NCBI RefSeq assembly: GCF_000195755.1 | Contig: NC_005863.1 | Location: 1-32,000, forward strand | Reading direction: 5' to 3' | Length of the DNA stretch: 32,000 nucleotides | Source: Nitratidesulfovibrio vulgaris str. Hildenborough | Lineage (GTDB): Bacteria; Desulfobacterota; Desulfovibrionia; Desulfovibrionales; Desulfovibrionaceae | Shown: positions 1 through 32,000 of the stretch, piece by piece | Layout of the letters: each line of letters starts with the position of its first letter | How positions within the stretch are numbered: position 1 is the stretch's first letter | Made by a program: the position numbers and the translations under genes | Notes under the pieces: generated by a model | Databases searched by the model: none | What the model was told of the DNA's origin: nothing | What the model saw: only the letters and a program-made list of their open reading frames with translations

Positions 1-649
1 CACAGCGGTGTGCCCCGCCGTCCCACCCTGTCGACCTGCCCTTACATGGGTTTGTGCTTTCATGATAGGCGGTTGTCCGATTTCACAGTGAACCACAGCG
101 CATGGTGTCTGTTCACGGCATGGCGCATCATGCCCAGACGCGCATGACGCGCCGGATTCACTCGCCCGCGGTGACCGCGCGAATGGCGTGCCTGCCAGCC
201 ACTCCTGTGAGGCGGCATCGGCAGCAGGCACAAGCGGCCCCCATGTCTCCGCCGTGTTGTGCGGGCATCCTGTAACAAGCTTGGAGGGCGATGGTCTGCG
301 GCACGATCCCAGCCGCGGCCTGGGAAGGGGCATCGGAGGGGCGTCGGCGCGCTGTACCGTGGCGATTTACAGAGACATCTCGGGCTGGCTGTCCGCCGAT
401 GAGCGAAGGTCCGCCGGCGACCCGTCAGCCACTCAAGGGTACTTCGCCCGGCGGGCATTCGGCACATCGGCCAGTCTCCCGGCTTGCAGGCACTTCGGCC
501 CGCCGGCTAGCCCCGGGCTGACTCGCCCACATGGGCACCGAGCCCTTCGCCAGCGCGAGGGCACGACCCGCCCGCCATCCGGGTACGGCTCCCCCTGTGA
601 CACCCCACCGGCAGCCTGCCCGCGCGGGATGATCGCTTCGGGAATCTAG
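1..649. other. GC-rich stretch with no credible coding frame; function unknown
   Basis: Only short overlapping ORFs (60-467 minus, 188-649 plus, 291-521 plus), with Arg/Pro/Gly/Ala-rich junk-like translations and no recognisable motifs. Contains imperfect hairpins, e.g. GTGAAC-N17-GTTCAC near 87-115 and GGCGCATCATG...CATGACGCGCC near 121-152. Confidence 0.3.
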
Positions 650-870
650 AAAATTTATAACCTGTCAAGAGGCGACAACTTTTACATTTTCTTCATGTTT
701 ACAGGACGTTGCAAGCGAAACACCCCTCCAATACGACGTCGTTCAGCGCAAACCGCAAGCGAATTCGTCTAAAAAAATGTTGATGGACAGAGTTTTTTTT
801 GATTAACCTGCTCGCATAACGCGAACGCCAAGCGTTACCTACATCTTTCCCGCAGAAGGGGGCCCGAAAC
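650..870 (+). promoter_or_regulatory. AT-rich parA upstream region with candidate operator repeats
   Basis: Sharp drop in GC directly upstream of parA. Direct repeats GCAAGCGAA at 711-719 and 756-764. Inverted repeat TAACGC-N9-GCGTTA at 817-837. Shine-Dalgarno AAGGGGG just before the ATG at 871. No promoter hexamers confidently assigned. Confidence 0.4.
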
Positions 871-1689
871 ATGGGTGCGATCATCGCCATCGTCAACAAC
901 AAAGGTGGGGTGGGCAAGACCACCATCACCACCAACCTTGCCCACGCGCTGGCAAACCTGCAACAGGAAGTGCTGGTCATCGACGCCGACTCGCAGTGCA
1001 ACACGAGTTCGTTCTTCTTTCACGGCGACGTCGAGCGCGTACCCGCACCCAACCTGTACGAATTGCTCGAAGACGACGCCGCGGACGTGCGCGACTGCAT
1101 CCACGCCGCGCCCGAATATTCGCGTATCGCCGTGCTGCCCACGCACCCCGACCTCGCCGGGCTGGAACCCGTCATCATCCAGCGTCCCGACACGGGCATA
1201 CGGCTCATGCGCGACAAGCTGCGCGACTATGCCAAGACCAAGTACGACTTCACGCTCATCGACTGCCCGCCCAACCTCGGCACCTTCGTCATGATGGCCA
1301 TGGTGGCGGCAGACTTCGTGCTGGTCCCGCTGGAAAGCGGCAGCAAATACTCCATCGACGGCATCGCCCGCACAGTGGGTCTCATCGACGACATCCGCTC
1401 CGAGGGCCAGAACAAGGACCTCACCCTGCTGCGCTTCCTGCTCAACAAGGCGCGGCCCCGCACCATCGTCGCCCGCGAGACACACGAGCGCCTGCGAGAA
1501 CGCTTCCCCGGTCGCGTGTTCGAGACCGTGCTTTCGGCCTCCACCGACCTGCAACAGAGCGAATACCTCAGCGAGACCGTCATTCGCAGCAAACCCAACA
1601 GCCAGCTTGCACGCCTGTTCCGCCAGCTGGCCAACGAGGTCGTGTCCCTGAAGGAGATAACCACCATGCAGGACGCGCCCTCTGCCTAG
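871..1689 (+). CDS. parA: ParA/Soj-family partition ATPase (deviant Walker A)
   Basis: N-terminus MGAIIAIVNNKGGVGKTTITTNLA is the KGGxGKT deviant Walker A. Also has the DxD-type motif VLVIDADSQ and Walker B FTLIDCPP. 272 aa with a good SD. Confidence 0.95.
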   Translation: MGAIIAIVNNKGGVGKTTITTNLAHALANLQQEVLVIDADSQCNTSSFFFHGDVERVPAPNLYELLEDDAADVRDCIHAAPEYSRIAVLPTHPDLAGLEPVIIQRPDTGIRLMRDKLRDYAKTKYDFTLIDCPPNLGTFVMMAMVAADFVLVPLESGSKYSIDGIARTVGLIDDIRSEGQNKDLTLLRFLLNKARPRTIVARETHERLRERFPGRVFETVLSASTDLQQSEYLSETVIRSKPNSQLARLFRQLANEVVSLKEITTMQDAPSA

Positions 1690-1739
1690 CCGACTAGACT
1701 TCCCTACCCTGCCCCCACCACGGGCGTGGAGGAACCGAT

Positions 1740-4700
1740 ATGCCCCCTGAAGCGACAGCCAACGCAAGCCCTGCCGGGCAACAACCGAAACGCAGGCGCG
1801 TTACGCTGGCAGACAGATTGCGTCAGGCCAGCAAGATGCAGTTCGAGTCGCCGGAACAGATTGCGGCCCGTGAAGCGCTGGAGAAGATGAACCGTGAGTC
1901 GGCACTGGCGACACCCGGTGACACCGACAGTCACGGGGTGTCTTCTGCTGTCACGCCTGACAAACCGACGACACACCAACACAAGGCCGTTGCCGAATCC
2001 GCGAAGGACGCCCCTTCGCCCCCCACCGTGACCAGCCCTTCCCCTGCCATAGAGGACGACCTCGGGCATGACACGTCGGCGGCCACGTCGGCGCGGGCAA
2101 GCACCGGTGAAGACGCCACCTGCGCCGCTTCTGGCACCACTCCCCGTGATGACGATGCCGGTCACCCCCTGACTGGCGCCGTCACCCGTGACGTCACCAC
2201 CCCAGAGACGCGTACTGTCACCCATGACACACCAGTCACCCCCGTGACAACAAAAGCCACGGGTGACTGCGATAGACACCCCGCGACAACAGCTGTCACC
2301 AGTGACACGGACTCCGAAACAGTGACCGCGACGGACACCAGTGACGCAAAACGTCACCCCGTGTCACCTGCGGCCACAGATGCCTCCAACAGTCACCCAG
2401 TGACGGCAGACGTCACCCCTGACGTCACCCCTGACAGCAACGCTCACCGGACGACAATGGCCGTCACTGGTGACAGCACGGTCACCCCCGACGGAGAACT
2501 CCCGGCTTCTTCAGCATCGACCCGCGAGCCCAAGACCGTGAGCAGCGCTGCCGACAGGGCATACACCGCCCCCCACGCCAGCCGGGGGAGGGACGCCGGA
2601 GACGACACCGGTCACCCCATGACAGACACCGTCACCAGTGACGGTACGTCACCCCCTCCTCCCCTATTCGTGCCCGCACATGGCCCACTGACGCACGGGG
2701 CGGTCGCGGCTACGGACACGGCAGGGGCAGCGACGGTCGAAGAAGGCCCTGCACACGACGTGCAGCCCATGCGGCAGGCTGAGGCATCGTCTGCGCCCCA
2801 TGCGTCGCGCGAAGCGCCCACAGGCACGGCGTACGCGGGCACAGAGGCAGGAAGTGCACACGGGCACGACCGCAGCACCGCGGGCCTTGCGACGACCGCA
2901 GAGGAAACGCCCTGCACGCCATGCGAAGCGCCAACCCCCGAGACGGCAGCCACACTGCATGACCGTTCCGCTGTGAACGCTCGCGCCATGGGGACGGAAA
3001 AGGTCACGGGGACAGAGAGAGTCACCCCTGACCCAACCGGTCACCCCGTGACCGCGGCAATCACCGTACGGCACGATGAAGGCCCCCTCCCCGGAGCTGA
3101 GACTCCGGGGGTATCTGGAGCAGAATCACCCCATGTGACGCCCCATGTGACGCCCCGAGTGACGCCCCGAGTGACGCCGGATGCGACGCAGGATGCGACG
3201 CCGGAGGCCTCTGGCAGTACATTGCCGGGTGCGACATCCGACCTGACGGGGGGCCTGACCGGGGGCCCGTCCGTGACAGCAGCGGGCGCAGAAGCAGACG
3301 CGGGCACAGAGACCGGCGCGCCGTATGCGCGGGCTGCCGCCTCCAAGGACCAGTCGGATGCGACACGCCCCGGAGATGACATCGCACCGTCACATGCCGC
3401 ACGGCAGGCAGCGGGTATCAGCGACGGCGCAACCACCGTCTCCGACGTCACCCCCCTGTCAGCCCACGACACGATGTCTTCTTTCGTCACGGATGACAGC
3501 CACGGTCACCCCATGACGGACAACGTCACCACTACCGAGCCTACCGTCCATCAGGCCATGGCCCATGGGATGGCTCCGGTGGTGAATAGCCCGAAGCCAG
3601 AGGGCGGTGTGCATGTGCGCAGCCCCCTCCCCGCCCACGACCTTGCCGGGCACATGGGGCACAGTGCCGAGCAAGCCCCCCAGACAGGGAACGTCACGGA
3701 TGACGCATCACGTCACGGGGTGTCGGCAGAAGTCACCCCTGACATGTCCGCCACGGCCCCAGTCACCCCAGTCACCCCAGTCATCCCAGTCAGGCCGGGC
3801 ACTCCGGGCCCGCTTGCAGGGCTGACCACATCGCGCACGCTTCTCAACAGCACCTTGCAGGTCAACATCTATAATATGGTGCTTGAGGCGGGCGGGGCCG
3901 TGTTCACCTCGGGCGGGCAGATGGCCAAGCGCTTCGACGTGGCCGTGCGTTCGGTGCGCCGTACCCTCGACCTCATGGAGACCAAGGGCATCCTCAGCCG
4001 CGAATCGGGGGCGGCGGGCATGACGCTGCGTCTGCTCATGGACCCCCTTTCGGTGATGGGCATCCATGCCAGCGGTCTGCCCGCAGGTGTCATCGGCGCG
4101 GTGCATGACGCCGGGGCAGTCCATGACGGCATCATGGGCGGGCACGCCCCATACCGGACGGGAAGAGGTCCGGACATGCCCACGTTCCCGTCGGGTTCGC
4201 CGGCGGCACACACGCCCGAATTTGTGGCAGGGCACGGCACGGGCGCGGAGGGCAGGGGAGGGTATCCCGCAGCGGGGATGCCGCAGCCCCATGCCCCGCA
4301 CCCTTCGCCGTCACCCCGTGACAGCTATGGTCACCCCTCGTTCATGCACGCCGCACCCCATCCGGTACAGACCTCCCCGCACCTGAACGACCAGCAGGGC
4401 AGGGCGGCGAACCCCGGCGACATGGTCGCGCCGCACAGGCCTGCCGCTGCCCATCAGATGCACGGCGGCATGGTGCCACGGCATCAGCCCGGGGCGACAC
4501 AGACGGGGCAGGCAGCGAGCGTGTCAGGTGCTGGCACACCGGGCACCACGGCGGGAGACGCCTTCGGAGTGCCGTCCGGCGGCCCCGGGGCGGACATGGC
4601 GTTCTTCCGCGAACGCTATCCCCATCTCGCCCGTGCGGGCTTCGGCCCGGCACAGGTGAAGCAGGTGCGTGAGGCACTGGCATCACGCGACCTGCCCGAC

Positions 4701-5135
4701 GACCTCGTGGAAGAGTCGCTCGGCTATGCCGAATGGGAACTCGAGCATGGCACCATGGTCGACGCCAAGGGACAGCCCATCGCCAAGCCCGCCGACTGGG
4801 TCTTCAAGTCGCTTGCCATGCACGGCTGCTACAGGCGGCCCGCCGGATACGTCGACCCGCTGGAAGAGGCCCGGGCGCGCATCGCCGAACGCATCGCCGC
4901 ACAGACGGCCCACCGCGAACAACTGGCGCGCCTGCGTGAAGAGCAGGAGAAGCTTGAGATGGAAGCCCTCATCGACGCGGAGGTTGAACGGCTTGCCGCA
5001 GCCCCCGACAGCGCAGAGGTGGACGAACTGTTGCAAGGGCTGCCCGCCGTGCTGCGCGCCAAGGGGCTTGAGAGCGCACTGGTACAGCGCGAGATGCGTC
5101 GCCGCCTGCGCGAACGTCTCTTCCCGGAGGGGTGA
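1740..5135 (+). CDS. Large (1131 aa) repeat-rich protein with a central MarR/GntR-like winged-helix segment and a C-terminal coiled coil; candidate centromere- or origin-binding partner of ParA
   Basis: SD GGAGGA lies 6 nt before the ATG, 50 nt after the parA stop. Basic N-terminal peptide QQPKRRRVTLADRLRQ. About 650 aa of V/T/P/D/H-rich low complexity with recurring GHP(V/M/L)T-xx-VT. wHTH-like segment QMAKRFDVAVRSVRRTLDLMETKGILSRE (nt ~3840-3990). P/H/G-rich linker. Ordered C-terminal domain (nt ~4600-5135) ending in an E/R/L-rich coiled coil. No ParB box seen. Whether the whole low-complexity part is translated is unproven. Confidence 0.7.
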   Translation: MPPEATANASPAGQQPKRRRVTLADRLRQASKMQFESPEQIAAREALEKMNRESALATPGDTDSHGVSSAVTPDKPTTHQHKAVAESAKDAPSPPTVTSPSPAIEDDLGHDTSAATSARASTGEDATCAASGTTPRDDDAGHPLTGAVTRDVTTPETRTVTHDTPVTPVTTKATGDCDRHPATTAVTSDTDSETVTATDTSDAKRHPVSPAATDASNSHPVTADVTPDVTPDSNAHRTTMAVTGDSTVTPDGELPASSASTREPKTVSSAADRAYTAPHASRGRDAGDDTGHPMTDTVTSDGTSPPPPLFVPAHGPLTHGAVAATDTAGAATVEEGPAHDVQPMRQAEASSAPHASREAPTGTAYAGTEAGSAHGHDRSTAGLATTAEETPCTPCEAPTPETAATLHDRSAVNARAMGTEKVTGTERVTPDPTGHPVTAAITVRHDEGPLPGAETPGVSGAESPHVTPHVTPRVTPRVTPDATQDATPEASGSTLPGATSDLTGGLTGGPSVTAAGAEADAGTETGAPYARAAASKDQSDATRPGDDIAPSHAARQAAGISDGATTVSDVTPLSAHDTMSSFVTDDSHGHPMTDNVTTTEPTVHQAMAHGMAPVVNSPKPEGGVHVRSPLPAHDLAGHMGHSAEQAPQTGNVTDDASRHGVSAEVTPDMSATAPVTPVTPVIPVRPGTPGPLAGLTTSRTLLNSTLQVNIYNMVLEAGGAVFTSGGQMAKRFDVAVRSVRRTLDLMETKGILSRESGAAGMTLRLLMDPLSVMGIHASGLPAGVIGAVHDAGAVHDGIMGGHAPYRTGRGPDMPTFPSGSPAAHTPEFVAGHGTGAEGRGGYPAAGMPQPHAPHPSPSPRDSYGHPSFMHAAPHPVQTSPHLNDQQGRAANPGDMVAPHRPAAAHQMHGGMVPRHQPGATQTGQAASVSGAGTPGTTAGDAFGVPSGGPGADMAFFRERYPHLARAGFGPAQVKQVREALASRDLPDDLVEESLGYAEWELEHGTMVDAKGQPIAKPADWVFKSLAMHGCYRRPAGYVDPLEEARARIAERIAAQTAHREQLARLREEQEKLEMEALIDAEVERLAAAPDSAEVDELLQGLPAVLRAKGLESALVQREMRRRLRERLFPEG
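1925..4340. repeat. Dense array of GTCAC/GTGAC-based motifs embedded in the large ORF, including 8 copies of a ~26-bp composite unit
   Basis: Composite GTCACCCC(N)TGAC-N7-GTCACC at 2161-2186, 2392-2417, 2611-2636, 3040-3065, 3505-3530, 3712-3737 and 4310-4335, plus a compact variant at 2353-2368. Also 12-bp tandem repeats (GTGACGCCCC-NN) at 3133-3200 and 9-bp tandem repeats (CAGTCACCC) at 3761-3795. Confidence 0.85.
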
Positions 5136-5180
5136 TGCGAGGGACGCGGGATGCCGGTGCCATGAGGGGTGGCAGACAGG

Positions 5181-5432
5181 ATGACAGGCAGGGTGACACC
5201 GTCGGTCACGGGGTGACAGACCAAGGATGACAGCGAGGGACACGGGGTGGTGACAGGTCACCTGACACGGGGCGACACCCCATGACAATCCGCCCCTCGA
5301 AACGTCACCGGTGACAGGACAGGGCCCGTGACGCGACACGTCCCCCATGACAGCGCATGTCGCGAGGTGACATGTGGAGCATCTGAAACAAAAACAATGG
5401 GTTGGGTACAAGCCCGTGACATGGGCGGTCAC
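5181..5432. repeat. Non-coding iteron-like array of GTGAC/GTCAC pentamers; candidate centromere or origin iterons
   Basis: Strict GTGAC or GTCAC at 5193, 5205, 5213, 5250, 5257, 5304, 5311, 5328, 5366, 5416 and 5428, plus ATGAC/CTGAC/GCGAC variants. Inverted copy of the 26-bp composite unit at 5192-5217. Palindromes GTCACGGGGTGAC (5205-5217) and GTCACCGGTGAC (5304-5315). My rough base-composition estimate is under 1 strict pentamer expected by chance in 250 nt. Confidence 0.6.
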
Positions 5433-5451
5433 CCCCCTCTTATATAAGGAA

Positions 5452-5479
5452 GATAGATAGAAAGAAGAGTCTATCTATC
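5452..5479. promoter_or_regulatory. Perfect 9-bp inverted repeat in an AT-rich patch just upstream of the HU-like gene; candidate operator or DNA-unwinding-adjacent element
   Basis: GATAGATAG (5452-5460), N10, CTATCTATC (5471-5479). Preceded by TATATAAGGAAG. The HU-like ATG is at 5490. Confidence 0.4.
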
Positions 5480-5489
5480 GCAGGAACAC

Positions 5490-5843
5490 ATGGAAAAGAC
5501 GAGCAAGCCGCAACTGGTGGCCTACCTGCGGGAAAGGGCACACCTCACGGAAGAGCAGGCGCTGATGACGCTCAAGGCCTTGTATCTCTTCTCGCTGGAG
5601 CATCTTGAGAAGGGCGTGGGCGTGGTGCTGCCCGACATCGGGCAAATCAAGCCATCCATGGGCAAGGGCGGGGTAGGGCGCAACTTCCGCACCGGAGAGG
5701 CGACGGTCATCGAACCCAAGCTCAAGCTCACGTTCAGTGCGTCCAAGGCACTGAAGGAACCGCTGGACGCGGCGCAGCGCAAGGCCGCGAAACAGCGCGA
5801 CGCGAAGTCGCAGGACGGCGCGACGGGCGACGGACGGGCGTAG
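5490..5843 (+). CDS. HU/IHF-family nucleoid-associated DNA-binding protein with a basic C-terminal tail
   Basis: 117 aa. The beta-arm signature GRNFRTGEATVIEPKLKLTFSASKALKE matches the GRNPxTGE...I pattern of HU/IHF proteins. N-terminal helical segment KPQLVAYLRERAHLTEEQA. Confidence 0.85.
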   Translation: MEKTSKPQLVAYLRERAHLTEEQALMTLKALYLFSLEHLEKGVGVVLPDIGQIKPSMGKGGVGRNFRTGEATVIEPKLKLTFSASKALKEPLDAAQRKAAKQRDAKSQDGATGDGRA

Positions 5844-6497
5844 CCACGACCGGACGGCTGGCTGCCGCCAGACATGGTGAGGCCCGGGTGCGCACGCGGG
5901 GCACGATGCCCGACACACGCAAGCCCGGTCATGCCTCCTCCCATGAAGCCCCGGAGGGGCATCGGCCCGAAGCCTCGCAGGTGAATATCAAGGTCACCCC
6001 CGATGCTTCGCGAGGTGACCCCGGCAGAGGGCGACCCGGTGGTGAAGACGTCCGGCCGGGGCGTGATGGTGGCGGTACGACGAAGGGTGATGACGCCCGG
6101 AAGAGGTTACCGGCGAGAAGGGCACGGATTACCGTCTTCCAGGCAGATGTCGCCCCTGCCGCACGGTCGCAGGGGCGGAAGCGGCAGACGTTGCGGGAAG
6201 GCGTACCTTCCGCCGCAAGACCGGAGAGGCTGGACCTCCATCGTCCGCCAGTCGCCACGCCGTGAGGTGTGGGCCGACCATGGGCACAGGCCTTGCGTTG
6301 CCGGAGGGCAGGGTCGCCTGTCTGCGGTGCTTCTGCCCGGGCAGACCGCGTGGCGCGCGAACCTGCGAAGCATGGGGTTCGCAGGTCCGCGGAGGGATGT
6401 TCCGGAGGGAAGCCGCTGACACGGGCGGCAGGGGGCTTATGCCCCGCGGCCCCGTCGATAGGGCGGGCCATGCCGCATCAGCCGGGGTCTGCTCGGG

Positions 6498-7418
6498 TCA
6501 GGGCCGCGCCGTCTTGCGTCTGACGACGAGTGTGCTGTGCCCGCTGCCACGCAGGATGTGTTCGGCGGTGCTCTTGAACAGCAGCCGCTGCAACACTCCG
6601 TGGTCATGCATGCCGACGATGGTGAGGTCGGCGCTGCACCCCTCTGCCGTCCCCATGATGGAGGCGGGCACGACGCCCCGTGGCAGGTGCGACCTGACGG
6701 TGACAGGGGCATCGCCATCCCTCTCCATGATGGCGGAAAGCCTTGCAAGGGCGTTATGAAGGTGCCCGCCGTGCCGCGAATACTCGTGCGCGGCGTGCGT
6801 GTTCGCCTCCTTCCGGGCGACGCCGCTCTTGGATGTGATCTTCATCCGGGCGAACACATCCCACGCATGCACCACGTGAAGCGTCGCGCTGTGACGTGTG
6901 GCGATGCCGTATGCGGCTTCGAGGATAGCCTCGTTGAGGCTCCTGTCCGAAGGCGAGTCGATGACGTCGTCACAGCCGATGGCCGCTACGATGTTGCGGA
7001 GGCTGTTCGTACCCTGCTTCAGGACGAGCACGTCGCCCTGCGCGCCATGGACGAAGTTCATGAATGTCTTCGTCTGGATGGGGTTCGCGAAGAGGTTCGC
7101 GTGGTGGTCGACGATGGTGAGGTCGTGTTGCCCCGGGCGCTGTGCAGACAGCCGGGAGAGCGTATCGGCACCGTCGGTCACGATGACGTCGTGACCTGCA
7201 CCGCAGCCCGTATCGTGGCCCTTGCCACGCCATGCCGGGGCCTCGGCGCGCCGCGCATCGGCCTCGCACGCCTGTTCCATGTCACGCCGGAGGGCGTCGT
7301 CGCACAGTATGGTGAGCGGTGCACCGAGTCTTCGCGCGAAGTCGATGGCGAAGAGGGCCCTGTGCCTGTCCGTGCCGGGGCCGGTCGCCCCGTAGAGTAT
7401 CCTGTCGTAGCAGCGCAT
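6498..7418 (-). CDS. Tandem-domain universal stress protein (UspA family)
   Basis: Two Usp-like halves. The C-terminal signature DLTIVGMHDHGVLQRLLFKSTAEHILRGSGHSTLVV matches the G-x2-G-x9-G(S/T) Usp ATP-binding pattern. ORF is open to GTG 7433, but SD GGAGG is best spaced for the ATG at 7418. Confidence 0.85.
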   Translation of the reverse strand: MRCYDRILYGATGPGTDRHRALFAIDFARRLGAPLTILCDDALRRDMEQACEADARRAEAPAWRGKGHDTGCGAGHDVIVTDGADTLSRLSAQRPGQHDLTIVDHHANLFANPIQTKTFMNFVHGAQGDVLVLKQGTNSLRNIVAAIGCDDVIDSPSDRSLNEAILEAAYGIATRHSATLHVVHAWDVFARMKITSKSGVARKEANTHAAHEYSRHGGHLHNALARLSAIMERDGDAPVTVRSHLPRGVVPASIMGTAEGCSADLTIVGMHDHGVLQRLLFKSTAEHILRGSGHSTLVVRRKTARP

Positions 7419-7455
7419 GCGCATCCTCCACACGCGAATGGGGTCGTGAATCAGG

Positions 7456-8451
7456 TCAGGTGCCGATGACGAACGTCGCCATGCCGAAGTAGATGAGGAT
7501 GGTGGAGATGTCGGACAGCGCCAGCGTGAGGGGGCCCGATGCGATGCGCATGTCCAGCTTCAGCTTGTGCAGCAGGGAAGGGATGCTGAGCCCCCAGAAG
7601 ACCCCGCAGCACAGCGTCAGCAGGATGCTCGAACCGATGACCGCCGATGCGGCGACATCGTCCCGCCACAGGACGACGATGCTGCCCACGATGAGCCAGC
7701 ACGCCGCCCCCAGAAGCACGGCGGAGCCCACTTCGCGGTAGAACGACTTCACATACCATTTCCAGTCCGGGTCGAGGGACCGCAGCGTGTGGATGGCGAG
7801 CGTCATGGACTGGATGCTCACACTCTCTCCGAGGCCCAGCACGAGGGTCATGAAGAAGGCCAGCACGAGACTCTGCGCCAGCGTCGCCTCATAGGCCCCC
7901 GCAAGGATGGCGCAGGTCGTGCCGCTGGCGATGGTGGCGAGAAGCCACGGGAATCGGTAGCGGAAGGCGCGCAGGGGCGAGGCCTCGCGCACCTGCAGGA
8001 TGCTGAGGCCGATGATCTCGAAGGCCCTGTGCATGTTCTCGCGGTCGGTGGCGTCGATGTCCTCTTTCGAGAACATGCCGATGTCCACCACACCGAGGAT
8101 GCGCCTCTCGTCATCCACCACGGGAAAGGCGAGCAACTTGTGGCGCGTGAAGTACTCATGCGCGTCGAGGACGCTGCAATCCATGGGGATTGCGATGGTC
8201 GAGGTGATCATGATGTCGTCGACCGTCTTCGTGTCGTCCGAGGTCAGAAGGCGTCTGATGGGAATGACGCCTGTCAGCCTGTCGTCGCAGTCGACGATGT
8301 AGAAGTAGTCGATGCGGTTCTCATCATCAGTCGATGACTTGATGTCGTGAAGTGCCTCTTTGATCGTCGTGCCCGAGACGAACTTCTTCACGTCTGTACG
8401 GGCGAGTCGCATGATGGATTCCTTGAAGAATCTGTTCTTCTTGCGTGGCAT
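7456..8451 (-). CDS. MgtE-like divalent cation transporter (CBS pair plus MgtE membrane domain; no MgtE N-domain)
   Basis: CBS-pair-like region (IKEALHDIK...YFYIVDCDDRLTGVIPIRRLL, ...LLAFPVVDDERRILGVVD) followed by the MgtE-type TM domain FRYRFPWLLATIASGTTCAILAGAYE...LVLGLGESVSIQS. SD GGAGGA lies upstream of the ATG at 8451; the longer ORF to 8535 lacks an SD. Confidence 0.85.
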   Translation of the reverse strand: MPRKKNRFFKESIMRLARTDVKKFVSGTTIKEALHDIKSSTDDENRIDYFYIVDCDDRLTGVIPIRRLLTSDDTKTVDDIMITSTIAIPMDCSVLDAHEYFTRHKLLAFPVVDDERRILGVVDIGMFSKEDIDATDRENMHRAFEIIGLSILQVREASPLRAFRYRFPWLLATIASGTTCAILAGAYEATLAQSLVLAFFMTLVLGLGESVSIQSMTLAIHTLRSLDPDWKWYVKSFYREVGSAVLLGAACWLIVGSIVVLWRDDVAASAVIGSSILLTLCCGVFWGLSIPSLLHKLKLDMRIASGPLTLALSDISTILIYFGMATFVIGT

Positions 8452-8699
8452 CGATCCTCCTTGTGCGTGTTGAAAGCAGCAATGACCCCGTGGCAACAAT
8501 GCCGCGGGCCAGCCGGAAAGACCACCTGCACCCACATGGCGGACGCAGGTGCATCTATTTGAAATAGAATTATATGTGGGTCTTTCAAAGTGCTTCGTCT
8601 GCAGGAGCAGCTGAAGTCGTCAAACGATACCATGGCTGGGGACAGCGGGCCAGCCCCTTTTCGGATTTGTTCTGCGGTGGGCGTGATTCTACGACCCCG

Positions 8700-8715
8700 T
8701 GCCCGCGCTGTGCCA
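8700..8715 (-). promoter_or_regulatory. Candidate sigma-54 (-24/-12) promoter facing mgtE-usp
   Basis: Minus strand reads TGGCAC-AGCGC-GGGCA. The -24 element is perfect and GG/GC spacing is correct; the -12 element is GGGC rather than TTGC. It lies ~240 nt upstream of the mgtE-like ATG and downstream of the nifB hairpin. Confidence 0.3.
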
Positions 8716-8801
8716 TAGGTAGCGAATGCCCTGCCAAGCCCATGTACCCCGGCATGGCGGGGGCTTCATGTCGCCGGAGGCCAAGGCATGTCCTTGATGC
8801 G

Positions 8802-8835
8802 ACAACGGCCCCGGATGGGCTTCCGGGGCCGTTGT
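8802..8835 (-). terminator. Strong stem-loop downstream of nifB; likely end of the nif operon transcript
   Basis: Perfect 14-bp stem ACAACGGCCCCGGA / TCCGGGGCCGTTGT with a 6-nt loop, 66 nt after the nifB stop. No clear U-tract on either strand, so it is not a canonical intrinsic terminator. Confidence 0.5.
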
Positions 8836-8900
8836 GCGGCAGGCATGGTAGACGCGTCGTGCGGTGGCGTCCGTCCCGCCACCGCACCCGGTGCGCCGCA

Positions 8901-10445
8901 TCAGCAGCCGTCGCCGCCCCCACGGCAGCACCCCTTGGAGACCCCGCCCTTGCGGGCACGGAAGGCGTTCACGTCAAGCCCCGCAAGCACTGCGCCCACC
9001 ACGTCTTCGACGATGCCCGCGCATTCCGTCACGGTGATGCCGTGTTCGCGCAGGATGGCGCGCGGGCTTTCACCACAGGCGGCGGTCAGCACGGCGCGGC
9101 AGTCCTTGAGCATGTCCGCGAGGGCGTGCCAGCGTTCAGGGCCGCAGCCGGGGCGCGGGGTGGCGCGTTCTTCGAGAAGGACGGGCACGGGCATGTCCGT
9201 TGCGTCTGTGCCCGCACGGGTGGCGTCCTTACCGCAGGTCGTGCCGTGGGTTGTGCCGCAGACCGCGCCGGAATCCCCCCCGGTGCTTCCTGTGCTGTCC
9301 GTCCTCTTGTCGTTCTTGTCCTCCTCGCTGTCCCAAGGGGTGGCCCCCGCCTTGCCCCATGAGTTACCACCAGTACTGCCCGGCACATCGCCGCTTCCGG
9401 TACCTTTGGCGTCGTTCCGACCGGACGCAGCCTCGCCTCCGGTCGTTGTGCCGCCCTTGCCACTGCGGGCAGGCCCAAGGCCCCATATCTGCAACCGCGT
9501 GGCCTCGCCGAGGTGCTGGTTCACGAGCATTCCCTCGCGGGTCGCCACTGCCACGAAGGGCCGCGCCCCGGCCCCGTCGTCCTTCTGTGCGCATTCGCGC
9601 AGCAGCGGGGCCAGTTCACGCGACCTGTCGTGGTGCAGCAGCCCCACGGCGTCGGCGCGGCAGCGTCTGCAATGGGTCATCTGGCGGATGTGCGCCCCCG
9701 CCAGCCTGCGCGCTTCGCCCACCGCTTCGGGCGAAGGTTCGGCCACCTGCGCCAGCGGGGTGTCGTGGGTGGGGTGCAGGGGGATGATGTTCATGAGCGT
9801 CGCGCCCAGCGCGGCGACCTTCTCTGCCACCTGTTCCACATGTCCGTCGTTGATGCCCGGCACGAGGATGGTGTTGACCTTGACCACGATGCCGCGCTGC
9901 ACCAGCCCCGTCAGCGCGGTCAGCTGCCGTTCGAGCATGAGTTCGGCGGCGGGCCGCCCGCGCCACACGACCTTGCCGTCGCGCACCCATGTGTACAGGC
10001 GTGCGGAGATGTCGGGGTCGACGGCGTTGATGGTGAGGGTGGCGTGGGTGACCCCGTTGGCGGCAAGGGCGTCGAGATGCGGGGGCATGCCCAGTCCGTT
10101 GCTGGAAAGGCAGAACAGCATGTCGGGATGCCGCTGGCGGATGAGGCGCAGCGTCTCCAGCGTGGCGGCAGCGTTGGCCATGGGGTCGCCCGGCCCGGCG
10201 ATGCCCGCCACGCGGATGGCGGGTTCGCGTTCAAGGACGCGGTCGAGGTAGTCCGCGGCCTGTGCGGGGGTGAGCACCCCGCTGGTCACGCCGGGGCGCG
10301 ACTCGTTGACGCAGTCGTACTTGCGGTTGCAGTACCCGCACAGCACGTTGCACTTGGGTGCCACGGGCAGGTGGACGCGACCGCACGACTGGGCGGCCTT
10401 CTCGGTGAAACAGGGGTGGCTTGTGGTGTCGGGTGTGCAGGGCAT
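8901..10445 (-). CDS. nifB: NifB, radical SAM FeMo-cofactor (NifB-co) biosynthesis protein with a NifX-like C-terminal domain
   Basis: Radical SAM motif CNVLCGYCNRKYDC. Conserved GIAGPGDPMAN, SSNGL, TINAVDP and VLVPGINDGH blocks. SD AGGAGGA. A ~90-aa G/T/S/D-rich insertion (nt ~9192-9470) interrupts the C-terminal NifX-like domain. Confidence 0.95.
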   Translation of the reverse strand: MPCTPDTTSHPCFTEKAAQSCGRVHLPVAPKCNVLCGYCNRKYDCVNESRPGVTSGVLTPAQAADYLDRVLEREPAIRVAGIAGPGDPMANAAATLETLRLIRQRHPDMLFCLSSNGLGMPPHLDALAANGVTHATLTINAVDPDISARLYTWVRDGKVVWRGRPAAELMLERQLTALTGLVQRGIVVKVNTILVPGINDGHVEQVAEKVAALGATLMNIIPLHPTHDTPLAQVAEPSPEAVGEARRLAGAHIRQMTHCRRCRADAVGLLHHDRSRELAPLLRECAQKDDGAGARPFVAVATREGMLVNQHLGEATRLQIWGLGPARSGKGGTTTGGEAASGRNDAKGTGSGDVPGSTGGNSWGKAGATPWDSEEDKNDKRTDSTGSTGGDSGAVCGTTHGTTCGKDATRAGTDATDMPVPVLLEERATPRPGCGPERWHALADMLKDCRAVLTAACGESPRAILREHGITVTECAGIVEDVVGAVLAGLDVNAFRARKGGVSKGCCRGGGDGC

Positions 10446-10457
10446 GTCGCTATCCTC

Positions 10458-11972
10458 CTACATGTAGCCGTAGCCCACGGGGCTGGCGGTCTGATGGCGT
10501 TCGATGAGGGCGTTGACGATGCGGTCGTACAGGGCGAGTGCGCCGGTGTAGCCCACATGCAGCAGACGCTGCCCGCCGAAGCGGTCGTGGACGGGGAAGC
10601 CCGTGCGCACCAGCGGGATGCCCCACGCGCGGGCGTAGCGGTAGCCCTTGCTGTTGCCCACCAGCAGGTCGGGGGCGAGGGTGCCCGCACGTTCGGCAAT
10701 CTCGTGGAAGTCGACCCCTTCGCGGACTTCGGGCAGGTCGGGCATCAGCCCCCCGCAGACGGCGGCCACACGCGCGGCAAGGCCGCACCCGCGTGCGCCG
10801 GTGGCCACCAGCACGGGGCGTATGCCCGTCTCGGCAAGCATGGCGCACAGCCCCGTGACCATGTCGGCATCACCGTAGACCACGGCCCGCTTGCCCGCGA
10901 CGTACTTGTGCCCGTCCACGAGGGCGTCGACCAGCCTGCCGCGTTCAAGCATCATGCGCGGGGGCATGGCGGTGCCGGAGATGCGTTCGAGGGCCTCCAT
11001 GAAGGTGTCGGTCTCGCGCAGGCCCACGGGCACGCCCACCCTGAACAACGGCACGCCGTGACGCGCGTGCAGCGCGGCCCCGGCGGAGGGGCGGCTGCCG
11101 AGGGGGTCGCCCATCTCGACCACGGCCCGCGCACGGCCCAGCGCCCGGATGTCGTCGAGGGGCGTACCCCCGGCGGGGATGGGCGCGTAGGCTTCGAGGC
11201 ACGGGGCGTCCAGCGTCTCGGAGATGTCGGGCAGGATGACCGGCGCAAGGCCGAATGCCTCCATCACGTCGCGCAGGTGGCGTATGTCGGCGGGGGAGAG
11301 TAGCCCCGGCAGCAGACAGGTGCGGCCCGTGGAGACGGTGCCCGACGTGGTGCCGGATATCGCACCGGGCGTGGTGTCCGACACGGTGGCACCGGCGGTG
11401 GCAGGGCCGCGTGCGGCTGCGCCGGGGGCCGCTTCGTGAGGGGCACCCGATATGACACCGGACATGGTGCCGGACATGGTGCCGGACATGGCACCGGGCG
11501 TGGACTCCACCAGTTGTTCCGTCACGGCACGCACGGCGTCGTACCAGCCGTCCATGTGGGTTCCGGCGAAGCTTGGCGTGCTCACATGCACGATGTCCGG
11601 CAGGTCGAGGTCGCCGAATTCGTTACGGAACTCGCGCAGGATGCGGCCCACGTCGTCACCGATGGTCTCGGTGAGGCAGGTGGTGGCCACGCCCACGAGA
11701 CGCGGGTGGTACTTCTTCATGACATTGAGCAGCCCCTTCTTGAGGTTGGGGCCGCCGCCGTGGATGGCGTGCTTCTCGCCCAGTGCGGAAGAGGCGATGT
11801 CCATGGGTTCGCGGTAGTGGCTGATGACGTAGCGACGCATGTAGGTGGCGCAGCCCTGCGAACCGTGCAGGAAGGGCACGGCCCCTTCGATGCCCCTGAA
11901 GGCCAGCGTCGCGCCGAGGGGCGTGCAGAGTTTGCATGCGTTGGTGGTGGCGATGTGGTTACGGCCTGCCAT
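10458..11972 (-). CDS. nifN: NifN, FeMo-cofactor scaffold subunit
   Basis: NACKLCTPLGATLAFRGIEGAVPFLHGSQGCATYMRRY is the typical NifN N-terminus. I prefer the start at ATG 11972 (G-rich SD, 14-nt overlap with the nifE stop). The ORF stays open to 12236 through the 27-bp repeat, which would add MPTVPKGTD-type repeats. An internal MSGT-rich insertion sits at nt ~11320-11510. Confidence 0.9.
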   Translation of the reverse strand: MAGRNHIATTNACKLCTPLGATLAFRGIEGAVPFLHGSQGCATYMRRYVISHYREPMDIASSALGEKHAIHGGGPNLKKGLLNVMKKYHPRLVGVATTCLTETIGDDVGRILREFRNEFGDLDLPDIVHVSTPSFAGTHMDGWYDAVRAVTEQLVESTPGAMSGTMSGTMSGVISGAPHEAAPGAAARGPATAGATVSDTTPGAISGTTSGTVSTGRTCLLPGLLSPADIRHLRDVMEAFGLAPVILPDISETLDAPCLEAYAPIPAGGTPLDDIRALGRARAVVEMGDPLGSRPSAGAALHARHGVPLFRVGVPVGLRETDTFMEALERISGTAMPPRMMLERGRLVDALVDGHKYVAGKRAVVYGDADMVTGLCAMLAETGIRPVLVATGARGCGLAARVAAVCGGLMPDLPEVREGVDFHEIAERAGTLAPDLLVGNSKGYRYARAWGIPLVRTGFPVHDRFGGQRLLHVGYTGALALYDRIVNALIERHQTASPVGYGYM

Positions 11973-13845
11973 GGTGTGCCCCCCCTTCGGTGGCGTTTCC
12001 TTCGGTGAAAAGGTCGTGCGGGGCGTGTCCTGCGGGATTGGCGGGACAGTCGGCATCTCCATCCCCTGCGGGATTGGCGGGATGTCCGTCCCTTTCGTGT
12101 GCGGGGGCGTCTGCGCCGAGGTGTCTGTCCGCACGGTCTGCGGGATTGTCGGCTTGTCCGTCCCCTTCGGGACAGTTGGCATGTCCGTCCCTTTCGGGAC
12201 AGTCGGCATCTTCATCCCCTGCGGGACAGTTGGCATGTCCGTCCCCTTCGGGACGGGCAGCCGCCGGGAAACGGCTGCGCGGCGTGAAACGCCACACCGG
12301 GCTGGTGACGGAGGCGTGTACCTCGCGGGCGAAGTTGTACATGCCCTCGAAGCCCGCCAGCGCGATCTTGCGTTCGTGGTTGTGGTCGCAGAAGCCGATG
12401 CCCAGCTTGTGGGCGATGGGCCTCTCCTTCACGCCGCCCACGAAGATGTCCACGTCGAGGGTGCGGACGAAGTGCGCCAGTTCAAGGGCGTTGGCGTCGT
12501 CCACGATGATGGTGCCGGGGTCGCAGATGGCTTCGAGTTCGCGGTAGTCCTCGTCGGTGCCGGTCTGCGAACCCACCAGTGCCACCTGCATCCCCAGATG
12601 CCTGAACGCCTTGATGAGCGAGAACGCCTTGAACGCGCCGCCCACGTAGATGGCGGCCCGCTTGCCTTCGAGGTCGCGCCGCAGCTGGCGCAGCCGGGGC
12701 ATGAGGGTGGCTATCTCCTCGCGCACGAGGTCGCGGGTGCGTTCGACGATGCCGGGGCACACCTCGCGGAAGTGTTCGGCGACGTTGTAGAGCGAGTCTG
12801 CCATGTCCTCGATGCCGAGGTACGAGACGCGCAGCGTGGGCGTGCCGTAGGCTTCGCGCATCATGCGTGCCAGCGGCATGGTGGCACCGCTGCACTGCAC
12901 GAGGTTGAGCGCAGCCCCGTGGCATCGGCGCAGGTCGTCCACGCGCCCGTCGCCGGTGATGTTGGCGACCACCTGCACCCCCATGCGTTCGAGGTAGCCG
13001 CGGATGATCCACAGTTCACCGGCGAGGTTGAAGTCGCCGAGGATGTTGACCGAGGCGGGACCTATGCCGTCTGTCGCGCCCGTGCCGGTGAGGGTGAACA
13101 TGGCGGCGCAGGCCGCTTCGTACCCTTCGCGCTTGTTGCCCTTGAAGCCCTCTGACTGCACGGGCAGCACGGGGATGCCGTGGCGTGCCGCGACGCGCTT
13201 GCACACCGCGCCGATGTCGTCGCCGATGAGACCCACGATGCAGGTGGCGTAGACGAAGGCTGCCTTGGGCGCGTGGCGGGTGATGAGTTCATCGAGGGCC
13301 GCTTCCAGCTTGGGTTCGCCGCCGAAGATGATGTCGCGTTCGCCAAGGTCGGTCGAGAAGCTCAGCCTGTGCAGTTCAGGGCCGGACGAGAGTGCACCGC
13401 GGATGTCCCAAGTGTAGGCGGCGCAGCCCACCGGCCCGTGGACGAGGTGCAGCGCGTCGGCGATGGGGTAGAGCACCACGCGCGAACCGCAGAACACGCA
13501 GGCACGCTGGCTGACCGCCCCGGCGAGACTCTCGCGGTTGCAGGCGAGGTCGATGGGGCCTTGCCCCGCCCGGTGTACCTGCCCGCGACGTTCTTCGAGC
13601 AGCCCGTCGGAAGCAGGGGCAGGCGGGGTGGCAGGCGGGGTGGCAGGCGGGGTGGCTGGTGCCATGGCGGGCGCAGGGGCGGCAGCTGCCTCGGCAGAGA
13701 CCTTGCCCCTTGTCACGCCTGCTGCCGCGCCTGCTGCCATGCCCGCTGTCGTACCGGCTGCCGGCGCTGCTACGGGGTGAAGAGTGCCGTCCGTCCTGTC
13801 TGTGGACCCTTCGGGAGTGGGCATGACGCCGCAGTGTCCGTTCAT
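11959..13845 (-). CDS. nifE: NifE, FeMo-cofactor scaffold subunit, with low-complexity N-terminal extension and a Cys/His/Asp-rich repeat tail
   Basis: Core CVFCGSRVVLYPIADALHLVHGPVGCAAYTWDIRG and downstream oxidoreductase/nitrogenase component-1 blocks. Preferred start is ATG 13845 with SD AAGGAAGG; the ORF is open to 14217 but that extension looks non-coding. The stop at 11959 means the tail encoded by the 27-bp repeats is in frame. Confidence 0.9.
   Translation of the reverse strand: MNGHCGVMPTPEGSTDRTDGTLHPVAAPAAGTTAGMAAGAAAGVTRGKVSAEAAAAPAPAMAPATPPATPPATPPAPASDGLLEERRGQVHRAGQGPIDLACNRESLAGAVSQRACVFCGSRVVLYPIADALHLVHGPVGCAAYTWDIRGALSSGPELHRLSFSTDLGERDIIFGGEPKLEAALDELITRHAPKAAFVYATCIVGLIGDDIGAVCKRVAARHGIPVLPVQSEGFKGNKREGYEAACAAMFTLTGTGATDGIGPASVNILGDFNLAGELWIIRGYLERMGVQVVANITGDGRVDDLRRCHGAALNLVQCSGATMPLARMMREAYGTPTLRVSYLGIEDMADSLYNVAEHFREVCPGIVERTRDLVREEIATLMPRLRQLRRDLEGKRAAIYVGGAFKAFSLIKAFRHLGMQVALVGSQTGTDEDYRELEAICDPGTIIVDDANALELAHFVRTLDVDIFVGGVKERPIAHKLGIGFCDHNHERKIALAGFEGMYNFAREVHASVTSPVWRFTPRSRFPAAARPEGDGHANCPAGDEDADCPERDGHANCPEGDGQADNPADRADRHLGADAPAHERDGHPANPAGDGDADCPANPAGHAPHDLFTEGNATEGGAHHGRP
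12029..12260. repeat. 27-bp tandem repeat array at the nifE/nifN junction
   Basis: Three clean units GGGACAGTTGGCATGTCCGTCCC(C/T)TTC at 12169-12195, 12196-12222 and 12223-12249, with degenerate copies back to ~12029. Two minus-strand frames are open across it. Confidence 0.9.
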
Positions 13846-14142
13846 GGTCGCCTTCCTTTGTGGTGTTTCGTCTGTCTGTGAACGGTGCCCGGCGTCGGGT
13901 TTCCGGGGCGTCTGCCTGTGGGCGGTGCTGTCACGGCGGCCCTGTCCTGTCTTGGCTGTCCTGTCTGGGCTGTCGGGCCTCGGTTGCCGGGATTCGGCCC
14001 CGTCCCGCCCGTCTCGTCCCGTGGCGTCTGCCGTCCGTTTCACGCCTTGCGTCTGTCGGGCCGGTTCTGCCTTGTCCTGCCCCGTCCCGCCTATCTCGGC
14101 GGTCTCGCCTGTATCACCCGCCCCTTCGGGGCACCCTTCCCG

Positions 14143-14179
14143 GAGCGTCCGGCCTTTTGCGTGGGCAGGCCGGACGCTC
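14143..14179 (-). other. Perfect 12-bp stem-loop in the fdx-nifE spacer; possible RNA processing or stability element
   Basis: GAGCGTCCGGCC (14143-14154), 13-nt loop, GGCCGGACGCTC (14168-14179). No U-tract. Confidence 0.4.
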
Positions 14180-14228
14180 GCGGCGTGGCGTGCGGCAGTC
14201 GCCTGGGGCGGGGTCACGGAATCAGCTC

Positions 14229-14291
14229 GAATCCGCCCGGATGTTCCCGGAATCCGTCCGGATGTTCCCCGAATCCGTCCGGATGAGGTCC
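14229..14291. repeat. Three 21-bp tandem direct repeats immediately downstream of the ferredoxin gene
   Basis: GAATCCG(C/T)CCGGATGTTCCC(G/C) at 14229-14249 and 14250-14270, with a diverged third copy at 14271-14291. Confidence 0.85.
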
Positions 14292-14307
14292 CGAATCATG
14301 CCCTTAA

Positions 14308-14610
14308 TCATGTCAGGAGCAGTTCCGTGCAGGGTTCGCCCGCTTCGAGCGCGTCGAGGATGGCGTCAACGGCGTCTTCGTCATCGCCGCCGCCGTACCA
14401 GTGCCCTTGCGGGTAGACGACCAGTACCGGTCCCTTGTCGCAGAATTGCAGACAGCCCGTGGTGGAGACGAAGGCGTTGAGTCCGCGCGCGGCAATCTCC
14501 GCGTCGAGGTGGGCCACAAGGTCGGGTGCGCCCTTGCGGATGCATGTCCCCTTGGGTTCGAGTCCCCTGAAGCTCATGCAGACGAGAATGTGGTGGTCGG
14601 GCTTGTCCAT
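14308..14610 (-). CDS. Thioredoxin-like [2Fe-2S] ferredoxin
   Basis: 100 aa. Cys pattern HILVC-x11-C...GCLQFC (C-x11-C-x~35-C-x3-C), followed by GPVLVVYP, is typical of thioredoxin-like 2Fe-2S ferredoxins found in nif clusters. Preferred start is the ATG at 14610 (MDKPDHH) with SD GAGAGG. Confidence 0.85.
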   Translation of the reverse strand: MDKPDHHILVCMSFRGLEPKGTCIRKGAPDLVAHLDAEIAARGLNAFVSTTGCLQFCDKGPVLVVYPQGHWYGGGDDEDAVDAILDALEAGEPCTELLLT

Positions 14611-14800
14611 GGTGGCCTCTCGGAGTGCGTCGTATCCGGTTGGTGTTGCGTTGTTGCCCATGCTGCCGGGGCTTCGTGCCCGGTCTGGCTGTCCCGGCGG
14701 TCTGTCCCGCTGGTCTGGCCTGTCTGCATCGTTCCGGGGCAGGGCGGGCGTCGCCCCGGAACACCCCGCAAGCGGGATGTCCCGCGTGCGGGCGTGCCGG

Positions 14801-16186
14801 CTACATGACCAGTTCGAGGGTGTCTTCGGGGGCCGTGTCGCGGTCCTTGCGTTCCAGAAGGGTGTTGATGACCTGCGAAAGCAGGTGCATGCCGCCCATG
14901 TAGCCCACCTTGGGAAAGTGGCTGTGGCCCACGCGGTCGAGGATGGGAAAGCCGAAACGCACCAGCGGCGTGTCTTCGGCCTGCGCGATGTACTTGCCGT
15001 ACGAGTTGCCCACCAGCAGGTCGACCGGGGCGGCCTTCACCCTCTGGTGCAGGTGGAAGAGGTCGTTGGCGGCGCGCACCTCATAGTCCCACGTGGCCCC
15101 TGCCTTCTCCATGACCTCGGCGATGCGGCGTTCGAAGGCCTTGCCCGGCGTGCCGGTGACCACGACCGTGGGCCTCATGCCCGCCGAGACGAGGAACTCC
15201 ACCAGCGGTATCACGATGTCGGGGTCGCCCCATGCCGCCACCCGCTTGCCGAAGAGCAGCGACTGGTAGTCGGTCATCATGTCCACCAGCTTGCCGCGTT
15301 CGTCCTTCAGCGACCGGGGCACGGTCATGCCAGTGGTCTCTTGCAGGGCGGCGAGGAACCTGTCCGTGGCCAGCACGCCGATGGGGGTGTCGAGCAGCCT
15401 GTAGGGTACGCCGCACTTCTTCTCCAGTGCCTTGGCCCCGGCCTCTGAGGCCCATGCGCCAAGGGCGAGGGTCGCCATGCTGTCGCCACTGCGGGCGAAG
15501 TCGGCCTGTGTGGTGCCCCCGGCGGGGTACATGCGGTATTCGCCGGTCTGCGGGGTGTCGAGCACGTCGGATGTGTCGGGAAAGACCACGCCGTCCACGC
15601 CCATCTGCGCCAGCATGCCCTTTATCTTGCGCATGTCCGAGGGTTCGACGAAGCCCGGAATGACGTTGACCTGCCCGGCAGCCTGTTTGCCCGTGCCCGC
15701 GGCGAGGTAGTTCACCATGCCCTCGACCATGTTCGAGAAGCCGGTGACGTGCGACCCCACGTAGCTTGGCGTGTTGCAGTGGATGACCTTCTTGCCCTGC
15801 GGCACCGTGCCGTCTTCCATCGCCACCTTGGTGATGGTGGGGATGTCGTCGCCGATGGTCTCGGAGAGGCAGGTGGTGTGTACGGCCACCATGTCGGGGT
15901 CGTAGACCTGGAAGATGGTCTTCAGTGCCTGCCGCAGGTTGGGGCCGCCGCCGAACACGCTCGCGCCTTCGGTGAACGAGCTTGTGCTCGCCATGACGGG
16001 TTCGCGGAAGTGACGGGTGAGATGGCTGCGATGGTACGAACAGCAGCCCTGACTGCCGTGGCTGTGCGGCAGGCAGCCGTGGATGCCGAGGGCCGCGTAC
16101 ATGGCACCGATGGGCTGGCATGTCTTGGCCGGGTTGACGCGAAGTGCCGAGCGTTCAGCATAGGCGGCGGGTGTGTGCTTGAGCAT
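14801..16186 (-). CDS. nifK: Nitrogenase MoFe protein beta chain
   Basis: 461 aa. KTCQPIGAMYAALGIHGCLPHSHGSQGCCSYHR and following NifK blocks. SD AGGAGG. Confidence 0.97.
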   Translation of the reverse strand: MLKHTPAAYAERSALRVNPAKTCQPIGAMYAALGIHGCLPHSHGSQGCCSYHRSHLTRHFREPVMASTSSFTEGASVFGGGPNLRQALKTIFQVYDPDMVAVHTTCLSETIGDDIPTITKVAMEDGTVPQGKKVIHCNTPSYVGSHVTGFSNMVEGMVNYLAAGTGKQAAGQVNVIPGFVEPSDMRKIKGMLAQMGVDGVVFPDTSDVLDTPQTGEYRMYPAGGTTQADFARSGDSMATLALGAWASEAGAKALEKKCGVPYRLLDTPIGVLATDRFLAALQETTGMTVPRSLKDERGKLVDMMTDYQSLLFGKRVAAWGDPDIVIPLVEFLVSAGMRPTVVVTGTPGKAFERRIAEVMEKAGATWDYEVRAANDLFHLHQRVKAAPVDLLVGNSYGKYIAQAEDTPLVRFGFPILDRVGHSHFPKVGYMGGMHLLSQVINTLLERKDRDTAPEDTLELVM

Positions 16187-16222
16187 GACGAACCTCCTTG
16201 GCCCGTTGTCTGTGGCCCGTTA

Positions 16223-17851
16223 TCAGTCGTTGAGACCGGCGGTGAGGGTGGGGCCGGTGTCGAAGGGCGAGCGCGTAAGCTTCCATGCCGGACTGTGGAT
16301 CATGGCGTAGACGTCGCGGGCGAAGTTCACCGCGCCCTCGTAGCCCGCGTAGGGACCGGAGTAGTCGTAGTTGTGCAGCTGCTTGCAGGGCACGCCGAAC
16401 TTCTCGATGACGTACTTGTCCTTGATGCCGGAGCAGATGATGTCGGGGTTCATGCGATGGATGAGCTTTTCGATCTCCACATGCGACACGTCGTCGATGA
16501 CGAGGGTGCCCTCGCCCATGTCGTCCCACATGCCCTCGTAGGACGAGAGCAGCCCTTCGCGTTCGAGCTGTTCGCGGTAGGCGGGGTCGAGGCGCGGGCG
16601 GTAGCGTTCGGGGTCGGCGGTGACCTTCAGCTCTTCGATGTTCTTCGAGTCGGCGTCGACGCGGATGGTGGGAATGACCCTGCGCCCCTCGTAGTCGTCG
16701 CGGTGCGCGAACTCGAAGCCCGCCACCAGCGGTTCCATGCCGAGGTCGCGCATGAGGTGCATGTAGTGGTGCGCCCGCGAACCGCCCACGAAGAGCATGG
16801 CGGTCTTGCCTTCGAGTCCGGGCATGTAGGCGGCGAGGGCGGTCTCGGCCCTGGCCTCCTCTTCGGCGATGACGGACTCGATGCGCGCGGTGAGCGCGGC
16901 GTCGTCGAAGTAGCGGGCTATCTTGCGCAGCGACTGCGACATGGAGCGCATGCCGATGAAGTTGACCTTCATCCACGGAATGCCGAACTTCGTCTCCATC
17001 ATCTCTGCGAGATAGTTGATGGAACGATGGCACATGACGAGGTTGAGGTTGGCACTGTGCGCCGTGCACATGTCTTCGTAGACGCTGTTGCCGGAGAAGG
17101 TCGCCACCACCTCGATGCCGCACTTCTCAAGCACACGTTCAATCTCGTAGGCGTCGCCGCCGATGTTGTACTCGCCAAGCACGTTGACCGAGAAGCGGCC
17201 CGCCTCGCGTTCACGCGTGCCCAGTGCCATGTCGAATATCTTGTTGTTGGCGATGTGGTGGCCCGCCGACTGCGAGACGCCCTTGTAGCCCTCGCAGTTG
17301 AACGCCATGACGGGTATGCCCGTCTCCTTGCTCAATTCGCGGGCCACGGCCTGTATGTCGTCACCGATGAGACCCACCGGACAGGTGGCGTGTACGCTGA
17401 TGGCCTCTGGCCTGAAGATGGCAGCCGCCTCGCGGATGGCCTGCGCCAGCTTCTTCTCGCCGCCGAAGATGATGTCCTCGTCCTGCATGTCGGTGGTGAA
17501 GCAGTACGAGAGGTAGTTCTTGCCCGCCTCGCCCCGTGCGCGAAACTGGTTGCGCCGCGTAAGCCATGCGTAGAAGCTGCACCCCACCGGGCCGTGTACG
17601 ATGTGTACCATGTCCCCGTAGGGACCGATGACGACGCCCTTGCAGCCCGCATAGCAGCAGCCGCGCTGGGTGATGATGCCGGGCACCGTGCGGGTGTTGG
17701 CCTCTATCTGCTGGGCGAGTCCGGGGTCGCCGTCCTTGCGGACGACCATGTGGGCGCGGCGTTTCTTGGCCACCTTGGGCGGGTAGAGTGACGTCACCTC
17801 GTCCACGAAGGATTCGAGGTCGACGCCGGGGTCGGTCTTGAGCGTGGTCAT
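16223..17851 (-). CDS. nifD: Nitrogenase MoFe protein alpha chain
   Basis: 542 aa. RGCCYAGCKGVVIGPYGDMVHIVHGPVGCSFYAW and CHRSINY (FeMo-co Cys ligand region). SD AGGAGGAAG. Confidence 0.97.
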   Translation of the reverse strand: MTTLKTDPGVDLESFVDEVTSLYPPKVAKKRRAHMVVRKDGDPGLAQQIEANTRTVPGIITQRGCCYAGCKGVVIGPYGDMVHIVHGPVGCSFYAWLTRRNQFRARGEAGKNYLSYCFTTDMQDEDIIFGGEKKLAQAIREAAAIFRPEAISVHATCPVGLIGDDIQAVARELSKETGIPVMAFNCEGYKGVSQSAGHHIANNKIFDMALGTREREAGRFSVNVLGEYNIGGDAYEIERVLEKCGIEVVATFSGNSVYEDMCTAHSANLNLVMCHRSINYLAEMMETKFGIPWMKVNFIGMRSMSQSLRKIARYFDDAALTARIESVIAEEEARAETALAAYMPGLEGKTAMLFVGGSRAHHYMHLMRDLGMEPLVAGFEFAHRDDYEGRRVIPTIRVDADSKNIEELKVTADPERYRPRLDPAYREQLEREGLLSSYEGMWDDMGEGTLVIDDVSHVEIEKLIHRMNPDIICSGIKDKYVIEKFGVPCKQLHNYDYSGPYAGYEGAVNFARDVYAMIHSPAWKLTRSPFDTGPTLTAGLND

Positions 17852-17862
17852 GGTGCTTCCTC

Positions 17863-18258
17863 CTAGCCTTTCATCTCGTCGATGGCGGTGGCCCCGGTCT
17901 CTCCGGTGCGGATGCGGGCCACGTCGATGACGGGCCTGACGAATATCTTGCCGTCGCCCGGCTGCCCGGTGCGGTTGGCCTTCATGAGCACGTCGACCAC
18001 GGCACTGACGCGTTCGTCCGGCACGACGATGGTGAGCATGCGCTTCTGGATGAGCCTGCCCCCCTGTGCGAGGGCGGGCAGCACGTCTGCCGTATCTTCG
18101 CCGCTGCCCTCAAGGTGCTTCAGCAACTCGAACTCGACCGGCTTGCGCCCGCGGCCCATGCAGCGCGCCCCGGTGAAGGCGGGCAGCCCGGCCTCGACCA
18201 TCGCCTTCTTGGTGGCGTTGATTCTGTTGGGGCGGATGATGGCGATGACTTCCTTCAT
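17863..18258 (-). CDS. nifI2: PII-family nitrogenase regulator NifI2
   Basis: 131 aa GlnB-like fold (MKEVIAIIRPNR...GDGKIFVRPV) with an extended T-loop, located between nifI1 and nifD as in nifH-I1-I2-DK clusters. Confidence 0.9.
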   Translation of the reverse strand: MKEVIAIIRPNRINATKKAMVEAGLPAFTGARCMGRGRKPVEFELLKHLEGSGEDTADVLPALAQGGRLIQKRMLTIVVPDERVSAVVDVLMKANRTGQPGDGKIFVRPVIDVARIRTGETGATAIDEMKG

Positions 18259-18267
18259 GGCATTCCC

Positions 18268-18594
18268 CTAGCTTTCGCGTACGCCGGAACTGATGGTGTA
18301 GACCTCTTCAACCGGGGTGACGAAGATCTTGCCGTCACCGAACGAGCCTTTGGTGCCCGTGCGCGCGCTCTCCATGATGGCCTTGAGCACGTATTCGCGG
18401 TCGGCGTCGGGCACTACGGTGATGAGCATCTCCTTGGGCAGTTCGTCGTAGACGACCTCGCCGAACTTCAGGCCGCGCTGCTTGCCGCGTCCTGCCACCT
18501 CAAGCTTGGTGACGGCGGGGTAGCCCGCTTCGAACAGTGCCTGCATGACGGTGGAACTCTTCTCGGGTCGTACGATGGCCTTGATCATGATCAT
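18268..18594 (-). CDS. nifI1: PII-family nitrogenase regulator NifI1
   Basis: 108 aa: MIMIKAIVRPEK...AGRGKQRG...GDGKIFVTPVEEVYTI. SD AGGAGGA precedes the ATG at 18594. The upstream in-frame ORF extension to 18867 is repeat junk. Confidence 0.9.
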   Translation of the reverse strand: MIMIKAIVRPEKSSTVMQALFEAGYPAVTKLEVAGRGKQRGLKFGEVVYDELPKEMLITVVPDADREYVLKAIMESARTGTKGSFGDGKIFVTPVEEVYTISSGVRES

Positions 18595-18876
18595 GTCCGT
18601 GTCCTCCTGTGCGGATGGGGGCAGATAGTGGGCGGATGGTGGGGGATGGTGGCCTGATGGTAGCGGGTGCGGCTTGCCTGTCCGCCTGCCCGCCTGCCCG
18701 GTTGTCCAGTCTGTCCGCCTGCCCGGTTGTCCCGTGTCCCGTCGTCCTGTTATCCCGTTGCCCGGTATGGCCTGTCGGGGCTGTCCCGTGACGCGGGTGA
18801 CGCGGATGCCGTGGATGATACGGGCGACGCGGATGTCGCGGGTGACACCGGTGCCGCCACCTTGCATCGGGCCGCG
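18595..18876. repeat. 282-nt repeat-rich spacer between nifH and nifI1
   Basis: Direct repeats GTCCGCCTGCCCGGTTGTCC (two copies within ~18680-18735). GACGCGG and GTGAC motifs at 18788-18846. On the sense (minus) strand it carries many GGG runs. Confidence 0.8.
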
Positions 18877-19950
<1,074 letters not shown>

Positions 19951-20019
19951 TCACCTGTGGAGGCTTCCGGCACGCTTCGGTGAGGTCTGTCCGCGTAGCG
20001 TCCGTTCGCTTCGGTAAGG

Positions 20020-20034
20020 GCAAGGGATGTGCCA
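20020..20034 (-). promoter_or_regulatory. Sigma-54 promoter of the nif operon
   Basis: Minus strand reads TGGCAC-ATCCC-TTGC, an exact match to the TGGCAC-N5-TTGC consensus. It lies ~310 nt upstream of the nifH ATG. Confidence 0.75.
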
Positions 20035-20100
20035 TGAAAGGCGTGTTGCGTAACCTACTGTCATCGCATGAATAATCGTAGGTGCACACAACGACGCGCC

Positions 20101-20145
20101 GTGTCGTGCGACACGACGATTCTGTAGGACGCTACATTTTTGTAG
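20101..20145. promoter_or_regulatory. Cluster of palindromes at enhancer distance from the nifH sigma-54 promoter; candidate activator binding sites
   Basis: GTGTCG-TG-CGACAC (20101-20114) overlapping GTCGTG-CGA-CACGAC (20103-20117). TGTAG-GACG-CTACA (20123-20136) overlapping CTACA-TTTT-TGTAG (20132-20145). These lie 70-125 nt upstream of the -24 element. Confidence 0.4.
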
Positions 20146-20341
20146 TGTCGCGCGGTGCGTGCATGCGGCTGGGGCGGGGCGGGGTGGCGGCCCCTTTCGT
20201 GCCCCGTGTCTGGCCCGTATCGGGCCGGGAGTCTTGCGGGGGGAGTCTCCGCTGGCGGGGGGCAGACGGAGGCCGGAAGGTGCGCGTCTCGTGTCATTGC
20301 GGCAGGGACGGCTTCTCGCGTGTGTCCGGGATGGGGCGCGG

Positions 20342-20387
20342 GCCGGACAGCTGGCAAGCATCAGGCCGGACAGCTGGTAGGCATCAG
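20342..20387 (+). repeat. 23-bp tandem direct repeat upstream of nifV, containing a weak sigma-54-like match
   Basis: GCCGGACAGCTGGCAAGCATCAG (20342-20364) then GCCGGACAGCTGGTAGGCATCAG (20365-20387). TGGCAA-GCATC-AGGC has correct GG/GC spacing but poor flanks. About 150 nt upstream of the nifV ATG. Confidence 0.35.
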
Positions 20388-20533
20388 GGCGGGTCTCGGG
20401 GGCCTACACTGGCCTGTCGCTGGCGGCCGCGGCATCTATGGGCGGCGATGGAAGAGGGCGGGGCGGGGTGGCTTGGCGTCGGCGTCACGTCGGCTTGGCA
20501 TCGGGTCTGCAAGGGCACCTGCGGAGGTGCGTC

Positions 20534-21622
20534 ATGCTCATCGACTCGACATTGCGCGAAGGGGCACAGGCTTACGGCGTCTATTTCGACGCTGCGGACA
20601 GGGAGTCCATCCTTCAGGGGGTGGCGGCATCGGGCGTGACCGAGGCGGAAGCGGGCTGGGCAGGGCAGGACGACCTTGCCGCGACCCTCCGGCTTGGGGC
20701 GCGTGTGGCCCCGTCACTGCGGCTTGCGGTCTGGTGCCGCTGCTGCACCGCCGACCTCGACAAGGCAGCGGAAGCGGGGGCGCGGCGGGTACACATCGGC
20801 GTGCCGTCGTCGGATGCGCACATGCGGCTGCGTCTGGGCATGGGCCGCGACGAGGTGTTGCAGCGGGTGACCACGGTGCTGGAACACGCGGCGCACCTCG
20901 GCTTTCTGCATGTGACGCTGGGGCTGGAGGATGCCGGACGTGCCGCGCCCGACCTTCTCGAAGCACTGGCACGCACGGCGGCGCGCACCGGGGCGCACCG
21001 GCTGCGGTGCAGCGACACGGTGGGGCTTCTCACGCCCGACGGCATGGTGCGCCTCGTGCTGCTGGCGCGCCGGGCCTCTGCGCTGCCCGTGGCCGTGCAT
21101 TGCCACAACGACCTCGGCCTTGCCACCGCCAACGCGCTGGCTGCGCTGGACGCCGGGGCCGATGGTGCCGACGTCTCGCTGCTGGGCCTTGGTGAACGTG
21201 CGGGCATCACCCGTGCGGAGGAGTTGGCAGCCGCCCTCGTGGTGCTGCGTGGCGAGTCGTACCGCCTCGACATGCTGCGCGGCGTGTGCCGCAGGCTTGC
21301 CGCCTCGCTGGAGATGCGCCTGCCCCCGCACTGGGCGGTTGCGGGCGAGAACCTCTTCGCCGTCGAAAGCGGGGTACACCTGCATGGCGTGCAGCGCGAC
21401 CCGGCCCTCTTCGAACCCTTTCCGCCTGCGCTGGTGGGGGCCGAGAGACGGCTTGGCGTGGGGGGCAAGTGCGGTTCAGCCGGGGTCGCAGCCATGGCGC
21501 ACAGCCACGGCCTGACCTTGCAGGGCGATGCCCTGCGCCGTCATGTGCGTGCCGTGCGTGACAAGGCGTGCTCCCTTGGCAGACCCCTCACCGATGCGGA
21601 ATTCCTCTGCGCCGGGAGGTGA
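20534..21622 (+). CDS. nifV: Homocitrate synthase
   Basis: 362 aa. HMGL-like motifs: LIDSTLREGAQ (the DTTLRDGEQ equivalent), HCHNDLGLATANAL and GLGERAGIT. SD GGAGGTG precedes the ATG at 20534. Divergent from nifH. Confidence 0.9.
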   Translation: MLIDSTLREGAQAYGVYFDAADRESILQGVAASGVTEAEAGWAGQDDLAATLRLGARVAPSLRLAVWCRCCTADLDKAAEAGARRVHIGVPSSDAHMRLRLGMGRDEVLQRVTTVLEHAAHLGFLHVTLGLEDAGRAAPDLLEALARTAARTGAHRLRCSDTVGLLTPDGMVRLVLLARRASALPVAVHCHNDLGLATANALAALDAGADGADVSLLGLGERAGITRAEELAAALVVLRGESYRLDMLRGVCRRLAASLEMRLPPHWAVAGENLFAVESGVHLHGVQRDPALFEPFPPALVGAERRLGVGGKCGSAGVAAMAHSHGLTLQGDALRRHVRAVRDKACSLGRPLTDAEFLCAGR

Positions 21623-21786
21623 CGGCCCGCGTGGGGCCTAGGGACGCGTCGGCTGTGCGAGGGCGTACCGGGGACAAACGAGGCTGACGGCCCGCGTGGG
21701 GCCTAGGCTTTGCGAGGGGTGGCGTGTCGAACGTGTAGACCGCAGGGTCTGCACCTGACGGCCCGTGCGCGGGGGGTGGCGTGTCG
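21620..21786. repeat. Direct repeats downstream of nifV
   Basis: Perfect 23-nt repeat TGACGGCCCGCGTGGGGCCTAGG at 21620-21642 and 21685-21707, with a partial third copy at ~21756-21774. GGGGTGGCGTGTCG occurs at 21716-21729 and 21773-21786. Confidence 0.85.
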
Positions 21787-21805
21787 GGCAAGCGGGCTGG
21801 CGTCG

Positions 21806-21884
21806 TCAGGTATCAGGTGACGGTCAGGCTGACGTCAGGCGACGTCAGGCGATGGGCAGGTGATGGGCAGGCAGACGTCTTCAG
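21806..21884. repeat. Helically phased (T/G)CAGG repeats
   Basis: TCAGG/GCAGG starting at 21806, 21813, 21824, 21835, 21845, 21856, 21867 and 21880. Most spacings are 10-11 nt. Includes the palindrome TGACGTCA at 21830-21837. Confidence 0.7.
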
Positions 21885-21988
21885 GTTCATCCGCTTCATG
21901 GGGCGCGTCATCAGGATTATCGGGTGTCGTCAGGCGTCGGGCGGGCTTCATGGGGGTGACGGGGCGACGTCAGGTCCCTCGTTCGTAG

Positions 21989-22207
21989 TCAGGCGTCGGG
22001 CGCGAAATACGGCAGGGTCAGGCTTTCGCCATCCCATGCAGGAGGAAACGCGTTCATGCGTTCGCGCGCCCTTATCCCCAGCAGGGCAAGGTCGCCCGGT
22101 GTGCGAGGCTTGCGACGAACGCCTGAAAGCTTCTTGCCCGCCAGAAAGCGTTCTTTGCGAACCTCTCTGGCAGCGTCGGCAAATGTGGTGAAGTCATAGG
22201 TGCTCAT
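21989..22207 (-). CDS. Hypothetical small protein (72 aa)
   Basis: ORF MSTYDFTTFADAAREVRKERFLAGKK...; no motif recognised. Start chosen at the ATG at 22207. Coding status is uncertain. Sits at the edge of the low-GC island. Confidence 0.35.
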   Translation of the reverse strand: MSTYDFTTFADAAREVRKERFLAGKKLSGVRRKPRTPGDLALLGIRARERMNAFPPAWDGESLTLPYFAPDA

Positions 22208-22629
22208 GACGACCTCAGGGTACGGGGCTTGACCTGCTGGGTTTCTTCGGGTGATTAAAACTTGGCTGGTGATCGGGCCATGTGCCATTGTTCTTGGAGT
22301 GGTTTTGTTTCGTAGTGAAAGCCAAGGTCGTTATCGAAGGCGGGCGCAGACCCTACATTGAGGTGTAACCCTGCTCAGGCTTGGATAAGTCCCACCCCGC
22401 AAGGCATTGCGGCCGAGAACGGCTAGAATCTTGACCGGAGGGCACTCTCGATAGTGGCATGGTCAGAAGAAACTCGAGAGATCAAGGATAAATCCTCCTT
22501 GTTGGTTAAGTACTAGTATTGTTCGGCCAATAAAATACGTTGCAAGTATTCGGCAAGGCGATGGGGGTGGTTTCTGTTCGGTTTCCCTGCTGGCTATATC
22601 CCACTTGTTGCGTTGATTTTTCATAAAAC

Positions 22630-24444
22630 GTGTATCTTGGGTTTGATTCAAGATGGCCTTGCCTGAAGTATTTGCAATACCTAAATTTCTATGCCGCCAT
22701 TGCTGGCATGGTTAGCCTTGGAGGTAGTCTCATTTTTCAGCTCAATTTGTTTGAAGGATCACGAAACGTGGAGATTTCTGCTGCAGTGGATGCCCTGGCT
22801 TCACAAGGAGATGTAGAAACTCGCGGAGCGATTTTTACTCGGGAAGAAGTCGTTGACTTTATTCTTGATCTTGTTGGCTATAATGATGATCAAAATCTTT
22901 TTATGAAGCGTATTCTCGAACCTTCATTCGGAGGGGGCGACTTTATTTTTCGTATCATGGAAAGGCTTTTTCGTTCTTGGCGTAGTACTAAACCGTCTGA
23001 AAATGTAGTAGACGTTCTTGGAGATGCAATTAGAGGCTTTGAGATTCATCGAGACACATTTTTAGCAACTCATAGAGCTGTTATGTCTCGAATTGAGAAT
23101 GAAGGCTTTTCTTCATCTACTGCAAAGTGTTTAGCTGATCGTTGGCTCTCGAATGACGACTTTCTTCTTGCGCCACACTGTGGAAAATTTGAATTTGTTG
23201 TTGGTAATCCTCCATATGTGAGACAAGAGCTAATTCCGAATTTACTACTCAAAGAGTATCGTACTCGTTATCATACTATGTATGATAGGGCTGATATTTA
23301 TATCCCATTTATCGAGCACTCTTTGTCGTTGCTTACACGGAAGGGAAGCCTTGGTTTTATTTGTTCAGATCGGTGGATGAAGAACAGGTATGGTACTCTC
23401 CTGAGAAAATTGATAGCTGACAGGTTTAATTTGAAGTTTTATGTTGATATGGTTGGTACTCAAGCGTTTCAGAGCAGTGTTGTTGCATATCCCGCAATAA
23501 CTGTGATTAGTCGAGAAAAGCAGGTCGCGACTCGTGTAGCGCAACGTCCCTGTATTAGCAGGGCAGAGCTACGTAGTTTGGCTTCAGAGCTGACGGCAAA
23601 GCGTTTGCTAAAAGAATCGGTCTATCACGTACGTGAGCTTTCACACATCACAAAAGGGGGAGAACCATGGCTGTTTGAGTCTGCCGATAAAACGGCTTTA
23701 GTCCGTCGTCTTGAGCGGAGTTATCCGACACTTGAGGAAGCAGGCTGTAAGGTTGGGATTGGCGTTGCCACTGGGGCCGACAAGTCCTTTATCGGTAGAT
23801 TCGACGATCTTGATGTAGAACCCGACAGAAAGCTTCCTCTTGTCATGACCCAGGACATTGCATCCGGTGAGGTTAAATGGCGTGGTCTTGGGCTTGTTAA
23901 TCCATTCAACGACTCGGGTACTCTTGTTAACCTTCAAAAGTACCCGCGTTTGTCCCGCTATCTGCAAGAGCGGAAAGAGGTACTTGTTCGTCGGCACTGC
24001 GCTCAAAAAAACCCAACTAAATGGTATAAGACTATTGATAAGATTGTTCCGTCTTTGGCAAGCCAGGAAAAGTTACTCATTCCAGATATCAAAGGTAATG
24101 CTCATGTCGTTTACGAACAAGGTAGCTTGTACCCTCATCACAATTTATACTATGTAATTTCTTGTACATGGGACATCAGAGCTTTGCAGGCTGTGTTGTT
24201 GTCAGGAGTCGCCAAGCTTTTTGTTGAAGTATACTCAACAAAAATGCGAGGAGGGTTTTTGCGTTTCCAGGCACAGTATTTGAGGCGAATACGTATTCCA
24301 TTTTGGGAAGACGTTTCGCTTGGGCTACGTGAAGAACTTATAGTAGCTGCCAAGAGTAGAAATCTTGAGGCATGTAACGCAGCAGCCTATCGGCTTTATG
24401 CGTTGACAGGTGAGGAAAGGGCAGCAATCGAGGGGTTAGGCTAA
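22630..24444 (+). CDS. Gamma-class N6-adenine DNA methyltransferase (Eco57I/TaqI-like fold; candidate M.PaeR7I/M.XhoI-type enzyme)
   Basis: AdoMet motif [12 protein letters not shown] lies upstream of catalytic motif [11 protein letters not shown] (the gamma order). N-terminal [16 protein letters not shown] block. Long C-terminal target-recognition region. Start is uncertain: GTG 22630, ATG 22708, or GTG 22768 (preceded by GAAGGA). Confidence 0.9.
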
Positions 24445-25184
24445 TGTCATTGGACTTGGTGAATTATGAACGTAAAGTGTGTGAAGCTGTGCAGGCTTTT
24501 TGGAATAATCGTGCCTCAGCTCGCGAAAAGCAACTTGAATCTGGGAAGACAGATCAGGGAGAGCGCGCAGGTGTAACTGCAGGCAAGAATATGGATGGCT
24601 TTGTCGAGTTGGTACTTGATATTGTACGTGCAAATGGTCTTGCACATGCAGATATTCATCAGAATAAAGGGCTTCTCACGCTTCCTGGTTTTTTCCGGCC
24701 GACAAAACTATGGGATCTGTTGGTTATCTCTGAAGGGCAGTTGATAGCTGCTGTTGAGTTTAAAAGTCAAGTTGGACCGTCATTCGGTAATAATTTCAAC
24801 AACCGAGCAGAAGAAGCCATAGGTACGGCACATGATTTTTGGACGGCGTATAGGGATGGTGCTTTCGGTGAACAGCCCAGACCATTTATCGGGTGGCTTA
24901 TGTTGGTTGAAGATGCACCAGCGTCCCGTGCAGCTGTTCAGGAGTGTTCTCCCCACTTCCCTGTTTTTCTAGAGTTTAAGGGTGCATCATACATAAAAAG
25001 ATATGACATCCTTTGCCAAAAGCTTATGCATGAGAGGCTCTATACAACTGCCTCAGTTATAGCATCACCCAAGAATAATTGTCGCTTAGGTCAATATTCC
25101 TCTTTGTCTCCTATGACAAATATAAAAACGTTTGTAACGTCTCTTGCTGGCCATATTGCCGCCGAAGCCGCTCGGCTTTCTTAA
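24444..25184 (+). CDS. Type II restriction endonuclease, XhoI/PaeR7I-like (predicted CTCGAG specificity)
   Basis: 246 aa. The ATG overlaps the methylase TAA by 1 nt (TAATG). E-x-K-type catalytic candidate AVEFKSQ preceded by WDLLV. From memory, the methylase-then-246-codon-endonuclease order and size match the published PaeR7I system. The family call is unverified. Confidence 0.65.
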
Positions 25185-25338
25185 TACATATGTTCCACCT
25201 GTAGTTATTAAAGAAAGCAACATGAAAAATTGGTGTGCTGGTTTCAAATCTGTGAAGTGATTGATTGTCATAACTCCCGTAACGACTGATACTTCGGCCT
25301 GAACGGTGACCTCTTTGCCCAGCCGGGGCTGGCGCATC

Positions 25339-26592
25339 CTACCAGAGTGTCCACGCCCCGGTGGCGACGACCCACAGGCCGAGCAATCCGTTGGTGACGG
25401 CGTGGGCGACCACGCAGCACATCACGCTGCCCGTGCGCAGGGCCACGAGGTTGTACGCCGCGCCCGCCGCCATGCCCGCCACGATGAGGTTGTGTTCGAG
25501 TCCGAACAGTATCGTCACGGCGATGAACGATGTCGCATGGAACCGCGTCAGCGGCACGGTGCGGAAGTCGCCGCCCTGAAGGTGGCGCAGCAGGAACGAC
25601 CGCCAGAAGAGTTCTTCGGCGAGGGGCACCAGCAGCGTCGCCCCGATGAAGCGGATGGTGAGCAGGGCGGGTCTGCCCGCGTCGCCCCATGCCTCGTGCG
25701 CGAAGGGGGCGGGTTCGCCCATGCGTGCCCACGGCACGTCCAGCGCCAGCCATGCCGCGAAGACGGCCACCCCCACCACGATGGCGAAGGGCAGTCCGCG
25801 CAGGTCGGCCTTCGCGAACCGGAGTTCGGTGCAGCGGGGCAGGCACACCGCCAGCACAAGGCCCACACACAGGGCCTTGACCGGGTACAGCCCGCCTGCG
25901 AAGTCGCCGTAGGTGGCAAGCGTGGTGGAGGAGATGCCGAGCATGGAGGCCGCTTCGACCACGAGGACGAAGGCCATGTACGCCGCGAAGGGCGCCACCC
26001 GCCACGCGATGGCGGCTACGGGGGCGGAGGTGGCCTTGCCTGCACCCGTGGTGGTGTCAGCCCCTGCGGTATTCGCGAGCCCGGCCGGTTCGCCGGGACC
26101 GGAGGGCCTGTCGGGGTCAGGGGCAGGGTCGTGCGCAGGGTCGGGTGGGGCTTCTTCGGTCACGCCCGTGCCGACGGGGTGACGCGCGCTGCCGGGGGCG
26201 GCGTCTCCGGACACCGGGGCGTCTGCATGGGGTGCGCTTCCGGGGCGGGCAGCAGAGGCCATGCTCTCCGCGTTGCCCGGTGTGTTTCGTGGCGTGTTCG
26301 CGGGCGCGTCCGGTGACGTGTCCGGTGACGAGCCCGGTGGCGTGCCGGGTGCGGTGCCCGGTGCGGTATAGGGCGATGTTACACGGTTCGTGTCCGGATG
26401 CGCATCCGGTGATGCCGTTTCGGGTGACGTGCCCCATGGCGTGGCGTGTCCCGTATCCGGTGATGCCGTGCCCGGTGCCGTGTCCGCTAGAGAGTCTGGT
26501 GACGTGTCTGGTGACGTTTCGGGGTGAGCGTCAGATCGAGCGTCCGGATGAACTTCAGGGTGCGCAGTCGGGGGGGTCTTCATGGGGGGCAC
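25339..26592 (-). CDS. CPBP-family (CAAX/Abi) intramembrane glutamic protease with a long low-complexity N-terminal region
   Basis: Signature motifs EELFWRSFLL (EExxxR), FGLEHN (FxxxH) and VAHAVTNG (HxxxN) within a multi-TM C-terminal half. The first ~110-190 aa are S/P/D/T/A-rich. An alternative start at ATG 26262 (SD GGAGAG) would make 26263-26631 a repeat-rich spacer. Confidence 0.8.
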   Translation of the reverse strand: MPPMKTPPTAHPEVHPDARSDAHPETSPDTSPDSLADTAPGTASPDTGHATPWGTSPETASPDAHPDTNRVTSPYTAPGTAPGTPPGSSPDTSPDAPANTPRNTPGNAESMASAARPGSAPHADAPVSGDAAPGSARHPVGTGVTEEAPPDPAHDPAPDPDRPSGPGEPAGLANTAGADTTTGAGKATSAPVAAIAWRVAPFAAYMAFVLVVEAASMLGISSTTLATYGDFAGGLYPVKALCVGLVLAVCLPRCTELRFAKADLRGLPFAIVVGVAVFAAWLALDVPWARMGEPAPFAHEAWGDAGRPALLTIRFIGATLLVPLAEELFWRSFLLRHLQGGDFRTVPLTRFHATSFIAVTILFGLEHNLIVAGMAAGAAYNLVALRTGSVMCCVVAHAVTNGLLGLWVVATGAWTLW

Positions 26593-26631
26593 CTGCCGGG
26601 GCGAGGGTGGGTGAGGGTAGTCGTGCCGGTG

Positions 26632-27693
26632 TCACTTGGCGGGGGGCACAGCCGAGGCGTCGATGAAGGCGTCCACCCGCAGGCCGCTGACCAGCGGGCC
26701 GGGTGCGTCGAGGGCGATGAGCACTTCGAGCACGCTCCTGTCCACGGGTTCGGAGGGGTTGCCCGTGCGCAACCGCTTGGGCGTGAGGCTCAGCACCACG
26801 CGCCCCACCTTGCCGTTGAACTTCTCGCTGCCGTAGGCGTCGGCGCGCACGAAGGCGACCTGTCCCACGCGGATGCGCCCGATGTCGCGTTCGTCCACCT
26901 CGGCCCGCACGTTGAGTGCCGAGATGTCGCCCACGCTGATGACGGGCGAGGGGGCGAACAGCGAGAACACCTCGCCCGGTTCGCCATGCACGCGCAGCAC
27001 CGTGCCGGAGACGGGGGCGCGCAACTCCATCCTCTCCAGCGCGGCGCGTGCCACGCCCACCGCCGAATCGGCGGCGGCAAGCTGGTAGCCCGCCTTGGCC
27101 ACGTCCTCGCGCCGGTACATGTCCTCCACCAGCTTCAGTTGCTGCGTGGCGGCCACGTATTCCTGCCGCGCCACGTCCATGTCGCGCTGTGCCCGTTCGA
27201 GGTCTTCGCGCGAGATGGCGTCCTGCTGCCACAGGCGCTGCCTGCGGGTGGCCTCGTCGCGGTACTGTTCGTAGACCTTGAAGGCCCGGCGTTCCTGCGC
27301 CAGCGCCTCGCCCTTCTCTTCGGGGCGCGACCCGTTGGTGAGCTTCTCGAACTCCATGCGGGCGGCCTGCGCGTTGGCCTGTGCCTCTTCAAGCTGGGCC
27401 TTCTCCATGCCGTTGCGCAGCCGTGCGAGGGGCTGCCCCTTCTCGACCTTGTCGCCCTCGGCCACGAACACCGTGTCGATGACGCCGCTGGTCTCGAAGC
27501 CCAGCACGAGTTCCTTGGTGACGGGTTCGACGATGCCGGAGGCCACGACCCAGCCCTTTGTCCTCTCCTCCATGGTCGCCGCGGCAGAGGTGCGCGGCAT
27601 GAGGTCGGGCAGGGGGGCCTGTGCCGAACGTGAAAGCACGAACACCGACGCCACGCCCATGATGGCTGCCAAGGCGATGAAACGTGGCTGCAT
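26632..27693 (-). CDS. HlyD-family periplasmic adaptor (membrane fusion protein) of the ABC exporter
   Basis: N-terminal TM anchor; lipoyl-like GVIDTVFVAEGDKVEKGQPLARL; long coiled-coil hairpin; beta-barrel GTVLRVHGEPGEVF. ATG 27693 has SD GGAGTGAGG. A GTG at 27705 overlaps the upstream stop. Confidence 0.9.
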   Translation of the reverse strand: MQPRFIALAAIMGVASVFVLSRSAQAPLPDLMPRTSAAATMEERTKGWVVASGIVEPVTKELVLGFETSGVIDTVFVAEGDKVEKGQPLARLRNGMEKAQLEEAQANAQAARMEFEKLTNGSRPEEKGEALAQERRAFKVYEQYRDEATRRQRLWQQDAISREDLERAQRDMDVARQEYVAATQQLKLVEDMYRREDVAKAGYQLAAADSAVGVARAALERMELRAPVSGTVLRVHGEPGEVFSLFAPSPVISVGDISALNVRAEVDERDIGRIRVGQVAFVRADAYGSEKFNGKVGRVVLSLTPKRLRTGNPSEPVDRSVLEVLIALDAPGPLVSGLRVDAFIDASAVPPAK

Positions 27694-27701
27694 GATGTAC
27701 C

Positions 27702-28388
27702 TCACTCCGTTTCCTTGATTCTTCCGTCTTCGATGTGCACCACACGGTCTGCGAAGGGCATGATGCGGTCGTCGTGGGTGACCACCACCACCGCCCGCCC
27801 GCCCGCGTGCGCGAGGTCGCGCAACAGCGACATGATCATCAGCCCGTTGGTGGAGTCGAGGGCCGCCGTGGGTTCGTCGGCAAGCATCACCATGGGCGAC
27901 CCCGCAAGGGCGCGCGCCACCGCCAGCCGCTGCTTCTGCCCGCCGCTGAGTCGCGCCGGCATCTCGCCCACCTTGCCGCCAAGCCCCACCTCGCCGAGGG
28001 TGGCGTCGGCGATGCGCCTTGCCTCGTCACGCGGCACGCCGCGCAGGTCGAGGGCCACCTGTATGTTCTGTGAACAGGTCAGCGTGGGAAAGAGGTTGTA
28101 GTCCTGGAAGATGAAGCCGAAGTGCTTCAGCCGCAGGGCCGAACGCGCCTCGGCCGAAAGACCGGTCATGGGGGTGCCGTCCACGGTCAGCGTGCCCTCG
28201 GTGGGGGAGAGGATGCCGCCCATGATGGACAGCAGGGTGGTCTTGCCGCTGCCGGAGGGGCCGCGCAGCATGAGCACCTCGCCGTCGCGCACCGAGAGAT
28301 GCACGTCGCGCAGGGCGTACTGTGCGTTCTCTCCGGCGCCGAAGACCATACTCACGCCGTGCACTTCAAGGAGGGTTCTGGCTTCCAT
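27702..28388 (-). CDS. ABC transporter ATP-binding protein (MacB/LolD/DevA-like)
   Basis: Walker A GPSGSGKTT, signature LSGGQKQRLAVARAL, Walker B MLADEPTAALD and H-loop VVTHD. SD AGGAG is best spaced for the ATG at 28388; an alternative ATG is at 28394. Confidence 0.95.
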   Translation of the reverse strand: MEARTLLEVHGVSMVFGAGENAQYALRDVHLSVRDGEVLMLRGPSGSGKTTLLSIMGGILSPTEGTLTVDGTPMTGLSAEARSALRLKHFGFIFQDYNLFPTLTCSQNIQVALDLRGVPRDEARRIADATLGEVGLGGKVGEMPARLSGGQKQRLAVARALAGSPMVMLADEPTAALDSTNGLMIMSLLRDLAHAGGRAVVVVTHDDRIMPFADRVVHIEDGRIKETE

Positions 28389-28394
28389 GGGCAT

Positions 28395-28486
28395 CTCCTG
28401 TCGTCTCCCCTAGCGTCCCCAGCCTGTTGTCCCCTGCGGTTTCCCCTGTCGTCCGTCAGCGTCCCCTGCCATTCCCTGGCGTCCCC
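28395..28486 (-). repeat. G-run / GGGGA repeat array in the permease-ATPase intergenic spacer
   Basis: Sense strand reads GGGGACGCCAGGGAATGGCAGGGGACGCTGACGGACGACAGGGGAAACCGCAGGGGACAACAGGCTGGGGACGCTAGGGGAGACGACAGGAG. That is seven G3-4 runs, most of them in a (C)AGGGGA(C) context. Confidence 0.85.
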
Positions 28487-29617
28487 CTACCGTCCCTTGA
28501 AGACGATGGCGGGGTCGATGACCAGCACCTTGCGGATGGAGATCACCGACGCCGCGATGCACATGACCAGCGTCAGCACGAACATGCCCGCCGCCAGCGG
28601 TGCCGAGACCAGAATGGCCGTCTCGCCGTACCGTCGCAGGTAGGCGATGCCGAAACAGATGACCATGCCGAGACCGTAGCCGAGTACCGCGCTGATGACC
28701 GCCTGACCCATGATGATGCGCAGGACGTAGCCGTCGGGCGCGCCCATGGCCTTGAGCGTGGCGAATTCGGGCAGGTGGTCCATGGTGGTGGCATAGAGGG
28801 TCTGGGCCACGATGACCATGCCCACCACGAGGCCAAGCACTGCCGCCAGCACCAGCGCACCGCCCGCCCCGGTGCTGAGCATCCAGTATTCGCGGGTCTT
28901 CTGGCTGAACTCGCCGGTGGTGAACACGTCCACATGCGCCACCCGTGCGGCGATGCGGGCGCGCAAGTCCTCCATGTCCACGCCGGGGGCGGCCTTCACC
29001 AGCACATAGGTGACCTGCCCCGGCGCGAAGCGCGAATAGAGATGCCCGTTGCGGTAGTCGGTGAACACGTAGGGCGAGGTGGTGAACGAGCGTATGCCCA
29101 TGGTGAACCCCATCACCCGCGCCCCGTGTGCGACGATCTCCACCTGTTCGCCGAGGGCGCGCACGCCCAGCTTGTCCATGTAGAGGGCGTCCATGATCAC
29201 GGCGTCGTCGGCGTCGAGGCGCGACACGTCGCCCTCGACCATGTTCCACGGGCCGCCCATGCCCTTGCGACTCTCGAAGGCGACGATCTCGATGGATTCC
29301 TGCCCGCCGTCGGGCTTCTTCCAGAAGGCGAAGTCCACCACCATGCCTGCGGCGTCGGCGACGCCCTCCACGCCGAGCACCTGCTGCACGCGGCTTTCGG
29401 GCATGGGCATGGCGATGTCGAAGGTCTTCACGCCCTTCGAGGTCACCCACAGGTCGGCCCTGCTGTTGTCGACCACGCCCGAGATGGTGGTGATGAAGCC
29501 GAGGAACAGCCCGCACTGGATGGTCACCAGCACCACCGCGAAGACGATGCCCGTGAGCGTCACGGCAAGGCGCACCCTGTCGTGGAAGAGGTTGCGGAAG
29601 GCTATCTCAAGGATCAT
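28487..29617 (-). CDS. FtsX/MacB-type ABC transporter permease (DevC-like)
   Basis: 376 aa from ATG 29617: MILEIAFRNLFHDRVRLAVTLTGIVFAVVLV (TM1), a ~200-aa periplasmic domain, then three C-terminal TMs of FtsX type. The ORF extension to 29758 overlaps the upstream gene and lacks an SD. Confidence 0.9.
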   Translation of the reverse strand: MILEIAFRNLFHDRVRLAVTLTGIVFAVVLVTIQCGLFLGFITTISGVVDNSRADLWVTSKGVKTFDIAMPMPESRVQQVLGVEGVADAAGMVVDFAFWKKPDGGQESIEIVAFESRKGMGGPWNMVEGDVSRLDADDAVIMDALYMDKLGVRALGEQVEIVAHGARVMGFTMGIRSFTTSPYVFTDYRNGHLYSRFAPGQVTYVLVKAAPGVDMEDLRARIAARVAHVDVFTTGEFSQKTREYWMLSTGAGGALVLAAVLGLVVGMVIVAQTLYATTMDHLPEFATLKAMGAPDGYVLRIIMGQAVISAVLGYGLGMVICFGIAYLRRYGETAILVSAPLAAGMFVLTLVMCIAASVISIRKVLVIDPAIVFKGR

Positions 29618-29688
29618 GGCGTCACCGTCTCCGTGCCTGCGGGGGTATGCGGCCCGTCTGCGCCACACGCGGTGGCCCTGCGACGGGG

Positions 29689-31241
29689 TTATTCCATGAT
29701 AGCATGTTTCCGCAGCAGTTCGTACAGCCTCGTCCGCGAAAGGTTCGACAGCGAACACGCCTGCCTGATGTCGCCCCCCACGGCCTCGTACAGGGTCGCG
29801 AGGTACGCATGTTCGAACGCCTCCAGCGCCTCGCGCCGCGCCTCGCGGAACGAGGGCAGGGCATCGGGGTGCGCCCCCCCGACGTGCGTGGCGTAGGCAG
29901 CGGCTTCGTCCGCCGTGTCGTGCTGTCTGCCGTGCGACGGGCCCTGCGACGGGCCATGGGAGGCATGGGACGGTGCTGCGCCGTTCGCGACGCCGTGCGC
30001 CATCTTGCCCGCCCGGTCATGCATTCCGTGATGGCCGACGTCGGTCGAACGGCGCGCGGGCGTGCGCCCCTGCCACGGGCGGCTGCTCTGCGGGAGCATT
30101 CCGGCGTGGATGGTGGCGGGCAGGTGTTCGGCGAAGAGCATGTCGCCATCGCCAGCCACGGCGAGGGTGCAGTCGATGACGTTGACCAGTTCACGCACGT
30201 TACCGGGCCACGGATGGGCGAGAAGCCTCGCCCTGAACTCCGCCGACATCTGCCAGACCTTGCCGCCGTTGGATTCGGCCCGCGACTGGAGCAGGTGTTC
30301 GGCTATCTCGATGATGTCCAGACCGCGTTCGCGCAACGGCGGCAGCAGCACGCGCATGGTGCTGATGCGGTACAGCAGGTCGTCGCGGAACGTGCCCTCG
30401 CGCACCATCTCCTGAAGGTCCTTGTTGGTGGCCGCCACCAGCCTGAAGTCGCTCGACTCTTCACTGCCGCCACCCACCGGGCGATAGCGCCTCTCCTGCA
30501 ACACGCGCAGGAACTTCTTCTGGAGCGACATGGGCAGTTCGCTGACCTCATCGAGGAAGAGCGTGCCGCCGTCAGCCTGCCTGATGAGGCCCACCCGCGA
30601 TTTGGCCGCCCCGGTGAACGCCCCCTGCGAGTAGCCGAAGAGCAGGCTCTCCACGAGGTGTTCGGGCAGCGAGGCGCAGTCCACGGTGATGAGCGGGCCG
30701 CCCCGGCGCTGGCTCATGCGGTGGATGGCGCGGGCGAAGAGTTCCTTGCCCGTGCCCGTCTCGCCTTGCAGCAGCACGTTCACGTCGGCATTGGACGAGC
30801 GGGCGATGGTCTCGAACTGGGCACGCAACGCGGCGGACTGCCGAAGATGCCGAAGTCGCGCAAGTCCGGCCCTTCGGCCCCGTTGCCGCCGAAGGAGGGC
30901 AGCCGCTCGAGCAGCGTCGTGATGGCGCGCGGGGCCTTGCCCTTGGGCATGTAGTTGAGTGCGCCGCTCAGCAGGGCCGCCTTGCCACGCTCGGGGTTGT
31001 ACCGTTCGGCCACGACGACCACCTGCGGGGCCGCCTGTGTGGAGCGCAGCCTCGGGATGCCTTCGAGCGCGTTGTCCATGCCCTCTTCAAGGACGACAAG
31101 CTGGCACGACGACGCGCGGCAATGCCTGATGCCGTCCTCAAGCGATGAGACGACCTTGAGGCTATGCCCGCCATCGGCGAACAGGCGCGAAAGATGCATG
31201 TACAGATCAGGCTGGTGCCCGATGAGCAGTACGTTGGCCAT
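29689..31241 (-). pseudogene. NtrC-family sigma-54 enhancer-binding response regulator, split by a 1-nt frameshift near 30840
   Basis: A receiver-like domain (31241 down to ~30840; MANVLLIGHQ...) is in one frame. The AAA+ domain (VNVLLQGETGTGKE Walker A, GAFTGA loop, TLFLDEV Walker B) and Fis-type HTH (RTRLYELLRKH) are in another. Reading DFGIFG then QSAALRAQFETIARSS restores the canonical linker only if one base is added at 30840/30841. Could be a sequencing error. Confidence 0.65.
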
Positions 31242-31325
31242 GAAGCGTTCCTTTGCGTCACTCTCCATGTCAGGCGATGAAGGTGTGCGTTGGCGCGGAA
31301 CAGATTTGTGGGATAGTATAGTCAT

Positions 31326-31544
31326 GGACTATGCAGCATATCCTATTAGAATGTTGATGCAGATAGTTTTATTGTTTTAATGCTATGGAATCATTGCGCA
31401 ATAGGTTAGTTTATTTTTAGTGGGCAGCCTGAAGATACATTATTTATATTCAAGTGGATTATATGAACGTATGCATGTCGTCGATCTGCGTTCTCATGAT
31501 GCGAATGTTGTATTGAAAATGCAGTCTATATAAGGTGAATACGT
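31326..31544. promoter_or_regulatory. AT-rich divergent intergenic region between the regulator gene and the PilZ gene
   Basis: Marked AT-richness relative to both flanks. No sigma-54 or sigma-70 elements confidently assigned. Confidence 0.3.
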
Positions 31545-31997
31545 GTGAGCACAGCTTGTAGGGTGACACTGCAAATGGGGGTTGTTATGCTTCAAGGAAT
31601 AATGTCAGGACGTATATCTTCTCGCAGTTCTAAGGCGCAGGACCGGAGGGACGCGCACCGTATCGAACTGATGAGCCCCTTCATTGTCTCTGCGACGTTC
31701 GACTCTGCGCATAGCCATCTGTGTCTTGCCCGCAACGTAGGCGTCGGTGGCCTGTTGCTGGAGTTCCAGACCGAAAGCGAGTTGTCCGGTGTCTCCGATG
31801 GATTCCGTTGCGTGCTCACGGATATGATGCCGGAAGGCTATCATACTATGCAGGATGTCCATTGTTCCGTGGAATGGCTGTACCGCAAGTTCGTCGGTGT
31901 CGCATTCAGCAGACCTTTCTTCATGAACCATGATGCTCTTCTTGAATGGATGAAAAGGGTACGCATGTCCTACAGGCTTGTGGAGAATGCAGACTAG
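31545..31997 (+). CDS. PilZ-domain protein (putative c-di-GMP receptor)
   Basis: RRDAHRIEL matches the RxxxR motif, and ARNVGVGGLLL matches the (D/N)xSxxG-like motif at the expected spacing. The likely true start is ATG 31587 (preceded by GGGGG) rather than GTG 31545. Confidence 0.65.
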   Translation: MSTACRVTLQMGVVMLQGIMSGRISSRSSKAQDRRDAHRIELMSPFIVSATFDSAHSHLCLARNVGVGGLLLEFQTESELSGVSDGFRCVLTDMMPEGYHTMQDVHCSVEWLYRKFVGVAFSRPFFMNHDALLEWMKRVRMSYRLVENAD

Positions 31998-32000
31998 GGC

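What the first reader, a model, noticed from the sequence alone, without database searches (positions are those of the whole stretch)
2161..5217. A ~26-bp composite DNA motif recurs nine times, in two reading frames and both orientations, inside and after the parA-adjacent giant ORF
The unit GTCACCCC(G/A/C)TGAC-N7-GTCACC has a fixed 7-nt spacer. Copies:
- 2161-2186, 2392-2417, 2611-2636, 3040-3065, 3505-3530, 3712-3737 (GGGG variant) and 4310-4335, all inside the ORF
- a compact variant at 2353-2368
- an inverted copy in non-coding DNA at 5192-5217

At 3039 the core is read GGT CAC CCC GTG ACC (GHPVT). At 4308 the same core is read CCG TCA CCC CGT GAC (PSPRD), a different frame of the same ORF. 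Conservation across frames, orientation and the coding boundary points to selection on the DNA rather than on the peptide. The core GTCAC-CCC-GTGAC is itself a palindrome, as expected for a site bound by a dimer. Protein-binding sites embedded in the gene next to parA recall parS sites inside parB, but neither this motif nor this protein looks like any par family I can name.
Basis: seen in the sequence. Interest (0 to 1): 0.85.

Follow-up and report, generated by a model that had tools for sequence, protein, structure and literature searches.

The report
Protein-binding DNA array inside its gene
On a Desulfovibrio vulgaris megaplasmid, the giant gene next to parA carries an array of DNA binding sites written through its own coding sequence in several reading frames, and relatives on other plasmids do the same with different DNA words, which points to an undescribed plasmid-segregation (possibly also replication) protein family.

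Summary
The window is the parA region of the Nitratidesulfovibrio vulgaris megaplasmid (pDV1/pDEVAL01 type).

- **Motif count and location.** The 26-bp unit occurs 10 times at up to 2 mismatches, against 0 in shuffles. All 10 plasmid-wide matches (up to 1 mismatch) to the 13-bp palindrome GTCACCCCGTGAC lie in 3.75 kb of the 202 kb.
- **Selection on DNA.** Synonymous-codon permutation does not reproduce the motif (GTCACCCC 17 observed, 2.9 expected; 0 of 1000 permutations reach it). Between strains the repeat region evolves almost neutrally (pN/pS 0.72). The motif bases barely change: 1–2 of 227, against 61–64 of about 1625 elsewhere.
- **The protein family.** The ORF has a conserved basic N-terminal peptide, a repeat-laden low-complexity region, a winged helix, and a C-terminal domain with no Pfam or PDB match.
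- **Relatives.** In 13 of 13 relatives of this class the gene directly follows parA. Ten of 12 such genes carry their own DNA word, often at a 13-bp period and read in all three frames.

Best reading: these are sites for the protein's own winged helix and act as a centromere. An origin or iteron role, or both roles together, is not excluded. No binding has been shown.

The parts
871..1689 (+). parA: a 272-aa Walker-type ParA ATPase with no N-terminal HTH (type Ib size).
   Evidence: Pfam AAA_31 6.8e-41, CbiA, ParA; NCBIfam ParA_partition 6.4e-33 (114 bits, below its 180-bit curated cut-off). Annotated 'ParA family protein' in three plasmid records.
1740..5135 (+). ORF X, 1131 aa (WP_011176581, annotated 'hypothetical protein'). 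It is the candidate DNA-binding partner of ParA.
   Evidence: The frame is open for 1131 codons. All strain indels are in frame (1131, 1125 and 1115 aa). GGAGGA lies 8 nt upstream of the ATG. No Pfam family matches.
1779..1889 (+). Conserved basic N-terminal peptide (QQPKRRRVTLADRLRQA...AAREALEKM). It is a candidate ParA-contacting or ParA-stimulating peptide.
   Evidence: It aligns with the N-termini of relatives (KRKSLRSLLQDA, RRRGLNELMESV, KKRKTMAELLAA and others). No substitution occurs among the three alleles. It is present in all 13 parA-linked members examined and absent from the relaxase- or AlpA-linked members.
1900..3800 (+). Low-complexity coding region (about 630 codons) carrying the site array. 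GTSAC words are read as VT, xH, xD or S depending on the frame.
   Evidence: GC by codon position is flat at 0.68/0.63/0.69, against GC3 of 0.86 in parA. GTSAC frame counts over the whole ORF are 30, 17 and 4; the peptide sequence predicts 28, 5.1 and 0.9. pN/pS is 0.72 here, against 0.11-0.26 in the C-terminal half. Motif bases show 1-2 substitutions in 227, against 61-64 in about 1625 elsewhere (Fisher p = 0.003 and 0.019).
1917..1942 (-). Composite unit, inverted orientation, inside the ORF.
   Evidence: 1 mismatch.
2161..2186 (+). Composite unit (peptide GHPLTGAVTRD).
2275..2300 (+). Composite unit, degenerate (peptide RHPATTAVTSD).
   Evidence: 2 mismatches.
2392..2417 (+). Composite unit (peptide SHPVTADVTPD).
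2611..2636 (+). Composite unit (peptide GHPMTDTVTSD).
3040..3065 (+). Composite unit (peptide GHPVTAAITVR).
3129..3205 (+). In-frame 12-bp tandem array (CCCCATGTGACG, about 5 copies; peptide HVTPHVTPRVTPRVTPD). Copy number differs between strains.
   Evidence: A 12-aa deletion is present at this place in the L2 and DP4 alleles.
3505..3530 (+). Composite unit (peptide GHPMTDNVTTT).
3699..3724 (-). Composite unit, inverted.
3852..4055 (+). Winged helix-turn-helix domain (aa 705-772).
   Evidence: AlphaFold2 pLDDT 96-98 with H-E-H-H-E-E topology. Foldseek best hits are MarR/ArsR/CodY-type winged helices, including the pNOB8 centromere binder AspA; E-values are about 1e-2. The family profile matches MarR-type regulators in the PDB at 3e-4.
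4310..4335 (+). Composite unit in the linker after the winged helix, read in a different frame (PSPRDSYGHPS).
4584..5120 (+). Conserved C-terminal domain (FFRERYPxLxxAGFG...YAEWELEHG...YRRPxGY) followed by a 48-residue helix. This domain defines the family.
   Evidence: 227 cluster representatives match with E<=1e-3. AlphaFold2 mean pLDDT is 94.5. No PDB or BFVD structure matches at E<1. No Pfam match.
5167..5440 (.). Non-coding part of the array: 11 GTSAC words in both orientations, including the perfect inverted composite unit at 5192-5217.
   Evidence: No substitution in 55 motif bases, against 9 in 299 other bases, compared with strain L2.
5428..5480 (.). Conserved element GTCACCCCCC-TCTTATATAAG-GAAGATAGATAGA-N8-TCTATCTATC, immediately upstream of the HU gene. 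Its function is open: hup promoter and operator, or part of an origin.
   Evidence: The same element is present in L011, L013, L014 and L016, and in diverged form in L015. It contains a 10-bp perfect inverted repeat.
5490..5843 (+). HU/IHF-like gene (DVUA0004). It is a conserved downstream neighbour of X in 6 of the parA-X loci.
   Evidence: Pfam Bac_DNA_binding 5.4e-17. Synteny. PMC3897727 discusses DVUA0004 as a proposed IHF-alpha-like gene.

Best explanation
The motif is an array of binding sites for the winged-helix domain of the protein encoded by the same gene (ORF X). X is the DNA-binding partner of the upstream ParA ATPase, so the array acts as the plasmid's centromere.

**Proposed mechanism**
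1. X dimers bind the 13-bp palindromes GTCAC-N3-GTGAC. Dimerisation is probably through the long C-terminal helix.
2. The palindromes sit about two helical turns apart, across roughly 3.5 kb of the gene body and the 350-bp downstream spacer.
3. The conserved basic N-terminal peptide, held on a long flexible tether, contacts ParA.
4. ParA then segregates the coated plasmid.

**Why the sites can sit in coding DNA.** They lie in the part of the gene that encodes low-complexity linkers, which probably tolerate almost any amino-acid sequence. The DNA word therefore dictates the peptide repeats (VT, GH, xD, S), not the reverse.

**Shown here**
- Selection acts on the DNA word.
- The word is confined to this locus.
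- The same arrangement recurs across the family, with a different word in each lineage.
- The gene is strictly linked to parA.

**Inferred, not shown**
- That X is the binder.
- That the N-terminal peptide acts on ParA.
- That the array is a centromere.
- That the repeat region is disordered (judged from composition only; it was not modelled).

The same sites may additionally serve replication; this cannot be excluded.
For: **DNA-level selection**
- Synonymous-codon permutation gives 0 of 1000 reaching the observed counts.
- An unbiased top-7-mer test is positive in 10 of 12 X genes (0 of 300 permutations in nine, 3 of 300 in one). It is negative in all 11 parA controls.
- Motif bases are conserved between alleles while the peptide drifts.

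**Locus specificity**
- All 10 plasmid-wide hits to the 13-mer lie in the ORF plus its downstream spacer.

**Each relative has its own word, in the gene and usually also in the spacer after it**
- L011: TGTCCGGGGT at a 13-bp period in frames 0, 1 and 2. The array runs across the stop codon.
- L013: GGACACTAGTGTCC. L014: AAAGTCA/GTGACA.
- L022 and L023: CAACAGAC at a 13-bp period, read as NRQ, QQT and PTD.
- pDMC2: GTGTCCAAA. pDRET01: ACCGCTCA at 13- and 26-bp spacings in both orientations. pDMC1: GCAGACA.

**Word tracks recognition helix.** Proteins with similar recognition helices share words, for example P0007 and P0012, or P0019, P0020 and pDMC1. Shared ancestry confounds this.

**Link to ParA**
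- parA lies immediately upstream of X in all 13 class-A relatives examined, with gaps of 1-15 nt; in the window the gap is 50 nt.
- The basic N-terminal peptide is present in exactly these members. It is absent from the relatives that lack parA.

**Protein features and translation**
- The winged helix is modelled at pLDDT above 95.
- The ORF is truly translated: the conserved N-terminal peptide lies upstream of the repeats, all indels are in frame, and 690 codons run without a stop.
Against: - No binding, stabilisation or ATPase data exist.
- The resemblance of the N-terminal peptide to ParB-type ParA-stimulating peptides rests on general knowledge and was not tested.
- No replication initiator is annotated anywhere on pDEVAL01, pDRET01 or pDMC2, nor in the first 9 kb of pDMC1.
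- The cumulative GC skew of the 202-kb plasmid turns exactly at the X/HU spacer.
- About a quarter of family members have a winged helix that matches phage 'replication initiation O-like' or 'DnaD-like loader' families.
- Relatives without parA sit after AlpA and before relaxases in integrated elements.

The last four points are what an initiator with iterons would also predict.

- pDRET01 carries two ordinary parA-parG pairs in addition to parA-X.
- Only three closely related alleles were available for the substitution test.
Confidence: 0.55

Rival explanations
1. X is the plasmid's replication initiator and the words are iterons. The origin lies in and just after the initiator's own gene, as in phage lambda O with ori-lambda, or in plasmids whose oriV lies inside rep. 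ParA is merely co-transcribed, or uses X only incidentally.
For: - The GC-skew minimum is at the X/HU spacer and the maximum at 116 kb, roughly opposite.
- No Rep gene is annotated on three complete plasmids carrying parA-X, nor in the first 9 kb of pDMC1.
- In lower-GC relatives, AT-rich stretches lie between site arrays in the spacer.
- An HU/IHF-like gene is conserved next to the spacer.
- The winged helices of about 15 of 70 members match PHROG replication-initiator or DnaD-like families, with best E-values of 2e-9 and 5e-10.
- The domain order (DNA-binding winged helix, linker, conserved C-terminal domain) resembles lambda O (general knowledge).
- Origins inside initiator genes are documented (PMC3155836).
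Against: - The gene directly downstream of a type I parA is, as a rule, the centromere-binding protein.
- If X were only an initiator, none of the parA-X loci examined would have a centromere-binding protein next to parA.
- The N-terminal basic peptide tracks the presence of parA.
- Tandem 13-bp periods are typical of centromere arrays rather than of 17-22-bp iterons (general knowledge).
- No DnaA box is present.
- There is no homology to Rep_3, RepA_N or the phage O Pfam families.
- The PLSDB gene tables are incomplete, so absence of an annotated Rep is weak evidence.
Confidence: 0.2
2. The array is bound by a different protein, for example the neighbouring HU/IHF-like protein or a regulator encoded elsewhere. 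X is unrelated to the sites that its gene happens to host.
For: - HU is a conserved neighbour in 6 loci.
- Binding by X is not demonstrated.
Against: - The word changes from lineage to lineage together with X, while HU is absent from half of the loci (pDMC1, pDMC2, pDRET01, L013, L022, L023, L033), which still carry in-gene arrays.
- HU-family proteins are not known for reading 13-bp palindromes (general knowledge).
- No IHF consensus site is present.
- On the 8.9-kb plasmid pDMC2 the word is almost confined to the X gene.
Confidence: 0.07
3. There is no DNA-binding function. The pattern is a peptide repeat, or a neutrally expanding minisatellite, in a disordered-coding region of a repeat-prone replicon.
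For: - The window holds many other short tandem repeats with periods of 9-27 bp.
- Some in-gene arrays have 9- or 12-bp units that are in frame and vary in copy number between strains.
- VT dipeptides alone explain the frame-0 GTSAC count (28 expected, 30 observed).
Against: - Counts in frames 1 and 2 are 3-4 times the peptide-based expectation.
- Unit spacings of 20 and 13 bp are not multiples of three.
- Inverted copies and non-coding copies exist.
- Spacers are unrelated in sequence while the word is kept.
- The word is conserved between alleles while the peptide is not.
- The same phenomenon, with different words, appears in 10 of 12 related genes and in none of 11 parA controls.
Confidence: 0.03

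Closest known systems
parS inside the gene of its own binding protein (Bacillus subtilis spo0J; Streptomyces SCP2 parT)
   Same: A centromere site lies within the coding sequence of the ParA partner that binds it. For SCP2, ChIP-seq placed an 18-bp inverted-repeat parS inside parT (bioRxiv 10.1101/2024.05.08.592561; PMC12260392).
   Different: Those cases are single sites in ParB-fold proteins. Here there are dozens of sites over 2-3.5 kb, read in two or three frames, which shape the protein's own repeat peptides. The protein has no ParB or ParT domain.
Origins inside initiator genes: phage lambda O with ori-lambda; pAD1 RepA and other RepA_N plasmids; repC of repABC
   Same: Binding sites or the origin are embedded in the poorly conserved linker-coding part of the gene for the protein that acts on them. 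PMC3155836 lists pAD1, pSX267, pAMbeta1, pLS32, pSK1, pSK41 and repC. The lambda O case is from general knowledge. The domain order (winged helix, linker, C-terminal domain) is similar, and some family members match PHROG 'O-like' families.
   Different: There is no sequence-family membership. X is strictly coupled to parA and carries an N-terminal basic peptide. No DnaA boxes are present. Replication has not been tested.
Centromere arrays of short tandem repeats bound by small winged-helix or RHH proteins (TubR-tubC, ParR-parC, ParG-parH, pNOB8 AspA)
   Same: Short repeats (10-13 bp period) in direct and inverted blocks are coated by a dimeric DNA-binding adaptor. AspA appears among the Foldseek hits for the winged helix.
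   Different: Those adaptors are small, and their arrays are intergenic. X is 370-1131 aa with a C-terminal domain that has no structural match. Much of its array is coding.
Canonical type Ia/Ib ParB and ParG partners of ParA
   Same: X occupies the operon position directly after a Walker-type parA. It has an N-terminal basic peptide on a flexible tether and a DNA-binding domain, and repeated sites lie nearby.
   Different: X has no ParB_N/CTPase domain, no ParB HTH and no RHH fold.

Membership tests
Type I (Walker ParA) plasmid partition system | A Walker-type ParA ATPase gene is present. | tested here: met
   Pfam AAA_31/CbiA/ParA; NCBIfam ParA_partition 6.4e-33 (114 bits, below its 180-bit cut-off).
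Type I (Walker ParA) plasmid partition system | The gene for a DNA-binding partner lies directly downstream in the same operon. | tested here: met
   X follows parA by 50 nt in the window. It follows by 1-15 nt in all 13 class-A relatives examined. The winged helix is modelled at pLDDT above 95.
Type I (Walker ParA) plasmid partition system | A cis-acting array of repeated sites lies next to the operon. | tested here: met
   for the window. for the relatives.
Type I (Walker ParA) plasmid partition system | The partner binds the sites, stimulates ParA, and the cassette stabilises a plasmid. | not testable with these tools
   Needs EMSA or ChIP, ATPase assays and stability assays. The only indirect support is the conserved N-terminal peptide that co-occurs with parA.
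ParB/Spo0J (ParB_N CTPase + HTH) family | A ParB_N / sulfiredoxin-like domain and a ParB-type HTH are present. | tested here: not met
   No Pfam or NCBIfam hit for X. None among the 70 family members scanned.
RHH centromere binders (ParG, omega, ParR) | A ribbon-helix-helix DNA-binding fold is present. | tested here: not met
   The model shows a winged helix, not an RHH.
Iteron-type theta replicon (Rep_3 / RepA / TrfA / pi) | The initiator is homologous to Rep_3-type proteins or has a WH1-WH2 pair. | tested here: not met
   No Pfam hit. There is only one winged helix, plus an unrelated helical C-terminal domain.
Iteron-type theta replicon (Rep_3 / RepA / TrfA / pi) | Iterons lie beside an AT-rich unwinding element and DnaA boxes, and a strand-composition switch occurs at the locus. 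| tested here: inconclusive
   The GC-skew turning point is at the X/HU spacer. AT-rich stretches lie between arrays in relatives. No DnaA box is found at up to 1 mismatch.
Phage lambda O-like / DnaD-like initiators | Sequence membership in the O-like or DnaD-like families. | tested here: inconclusive
   The window protein has no PHROG hit. Among 70 relatives, 4 hit 'O-like' and 7 hit 'DnaD-like loader', through the winged helix only. The C-terminal domain has no match.
RepA_N replicons (oriV inside repA) | A RepA_N domain is present. | tested here: not met
   No Pfam hit. Only the architecture is analogous (sites in the variable part of the gene).

The most novel reading that the evidence does not exclude
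X is a single protein that is both the replication initiator and the ParA-coupled segregation adaptor of these Desulfovibrionales plasmids. Its gene body plus the downstream spacer would then serve as origin and centromere at once. In that case a parA-X(-HU) cassette is a complete minimal replicon of a new type, in which a 13-bp site code is written through all three reading frames of the gene for the protein that reads it.
Probability: 0.2. Interest if true: 0.9.

Novelty: new variant of a known kind. Interest (0 to 1): 0.72.

Why it matters
**A candidate new family of ParA partners.**
- The family (winged helix plus a C-terminal domain with no structural match) has at least 227 sequence clusters.
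- All members with a source name are annotated only as 'hypothetical' or 'HTH domain' proteins.
- It is the only maintenance candidate next to parA on the D. vulgaris megaplasmid.
- That plasmid carries nif, type III secretion and CRISPR genes, is easily lost in culture, and has no described replicon.

**An unusually clean natural case of dual coding.**
- A protein-binding DNA code at 13- or 20-bp periods is overlaid on an open reading frame.
- The DNA word visibly writes the peptide repeats in all three frames.

**Directly testable.**
- Recode the gene synonymously and measure stability.
- Swap words between plasmids to test specificity and incompatibility.

**Practical use.** A defined parA-X-array cassette could give stable vectors for sulfate reducers.

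Tried and rejected
- **Family searches for X.** Pfam, NCBIfam and PHROGs found nothing above threshold. The only NCBIfam match was a weak one to the PhnF winged helix (E 0.08).
- **Word-indexed protein searches.** Two searches returned almost nothing, probably because the low-complexity words swamp the index. The exhaustive representative search was what found the family.
- **C-terminal domain.** A PDB profile search and Foldseek (PDB and BFVD) gave no match at E<1.
- **RNA families.** Rfam on 600-6100 gave no hit.
- **Promoters and terminators.** The scan gave nothing useful. Its two 'promoters' are themselves motif copies.
- **DnaA box and IHF consensus.** Neither is present.
- **Missing DNA.** None was available for the P0007 contig.
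- **Is the 5' 2 kb non-coding, with the real gene starting near 3800?** I considered this because GC3 is flat there. I rejected it for three reasons: the conserved N-terminal peptide lies upstream of the repeats, 690 codons stay open, and all allele indels are in frame.
- **Is GTSAC a plasmid-wide or restriction-type word?** Rejected: the extended site is confined to this locus.
- **Recognition helix versus word.** The comparison could only be done by eye for half of the proteins. Shared ancestry confounds it, so it is weak support only.
- **Literature.** Searches found nothing on DVUA0003, on this family, or on multi-frame centromere arrays.

Full report
**What the window is.**
- Bases 800-5900 are 100% identical to Nitratidesulfovibrio (Desulfovibrio) vulgaris RCH1 plasmid pDEVAL01. 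They are 97-98% identical to the plasmids of strains DP4 and L2.
- The local gene order is HTH-hipA, parA (871-1689), a 1131-aa 'hypothetical protein' that I call X (1740-5135), a 354-bp spacer, then an HU/IHF-like gene (5490-5843).
- The RCH1 and DP4 records start inside that spacer.

**Checking the observation.**
- The composite unit GTCACCCCVTGAC-N7-GTCACC occurs 10 times at up to 2 mismatches. Dinucleotide shuffles give none.
- Seven copies are on the plus strand inside the ORF, two are inverted inside the ORF, and one is inverted in the spacer.
- Aligning the copies shows that the unit is longer than reported: TGAC-N7-GTCACCCCRTGAC-N7-GTCACC-NN-TGAC. That is a series of 13-bp palindromes GTCAC-N3-GTGAC about 20 bp apart. 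Because 20 is not a multiple of three, neighbouring half-sites are read in different frames.
- Fifteen such palindromes (up to 2 mismatches) lie in 1700-5500, against 1.8 expected.
- On the complete 202,305-bp plasmid, all 10 matches to GTCACCCCGTGAC (up to 1 mismatch) fall in the 3.75 kb of X plus the spacer.

**Is it the DNA or the peptide?** Three tests agree.
1. *Codon permutation.* I permuted synonymous codons among positions with the same amino acid, which keeps the protein and the codon usage.

| Feature | Expected | Observed |
|---|---|---|
| GTCACC | 6.9 | 25 |
| GTCACCCC | 2.9 | 17 |
| Composite units | 1.15 | 9 |
| GTSAC, frame 0 | 28 | 30 |
| GTSAC, frame 1 | 5.1 | 17 |
| GTSAC, frame 2 | 0.9 | 4 |

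   None of 1000 permutations reaches the observed values for the first three rows. VT dipeptides explain the frame-0 count; the other two frames are far above expectation.
2. *Allele comparison.* Among the three strain alleles, the repeat region (codons 54-690) evolves at pN/pS 0.72 and pS 0.044. The C-terminal half evolves at pN/pS 0.11-0.26. Yet bases inside GTSAC words show 1 and 2 substitutions in 227, against 64 and 61 in about 1625 other bases of the same region (Fisher p = 0.003 and 0.019). In the spacer the figures are 0 of 55 against 9 of 299. The words were defined on the window sequence, so this test is, if anything, conservative.
3. *Where the word occurs.* It appears inverted and in non-coding DNA.

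**Is the ORF real?**
- Codon-position GC is flat over 1740-3800 (0.68/0.63/0.69, against GC3 of 0.86 in parA). I therefore asked whether this part is translated at all.
- It is. The frame stays open for about 690 codons at 64% GC.
- All indels among alleles are in frame.
- A conserved N-terminal peptide lies upstream of the repeats and aligns with the N-termini of relatives.
- The flat profile fits a sequence constrained by DNA sites rather than by codon usage.

**The protein.**
- No Pfam or NCBIfam family matches.
- AlphaFold2 with 70 relatives gives four parts. First, a winged helix (aa 705-772, pLDDT 96-98). Second, a stretch with pLDDT mostly below 60, probably disordered. Third, a compact helical domain. 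Fourth, a 48-residue helix.
- Foldseek matches only the winged helix, to the MarR/ArsR/CodY type, including the pNOB8 centromere binder AspA at E about 0.03.
- The C-terminal domain (mean pLDDT 94.5) has no PDB or viral match at E<1.

**Relatives.**
- An exhaustive search with aa 690-1131 found 227 cluster representatives, typically 350-450 aa, sharing the C-terminal domain (YAEWELEHG...YRRPxGY).
- Every member for which a source gave a name is called 'hypothetical' or 'HTH domain-containing'.
- The family splits by N-terminus.
  - *Class A* has a basic peptide: (K/R)2-4-(T/S/G)-(L/M)-x-(D/E)-x-L, or MALSLxxKLxQAA.
  - *Class B* has a C-x-(Y/L)-A-C motif.
- All 13 class-A relatives I could place sit 1-15 nt downstream of a roughly 260-aa parA. 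An HU gene follows in five of them, as it does in the window.
- Class B members lack parA. They sit after an AlpA-like gene and before a MobA/VirD2 relaxase in integrated elements.

**The key result: the phenomenon is a family trait, with a different DNA word each time.**

| Locus | Word | Arrangement |
|---|---|---|
| L011 | TGTCCGGGGT | 13-bp period; read MSG/VRG/CPG in frames 0, 1, 2; array continues across the stop codon into the spacer, then reverses orientation |
| L013 | GGACACTAGTGTCC | in the gene and the spacer |
| L014 | AAAGTCA/GTGACA | in the gene and the spacer |
| L022, L023 | CAACAGAC | 13-bp period; read NRQ/QQT/PTD; in L022 one copy just upstream of parA |
| pDMC1 | GCAGACA | in the gene |
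| pDMC2 (8.9 kb, complete) | GTGTCCAAA | 8 copies in both orientations inside X; only about three elsewhere |
| pDRET01 | ACCGCTCA | 12 copies at 13- and 26-bp spacings, direct then inverted, all inside X |

- I also ran a test with no pre-chosen motif: the count of the most frequent 7-mer against 300 synonymous permutations.
- It is positive in 10 of 12 X genes (0 of 300 in nine, 3 of 300 in one). It is negative in all 11 parA controls.
- The two negative X genes (L015, L016) have their arrays in the spacer only.
- Proteins with similar recognition helices share words, and dissimilar ones do not.

**Mechanism.**
- The best-supported reading is that X binds its own word through the winged helix and links the coated DNA to ParA through the tethered N-terminal peptide. 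The array is then a centromere.
- The sites can sit in coding DNA because those segments encode low-complexity linkers, which probably tolerate any sequence. This explains the near-neutral pN/pS and the growth of the linker to about 630 codons in D. vulgaris.
- Strain differences include gain and loss of 9- and 12-bp units. The array therefore changes by slippage, with only in-frame changes surviving.

**The main rival.**
- An initiator-and-iteron reading cannot be dismissed.
- The plasmid's cumulative GC skew has its minimum at the X/HU spacer and its maximum at 116 kb.
- No Rep or ParB is annotated on pDEVAL01, pDRET01 or pDMC2, nor in the first 9 kb of pDMC1. PLSDB gene tables are incomplete, so this is weak evidence.
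- About a quarter of family members have winged helices matching phage 'O-like' or 'DnaD-like' replication families.
- Class B members sit where replication or mobilisation accessory genes usually sit.
- Origins inside initiator genes are a known arrangement (PMC3155836; lambda O from general knowledge).
- Against a pure initiator: the strict coupling to parA, the N-terminal peptide that tracks parA, the 13-bp tandem periods, and the lack of DnaA boxes.
- A dual role is the most novel reading left open.

**Comparison with known systems.**
- The arrangement works like a type I partition cassette, but X is not a ParB, ParG or ParR family member; the defining domains were tested and not found.
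- A parS inside the gene of its own binder is known, but as a single site (SCP2 parT).
- Dozens of sites written through several frames, shaping the protein's own repeats and recurring across a family with lineage-specific words, were not found in the literature searched.

**Verdict.**
- I rate this a new variant of a known kind, in a protein family with no prior description.
- Limits: no binding or function has been shown. The allele test uses three close strains. The disorder of the repeat region is inferred from composition. The ParA-peptide analogy rests on general knowledge.

Noticed in passing
window 5428-5480; also L011 about 3306-3345, and the last 60-90 bp before the HU gene in L013, L014, L015 and L016: A conserved element lies just upstream of the HU/IHF-like gene: a site copy, then CCCC-TTATA(W), then GAAGATAGATAGA-N8-10-TCTATCTATC. 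The window has a 10-bp perfect inverted repeat at 5452-5479. The element is kept across loci whose GC content ranges from 49% to 65%. It could be the hup promoter plus operator, or part of an origin.
   Followed up: partly
L004 about 1440-1590 (JGI metagenome contig, D. vulgaris-like): In this contig X is split by a frameshift in the linker between the winged helix and the C-terminal domain, so it is called as two genes (528 and 263 aa). This may be an assembly error or a real disruption.
   Followed up: no
window 3129-3205 and 3757-3792: In-frame tandem arrays of 12 bp (CCCCATGTGACG, about 5 copies) and 9 bp (CCCCAGTCA, 4 copies) differ in copy number between strains RCH1, L2 and DP4. All the indels are in frame.
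   Followed up: partly
window 26310-26363 and 26494-26517; also 11442-11497, 12151-12254, 13618-13673, 14228-14285, 18611-18857: The window holds many other short tandem repeats (periods 9-27 bp) outside X. One example is CCGGTGACGTGC (4.5 copies) plus a second pair 180 bp away, in the spacer between the CAAX-protease-like and RND-adaptor genes. These may be regulator sites. They contain GTGAC but not the extended palindrome.
   Followed up: no
window about 22000-25200: A low-GC island (45-50%, against 64% overall) corresponds to an Eco57I-like methylase and a PaeR7I-like restriction endonuclease. It is probably a horizontally acquired restriction-modification module.
   Followed up: no
L005 5593-5800; L007, L008 and L032; N-termini of many class B proteins: Relatives without parA share an N-terminal C-x-(Y/L)-A-C motif and lie between an AlpA-like gene and a MobA/VirD2 relaxase in integrated elements. 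L005 also has CA(G/A)CCTG words at a 12-bp period in its 5' coding part. Their role (relaxosome accessory or initiator) is unknown.
   Followed up: partly
L029 (pDRET01) 661-888, 2835-5123 and 6987-7847: This 45-kb plasmid carries parA-X together with a canonical parA-parG pair and a further lone parG gene, so it has more than one candidate segregation system.
   Followed up: no
L027 (pDMC2, 8.9 kb) 3057-5169: This small plasmid encodes two DnaB_C-like helicase-domain proteins and a HARE-HTH/GIY-YIG protein, but no recognisable initiator. It would be a compact test bed for asking whether X also initiates replication.
   Followed up: partly
window 590-610: A single related word (TGTGACACCCCAC) lies about 260 bp upstream of parA, just before the AT-rich promoter region. 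In L022 and pDMC1 one copy of the local word lies just upstream of parA. This would fit autoregulation.
   Followed up: no

What the first reader, a model, noticed from the sequence alone, without database searches (positions are those of the whole stretch)
1740..5135. ParA partner is a 1131-aa mostly disordered protein with a MarR-like winged helix instead of a ParB or RHH fold
The gene sits 50 nt after parA with a strong SD, the position where a centromere-binding protein is expected. Its parts are:
- a basic N-terminal peptide (KRRRVTLADRLRQ), which could act as a ParA-stimulating tail as in type Ib systems
- about 650 aa of V/T/P/D/H repeats
- a single wHTH-like segment (nt ~3840-3990)
- a P/H/G-rich linker
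- a structured C-terminal domain with a coiled coil (nt ~4600-5135)

I see no ParB GxRR box, no HTH of the ParB type and no obvious RHH. It could instead be a Rep initiator, or a fused Rep/partition adaptor.
Basis: partly seen in the sequence, partly recalled or inferred. Interest (0 to 1): 0.7.

Follow-up and report, generated by a model that had tools for sequence, protein, structure and literature searches.

The report
ParA partner gene carrying its own binding sites
The gene after parA on this Desulfovibrio megaplasmid encodes an unannotated type of ParA partner (a ParB-like basic tail, a long floppy tether, one winged helix and a C-terminal domain with no known fold), and the DNA coding for its floppy parts is an array of short repeats that are probably its own binding sites for plasmid segregation and perhaps also replication.

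Summary
Window 1740-5135 is a real 1131-aa ORF, 50 nt after a Soj-like parA. The window is the start of the Nitratidesulfovibrio vulgaris pDV1-type megaplasmid.

GTCACCCC occurs 17 times in 2161-4337, all on the + strand and in all three reading frames. It recurs in both orientations in the non-coding spacer before the HU gene. The composite GTCACCCCNTGAC occurs nowhere else on the 202-kb plasmid.

An exhaustive search found 225 homologues, almost all in Desulfovibrionales, none named and none with a Pfam domain for the C-terminal domain (CTD). The shared plan is a basic N-terminal peptide, a repeat-encoded linker, a winged helix (wHTH), a second linker and the CTD. The CTD model (pLDDT 95) matches nothing in PDB or BFVD.

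The basic peptide is present in 14 of 14 homologues that follow parA and in 0 of 9 that do not; the latter sit beside relaxase genes. Homologues carry their own plasmid-specific repeats, often with a 13-nt period, inside their linker-coding DNA.

Best reading: a new family of ParA adaptor and centromere-binding protein with its centromere embedded in its own gene. It may also be the replication initiator: no Rep is annotated on these plasmids and GC skew switches at this locus. No binding or function has been tested.

The parts
871..1689 (+). parA: small Walker-type (Soj-like, type Ib-sized) partition ATPase, 272 aa
   Evidence: Pfam AAA_31 E=6.8e-41 and CbiA E=1.3e-21. NCBIfam ParA_partition E=6.4e-33. 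The closest solved structures are a ParA family protein (8ray, E=3e-33) and T. thermophilus Soj (1wcv, E=7e-31).
1728..1733 (+). Shine-Dalgarno sequence GGAGGA, 6 nt before the ATG of the large ORF
   Evidence: Read directly from the sequence.
1740..5135 (+). ORF X, 1131 aa (WP_011176581 / AAS94445, annotated 'hypothetical protein')
   Evidence: ORF listing. 100% identical to RCH1 pDEVAL01. The frame is kept in 12 strain variants despite 15 gap events.
1788..1826 (+). Basic N-terminal peptide KRRRVTLADRLRQ (aa 17-29), inside an N-terminal segment (aa 1-40) that is invariant between strains; proposed ParA-interaction and ATPase-stimulation motif
   Evidence: Zero variable columns in aa 1-40 across 12 variants, against 18.9 per 100 aa in the following linker. 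An equivalent peptide ([KR]2-4-x-[LI]-xx-L, or MALS[LM]xxKL[KR]QAA) is present in 14/14 ParA-linked homologues and absent from 9/9 unlinked ones.
1875..3839 (+). Linker 1 (aa 46-700): disordered low-complexity tether whose coding DNA carries the main repeat array
   Evidence: Amino-acid composition. Flat GC across codon positions. Near-neutral substitution pattern and in-frame indels.
2161..3778 (+). Array of 15 GTCACCCC words, all in + orientation and read in frames 0, 1 and 2. They are often part of the composite GTCACC(C)(C)-N-TGAC-N7-GTCACC, with cores spaced about 12 or 19-20 nt apart
   Evidence: 23 copies in the window against 2.1 expected, and 0 of 100 shuffles reach that number. Positions and frames. 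Repeat families D1-D8. Site matrix from 36 GTCACC sites.
3852..4055 (+). Single winged helix-turn-helix domain (aa 705-772), the presumed sequence-specific DNA-binding domain
   Evidence: AF2 pLDDT >95 with topology H-E-H-H-E-E. Foldseek matches to ArsR, CodY and MarR-type wHTH domains, E about 5e-3, TM about 0.55-0.62 normalised to the target. Weak Pfam HTH_11 and HTH_DeoR hits.
4065..4589 (+). Linker 2 (aa 776-950): G/A/P/H-rich and disordered
   Evidence: AF2 pLDDT 35-46. Amino-acid composition.
4310..4337 (+). Composite site GTCACCCCGTGAC-N7-GTCACCCC inside linker 2, read here as SPRDSYGHPS rather than the GHPxTxxVT reading it has in linker 1
4590..5120 (+). Conserved C-terminal domain (aa 951-1127): a helical bundle with a small hairpin, a 47-residue helix and three terminal helices. 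It is the most conserved part of the family (WPxLAxAGFG...AEWEL.HG.M.D..G.PV..P..WVF.SL...G.YRRP.GY)
   Evidence: Conserved region in 225 homologues. CTD-only AF2 model has mean pLDDT 95.0. No match in PDB (best E=2.2) or BFVD (best E=0.79). No Pfam or NCBIfam family.
5167..5435 (.). Non-coding spacer array: the same GTCAC/GTGACA/TGACAG words in both orientations (for example GTCACCCCGTGAC on the - strand at 5205-5217), with an A-rich stretch at about 5376-5395
   Evidence: Sequence. Inverted-repeat pairs I4-I9 link this region to the sites inside the ORF. All 6 copies of GTCACCCCNTGAC on the 202-kb plasmid lie in this locus.
5452..5479 (.). Palindrome GATAGATAGA-N8-TCTATCTATC preceded by TTATATAAGG. 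It is conserved upstream of the HU gene in distant homologous loci with 49-59% GC
5490..5843 (+). HU/IHF-family DNA-binding protein gene, 117 aa. It follows X in 5 of the 21 related loci
   Evidence: Pfam Bac_DNA_binding E=5.4e-17. Synteny.

Best explanation
ORF X is the ParA partner of the pDV1-type megaplasmid and belongs to a previously unnamed family largely confined to Desulfovibrionales.

Proposed mechanism:
1. The single winged helix binds the short repeated sites GTCACC(CC)-N-TGAC.
2. Those sites lie in arrays inside the DNA that codes for X's own disordered linkers, and in both orientations in the X-HU spacer. The gene therefore carries its own centromere.
3. The conserved C-terminal domain, with its long helix, dimerises or oligomerises the protein or contacts a conserved host factor.
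4. The roughly 650-residue tether presents the basic N-terminal peptide to the Soj-like ParA, as ParB N-terminal peptides do, and so couples the plasmid to ParA-driven segregation.
5. The low-complexity amino-acid sequence of the linkers is mainly a by-product of the DNA repeats. Selection keeps the frame open but hardly constrains the residues.

What is shown and what is inferred:
- Shown: the domain anatomy, the DNA-level nature and locus-specificity of the repeats, the family and its synteny, the covariation of the N-peptide with ParA, and conservation of the reading frame.
- Inferred: that X binds these repeats, that the peptide stimulates ParA, and the role of the CTD.
- Extension (my estimate about 0.4): the same protein and sites also act as initiator and iterons of the replicon, with the origin in or next to the X-HU spacer.
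For: Partner role:
- X follows parA by 50 nt with a strong SD.
- parA lies directly upstream of the X homologue in 11 of 21 related loci and in plasmids pDMC1, pDMC2 and pDRET01, with gaps of 3-50 nt.
- No ParB or RHH gene is annotated on the 202-kb plasmid.
- The basic N-terminal peptide is present in 14/14 ParA-linked and 0/9 unlinked homologues.
- Aa 1-40 are invariant among 12 strain variants while the adjacent linker is hypervariable.

DNA-level sites:
- GTCACCCC occurs 23 times in the window against 2.1 expected.
- Seventeen copies lie inside the ORF, in all three frames and in one orientation.
- The same words occur in both orientations in non-coding DNA at 5167-5435.
- All 6 copies of GTCACCCCNTGAC and 8 of 9 copies of GGTCACCCC on the whole plasmid are in this locus.
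- Homologues carry different, plasmid-specific words in the same two linker-coding positions, several with a 13-nt period that cannot arise from a protein repeat. In L004, L015, L018, L019 and L024 the words also fill the X-HU spacer.

Frame kept, residues not:
- 15 in-frame gap events among strain variants, and substitutions spread evenly over codon positions.

Possible Rep role:
- No annotated initiator on pDV1-type plasmids, pDMC1, pDMC2 or pDRET01.
- The cumulative GC-skew minimum is at the X-HU spacer and the maximum is roughly opposite, at about 116 kb.
- The spacer has repeats in both orientations around an A-rich stretch, next to an HU/IHF-family gene.
- The wHTH+CTD core without the N-peptide sits next to MobC/NikA plus relaxase, or relaxase-primase, in mobilisable elements, where a replication protein is commonly found.
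- Weak PHROG hits to the wHTH are mostly replication initiators.
Against: - There is no experimental evidence of any kind. DNA binding, ParA stimulation and even the existence of the full-length protein are untested, and I found no proteomic or transcript data for this gene.
- pDRET01 carries canonical ParA/ParG pairs in addition to ParA-X. A pure partition role would be redundant there.
- Depletion of substitutions in the motif cores is weak (1-2 observed against 6.6-6.9 expected) and biased by ascertainment.
- The absence of stop-creating substitutions is not significant (P=0.2).
- GC skew at the locus is partly produced by the C-rich ORF itself.
- The PLSDB gene tables are incomplete, so an unrecognised Rep may exist among the hypothetical proteins.
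- No DnaA box lies in the locus.
- The CTD is more conserved than a plain dimerisation domain needs to be. This fits a host-factor contact but does not say which.
Confidence: 0.55

Rival explanations
1. X is a centromere-binding adaptor only. It partitions the plasmid with ParA, and the replication initiator is a different, unrecognised gene or the host machinery.
For: All the partner evidence applies. Arrays of 10-17 short repeats with a 12-13-nt period look more like centromeres such as parC or tubC than like typical 17-22-bp iterons. Several 'hypothetical proteins' on the plasmid could hide a Rep. pDMC2 encodes another HTH protein and two DnaB-like C-terminal domain proteins.
Against: No Rep is recognised on six plasmid records (three pDV1-type, pDMC1, pDMC2, pDRET01). 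The skew minimum is at this locus. pDRET01 already has ParA/ParG systems. The wHTH+CTD core also occurs without ParA, next to relaxases. The strong conservation of the CTD is unexplained.
Confidence: 0.28
2. X is only the replication initiator. The repeats are iterons, with the origin in the X-HU spacer and extra copy-control iterons inside the gene, as in RepA_N plasmids and repC. ParA uses another, unidentified centromere-binding factor such as HU.
For: GC skew, absence of another Rep, spacer architecture, the mobilisable-element context and weak PHROG Rep hits. An origin inside the initiator gene has precedent in repC (PMC3155836, listed) and, from my own knowledge, in RepA_N plasmids.
Against: The exact covariation of the basic N-terminal peptide with an upstream parA (14/14 against 0/9) is hard to explain without a ParA contact. 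HU follows X in only 5 of 21 loci. X has a single wHTH and no Rep_3, RepA_N or TrfA signature.
Confidence: 0.1
3. The first ~650 codons are not translated into a functional protein. The real product starts at an internal start near the wHTH, and the upstream 2 kb is a non-coding repeat array that merely happens to be open.
For: GC is flat across codon positions and substitutions are evenly spread over the three codon positions in nt 1-1950. Most family members are only 350-450 aa. The T-poor composition lowers stop-codon frequency, and only 1.8% of single-base changes would create a stop.
Against: 15 gap events at 8 or more sites in 12 variants all keep the frame. The strong SD and ATG are at 1740. 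The invariant N-terminal 40 aa carry the family-wide ParA-linked motif, which is useful only if tethered in frame to the rest. All ParA-linked homologues likewise start directly after parA and read through their repeat arrays.
Confidence: 0.05
4. X is a transcriptional regulator or relaxosome/oriT accessory protein, and its position next to parA is incidental.
For: The wHTH is of the generic regulator type. Unlinked homologues sit beside MobC/NikA and relaxase genes.
Against: pDV1-type plasmids have no relaxase and are typed non-mobilisable. The tight parA-X operon is conserved across many plasmids. Dozens of clustered sites are unlike an operator or an oriT.
Confidence: 0.02

Closest known systems
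ParB/Spo0J N-terminal ParA-interacting peptide, and ParT of Streptomyces plasmid SCP2 (CTP-independent ParB-like protein, PMC12260392)
   Same: [quoted passage not shown] The partner is a Walker-type ParA. In ParT the parS site lies inside the parT coding sequence, and the N-peptide property tracks with a neighbouring parA. The motif here ([KR][KR]GLxxL in several homologues) resembles the LG(R/K)GL type.
   Different: X has no ParB HTH/M domain and no CTPase fold. DNA binding is by a winged helix. The CTD fold is unrelated to anything solved. Instead of one 18-bp parS there are dozens of short sites spread over about 2 kb of the gene.
TubR-tubC (type III partition; recalled from my own knowledge, not tested here)
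   Same: A winged-helix centromere-binding protein that coats an array of roughly 12-bp direct repeats.
   Different: TubR is a small protein that works with the tubulin-like GTPase TubZ. X is 1131 aa, works with a Walker ParA, and its array lies inside its own gene.
Type Ib centromere-binding proteins (ParG, omega; ribbon-helix-helix)
   Same: The gene lies directly after a small ParA. A flexible basic N-terminal tail is proposed to stimulate ParA. The centromere is made of many short repeats.
   Different: X has no RHH fold and is 10-15 times larger. Type Ib centromeres usually lie upstream of parA, not inside the partner gene.
RepA_N initiators (pAD1, pSK41) and RepC of repABC plasmids, whose origin or iterons lie inside the initiator gene
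   Same: Repeats or an origin embedded in a poorly conserved central part of the gene for the DNA-binding protein, plus a separate domain conserved within a narrow host range. For repC see PMC3155836; for RepA_N I rely on my own knowledge.
   Different: No sequence or profile similarity to RepA_N, Rep_3 or RepC. A replication function of X is not shown. X additionally carries a ParA-linked N-terminal peptide.
MarR/ArsR-type winged-helix regulators
   Same: The fold of aa 705-772 (Foldseek E about 5e-3, TM to target 0.55-0.62).
   Different: Only the bare wHTH is shared. There are no MarR dimerisation helices, no significant Pfam MarR hit for this protein, and the overall architecture and genomic role are different.

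Membership tests
ParB/Spo0J (type Ia centromere-binding protein) | ParB N-terminal CTPase domain (ParBc, GxxRxxA box) plus ParB-type HTH | tested here: not met
   No ParBc or ParB HTH hit in Pfam or NCBIfam at E<=1. The AF2 model shows only a wHTH and a helical CTD.
ParB/Spo0J (type Ia centromere-binding protein) | Unstructured basic N-terminal peptide that contacts ParA | tested here: met
   The peptide is present, invariant among strains, and covaries with an upstream parA (14/14 against 0/9). A physical interaction was not tested.
Type Ib RHH centromere-binding proteins (ParG/omega) | Small dimeric ribbon-helix-helix DNA-binding fold | tested here: not met
   No RHH family hit. The predicted DNA-binding domain is a wHTH. 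The protein is 1131 aa.
TubR (type III wHTH centromere-binding protein) | Winged-helix centromere-binding protein partnered with a TubZ GTPase | tested here: not met
   A wHTH is present, but the partner is a Walker-type ParA and no TubZ is annotated on the plasmid.
Iteron-binding Rep initiators (Rep_3/RepA/pi/TrfA) | Two tandem winged-helix domains (WH1-WH2) matching Rep family profiles | tested here: not met
   No Rep_3, TrfA or RepA hit. Only one of 41 family members hits RepL, at E=0.006. The model has a single wHTH.
Iteron-binding Rep initiators (Rep_3/RepA/pi/TrfA) | Supports autonomous replication from an adjacent iteron origin | not testable with these tools
   Only indirect hints exist: GC-skew minimum at the locus, no other annotated Rep, and the spacer architecture.
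RepA_N initiators | RepA_N N-terminal DNA-binding domain (Pfam RepA_N) | tested here: not met
   No hit in Pfam for X or for 41 homologues. Only the gene-internal position of the repeats is analogous.
MarR family regulators | MarR profile match, with the wHTH flanked by N- and C-terminal dimerisation helices | tested here: not met
   X has no MarR hit at E<=1. Five of 41 homologues hit MarR_2 weakly (best E=5e-4). Foldseek finds generic wHTH domains of ArsR, CodY and MarR proteins at E about 5e-3.
ParA/Soj Walker-type partition ATPase (the upstream gene) | Deviant Walker A motif KGGxGK[ST] and a ParA/MinD-type P-loop fold | tested here: met
   The sequence contains NKGGVGKTT. Pfam AAA_31 E=6.8e-41. 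The PDB sequence search finds a ParA family protein (8ray, E=3e-33) and T. thermophilus Soj (1wcv, E=7e-31).
New family defined here (N-peptide, repeat-encoded linker, wHTH, linker, CTD) | Conserved CTD motif WPxLAxAGFG...AEWEL.HG.M.D..G.PV..P..WVF.SL...G.YRRP.GY together with a preceding wHTH | tested here: met
   225 homologues at E<=1e-3, 122 at E<=1e-10. The top hits align over both the wHTH and the CTD.

The most novel reading that the evidence does not exclude
A single polypeptide is both replication initiator and ParA adaptor, and one set of repeats embedded in its own coding sequence serves as both iterons and centromere. In that case the long disordered linkers exist because DNA binding sites were overprinted on an open reading frame. 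The frame is selected to stay open so that the ParA-activating peptide remains tethered to the DNA-bound domain, while the residues themselves drift. The fold-orphan CTD would be the host-specific module that recruits the Desulfovibrionales replication machinery.
Probability: 0.3. Interest if true: 0.8.

Novelty: new variant of a known kind. Interest (0 to 1): 0.62.

Why it matters
D. vulgaris Hildenborough is the model sulfate reducer, yet the replication and segregation genes of its 202-kb nif/T3SS/CRISPR megaplasmid are unassigned. This locus is the only candidate.

If the reading is right, it defines a further class of ParA partner, alongside ParB, RHH proteins, TubR-type wHTH proteins and ParT. 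The class is largely confined to Desulfovibrionales and has a C-terminal domain with no known fold.

It also gives an unusually clear case of a centromere or iteron array overprinted on protein-coding DNA, which would explain a 650-residue 'disordered' region as a by-product of DNA sites.

In practice it points to a minimal replicon and stability cassette (about 640-5900 of the window) for building stable low-copy vectors for sulfate-reducing bacteria. It also supplies a marker for typing Desulfovibrionales plasmids, most of which current replicon schemes leave untyped: MOB-suite assigns no replicon to pDV1-type plasmids, pDMC1 or pDMC2.

Tried and rejected
- Pfam, NCBIfam and PHROGs on the full protein and on sub-regions gave only sub-threshold HTH hits. 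I did not run PADLOC.
- PDB sequence searches with the wHTH-to-CTD segment and with a CTD profile found nothing.
- Foldseek with the 462-aa model returned only generic wHTH proteins. With the CTD-only model nothing was significant in PDB or BFVD.
- The first word-indexed homologue search was swamped by the low-complexity linker and found only a frameshifted strain variant. The exhaustive HMMER search was needed.
- A second word-indexed search with the CTD profile returned only short unnamed ORFs.
- Searching the literature for DVUA0002 and DVUA0003 gave one table entry, which lists DVUA0002 as ParA, and nothing on this gene. I found no proteomic or transcript evidence.
- No DnaA box lies in the locus.
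- The sigma-70 and terminator scan gave nothing informative apart from flagging the GATAGATAGA palindrome.
- I considered and rejected the idea that the repeats are protein repeats. The same words occur in three frames, in a different frame in linker 2, in non-coding DNA in both orientations, and with a 13-nt period in homologues.
- I considered HU as the true ParA partner and rejected it, because it is present in only 5 of 21 loci.
- I tested whether strain substitutions avoid the motif cores. The trend is in the expected direction but weak and biased by ascertainment.

Full report
IDENTITY OF THE WINDOW. Window 700-6000 is 100% identical to Nitratidesulfovibrio (Desulfovibrio) vulgaris RCH1 plasmid pDEVAL01. 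It is about 97.5% identical to the plasmids of strains DP4 and L2. The three records annotate the same genes: a ParA family protein, a 1115-1131-aa 'hypothetical protein' (WP_011176581 in RCH1 and Hildenborough) and an HU family protein. The window is therefore the start of the pDV1-type 202-kb megaplasmid, which also carries nif, exopolysaccharide, T3SS and CRISPR genes.

CHECK OF THE OBSERVATION. The ORF runs 1740-5135 (+) and encodes 1131 aa.
- It starts 50 nt after parA (871-1689) and has GGAGGA 6 nt before the ATG.
- ParA is a small Soj-like Walker ATPase: Pfam AAA_31 E=6.8e-41, closest solved structures 8ray (a ParA family protein) and T. thermophilus Soj.
- No Pfam, NCBIfam or PHROG family reaches significance for the large protein. 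Only weak HTH hits appear at aa 714-769.
- AlphaFold2 with a 41-sequence family alignment gives two confident domains, each with pLDDT >95. One is a winged helix at aa 705-772. The other is a helical C-terminal domain (CTD) at aa 951-1127 containing a 47-residue helix.
- The 175 residues between the two domains are predicted to be disordered.
- Aa 46-700 were not modelled, but contain only 6% L/I/F/W/Y/M.

IS THE WHOLE ORF REAL? Two observations point in opposite directions.
- Against constraint on the residues: in the first ~550 codons GC content is the same at all three codon positions (0.65/0.65/0.68). Neighbouring genes, and the last 450 codons of this ORF, show the usual high-GC3, low-GC2 pattern. 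Between strains, nt 1-1950 carry 60-63 substitutions spread evenly over codon positions (19/21/23). The remaining 1446 nt carry 9-17 substitutions, almost none at position 2.
- For a maintained frame: all five indels among the three plasmid sequences are multiples of three. The 90%-identity cluster holds 12 full-length variants of 1111-1131 aa. These differ by 15 gap events at 8 or more sites, yet all read through to the same C-terminus.
- Variation per 100 aa is 0 in aa 1-40, 18.9 in linker 1, 2.4 in the wHTH, 7.4 in linker 2 and 1.1 in the CTD.
The frame is therefore kept open and the extreme N-terminus is conserved, but the linker residues drift almost freely. The absence of stop-creating substitutions is not significant on its own (P=0.2).

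THE 'REPEATS' ARE DNA SITES.
- The octamer GTCACCCC occurs 23 times in the window against 2.1 expected, and none of 100 shuffles reaches that number.
- Seventeen copies lie in 2161-4337, all on the + strand. Relative to the ORF, nine are in frame 0 (read V-T-P), six in frame 1 (read G-H-P) and two in frame 2.
- The sites often form a composite, GTCACC(C)(C)-N-TGAC-N7-GTCACC. GTCAC-CCC-GTGAC is itself a near-palindrome.
- One composite, at 4310-4337 in linker 2, is read in a different frame from those in linker 1.
- The non-coding spacer between the ORF and the HU gene (5136-5489) is full of the same words in both orientations. One example is GTCACCCCGTGAC on the minus strand at 5205-5217.
- On the complete 202-kb plasmid, all 6 copies of GTCACCCCNTGAC and 8 of 9 copies of GGTCACCCC fall in this locus.
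A protein repeat cannot explain identical words in three frames, in both orientations and in non-coding DNA. Substitutions between strains tend to avoid the GTCAC/GTGAC cores (1-2 observed against 6.6-6.9 expected), but this test is weak and biased by ascertainment.

THE FAMILY.
- A word-indexed search was swamped by the low-complexity linker.
- An exhaustive HMMER search with aa 670-1131 found 225 homologues at E<=1e-3 and 122 at E<=1e-10. Most are 350-450 aa.
- The alignment shows a common plan: a basic N-terminal peptide, a variable low-complexity linker, a wHTH, a second linker and a strongly conserved CTD (WPxLAxAGFG...AEWEL.HG.M.D..G.PV..P..WVF.SL...G.YRRP.GY).
- The pDV1 protein is the longest member because linker 1 is about 650 aa rather than about 100-250 aa.
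- No member has a Pfam or NCBIfam domain for the CTD. The wHTH gives only scattered weak hits to many HTH families.
- Every name in the source databases is 'hypothetical protein'.
- The CTD-only model (pLDDT 95.0) has no significant match in PDB (best E=2.2) or BFVD (best E=0.79).
- The 20 loci found among species-representative genomes are nearly all Desulfovibrionaceae: Desulfovibrio, Solidesulfovibrio, Bilophila and Mailhella.
- Plasmid hits are pDMC1 and pDMC2 of S. magneticus, a S. carbinolicus plasmid, pDRET01 of Desulfohalobium and a Desulfobaculum plasmid.

CONTEXT AND THE N-TERMINAL PEPTIDE.
- A parA gene lies directly upstream of the X homologue in 11 of 21 loci and in pDMC1, pDMC2 and pDRET01, with gaps of 3-50 nt. 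An HU gene follows in 5 loci.
- The other homologues have no parA nearby. They sit next to NikA/MobC-like and MobA/VirD2 relaxase genes (L012, L021) or relaxase-RepB-primase fusions (L005, L007) in what look like mobilisable elements.
- The basic N-terminal peptide takes two forms: [KR]2-4-x-[LI]-xx-L, or MALS[LM]xxKL[KR]QAA.
- It is present in all 14 ParA-linked proteins. Examples are KRRRVTLADRL (pDV1), RRRGLNELM, RKGISSLLS, KKRRSLYDTL and HKRKSLKSLL. L011 needs a frameshift correction inside its repeat array for the peptide to be in frame.
- It is absent from all 9 unlinked proteins.
[quoted passage not shown] The same linked-versus-unlinked comparison was used for ParT of SCP2 (PMC12260392).
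This covariation is the strongest evidence that X is the ParA partner.

GENE-EMBEDDED REPEAT ARRAYS ARE A FAMILY TRAIT.
- In L004, a 49% GC contig with the same parA-X-HU order, the linker reads 'SHxMTxxVTxD'. Its DNA carries AAAAGTCA(C/T) and TGACA words, which also fill the X-HU spacer in both orientations.
- Other ParA-linked homologues carry their own words in the two linker-coding segments that flank the wHTH-coding segment:
  - CGGACAA, 14 copies (L008)
  - AACGCCT, 13 copies with a 24-nt period (L010)
  - CAGCAGACAAACT with a 13-nt period, plus inverted copies (L011)
  - GAGCACCCGAA(T/C)C with a 13-nt period (L014)
  - (A)TGTCCGGGG with a 13-nt period, both in the ORF and in the X-HU spacer (L018, L024)
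- A 13-nt period inside an ORF is read in all three frames, so it must be selected, or at least generated, at the DNA level.
- The X-HU spacers share one layout: site arrays in both orientations, an A-rich stretch, two or three more sites, and then a conserved palindrome (GATAGATAGA...TCTATCTATC in pDV1, L004, L018 and L024; a related AGAAAGAGAGAAAG...CTCTTTCTCTC in L015 and L019) just before the HU gene.

MECHANISM. The anatomy fits a centromere-binding adaptor.
- The wHTH reads the repeated sites.
- The CTD dimerises or oligomerises the protein, or contacts a host factor.
- The long tether presents the N-terminal peptide to DNA-bound ParA-ATP.
- The centromere is the gene itself together with the downstream spacer.
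All binding steps are inferred; none has been tested.

Several observations suggest that the protein may also be the replication initiator.
- No Rep, primase or helicase is annotated on pDV1-type plasmids, pDMC1 or pDRET01. pDMC2 has only two DnaB-like C-terminal domain proteins and one further HTH protein.
- Cumulative GC skew has its minimum at the X-HU spacer and its maximum near 116 kb, roughly opposite.
- pDRET01 already has ParA/ParG pairs.
- The wHTH+CTD core occurs without ParA beside relaxase genes.
- The weak PHROG hits to the wHTH are mostly replication initiators.
- The CTD is far more conserved than the wHTH, and the family is largely confined to one bacterial order. That would suit a host-specific contact.
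Against the Rep idea: the protein has a single wHTH rather than the two of classical iteron initiators, no DnaA box lies in the locus, the PLSDB gene tables are incomplete, and the skew is partly created by the C-rich ORF itself. I put the partner role at about 0.8-0.85 and the added initiator role at about 0.4.

COMPARISON WITH KNOWN SYSTEMS.
- It works like a ParB-type adaptor (basic N-peptide, flexible tether, DNA-binding domain, C-terminal domain), but it fails the ParB membership test because it has no ParBc/CTPase domain and no ParB HTH.
- It is not an RHH type Ib protein.
- It shares the 'winged helix on an array of short repeats' idea with TubR, but its partner is a Walker ATPase rather than TubZ.
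- A centromere inside the partner's own gene has a precedent in ParT/parS of SCP2. An origin or iterons inside the initiator gene has precedents in repC (PMC3155836) and, from my own knowledge, in RepA_N plasmids. None of those proteins is related in sequence to X.
- 'MarR-like' is justified only as 'generic winged helix'.

NOVELTY AND VERDICT. The kind of system, a ParA partner with a repeat centromere, is known. The following appear to be undescribed: the protein family, the fold-orphan CTD, the systematic overprinting of site arrays on linker-coding DNA, and the possible fusion of initiator and adaptor roles. No database or paper available here names the family. I classify the finding as a new variant of a known kind, with interest 0.62. 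The main limitation is that every functional statement rests on sequence, synteny and predicted structure.

Noticed in passing
window 5452-5479 (also L004 ~5250-5290, L018 ~5845-5885, L024 ~3305-3340): A 10-bp-arm palindrome, GATAGATAGA-N8-TCTATCTATC, lies just upstream of the HU gene, preceded by TTATAT. It is conserved in plasmids of 49-67% GC whose site repeats differ, so it is probably read by a conserved factor, possibly the HU-like protein itself or a host protein. L015 and L019 have a related AGAAAGAGAGAAAG...CTCTTTCTCTC element.
   Followed up: partly
window 5490-5843: The plasmid-borne HU/IHF-family protein is 117 aa and has a basic C-terminal extension. An HU gene follows the X gene in 5 of 21 related loci. 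Its role (origin bending, centromere architecture or autoregulation) is unknown.
   Followed up: partly
window ~22768-25184: A low-GC island (0.45-0.50 against about 0.67) coincides with the Eco57I-type methylase and PaeR7I-type restriction endonuclease genes of the RCH1 annotation. It is probably horizontally acquired. This restriction system (DVUA0020) is the one a published study suggests may explain the higher transformability of the plasmid-free strain JW801.
   Followed up: partly
window 1-870: About 640 nt of GC-rich sequence with no convincing gene is followed by an AT-rich stretch (640-800) in front of parA. GTGACACCCC at 597-606 resembles the locus repeats. On the plasmid, a HipBA toxin-antitoxin pair lies just upstream of the window start.
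   Followed up: no
P0001 (JGI metagenome), aligned to window ~4230-4400: A metagenomic strain variant carries a frameshift in linker 2 that would remove the CTD. The alternative frame reads RHPVTAMVTP across the 4310-4337 composite site. This may be a sequencing error or a real truncation.
   Followed up: no
L011 5127-5330: The N-terminal peptide (MALSLAEKLKQAAAARLAE) is in a different frame from the rest of the X homologue. The shift falls inside the 13-nt repeat array, so it is either an assembly error or slippage-prone repeats.
   Followed up: partly
L030 (pDRET01) 661-7847: A 45-kb Desulfohalobium plasmid carries ParA-X plus a canonical ParA/ParG pair and a further parG. MOB-suite assigns it rep_cluster_1544, although no Rep is annotated. 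Which gene that cluster refers to could not be determined.
   Followed up: no
proteins P0178-P0213: Many metagenomic ORFs of about 100-175 aa consist of the CTD alone. They may be stand-alone CTD proteins, or fragments produced by frameshifts or mis-called starts in repeat-rich genes.
   Followed up: no
L029 (pDMC2) 2303-5169: The 8.9-kb plasmid with ParA-X also encodes an HTH-domain protein and two small DnaB-like helicase C-terminal domain proteins. These may be replication accessory factors and bear on whether X is the initiator.
   Followed up: no

What the first reader, a model, noticed from the sequence alone, without database searches (positions are those of the whole stretch)
5136..5489. 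Candidate replication origin or centromere: iteron-like array, then an AT-rich inverted repeat, then an HU/IHF-like gene
About 250 nt of non-coding DNA holds 11 strict GTGAC/GTCAC pentamers plus variants; my rough estimate is under 1 expected by chance. Two of them form palindromes (5205-5217 and 5304-5315). The array is followed by the only AT-rich patch in the area (5437-5480), which has a perfect 9-bp inverted repeat, and then by a nucleoid-protein gene. Iterons, an AT-rich unwinding element and an IHF/HU requirement together form the classic layout of iteron-controlled plasmid origins. The same layout would also fit a parC-type centromere.
Basis: partly seen in the sequence, partly recalled or inferred. 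Interest (0 to 1): 0.65.

Follow-up and report, generated by a model that had tools for sequence, protein, structure and literature searches.

The report
Plasmid maintenance sites spilling beyond their gene
The repeats are real, but they are only the non-coding tail of a roughly 6.8-kb field of about 75 GTGAC sites written largely into the coding sequence of an uncharacterised ParA-partner gene, and this field marks the replication and partition locus of the Desulfovibrio vulgaris megaplasmid pDV1.

Summary
There are 11 strict GTGAC/GTCAC pentamers in 5193-5432, against about 0.85 expected (P about 2e-9). A 32%-GC patch with a perfect 10-bp inverted repeat follows, and then an HU-family gene.

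The array is not confined to this spacer. Another 51 copies lie inside the upstream 1131-aa ORF (1740-5135, "X"). They occur in all reading frames and on both strands. More copies lie upstream of parA.

The window is the start of the 202-kb megaplasmid pDV1, which has no recognisable Rep or ParB gene. X sits directly after parA in 17 of 17 related loci and belongs to an unannotated family. It has an N-terminal basic peptide, a disordered region, a MarR-like winged helix, a linker and a conserved C-terminal domain.

Every relative carries its own short repeat inside its own X gene, usually at 13-bp spacing, and the repeat changes together with the recognition helix. Between two pDV1 strains, substitutions in the repeat-bearing part of X ignore codon position but avoid the pentamers (1 observed, 7.8 expected).

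After correcting for gene orientation, the plasmid's GC-skew switch maps to window 1.3-5.7 kb.

Verdict: these are X-binding sites of the plasmid's maintenance locus. A centromere role is likely and an origin role is plausible. The classic iteron-origin model is only partly supported.

The parts
594..604 (.). Isolated motif copy (TGTGACACCCC), about 40 bp upstream of the AT-rich parA leader region.
   Evidence: Two further clusters of about 9 copies lie just before window position 1 on the circular plasmid, at L002 6097-6170 and 6600-6655.
640..830 (+). The most AT-rich stretch of the module (44-bp windows at 25-30% GC), with A7 and T8 tracts and TTTACA hexamers. It is probably the parA-X promoter/operator region and is an alternative candidate for an unwinding element.
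   Evidence: The function is inferred, not shown.
871..1689 (+). parA: a 272-aa Walker-type partition ATPase (WP_011176580.1).
   Evidence: Pfam AAA_31 E = 7e-41 and CbiA E = 1e-21. NCBIfam ParA_partition matched at E = 6e-33 but below its cut-off. A ParA gene lies immediately upstream of X in 17 of 17 related loci.
1740..5135 (+). X (WP_011176581.1, annotated 'hypothetical protein'; probably DVUA0003). A 1131-aa partner of ParA with this layout: N-terminal basic peptide, about 650 aa of disordered region, MarR-like winged helix, about 170-aa disordered linker, and a conserved helical C-terminal domain.
   Evidence: No Pfam or NCBIfam family. Architecture from the alignment and the AlphaFold2 model. 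The family has 181 clusters at E <= 1e-30, with no domain other than the winged helix in 109 representatives.
1918..3795 (.). Intragenic array of 48 strict GTGAC/GTCAC pentamers plus variants. It includes 12-bp tandem units at 3131-3202 and 9-bp units at 3760-3795. The same DNA word is read as V-T, G/S/R-D, G/S/R-H or x-S-x depending on frame.
   Evidence: 51 copies in the whole ORF against 12.9 +/- 3.4 in shuffles. DvH versus strain L2: 63 substitutions spread evenly over codon positions (20/20/23), but only 1 inside a pentamer against 7.8 expected (P = 0.002). Indels are whole repeat units and are in frame.
3831..4040 (+). Coding sequence of the winged-helix DNA-binding domain of X (residues ~698-767).
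   Evidence: AlphaFold2 pLDDT 90-97. MarR-family matches at E = 5e-7 with a 109-sequence profile against PDB sequences. Foldseek hits to MarR/ArsR proteins and to pNOB8 AspA.
4310..4334 (.). Three motif copies (GTCACCCCGTGACAGCTATGGTCAC) in the linker-coding segment. This is the position of the second repeat cluster in relatives.
4584..5126 (+). Coding sequence of the conserved C-terminal domain of X (WPxLARxGFG ... AEWEL ... GYYRRPxGYxSPxEQ), followed by a long helix.
   Evidence: Mean column identity of 51% across five plasmids. pLDDT above 90. No solved or viral structural relative.
5166..5432 (.). The finding proper: the non-coding continuation of the array. It holds 11 strict pentamers and about 6 one-off variants, mostly as (G)GTGACA on the + strand at 10-14-bp spacing, and ends in an inverted pair at 5416-5432.
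   Evidence: The spacer is 99% identical between strains DvH and L2, against 97% for the whole 5.7-kb locus. The differences amount to a swap of one repeat unit.
5392..5404 (+). A single IHF-consensus-like site (AAACAATGGGTTG, 1 mismatch to WATCAANNNNTTR), between the array and the AT-rich patch.
   Evidence: 1 of only 4 such matches in 32 kb. This is an E. coli consensus, so its relevance here is unknown.
5437..5480 (+). AT-rich patch (32% GC) with a perfect 10-bp inverted repeat at 5452-5461 and 5470-5479. It is either a small unwinding element or, at least as likely, the -10 region and 5' UTR hairpin of the HU gene.
   Evidence: The promoter reading (GTGACA 5416-5421, 19 bp, TATATA 5441-5446) comes from the sequence. 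The consensus scan did not call it.
5490..5843 (+). HU-family DNA-binding protein gene (WP_011176582.1), an accessory found only in the pDV1 lineage.
   Evidence: Pfam Bac_DNA_binding E = 5e-17. It is absent next to X in all 16 other loci.
5990..6022 (.). An outlying inverted pair, GGTCACC-N15-GGTGACC, downstream of the HU gene.

Best explanation
The window is the start of the 202-kb Desulfovibrio (Nitratidesulfovibrio) vulgaris megaplasmid pDV1.

The repeats at 5166-5432 are the non-coding 3' extension of a ~6.8-kb field of about 75 GTGAC-type sites. The field is centred on the gene downstream of parA. That gene (X) encodes an uncharacterised protein made of an N-terminal basic amphipathic peptide, a long disordered segment, a MarR-like winged helix, a disordered linker and a conserved C-terminal domain.

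Proposed mechanism:
1. X dimers bind the GTGAC/GTCAC half-sites through the winged helix. This is inferred from motif and recognition-helix covariation across the family.
2. Many X molecules coat the parA-X locus and form one large nucleoprotein complex.
3. The N-terminal peptide of X engages ParA, so the complex acts as the plasmid's centromere. This is inferred.
4. The same complex, or part of it, probably also serves as the replication origin, with X as initiator recruiting host replication proteins through its conserved C-terminal domain. This is a plausible inference, based on the absence of any other Rep gene and on the GC-skew switch at this locus.

Shown here:
- The sites are under DNA-level purifying selection, while the peptide they encode is not.
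- The arrangement is a family trait.

The intergenic array is a lineage-specific overflow of the intragenic array. The HU gene and the AT-rich patch are local additions, not core parts.
For: Identity of the replicon:
- The locus is 100% identical to NC_017311.1. The window begins at plasmid position 196,862, and the DvH coordinate offset agrees.

The array is real and extended:
- 62 of the plasmid's 544 GTGAC copies lie in 3.75 kb (ORF plus spacer).
- 10 of the plasmid's 11 GTCAC-N2-4-GTGAC palindromic sites lie there.
- Additional clusters lie upstream of parA.

DNA-level selection:
- The motif occurs in all frames and on both strands.
- Between DvH and L2 there are 63 substitutions in 1900-3800, spread 20/20/23 over codon positions. 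Only 1 falls in a pentamer, against 7.8 expected (P = 0.002).
- Indels of 30, 3, 36 and 9 nt are all in frame.

Family trait:
- parA is followed directly by X in 17 of 17 loci.
- Each locus has a private 7-13-nt repeat that is enriched only in its own X gene.
- In relatives, 46 neighbour spacings are exactly 13 bp, 16 are 26 bp and 4 are 39 bp. A 13-bp period forces the repeats through all three reading frames.
- Loci that share a motif share the recognition helix: CAGACAA with GTARTII[DN]KF, and CGGACA with YRTVRRGIDKL.

Protein features:
- The winged helix is confidently modelled and is MarR-like (E = 5e-7).
- An N-terminal peptide of the type RKRRSLADTLREA or KKRLTMFDAMDGAL (in pDV1, KRRRVTLADRLRQA) is present in most members.

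Origin role:
- No Rep or ParB is annotated on pDV1 or on five other plasmids that carry the module.
- The raw cumulative GC-skew minimum is at window 4935.
- With gene orientation regressed out, the arm effect is +0.034 (+0.057 at third codon positions). The breakpoints are at window ~1.3-5.7 kb and at ~110 kb. They do not move when parA and X are excluded.
- The same regression puts the switch at X in the D. bizertense plasmid and in pDRET01.
- There are weak similarities to phage O-like initiators, DnaD-like loaders and replisome organisers.
Against: - No binding, replication or partition experiment exists for this locus. X-site binding is inferred only from covariation.
- The GC-skew evidence is weaker than the raw curve suggests. 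Coding strands on this plasmid are C-rich, so the raw curve is confounded by gene orientation.
- After correction, the switch does not map to the module in pDCAR1 or pDMC1.
- Within 15 kb of the locus, 95% of coding DNA points towards it. That pattern is more typical of a terminus. Plasmid-wide co-orientation is 48%, which is uninformative.
- The similarities to initiators are weak (E = 4e-4 to 8e-3, low TM scores). They involve only the generic winged helix and were found in relatives or in the model, not as strong hits for pDV1 X.
- The best PDB matches are ordinary MarR/ArsR regulators and one archaeal centromere-binding protein.
- pDV1's array departs from the family pattern. It is GC-rich, has 12- and 20-bp rather than 13-bp spacing, and is about five times larger.
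- The resemblance of the N-terminal peptide to ParB's ParA-activating peptide rests on my own knowledge and was not tested.
Confidence: 0.55

Rival explanations
1. Centromere only. The GTGAC field is the partition site of a ParA-X system, with X as a non-ParB, winged-helix centromere-binding adaptor. Replication starts from a separate, unrecognised origin with an unrecognised initiator or with host factors.
For: - parA and X are strictly linked.
- X has an N-terminal basic peptide like other ParA partners.
- Foldseek recovers the pNOB8 centromere-binding winged-helix protein AspA among the hits.
- There is a precedent for a centromere inside the adaptor's own gene: ParT/parS of SCP2 (PMC12260392).
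- The orientation-corrected skew switch is not at the module in pDCAR1 or pDMC1.
Against: - None of the six complete plasmids has any recognisable Rep gene.
- Two of them (pDRET01 and D. bizertense) also carry ordinary small ParA/ParG-type loci, which would make a second pure partition system redundant.
- The skew switch maps to the module in pDV1, D. bizertense and pDRET01.
- The C-terminal domain is far more conserved than the DNA-binding domain. That is expected for a host-machinery contact.
Confidence: 0.2
2. The spacer 5136-5489 is by itself a classic iteron origin. Initiator-bound direct repeats melt the adjacent 5437-5480 AT-rich element with help from the plasmid-encoded HU protein.
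For: - There is a dense, roughly helically phased array.
- An AT-rich patch lies directly beside it.
- An IHF-consensus-like site at 5392-5404 lies between the two.
- An HU gene is adjacent.
- The raw skew minimum lies 200 bp away.
- Two sequencing centres placed coordinate 1 of their records inside this spacer. That may only be convention.
Against: - There is no Rep of a known iteron family.
- There is no DnaA box.
- The units are short cores in mixed orientation, not 17-22-bp tandem iterons.
- Four-fifths of the sites lie outside the spacer.
- Relatives have no downstream spacer array and no HU gene, yet keep the intragenic arrays.
- The AT-rich patch is only 44 bp and fits a promoter plus 5' UTR for the HU gene.
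- A larger AT-rich region lies upstream of parA.
Confidence: 0.12
3. Transcriptional operator array. X is a MarR-type repressor, and the sites autoregulate parA-X and control the HU gene. The arrays have no direct mechanical role in replication or segregation.
For: - The winged helix is MarR-like.
- GTGACA is one base away from the sigma-70 -35 hexamer TTGACA. The consensus scan calls CTGACA-N16-GACAAT at 5262-5289 and at 2431-2458.
- The last site pair overlaps the putative HU promoter.
Against: - Regulators do not need 50-75 sites spread through 3 kb of their own coding sequence.
- The strict linkage to ParA, the plasmid-only distribution and the locus-specific arrays with 13-bp phasing are hallmarks of segregation or replication sites.
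- Autoregulation is in any case a normal side function of partition and Rep proteins, so it does not compete with those roles.
Confidence: 0.08
4. By-product of a repetitive protein. The pentamers simply reflect slippage-generated VTP, GHP or DPT peptide repeats, and the spacer copies are decayed coding remnants.
For: - X has a low-complexity T/P/V/D/H-rich region.
- Indels between strains are whole repeat units.
Against: - The same DNA word is used in three frames and on both strands.
- Substitutions show no codon-position bias yet avoid the pentamers.
- The 13-bp period in relatives cannot arise from selection on a peptide.
- Copies also occur upstream of parA and downstream of the HU gene.
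- The motif covaries with the recognition helix.
Confidence: 0.03

Closest known systems
Phage lambda O protein with ori-lambda, and Bacillus phage SPP1 G38P with oriL (origin repeats inside the initiator's own gene). This rests on my own knowledge.
   Same: - A winged-helix DNA-binding domain, a flexible linker and a C-terminal domain that recruits the helicase loader.
- The binding-site repeats, and in relatives of X an AT-rich stretch, are written into the linker-coding part of the protein's own gene.
- Weak PHROG hits to 'replication initiation O-like' and 'DnaD-like helicase loader', and weak Foldseek hits to 'replisome organizer' proteins.
   Different: - There is no significant sequence homology.
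- X has a second array upstream of its winged helix, an N-terminal ParA-type peptide and an obligatory parA neighbour.
- The units are 5-13 bp rather than 18-19-bp iterons.
- pDV1 has 50 or more intragenic sites plus non-coding overflow.
RepA_N replicons of Firmicutes (pAD1 repA, pCF10 prgW), which have oriV in the variable central part of the rep gene and ParA-like RepB/PrgP next door. This rests on my own knowledge.
   Same: - Plasmid-specific short repeats lie inside the variable middle of the maintenance gene.
- The conserved domains flank that variable region.
- A ParA-type gene is adjacent.
   Different: - There is no RepA_N domain.
- RepA_N plasmids have a separate small centromere-binding protein (RepC/PrgO). 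Here no third gene exists.
- The host clade is different (Desulfovibrionales).
repABC plasmids, with oriV inside repC (PMC3155836)
   Same: - A ParA-type gene and the replication function sit in one operon.
- The origin lies within a coding sequence.
- These are large, low-copy replicons.
   Different: - repC's internal origin has an AT-rich region but no iterons.
- repABC has a true ParB (RepB).
- X is not RepC-like: no Pfam or NCBIfam hit.
SCP2 ParA-ParT-parS system of Streptomyces (PMC12260392)
   Same: - A ParA partner that is not a canonical CTPase ParB.
- Its centromere lies inside its own coding sequence.
   Different: - ParT has one 18-bp inverted repeat and slides as a clamp. X loci have 10-75 short sites.
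- There is no homology (hhalign probability 0.15%).
Classic iteron plasmid origins (RK2, F, R6K, pPS10) and parC-type centromeres (R1, pB171).
   Same: - A cluster of phased short repeats beside an AT-rich patch.
- Proximity to a nucleoid-protein function and to partition genes.
   Different: - There is no Rep_3, TrfA or pi-type initiator.
- There are no DnaA boxes.
- The units are too short and are of mixed orientation.
- There is no ParM or ParR.
- Most sites are intragenic.

Membership tests
Iteron-type theta plasmid origin | A plasmid-encoded initiator of a recognised Rep family next to the repeats | tested here: not met
   X has no Pfam, NCBIfam or PHROG Rep match. No Rep is annotated anywhere on the 202-kb plasmid.
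Iteron-type theta plasmid origin | Tandem direct repeats of about 17-22 bp, in one orientation and helically phased | tested here: not met
   The conserved core is 5-9 bp (GGGGTGACA). Orientation is mixed (7 on + and 4 on - in the spacer). Spacing is 10-20 bp.
Iteron-type theta plasmid origin | An adjacent AT-rich DNA-unwinding element | tested here: inconclusive
   A 44-bp patch at 32% GC is present. It also fits the HU promoter and 5' UTR, and a larger AT-rich region lies at 640-830.
Iteron-type theta plasmid origin | DnaA boxes in the origin | tested here: not met
   No TTATCCACA match with up to 1 mismatch occurs before position 13005.
Iteron-type theta plasmid origin | A switch of strand compositional asymmetry at the site | tested here: met
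   The raw minimum is at window 4935. The orientation-corrected breakpoint is at window ~1.3-5.7 kb, with the opposite breakpoint at ~110 kb. Caveat: genes converge on the locus locally.
Iteron-type theta plasmid origin | Autonomous replication and incompatibility of the cloned fragment | not testable with these tools
   This needs cloning into a suicide vector and transfer into a pDV1-free D. vulgaris strain.
Type I (ParA/Walker) partition locus | A Walker-type ParA ATPase gene | tested here: met
   Pfam AAA_31 E = 7e-41 and CbiA E = 1e-21.
Type I (ParA/Walker) partition locus | An adaptor gene directly downstream of parA that encodes a site-specific DNA-binding protein | tested here: met
   X follows parA in 17 of 17 loci. 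It has a confident MarR-like winged helix.
Type I (ParA/Walker) partition locus | The adaptor belongs to the ParB/HTH-CTPase class (type Ia) or the ribbon-helix-helix class (type Ib) | tested here: not met
   There is no ParBc, ParB or RHH match in X or in 109 family representatives.
Type I (ParA/Walker) partition locus | An N-terminal peptide of the adaptor that activates ParA | tested here: inconclusive
   A conserved basic amphipathic N-terminus is present in most members. The resemblance to ParB peptides comes from memory. Activity is not testable here.
Type I (ParA/Walker) partition locus | A cluster of cognate repeated sites in or next to the operon | tested here: met
   Locus-specific repeats are enriched only in each locus's own X gene, and they covary with the recognition helix. 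Physical binding was not tested.
Initiators with an intragenic origin (lambda O, SPP1 G38P, RepA_N, RepC) | Binding-site repeats located within the protein's own coding sequence | tested here: met
   There are 51 pentamers inside X. The same holds in all relatives examined.
Initiators with an intragenic origin (lambda O, SPP1 G38P, RepA_N, RepC) | Sequence or structural homology to one of these initiator families | tested here: not met
   Only weak hits were found: phrog_345 (O-like) at E = 2e-3 and 8e-3 and phrog_186 at E = 4e-4 in two relatives, and BFVD 'replisome organizer' hits at E ~3e-3 with TM below 0.3. There is no RepA_N or RepC match.
Initiators with an intragenic origin (lambda O, SPP1 G38P, RepA_N, RepC) | An AT-rich segment associated with the intragenic repeats | tested here: inconclusive
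   In several relatives the repeat clusters are the most AT-rich spots of the module, for example L020 at 20% GC in a 55% GC contig. In pDV1 the intragenic array is GC-rich.
SCP2 ParT family | Homology to ParT | tested here: not met
   hhalign of the X family profile against SCP2.04c gives probability 0.15% and E = 0.38.
HU/IHF family (for the downstream gene) | The Bac_DNA_binding fold | tested here: met
   Pfam PF00216 E = 5.4e-17 over residues 5-92. NCBIfam IHF-alpha and HU models match below their cut-offs.

The most novel reading that the evidence does not exclude
X defines a previously unrecognised class of plasmid maintenance protein. The family has at least 181 clusters at 50% identity and occurs mostly in Desulfovibrionales plasmids. 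In this reading X is at once the replication initiator and the ParA adaptor. Its cis-acting origin/centromere is encoded as phased short repeats, typically every 13 bp and therefore in all three reading frames, within the disordered-linker-coding parts of its own gene. That would make a two-gene, self-contained replicon. In pDV1 this array has expanded about five-fold, inflating the protein to 1131 aa and spilling into the flanking non-coding DNA.
Probability: 0.35. Interest if true: 0.8.

Novelty: new variant of a known kind. Interest (0 to 1): 0.62.

Why it matters
- pDV1 carries the nif, type III secretion, CRISPR-Cas and exopolysaccharide genes of the main model sulfate reducer. Its replicon has never been defined, and replicon-typing tools leave it and its relatives untyped.
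- Identifying parA-X and its site field as the maintenance locus gives a concrete fragment of about 6-7 kb to test as a new low-copy vector backbone for Desulfovibrionales. It also explains the megaplasmid's loss and stability phenotypes.
- The family is a clean natural example of DNA-level function dominating a translated sequence. The peptide drifts freely while the embedded binding sites are conserved.
- The family also offers a testable case of one protein coupling initiation and partition.

Tried and rejected
1. A protein search with the full-length X alignment was swamped by low-complexity words and returned only 3 hits. I repeated it with the C-terminal domain and with an exhaustive HMMER search.
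2. No Pfam, NCBIfam, PHROG or PDB-sequence assignment was found beyond a generic winged helix. Foldseek against PDB and BFVD gave only winged-helix-level matches and nothing for the C-terminal domain.
3. There is no DnaA box near the locus. There is no Rfam family in the window.
4. The promoter/terminator scan called only motif-derived -35-like matches. It also called the AT-rich hairpin as a weak minus-strand terminator, which I do not believe.
5. Tn-seq essentiality data for the pDV1 genes (PMC10102598, Table S5) is truncated in the held copy and does not include the parA, X or HU rows. No paper on the pDV1 origin was found. Published transcription start sites could not be retrieved.
6. I first took the raw cumulative GC-skew minima, which fall at or near X in 5 of 6 plasmids, as strong evidence. 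I then found that coding strands are C-rich and redid the analysis as a regression. This keeps pDV1, D. bizertense and pDRET01 but drops pDCAR1; pDMC1 was already off the module in the raw curve and stays so.
7. The small contigs L013 and L016 show no terminal overlap, so they cannot be claimed as complete mini-plasmids.
8. ParT of SCP2 was tested as a possible homologue and rejected.
9. The DvH versus L2 spacer comparison is too close (99%) to show site-specific conservation.
Full report
**What the window is.** Positions 800-6500 are 100% identical to Nitratidesulfovibrio (Desulfovibrio) vulgaris RCH1 plasmid pDEVAL01 and 97% identical to the DP4 and L2 megaplasmids. I assembled the full 202,305-bp RCH1 plasmid from six fetched pieces. 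The window begins at plasmid position 196,862 and is identical to it up to window position 30,837. A coordinate offset taken from a published gene table shows that the window is the first 32 kb of the Hildenborough pDV1 record. The local gene order is:
- parA, 871-1689
- a 1131-aa 'hypothetical protein', here called X, 1740-5135
- the 354-bp spacer of the finding
- an HU-family gene, 5490-5843

**Checking the observation.**
- Eleven strict GTGAC/GTCAC pentamers lie between 5193 and 5432. The window background predicts 0.85 (Poisson P about 2e-9). Dinucleotide shuffles of the segment itself give 2.0 +/- 1.35 and never more than 7 in 500 trials.
- With one-off variants, 16 same-strand NGACA cores lie in 5174-5417, mostly 10-14 bp apart.
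- 5304-5315 is a perfect palindrome. 5205-5217 is a pair of inverted half-sites.
- The AT-rich patch is 32% GC, and its inverted repeat is in fact 10 bp long.
- The downstream gene is HU/IHF-like.

Two statements need correcting. First, a longer and more AT-rich region lies upstream of parA at 640-830. Second, the array is not limited to non-coding DNA.

**The array is much larger than reported.**
- The same pentamer occurs 51 times inside X (1918-4334), against 12.9 +/- 3.4 in shuffles.
- It occurs twice after the HU gene. About nine copies lie in two clusters 0.2-0.8 kb upstream of window position 1.
- Plasmid-wide, 62 of 544 copies, and 10 of the 11 GTCAC-N2-4-GTGAC palindromic sites, fall in the 3.75 kb of X plus the spacer.
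- Inside X the word is read in different frames as V-T, G/S/R-D, G/S/R-H or x-S-x, and on both strands. It lies in a roughly 650-aa T/P/V/D/H-rich segment.

**Selection acts on the DNA, not on the peptide.** I compared strains DvH and L2 across the repeat-bearing part of X (1900-3800).
- The 63 substitutions are spread evenly over codon positions (20/20/23). This means there is no detectable protein-level constraint.
- Only one substitution hits a pentamer, where 7.8 are expected (P = 0.002).
- The indels (30, 3, 36 and 9 nt) are whole repeat units and all preserve the reading frame.
- In contrast, the winged-helix and C-terminal coding parts are almost invariant.

**X is the conserved partner of ParA and belongs to an unannotated family.**
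- X has no Pfam or NCBIfam family.
- Its C-terminal domain finds homologues next to parA on plasmids of Solidesulfovibrio, Desulfohalobium and Desulfobaculum and in 12 further genome contigs. parA lies immediately upstream in 17 of 17 loci.
- An exhaustive HMMER search finds 181 clusters at E <= 1e-30. Among 109 representatives, no domain other than a winged helix is detected.
- The shared architecture is a basic amphipathic N-terminal peptide, a variable disordered segment, a winged helix, a disordered linker and a well-conserved helical C-terminal domain.
- The winged helix is MarR-like (E = 5e-7). The C-terminal domain has no structural relative. pDV1's X is two to three times longer than any relative.

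**Intragenic, locus-specific repeats are a family trait.**
- Each relative carries its own 7-13-nt repeat, for example TGTCCAAA, CAGACAA, CGGACA, ACCGCTCA or ATCCAACAC. Each is enriched only inside its own X gene.
- The repeats form two clusters, one before the winged helix and one in the linker.
- Neighbour spacings are exactly 13 bp in 46 cases, 26 bp in 16 and 39 bp in 4. The arrays therefore cycle through all three reading frames, which only DNA-level selection can explain.
- Loci with the same motif share the recognition helix, and different motifs go with different helices. This covariation is the best available evidence that the winged helix of X binds the repeats.
- In several relatives the repeat clusters are also the most AT-rich spots of the module.

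**Origin, centromere, or both?**

For a partition role:
- X is obligatorily linked to ParA.
- Its N-terminal peptide resembles the ParA-activating peptides of ParB-type adaptors. That resemblance is from my own knowledge and was not tested.

For an origin role:
- None of six complete plasmids with this module has a recognisable Rep gene.
- Two of them also have ordinary small ParA/ParG loci.
The raw cumulative minimum is at window 4935 and the maximum at 116 kb.
- Coding strands on this plasmid are C-rich, so I regressed per-gene top-strand skew on gene orientation and replication arm. An independent arm effect remains (+0.034, or +0.057 at third codon positions). Its breakpoints are at window ~1.3-5.7 kb and at ~110 kb, and they do not move when parA and X are excluded.
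- The same analysis places the switch at X in the D. bizertense plasmid and in pDRET01. It does not do so in the IS-rich plasmids pDCAR1 and pDMC1.
- There are weak sequence and fold similarities to phage O-like initiators and replisome organisers. These point the same way but are not strong.

Caveats:
- Genes within 15 kb converge on the locus, which is a terminus-like pattern. Plasmid-wide co-orientation is uninformative.
- There is no DnaA box.

**The spacer itself.**
- Relatives lack a downstream non-coding array and lack the HU gene. The spacer array is therefore best seen as a pDV1-lineage overflow of the intragenic field, not as a separate classic origin.
- The AT-rich patch can be read as the HU promoter and 5' UTR: GTGACA at 5416-5421, 19 bp, TATATA at 5441-5446, then a hairpin, a ribosome-binding site and the ATG at 5490.
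- A single IHF-consensus-like site at 5392-5404 keeps an unwinding or bending role possible.
- The spacer is 99% identical between strains. The only change is a swapped repeat unit.

**Comparison with known systems.**
- Functionally, the closest analogues are initiators whose origin lies in their own gene: lambda O, SPP1 G38P and RepA_N (own knowledge), and RepC (PMC3155836).
- The SCP2 ParT system has its parS inside parT (PMC12260392).
- X is homologous to none of these.
- It also fails the defining features of classic iteron origins and of ParB or ribbon-helix-helix partition adaptors.

**Verdict.** The finding is a real, strongly non-random feature. It belongs to the maintenance locus of pDV1. 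It is a new variant of a known kind, and its most interesting aspect lies upstream of the reported coordinates.

Noticed in passing
window 22000-25500: A low-GC island (41-49% GC against about 67%) coincides with an Eco57I-like methylase and a PaeR7I-family restriction endonuclease (RCH1 17324-19740, equal to window 22768-25184). It is probably a horizontally acquired restriction-modification cassette.
   Followed up: partly
window 3131-3202 and 3760-3795: Perfectly phased tandem units lie inside X. There are six 12-bp units encoding (H/R)VTP and DATQ-type repeats, and four 9-bp units (CCAGTCACC). Strain L2 lacks three of the 12-bp units and one 9-bp unit, so the array length is evolving by unit gain and loss.
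   Followed up: partly
window 2431-2458 and 5262-5289: The motif core TGACA is close to the sigma-70 -35 hexamer. The consensus scan calls the identical promoter-like string CTGACA-N16-GACAAT once inside X and once in the spacer. I did not examine whether the arrays titrate RNA polymerase or drive internal transcripts.
   Followed up: no
L002 4419-6096 (plasmid 194,418-196,095, just before window position 1): A hipB-like HTH gene and a HipA-family toxin gene sit immediately upstream of the first GTGAC cluster. A toxin-antitoxin stability module therefore abuts the parA-X locus.
   Followed up: no
window 30837 onward: The window (Hildenborough) and RCH1 sequences are identical up to position 30,837. 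After that they fall out of register (906 mismatches in a positional comparison), which indicates an indel between the two strains.
   Followed up: no
window 5888-6265: An ORF directly after the HU gene is annotated as a hypothetical protein in strain DP4 but not in RCH1. It begins next to the outlying GGTCACC/GGTGACC pair. The overlapping ORF at 6003-6419 has no Pfam match, and this ORF itself was not scanned.
   Followed up: no
L026/L027 (D. bizertense plasmid NZ_CP090010.1): About 20 kb of gene content appears twice, at 1-20 kb and at 50-72 kb. The same protein accessions occur in both copies. This suggests a large duplication or an assembly artefact, and it affects the skew 'terminus' of that plasmid.
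   Followed up: no
protein P0040 (metagenomic relative): One family member has the X C-terminal domain fused to a NikA-like mobilisation (relaxosome accessory) domain in place of the winged helix. This hints that the C-terminal domain is a portable module that contacts DNA-processing machinery.
   Followed up: no
L008 (pDMC2, 8.9 kb): The smallest complete plasmid with the module encodes two DnaB_C-type helicase-like proteins but no Rep. This resembles the IncQ arrangement of a plasmid-borne helicase plus an iteron-binding initiator.
   Followed up: partly

Follow-up and report, generated by a model that had tools for sequence, protein, structure and literature searches.

A strain-variable, repeat-encoded C-terminal tail on NifE at the nifE/nifN junction of Nitratidesulfovibrio vulgaris

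Introduction

Among sulfate reducers, D. vulgaris Hildenborough (Nitratidesulfovibrio vulgaris) serves as the model organism; its nitrogenase cofactor matures on the NifEN scaffold. At the nifE/nifN junction of this organism, a tandem-repeat array extends the nifE frame into a long Cys-, His- and Asp-bearing tail. What is this appendage? Several metallocentre assembly proteins, among them UreE, HypB, SlyD and CooJ, possess His- or Cys-rich tails, and a sequence-only reading of this DNA had seen a metal-ligand-like composition in the repeats, along with a second open frame leading into nifN. We asked whether the array is better understood as a metal-handling element, as coding sequence for NifN, as an RNA element or as a tolerated product of repeat instability.

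Results

The nif locus of the megaplasmid

The window (the whole 32-kb stretch of DNA analysed here) is the nif region of the N. vulgaris megaplasmid of the Hildenborough/RCH1 type, with 100% identity to the RCH1 plasmid of N. vulgaris and 97-98% identity to strain DP4 and CP116248. The gene order is nifK-fdx-nifE-nifN-nifB, all on the minus strand, with nifK at 14801-16186 and nifB at 8901-10445. The nifE CDS, called at 628 residues in an identical contig, occupies 11959..13845 (minus strand), from an ATG at 13845 to a TAA at 11959-11961, while the nifN CDS, 504 residues from its canonical start, occupies 10458..11972 (minus strand). This exact NifN protein is found in NCBI and UniRef, and it clusters with N. 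vulgaris proteins of 500-516 residues. The identity of NifE is supported by its context, nifE adjoining nifN and nifB downstream of nifK, and by the NifE equivalog model TIGR01283, which scores 582.5 bits against a curated cutoff of 505.1 and aligns at model positions 24-455 of 459 with residues 219-647 of the ORF. In its core match and nif gene setting the protein resembles NifE of the NifEN scaffold (TIGR01283; A. vinelandii structure 3PDI), but the other NifE proteins examined lack its ~105-110 extra C-terminal and ~70-80 extra N-terminal residues. The nifE start is uncertain, a later ATG being used by NCBI in other strains; Shine-Dalgarno pairing at the ATG at 13845 is -7.5 kcal/mol.

A palindromic repeat array encodes the NifE tail

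Beyond the NifE core (...VHASVTSPVW, ending at ~12277), the nifE frame stays open on the minus strand until the TAA at 11959-11961, as the sequence-only reading had claimed. Its estimate of about 110 extra residues also holds: the tail comprises 110 codons after ...SPVW (11962..12291, minus strand), or 105 beyond the TIGR01283 end at ORF residue 647. It contains 4 Cys, 9 His and 22 Asp/Glu, and the four Cys units read exactly as had been listed (GHANCPAG, DADCPER, GHANCPEG and DADCPAN). No Pfam family matches the tail, which is predicted to be intrinsically disordered, residues 524-628 having a pLDDT of ~30 and no secondary structure in the AF2 model. Its codon usage includes the rare codons TGT, GAT and GGA, with a GC3 of 0.58 in the nifE frame versus 0.89 in the cores.

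The underlying array was delimited at 12029..12265 (minus strand) by TRF, repeat families and a consensus search. The best 27-bp units lie at 12151-12254 (3.9 copies, 83% matches, TRF score 159), and degenerate copies extend to ~12029. Within the 32-kb window, the consensus unit with up to three mismatches is found at the junction only (three matches versus 0.00 expected), and the motif TCCCGNNGGGGA occurs four times at the junction and nowhere else (0.1 expected), so that over these 32 kb the palindrome does not behave as a dispersed (REP-like) element.

Each unit bears the palindrome UGUCCC-GAAG-GGGACG, whose translation is the Cys-Pro...Gly-Asp motif, the Cys being encoded by the rare TGT codon; this nucleic-acid palindrome would dictate the motif in the tail. 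On the minus strand, hairpin cores are present at 12242..12253 (UCCC-GAAG-GGGA, in unit 1, with a stem that extends to 7 bp), 12215..12226 (UCCC-GCAG-GGGA), 12188..12199 (UCCC-GAAA-GGGA, converted to window coordinates from 3274-3285 of Logan contig L081), 12161..12172 (UCCC-GAAG-GGGA) and 12062..12073 (UCCC-GCAG-GGGA). The units can form hairpins of 5-7 bp, with the flanking pair retained in 12 of 13 distinct hairpin instances, and the minimum free energy of the region is -140.9 kcal/mol versus -125.4 kcal/mol in shuffles (z = -2.8).

The tail is a polymorphic coding VNTR

Isolates and metagenomes yielded 13 tail alleles of 53-119 residues, with 1-4 Cys and 5-11 His. The tail is present and in frame in all 13, each ending in ...GGAHHGRP at the same stop, and the DNA length differences between alleles are all multiples of three. 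None has lost the tail completely, and all keep one Cys-Pro or more and five His or more. Repeat number had been predicted to vary by slippage in 9-residue steps leaving both frames intact. Such steps are indeed seen between strains (tails of 110, 101, 92 and 83 residues), although other in-frame step sizes occur as well, and slippage is their presumed cause. With units of 27 bp, divisible by three, lying in an open reading frame, and with copy-number polymorphism across 13 alleles, the array has the properties of a coding VNTR. It is akin to slipped-strand coding VNTRs in its unit length, its strain-polymorphic copy number and its palindromic units, which favour slippage; unlike classical contingency loci, it shows no on/off switching and it lies in a housekeeping metallo-assembly gene rather than in one for a surface antigen. 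Variable sites fall on the three codon positions as 8/8/10, with no bias in either frame, a comparison of little power (26 sites, ambiguous repeat alignment). Strains also differ in the NifE N-terminal extension (73-81 residues), an insert in NifN (61-73 residues) and an insert in NifB (52-121 residues), variable tracts that presumably stem from the same process as the tail.

nifN probably starts at its canonical ATG

The nifN ATG (11970-11972) and the nifE TAA (11959-11961) overlap by 14 nt (11959..11972, minus strand), and a run of seven G at 11979..11985 (minus strand), invariant in seven DNA haplotypes, is the nifN Shine-Dalgarno element. The array is also open in the nifN frame, as had been noted earlier, from an ATG at 12236 (MPTVPQGMKMPTVPKGTD...) to the ATG at 11972 (open stretch 11973..12236, minus strand). 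Such openness is unremarkable: after mononucleotide shuffling the nifE frame is still open in 13% of cases and both frames in 1.2%, and in this DNA of 64-67% GC, stretches of 99-449 codons that are open off frame are found across nifE, nifN, nifK and nifB. The junction had been called ambiguous on this account, but most of the ambiguity falls away, the ATG at 11972 being favoured. Shine-Dalgarno pairing there is -10.6 kcal/mol, like that of nifB and nifK, versus -2 to -7.2 kcal/mol at the upstream ATGs; in L095, the locus of the closest relative without the extension, NifN starts at the homologous position (MSGRSHVSTTNAC versus MAGRNHIATTNAC); and strain DP4 has an in-frame stop within the upstream reading. 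The upstream "MPTVPKGTD" reading is probably unused and not part of NifN. Among 77 related loci, the nifE stop overlaps the nifN start or lies within 30 nt of it in 49, and the gap exceeds 30 nt in 28.

No long NifE tail seen outside N. vulgaris

A check of related NifE proteins had been proposed, and in every other NifE examined the long tail is absent. NifE tails in the 77 related loci measure 0-43 residues; among the best 120 of 7667 NifE homologues (E<=1e-100), the tail is covered by the N. vulgaris cluster only; and no true tail homologue came out of 1.84 billion proteins searched, the one match being a spurious hit to a repeat protein. As far as these searches reach, only N. vulgaris has the tail. 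Sister Nitratidesulfovibrio (N. oxamicus, sp. D1, sp. 1201_IL3209 and others) have an N-terminal extension on NifN of 76-110 residues with 6-12 Cys, with both ends conserved from species to species (MTLD[FY]V... and ...GKPGKAPRPKRPDF) and of which we found no description in the literature searched. It resembles the N. vulgaris tail in its position at the junction of the NifE and NifN cores, its similar length and its Asp/Gly/Ala/Cys-rich low complexity with short tandem repeats, but it is carried by NifN instead of NifE and is richer in Cys. The likeness is one of composition (raw score 44 for the NifE tail versus 22 for the nifN-frame peptide), with no similarity in sequence order, and on the NifE tree independent origins appear most parsimonious.

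Discussion

We consider it probable that the NifE tail is a slippage-generated, tolerated, disordered and lineage-specific appendage that keeps nifE and nifN translationally coupled, rather than a specific metal site. Replication slippage or unequal recombination at the palindromic 27-bp repeats, with their 9-bp sub-units, would add or remove whole units, and the reading frame would be kept because unit lengths are multiples of three, giving a multi-allelic coding VNTR within the species. Since the nifE stop lies only 14 nt inside nifN, ribosomes would translate the array from end to end and stop on the nifN Shine-Dalgarno element and ATG (11972), so that termination-reinitiation coupling would be preserved, most relatives likewise using a short overlap. 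The peptide itself would most likely be a tolerated by-product whose motif is set by the palindrome. Some observations sit uneasily with this explanation: every allele retains a Cys-Pro and 5-11 His and none has wholly lost the tail; the sister clade has a conserved Cys-rich NifN extension at the same junction, where a Cys-bearing appendage could therefore be of use; the nifN frame has the higher GC3, 0.83 as against 0.58 for the nifE frame, so the DNA may have evolved under nifN-frame translation; and the 28 of 77 relatives with gaps above 30 nt imply that nifE-nifN coupling is not obligatory.

Could the tail instead be a metal- or cluster-handling arm on the FeMo-co scaffold, whose Cys, His and Asp bind Fe, Mo, sulfide or a cluster for a short time close to the NifE/NifN interface, with copy number tuning its capacity? 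Nickel chaperones have variable His-rich tails to which it may be likened, and like the tails of UreE, HypB, SlyD and CooJ it is a low-complexity, His/Asp(/Cys)-rich and length-variable terminus on a metal-cofactor protein. Its 4 Cys, 9 His and 22 acidic residues within 110, the retention of Cys-Pro and His in all alleles, and the compositional resemblance to the Cys-rich sister extension at the same junction are what such an arm would lead one to expect. However, unlike those tails it is found in one species, and it has no His runs, HxH or CxxC: its Cys are 8-9 residues apart, each in a CP, and adjacent His occur only in the C-terminal HH. Heme-regulatory motifs consist of Cys-Pro followed by a hydrophobic residue, a pattern that CPAG, CPER, CPEG and CPAN do not match. 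Moreover, the Cys count ranges from 1 to 4 and the His count from 5 to 11 within a single species, the Cys count tracking the number of one unit subtype because the Cys codon sits in the hairpin stem; the substitutions are spread without codon-position bias, for what 26 sites can tell; the other NifE proteins examined lack the tail; and it shares no order homology with the sister extension. Together with the predicted disorder and the palindrome-encoded motif, these points weaken the earlier metal-ligand idea, and we regard such an arm as unlikely. A wider proposal would have Cys-bearing, repeat-built modules added at least twice at the Nitratidesulfovibrio NifE/NifN junction (the NifN N-terminus of N. 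oxamicus and D1, the NifE C-terminus of N. vulgaris) as metal, sulfide or cluster arms with capacity set by repeat number, possibly replacing NifQ, NifX or NafY in sulfidic habitats. This proposal seems to us distinctly unlikely. If the array acted as RNA, its hairpins would alter how stable the mRNA is or how it is processed, or would hold up ribosomes to set the NifE:NifN ratio, with the peptide as a by-product. In keeping with this, every unit has a hairpin with a GAAG, GAAA or GCAG loop, the region folds better than its shuffles, the flanking pair occurs as G-C, G-U and A-U variants, and L095 also has palindromes, both in the spacer and at the 3' end of nifE. The instances are copies of one another, though, so that conservation of the pair is not independent evidence, and hairpin number varies widely among strains, no Rfam family matches and the motif recurs nowhere else in the window, all of which leaves an RNA-level role quite improbable.

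Dual coding, in which NifN would also be made from the ATG at 12236, 12209, 12182 or 12056 with a Pro/Thr-rich N-terminal extension and an overlap of up to 278 nt, draws on a nifN frame that is open in six of seven DNA haplotypes and has a GC3 near the 0.89 of real genes, on an SD-like GGGGA followed by ATG in each unit, on one Logan gene call that starts at 12236 (592 residues) and on the existence of an extended NifN in the sister clade. With overlapping genes one expects every strain to have the second frame open and to share its start; here DP4 has its stop and the upstream ATG positions differ among alleles. The SD-like bases, besides pairing more weakly, lie inside hairpin stems, the canonical ATG has its homologue in L095, and NCBI and UniRef protein records start there, which makes dual coding highly unlikely. 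A linker left from, or poised for, a NifE-NifN fusion is more doubtful still, and we hold it to be extremely unlikely. Deleting one G of the G7 run in silico gives ...TEGGHTMAGRNHIATTNAC, with NifE, tail and NifN in one frame, so that loss of one G or a +1 ribosomal shift would suffice, and natural fusions (NCBIfam NF011047; a 919-aa chain in PDB 9i0g/9i0h) likewise have extra sequence between the two cores. These are single chains, whereas the N. vulgaris genes occupy two frames parted by the TAA at 11959-11961, and the match to NF011047 reaches 400.7 against a cutoff of 1229; the G run, which doubles as the nifN Shine-Dalgarno element, is invariant in all seven haplotypes, and none of the alleles found is a fusion. 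That the long frame is an error of assembly or sequencing, or that nifE is a pseudogene, might be read into the gene table that PLSDB gives for the identical RCH1 plasmid, where nifE has no CDS bearing a protein accession. That table is known to be incomplete, DP4 and CP116248 have NifE annotated with the tail included, and L081, one of 23 Logan contigs read that carry this NifN, is an independent contig identical to the window over 8515 bases. The frame and stop shared by 13 alleles effectively refute this explanation, including the sequence error that had been allowed for earlier.

Its variation among strains makes the NifE tail a ready strain-typing marker, with similar tracts in the NifE N-terminus, NifN and NifB. 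Such low-complexity tracts could mislead automated annotation, and may be the reason why the RCH1 table has no nifE CDS and, in place of nifB, only a NifX-like fragment. The apparent tolerance of the NifE C-terminus for about 50-120 extra residues would be useful for the design of tags and fusions in nitrogenase engineering. Should the tail or the sister NifN extension prove to bind metal, cofactor assembly would gain a new accessory element.

The nifE frame runs through a repeat array into nifN

In N. vulgaris Hildenborough the nitrogenase operon is megaplasmid-borne (DVUA0015-DVUA0007; PMC4641369). In the window its genes lie on the minus strand, with nifK at 14801-16186, nifB at 8901-10445 and a small (2Fe-2S) ferredoxin gene between nifK and nifE. 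The nifE ORF scores 582.5 bits against the NifE equivalog model TIGR01283 (cutoff 505.1), and the match stops at ORF residue 647, directly past ...VHASVTSPVW. From there the frame continues for another 105 codons to a TAA at 11959-11961, giving a 14-nt overlap with nifN, whose canonical ATG is 11970-11972. The residue string thereby added to NifE, henceforth the tail, is RFTPRSRFPAAARPEGDGHANCPAGDEDADCPERDGHANCPEGDGQADNPADRADRHLGADAPAHERDGHPANPAGDGDADCPANPAGHAPHDLFTEGNATEGGAHHGRP; it includes the peptides DGHANCPEGDGQADNPADR and HLGADAPAHER and ends in ...GGAHHGRP. The underlying 27-bp repeat occupies 12151-12254 (3.9 copies, TRF score 159), with degenerate copies reaching ~12029, and is real, since its consensus unit has three matches against 0.00 expected. 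Read in the nifN frame, the repeat DNA is open from an ATG at 12236 and gives MPTVPQGMKMPTVPKGTD..., upstream of the canonical NifN N-terminus MAGRNH.... A sequence-only reading had described a NifE tail with four Cys units encoded by a repeat open in two frames; every detail was borne out, and the units are exactly those it listed. The two-frame openness itself is nothing special: the nifE frame stays open in 13% and both frames in 1.2% of shuffled DNA, and in this GC-rich DNA the adjacent nif genes, too, often have off-frame stretches of 99-449 codons without a stop. The basis for the tail's existence is the position of the stop codon, not statistics.

Tail alleles vary in length between fixed ends

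The region matches plasmid pDEVAL01 of N. vulgaris RCH1 at 100% identity and the DP4 and CP116248 plasmids at 97-98%, and an 8.5-kb Logan contig shows no difference from it. Strain genomes, MAGs and metagenomes together yielded seven junction haplotypes at the DNA level and, for the tail, thirteen distinct alleles, which measure 53-119 aa past SPVW and contain 1-4 Cys and 5-11 His. All alleles start with RFTPRSRFPAAARP, finish with NPAGHAPHDLFTEGNATEGGAHHGRP and share one stop codon, and their DNAs differ in length only by multiples of three. Sequencing error, which the sequence-only reading had allowed for, or a frameshift as the source of the tail is therefore excluded, while the length variation in 9-aa steps that it predicted is seen as a series of 110, 101, 92 and 83 aa. 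NifE proteins with this tail have been in public databases for years (e.g. ABM30107.1). For the identical RCH1 plasmid (NC_017311.1, 3256-10156) the gene table in PLSDB, which is incomplete, has no nifE CDS and at the nifB position gives only a 97-aa NifB/NifX-family fragment; low-complexity inserts may have led to pseudogene or split calls there.

The tail is confined to N. vulgaris

Across 77 related loci, drawn from other members of the Desulfovibrionales and from their relatives, NifE extends 0-43 aa past the core (median 13). Among the best 120 of 7667 NifE homologues with E<=1e-100, the tail is covered only by the N. vulgaris cluster P0016 (32 members), the remainder being 452-551 aa long and nearly all 452-502 aa. 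Conservation of the tail in the NifE of related sulfate reducers, raised at the outset as a check, is thus not found in these loci and homologues. A homology search with the tail alone returned no match, and HMMER, run exhaustively with the same query against 1.84 billion representatives, gave a single, spurious match to an unrelated PEGDVYVPV-repeat protein. Pfam matched neither the tail nor the peptide read in the nifN frame, nor the Cys-rich extension that NifN has in sister species (see below); nowhere in the full-text literature searched were the tail, the variation among its alleles, the palindromes in its units or that extension described. The known kinds to which the tail belongs are NifE proteins and coding VNTRs.

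A tree built on the NifE core only places N. vulgaris and L095, its closest relative without a long tail, as sister to the loci L001, L002, L097, L098 (N. oxamicus) and L099 (sp. D1). In this sister clade nifE stops 13 aa past the core (after ...GADA), with a Shine-Dalgarno sequence and ATG 10 nt downstream, and it is NifN that carries an N-terminal extension, of 76-110 aa with 6-12 Cys, partly in CA(D/N)G tandem repeats (L001 ~5346-5625; L002; L097 1549-1780; L098 2434-2765; L099 4436-4690). The ends of the extension are conserved (MTLD[FY]V... and ...GKPGKAPRPKRPDF); its carriers are N. oxamicus, sp. D1, sp. 1201_IL3209 and two MAGs/SRA contigs, and a search with it as query matched only short NifN fragments. 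Tail and extension have a similar composition but differ in the order of their residues, and homology tests between them at the protein and DNA level did not rise above shuffles. Because outgroups have neither feature, two independent gains would be the most parsimonious history, although a single origin followed by re-framing may also account for them.

NifN probably begins at its canonical start

We compared the two frames across the junction by codon composition. For GC3 the nifE frame gives 0.58, the nifN frame 0.83 and the cores 0.89. The nifN frame is thus the more native-looking, yet other low-complexity inserts of undoubted frame have GC3 of only 0.67-0.80, so we rejected GC3 and codon usage as a decisive test. 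Strain SNPs are spread evenly over codon positions (8/8/10), without bias in either the nifE or the nifN frame, and so do not point to constraint on the amino acids in either. The sequence-only reading had called the nifE/nifN junction ambiguous; the nifN frame is indeed open upstream in the window, but several observations favour the canonical ATG at 11972 as the start. The DP4 allele has an in-frame stop within the nifN-frame reading, and the upstream ATGs are not the same across alleles. Predicted anti-Shine-Dalgarno pairing is -10.6 kcal/mol at ATG 11972, comparable with nifB (-10.2) and nifK (-12.1), against -2 to -7.2 kcal/mol for the upstream nifN-frame ATGs. In L095, with an 89% identical NifE core and a 47-nt nifE-nifN spacer, NifN begins with MSGRSHVSTTNAC, homologous to MAGRNHIATTNAC of the window's canonical NifN, and NCBI protein records also take NifN from the canonical start.

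The Cys-Pro motif is a translated palindrome

A palindrome is present in every repeat unit; on the mRNA it reads (C/U)GUCCC-GAAG/GAAA/GCAG-GGGAC(G), and it is predicted to form hairpins of 5-7 bp. The junction region folds at -140.9 kcal/mol versus -125.4 in shuffles (z = -2.8). In the nifE frame the hairpin TGT CCC GAA GGG GAC GGA reads Cys-Pro-Glu-Gly-Asp-Gly, so that the metal-ligand-like motif is the stem-loop translated. TGT, its Cys codon, is rare in the neighbouring cores (2 of 37 Cys codons), and since this codon belongs to the hairpin, the Cys count of an allele follows the number of one unit subtype. The metal-ligand-like composition to which the sequence-only reading had drawn attention loses some of its weight accordingly. 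The flanking base pair is kept (G-C, G-U or A-U) in 12 of 13 distinct hairpin instances, but these are copies of one another, which makes the retention weak evidence of selection on structure. Within the window all four occurrences of the motif TCCCGNNGGGGA fall at the junction (0.1 expected), and for the window we rejected a dispersed REP-like element on account of this confinement; a heme-regulatory CP motif was also rejected, as the residue after CP is not hydrophobic. Rfam placed no family in the window, and a promoter/terminator scan gave nothing meaningful, its two terminator-like matches being on the non-coding strand and within the expected count. Palindromic units in tandem would be a plausible substrate for slipped-strand mispairing. 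In L095 (1540-1640) a palindrome, CTCCCC-GGCG-GGGGAG, lies in the last nifE codons and a second, TGACTT...AAGTCA, in the spacer; these may represent the sort of sequence from which the hairpin repeats of N. vulgaris grew.

Other variable tracts in nifENB

Besides the tail, nifENB of N. vulgaris contains three more low-complexity tracts that vary between strains, likewise on the minus strand. An Ala/Pro/Thr-rich N-terminal extension of NifE (ATPPATPPATPP..., ~73-81 aa) lies at 13603-13845 with repeats at 13618-13673 and 13716-13763; gene callers differ over this start, some using ATG 13845 and others (NCBI, DP4) a later ATG. An internal insert in NifN (MSGTMSGTMSGVISG..., 61-73 aa among strains) lies at 11322-11504 with a 12-bp repeat at 11442-11497; members of the NifN cluster are 500-516 aa, and the 450-aa NifN of L095 has no room for it. 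A Gly/Thr/Ser/Asp-rich insert of 52-121 aa lies at the radical-SAM/NifX-like boundary of NifB (9168-9476), NifB being 457-526 aa in N. vulgaris strains versus 420-427 aa in close relatives and sister species. As the NifN and NifB length increases have no counterpart in the close relatives examined, the four tracts point to a general mutational tendency of the replicon, not of the NifE C-terminus specifically. The window is rich in short tandem repeats (49 TRF rows in 32 kb, many of period 9, 12 or 21; for example at 3129-3205, 18611-18857, 19879-19962, 21813-21872 and 26310-26517), which suggests a replicon liable in general to expand repeats in frame. A 21-bp repeat, CGAATCCGTCCGGATGTTCCC, with 2.8 copies at 14228-14285 between the ferredoxin gene and nifE, precedes the likely nifE start and is part of the long upstream stretch of the nifE-frame ORF.

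What the tail is likely to be

We consider the tail to be probably a slippage-generated, tolerated and disordered appendage. In an AlphaFold2 model of NifE built from a 33-sequence alignment, tail residues 524-628 have a pLDDT of ~30 and no secondary structure, within a model that is mediocre as a whole (mean pLDDT 59.7). The natural 919-aa NifE-NifN fusion chain in PDB 9i0g/9i0h, whose NifN-like half begins ~40-55 residues past the NifE half, indicates room for sequence between the two cores. With no nifE stop before the overlap with the nifN start, ribosomes would translate through the whole array and stop where the Shine-Dalgarno sequence and ATG of nifN lie, which would keep nifE and nifN tightly coupled, an arrangement found in 49 of 77 relatives.

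A genuine metal- or cluster-handling arm could be argued from the Cys-rich NifN extension of the sister clade, but is unlikely given that the number of Cys varies from one to four among alleles and the Cys motif derives from the hairpin. Action of the hairpin array at the RNA level, with which the stable predicted fold would be consistent, seems to us quite improbable, and we hold out little prospect for dual coding with NifN extended upstream, in view of the stop in DP4. A fusion-related linker is the most doubtful of these readings: loss of one G from the G7 run at 11979-11985 (minus) would bring NifE, tail and NifN into one frame, but this run, the nifN Shine-Dalgarno element, is invariant in all seven haplotypes. 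The tail is a moderate curiosity for specialists in nitrogenase and sulfate reducers, and would be of wider interest only if it proved to bind metal.
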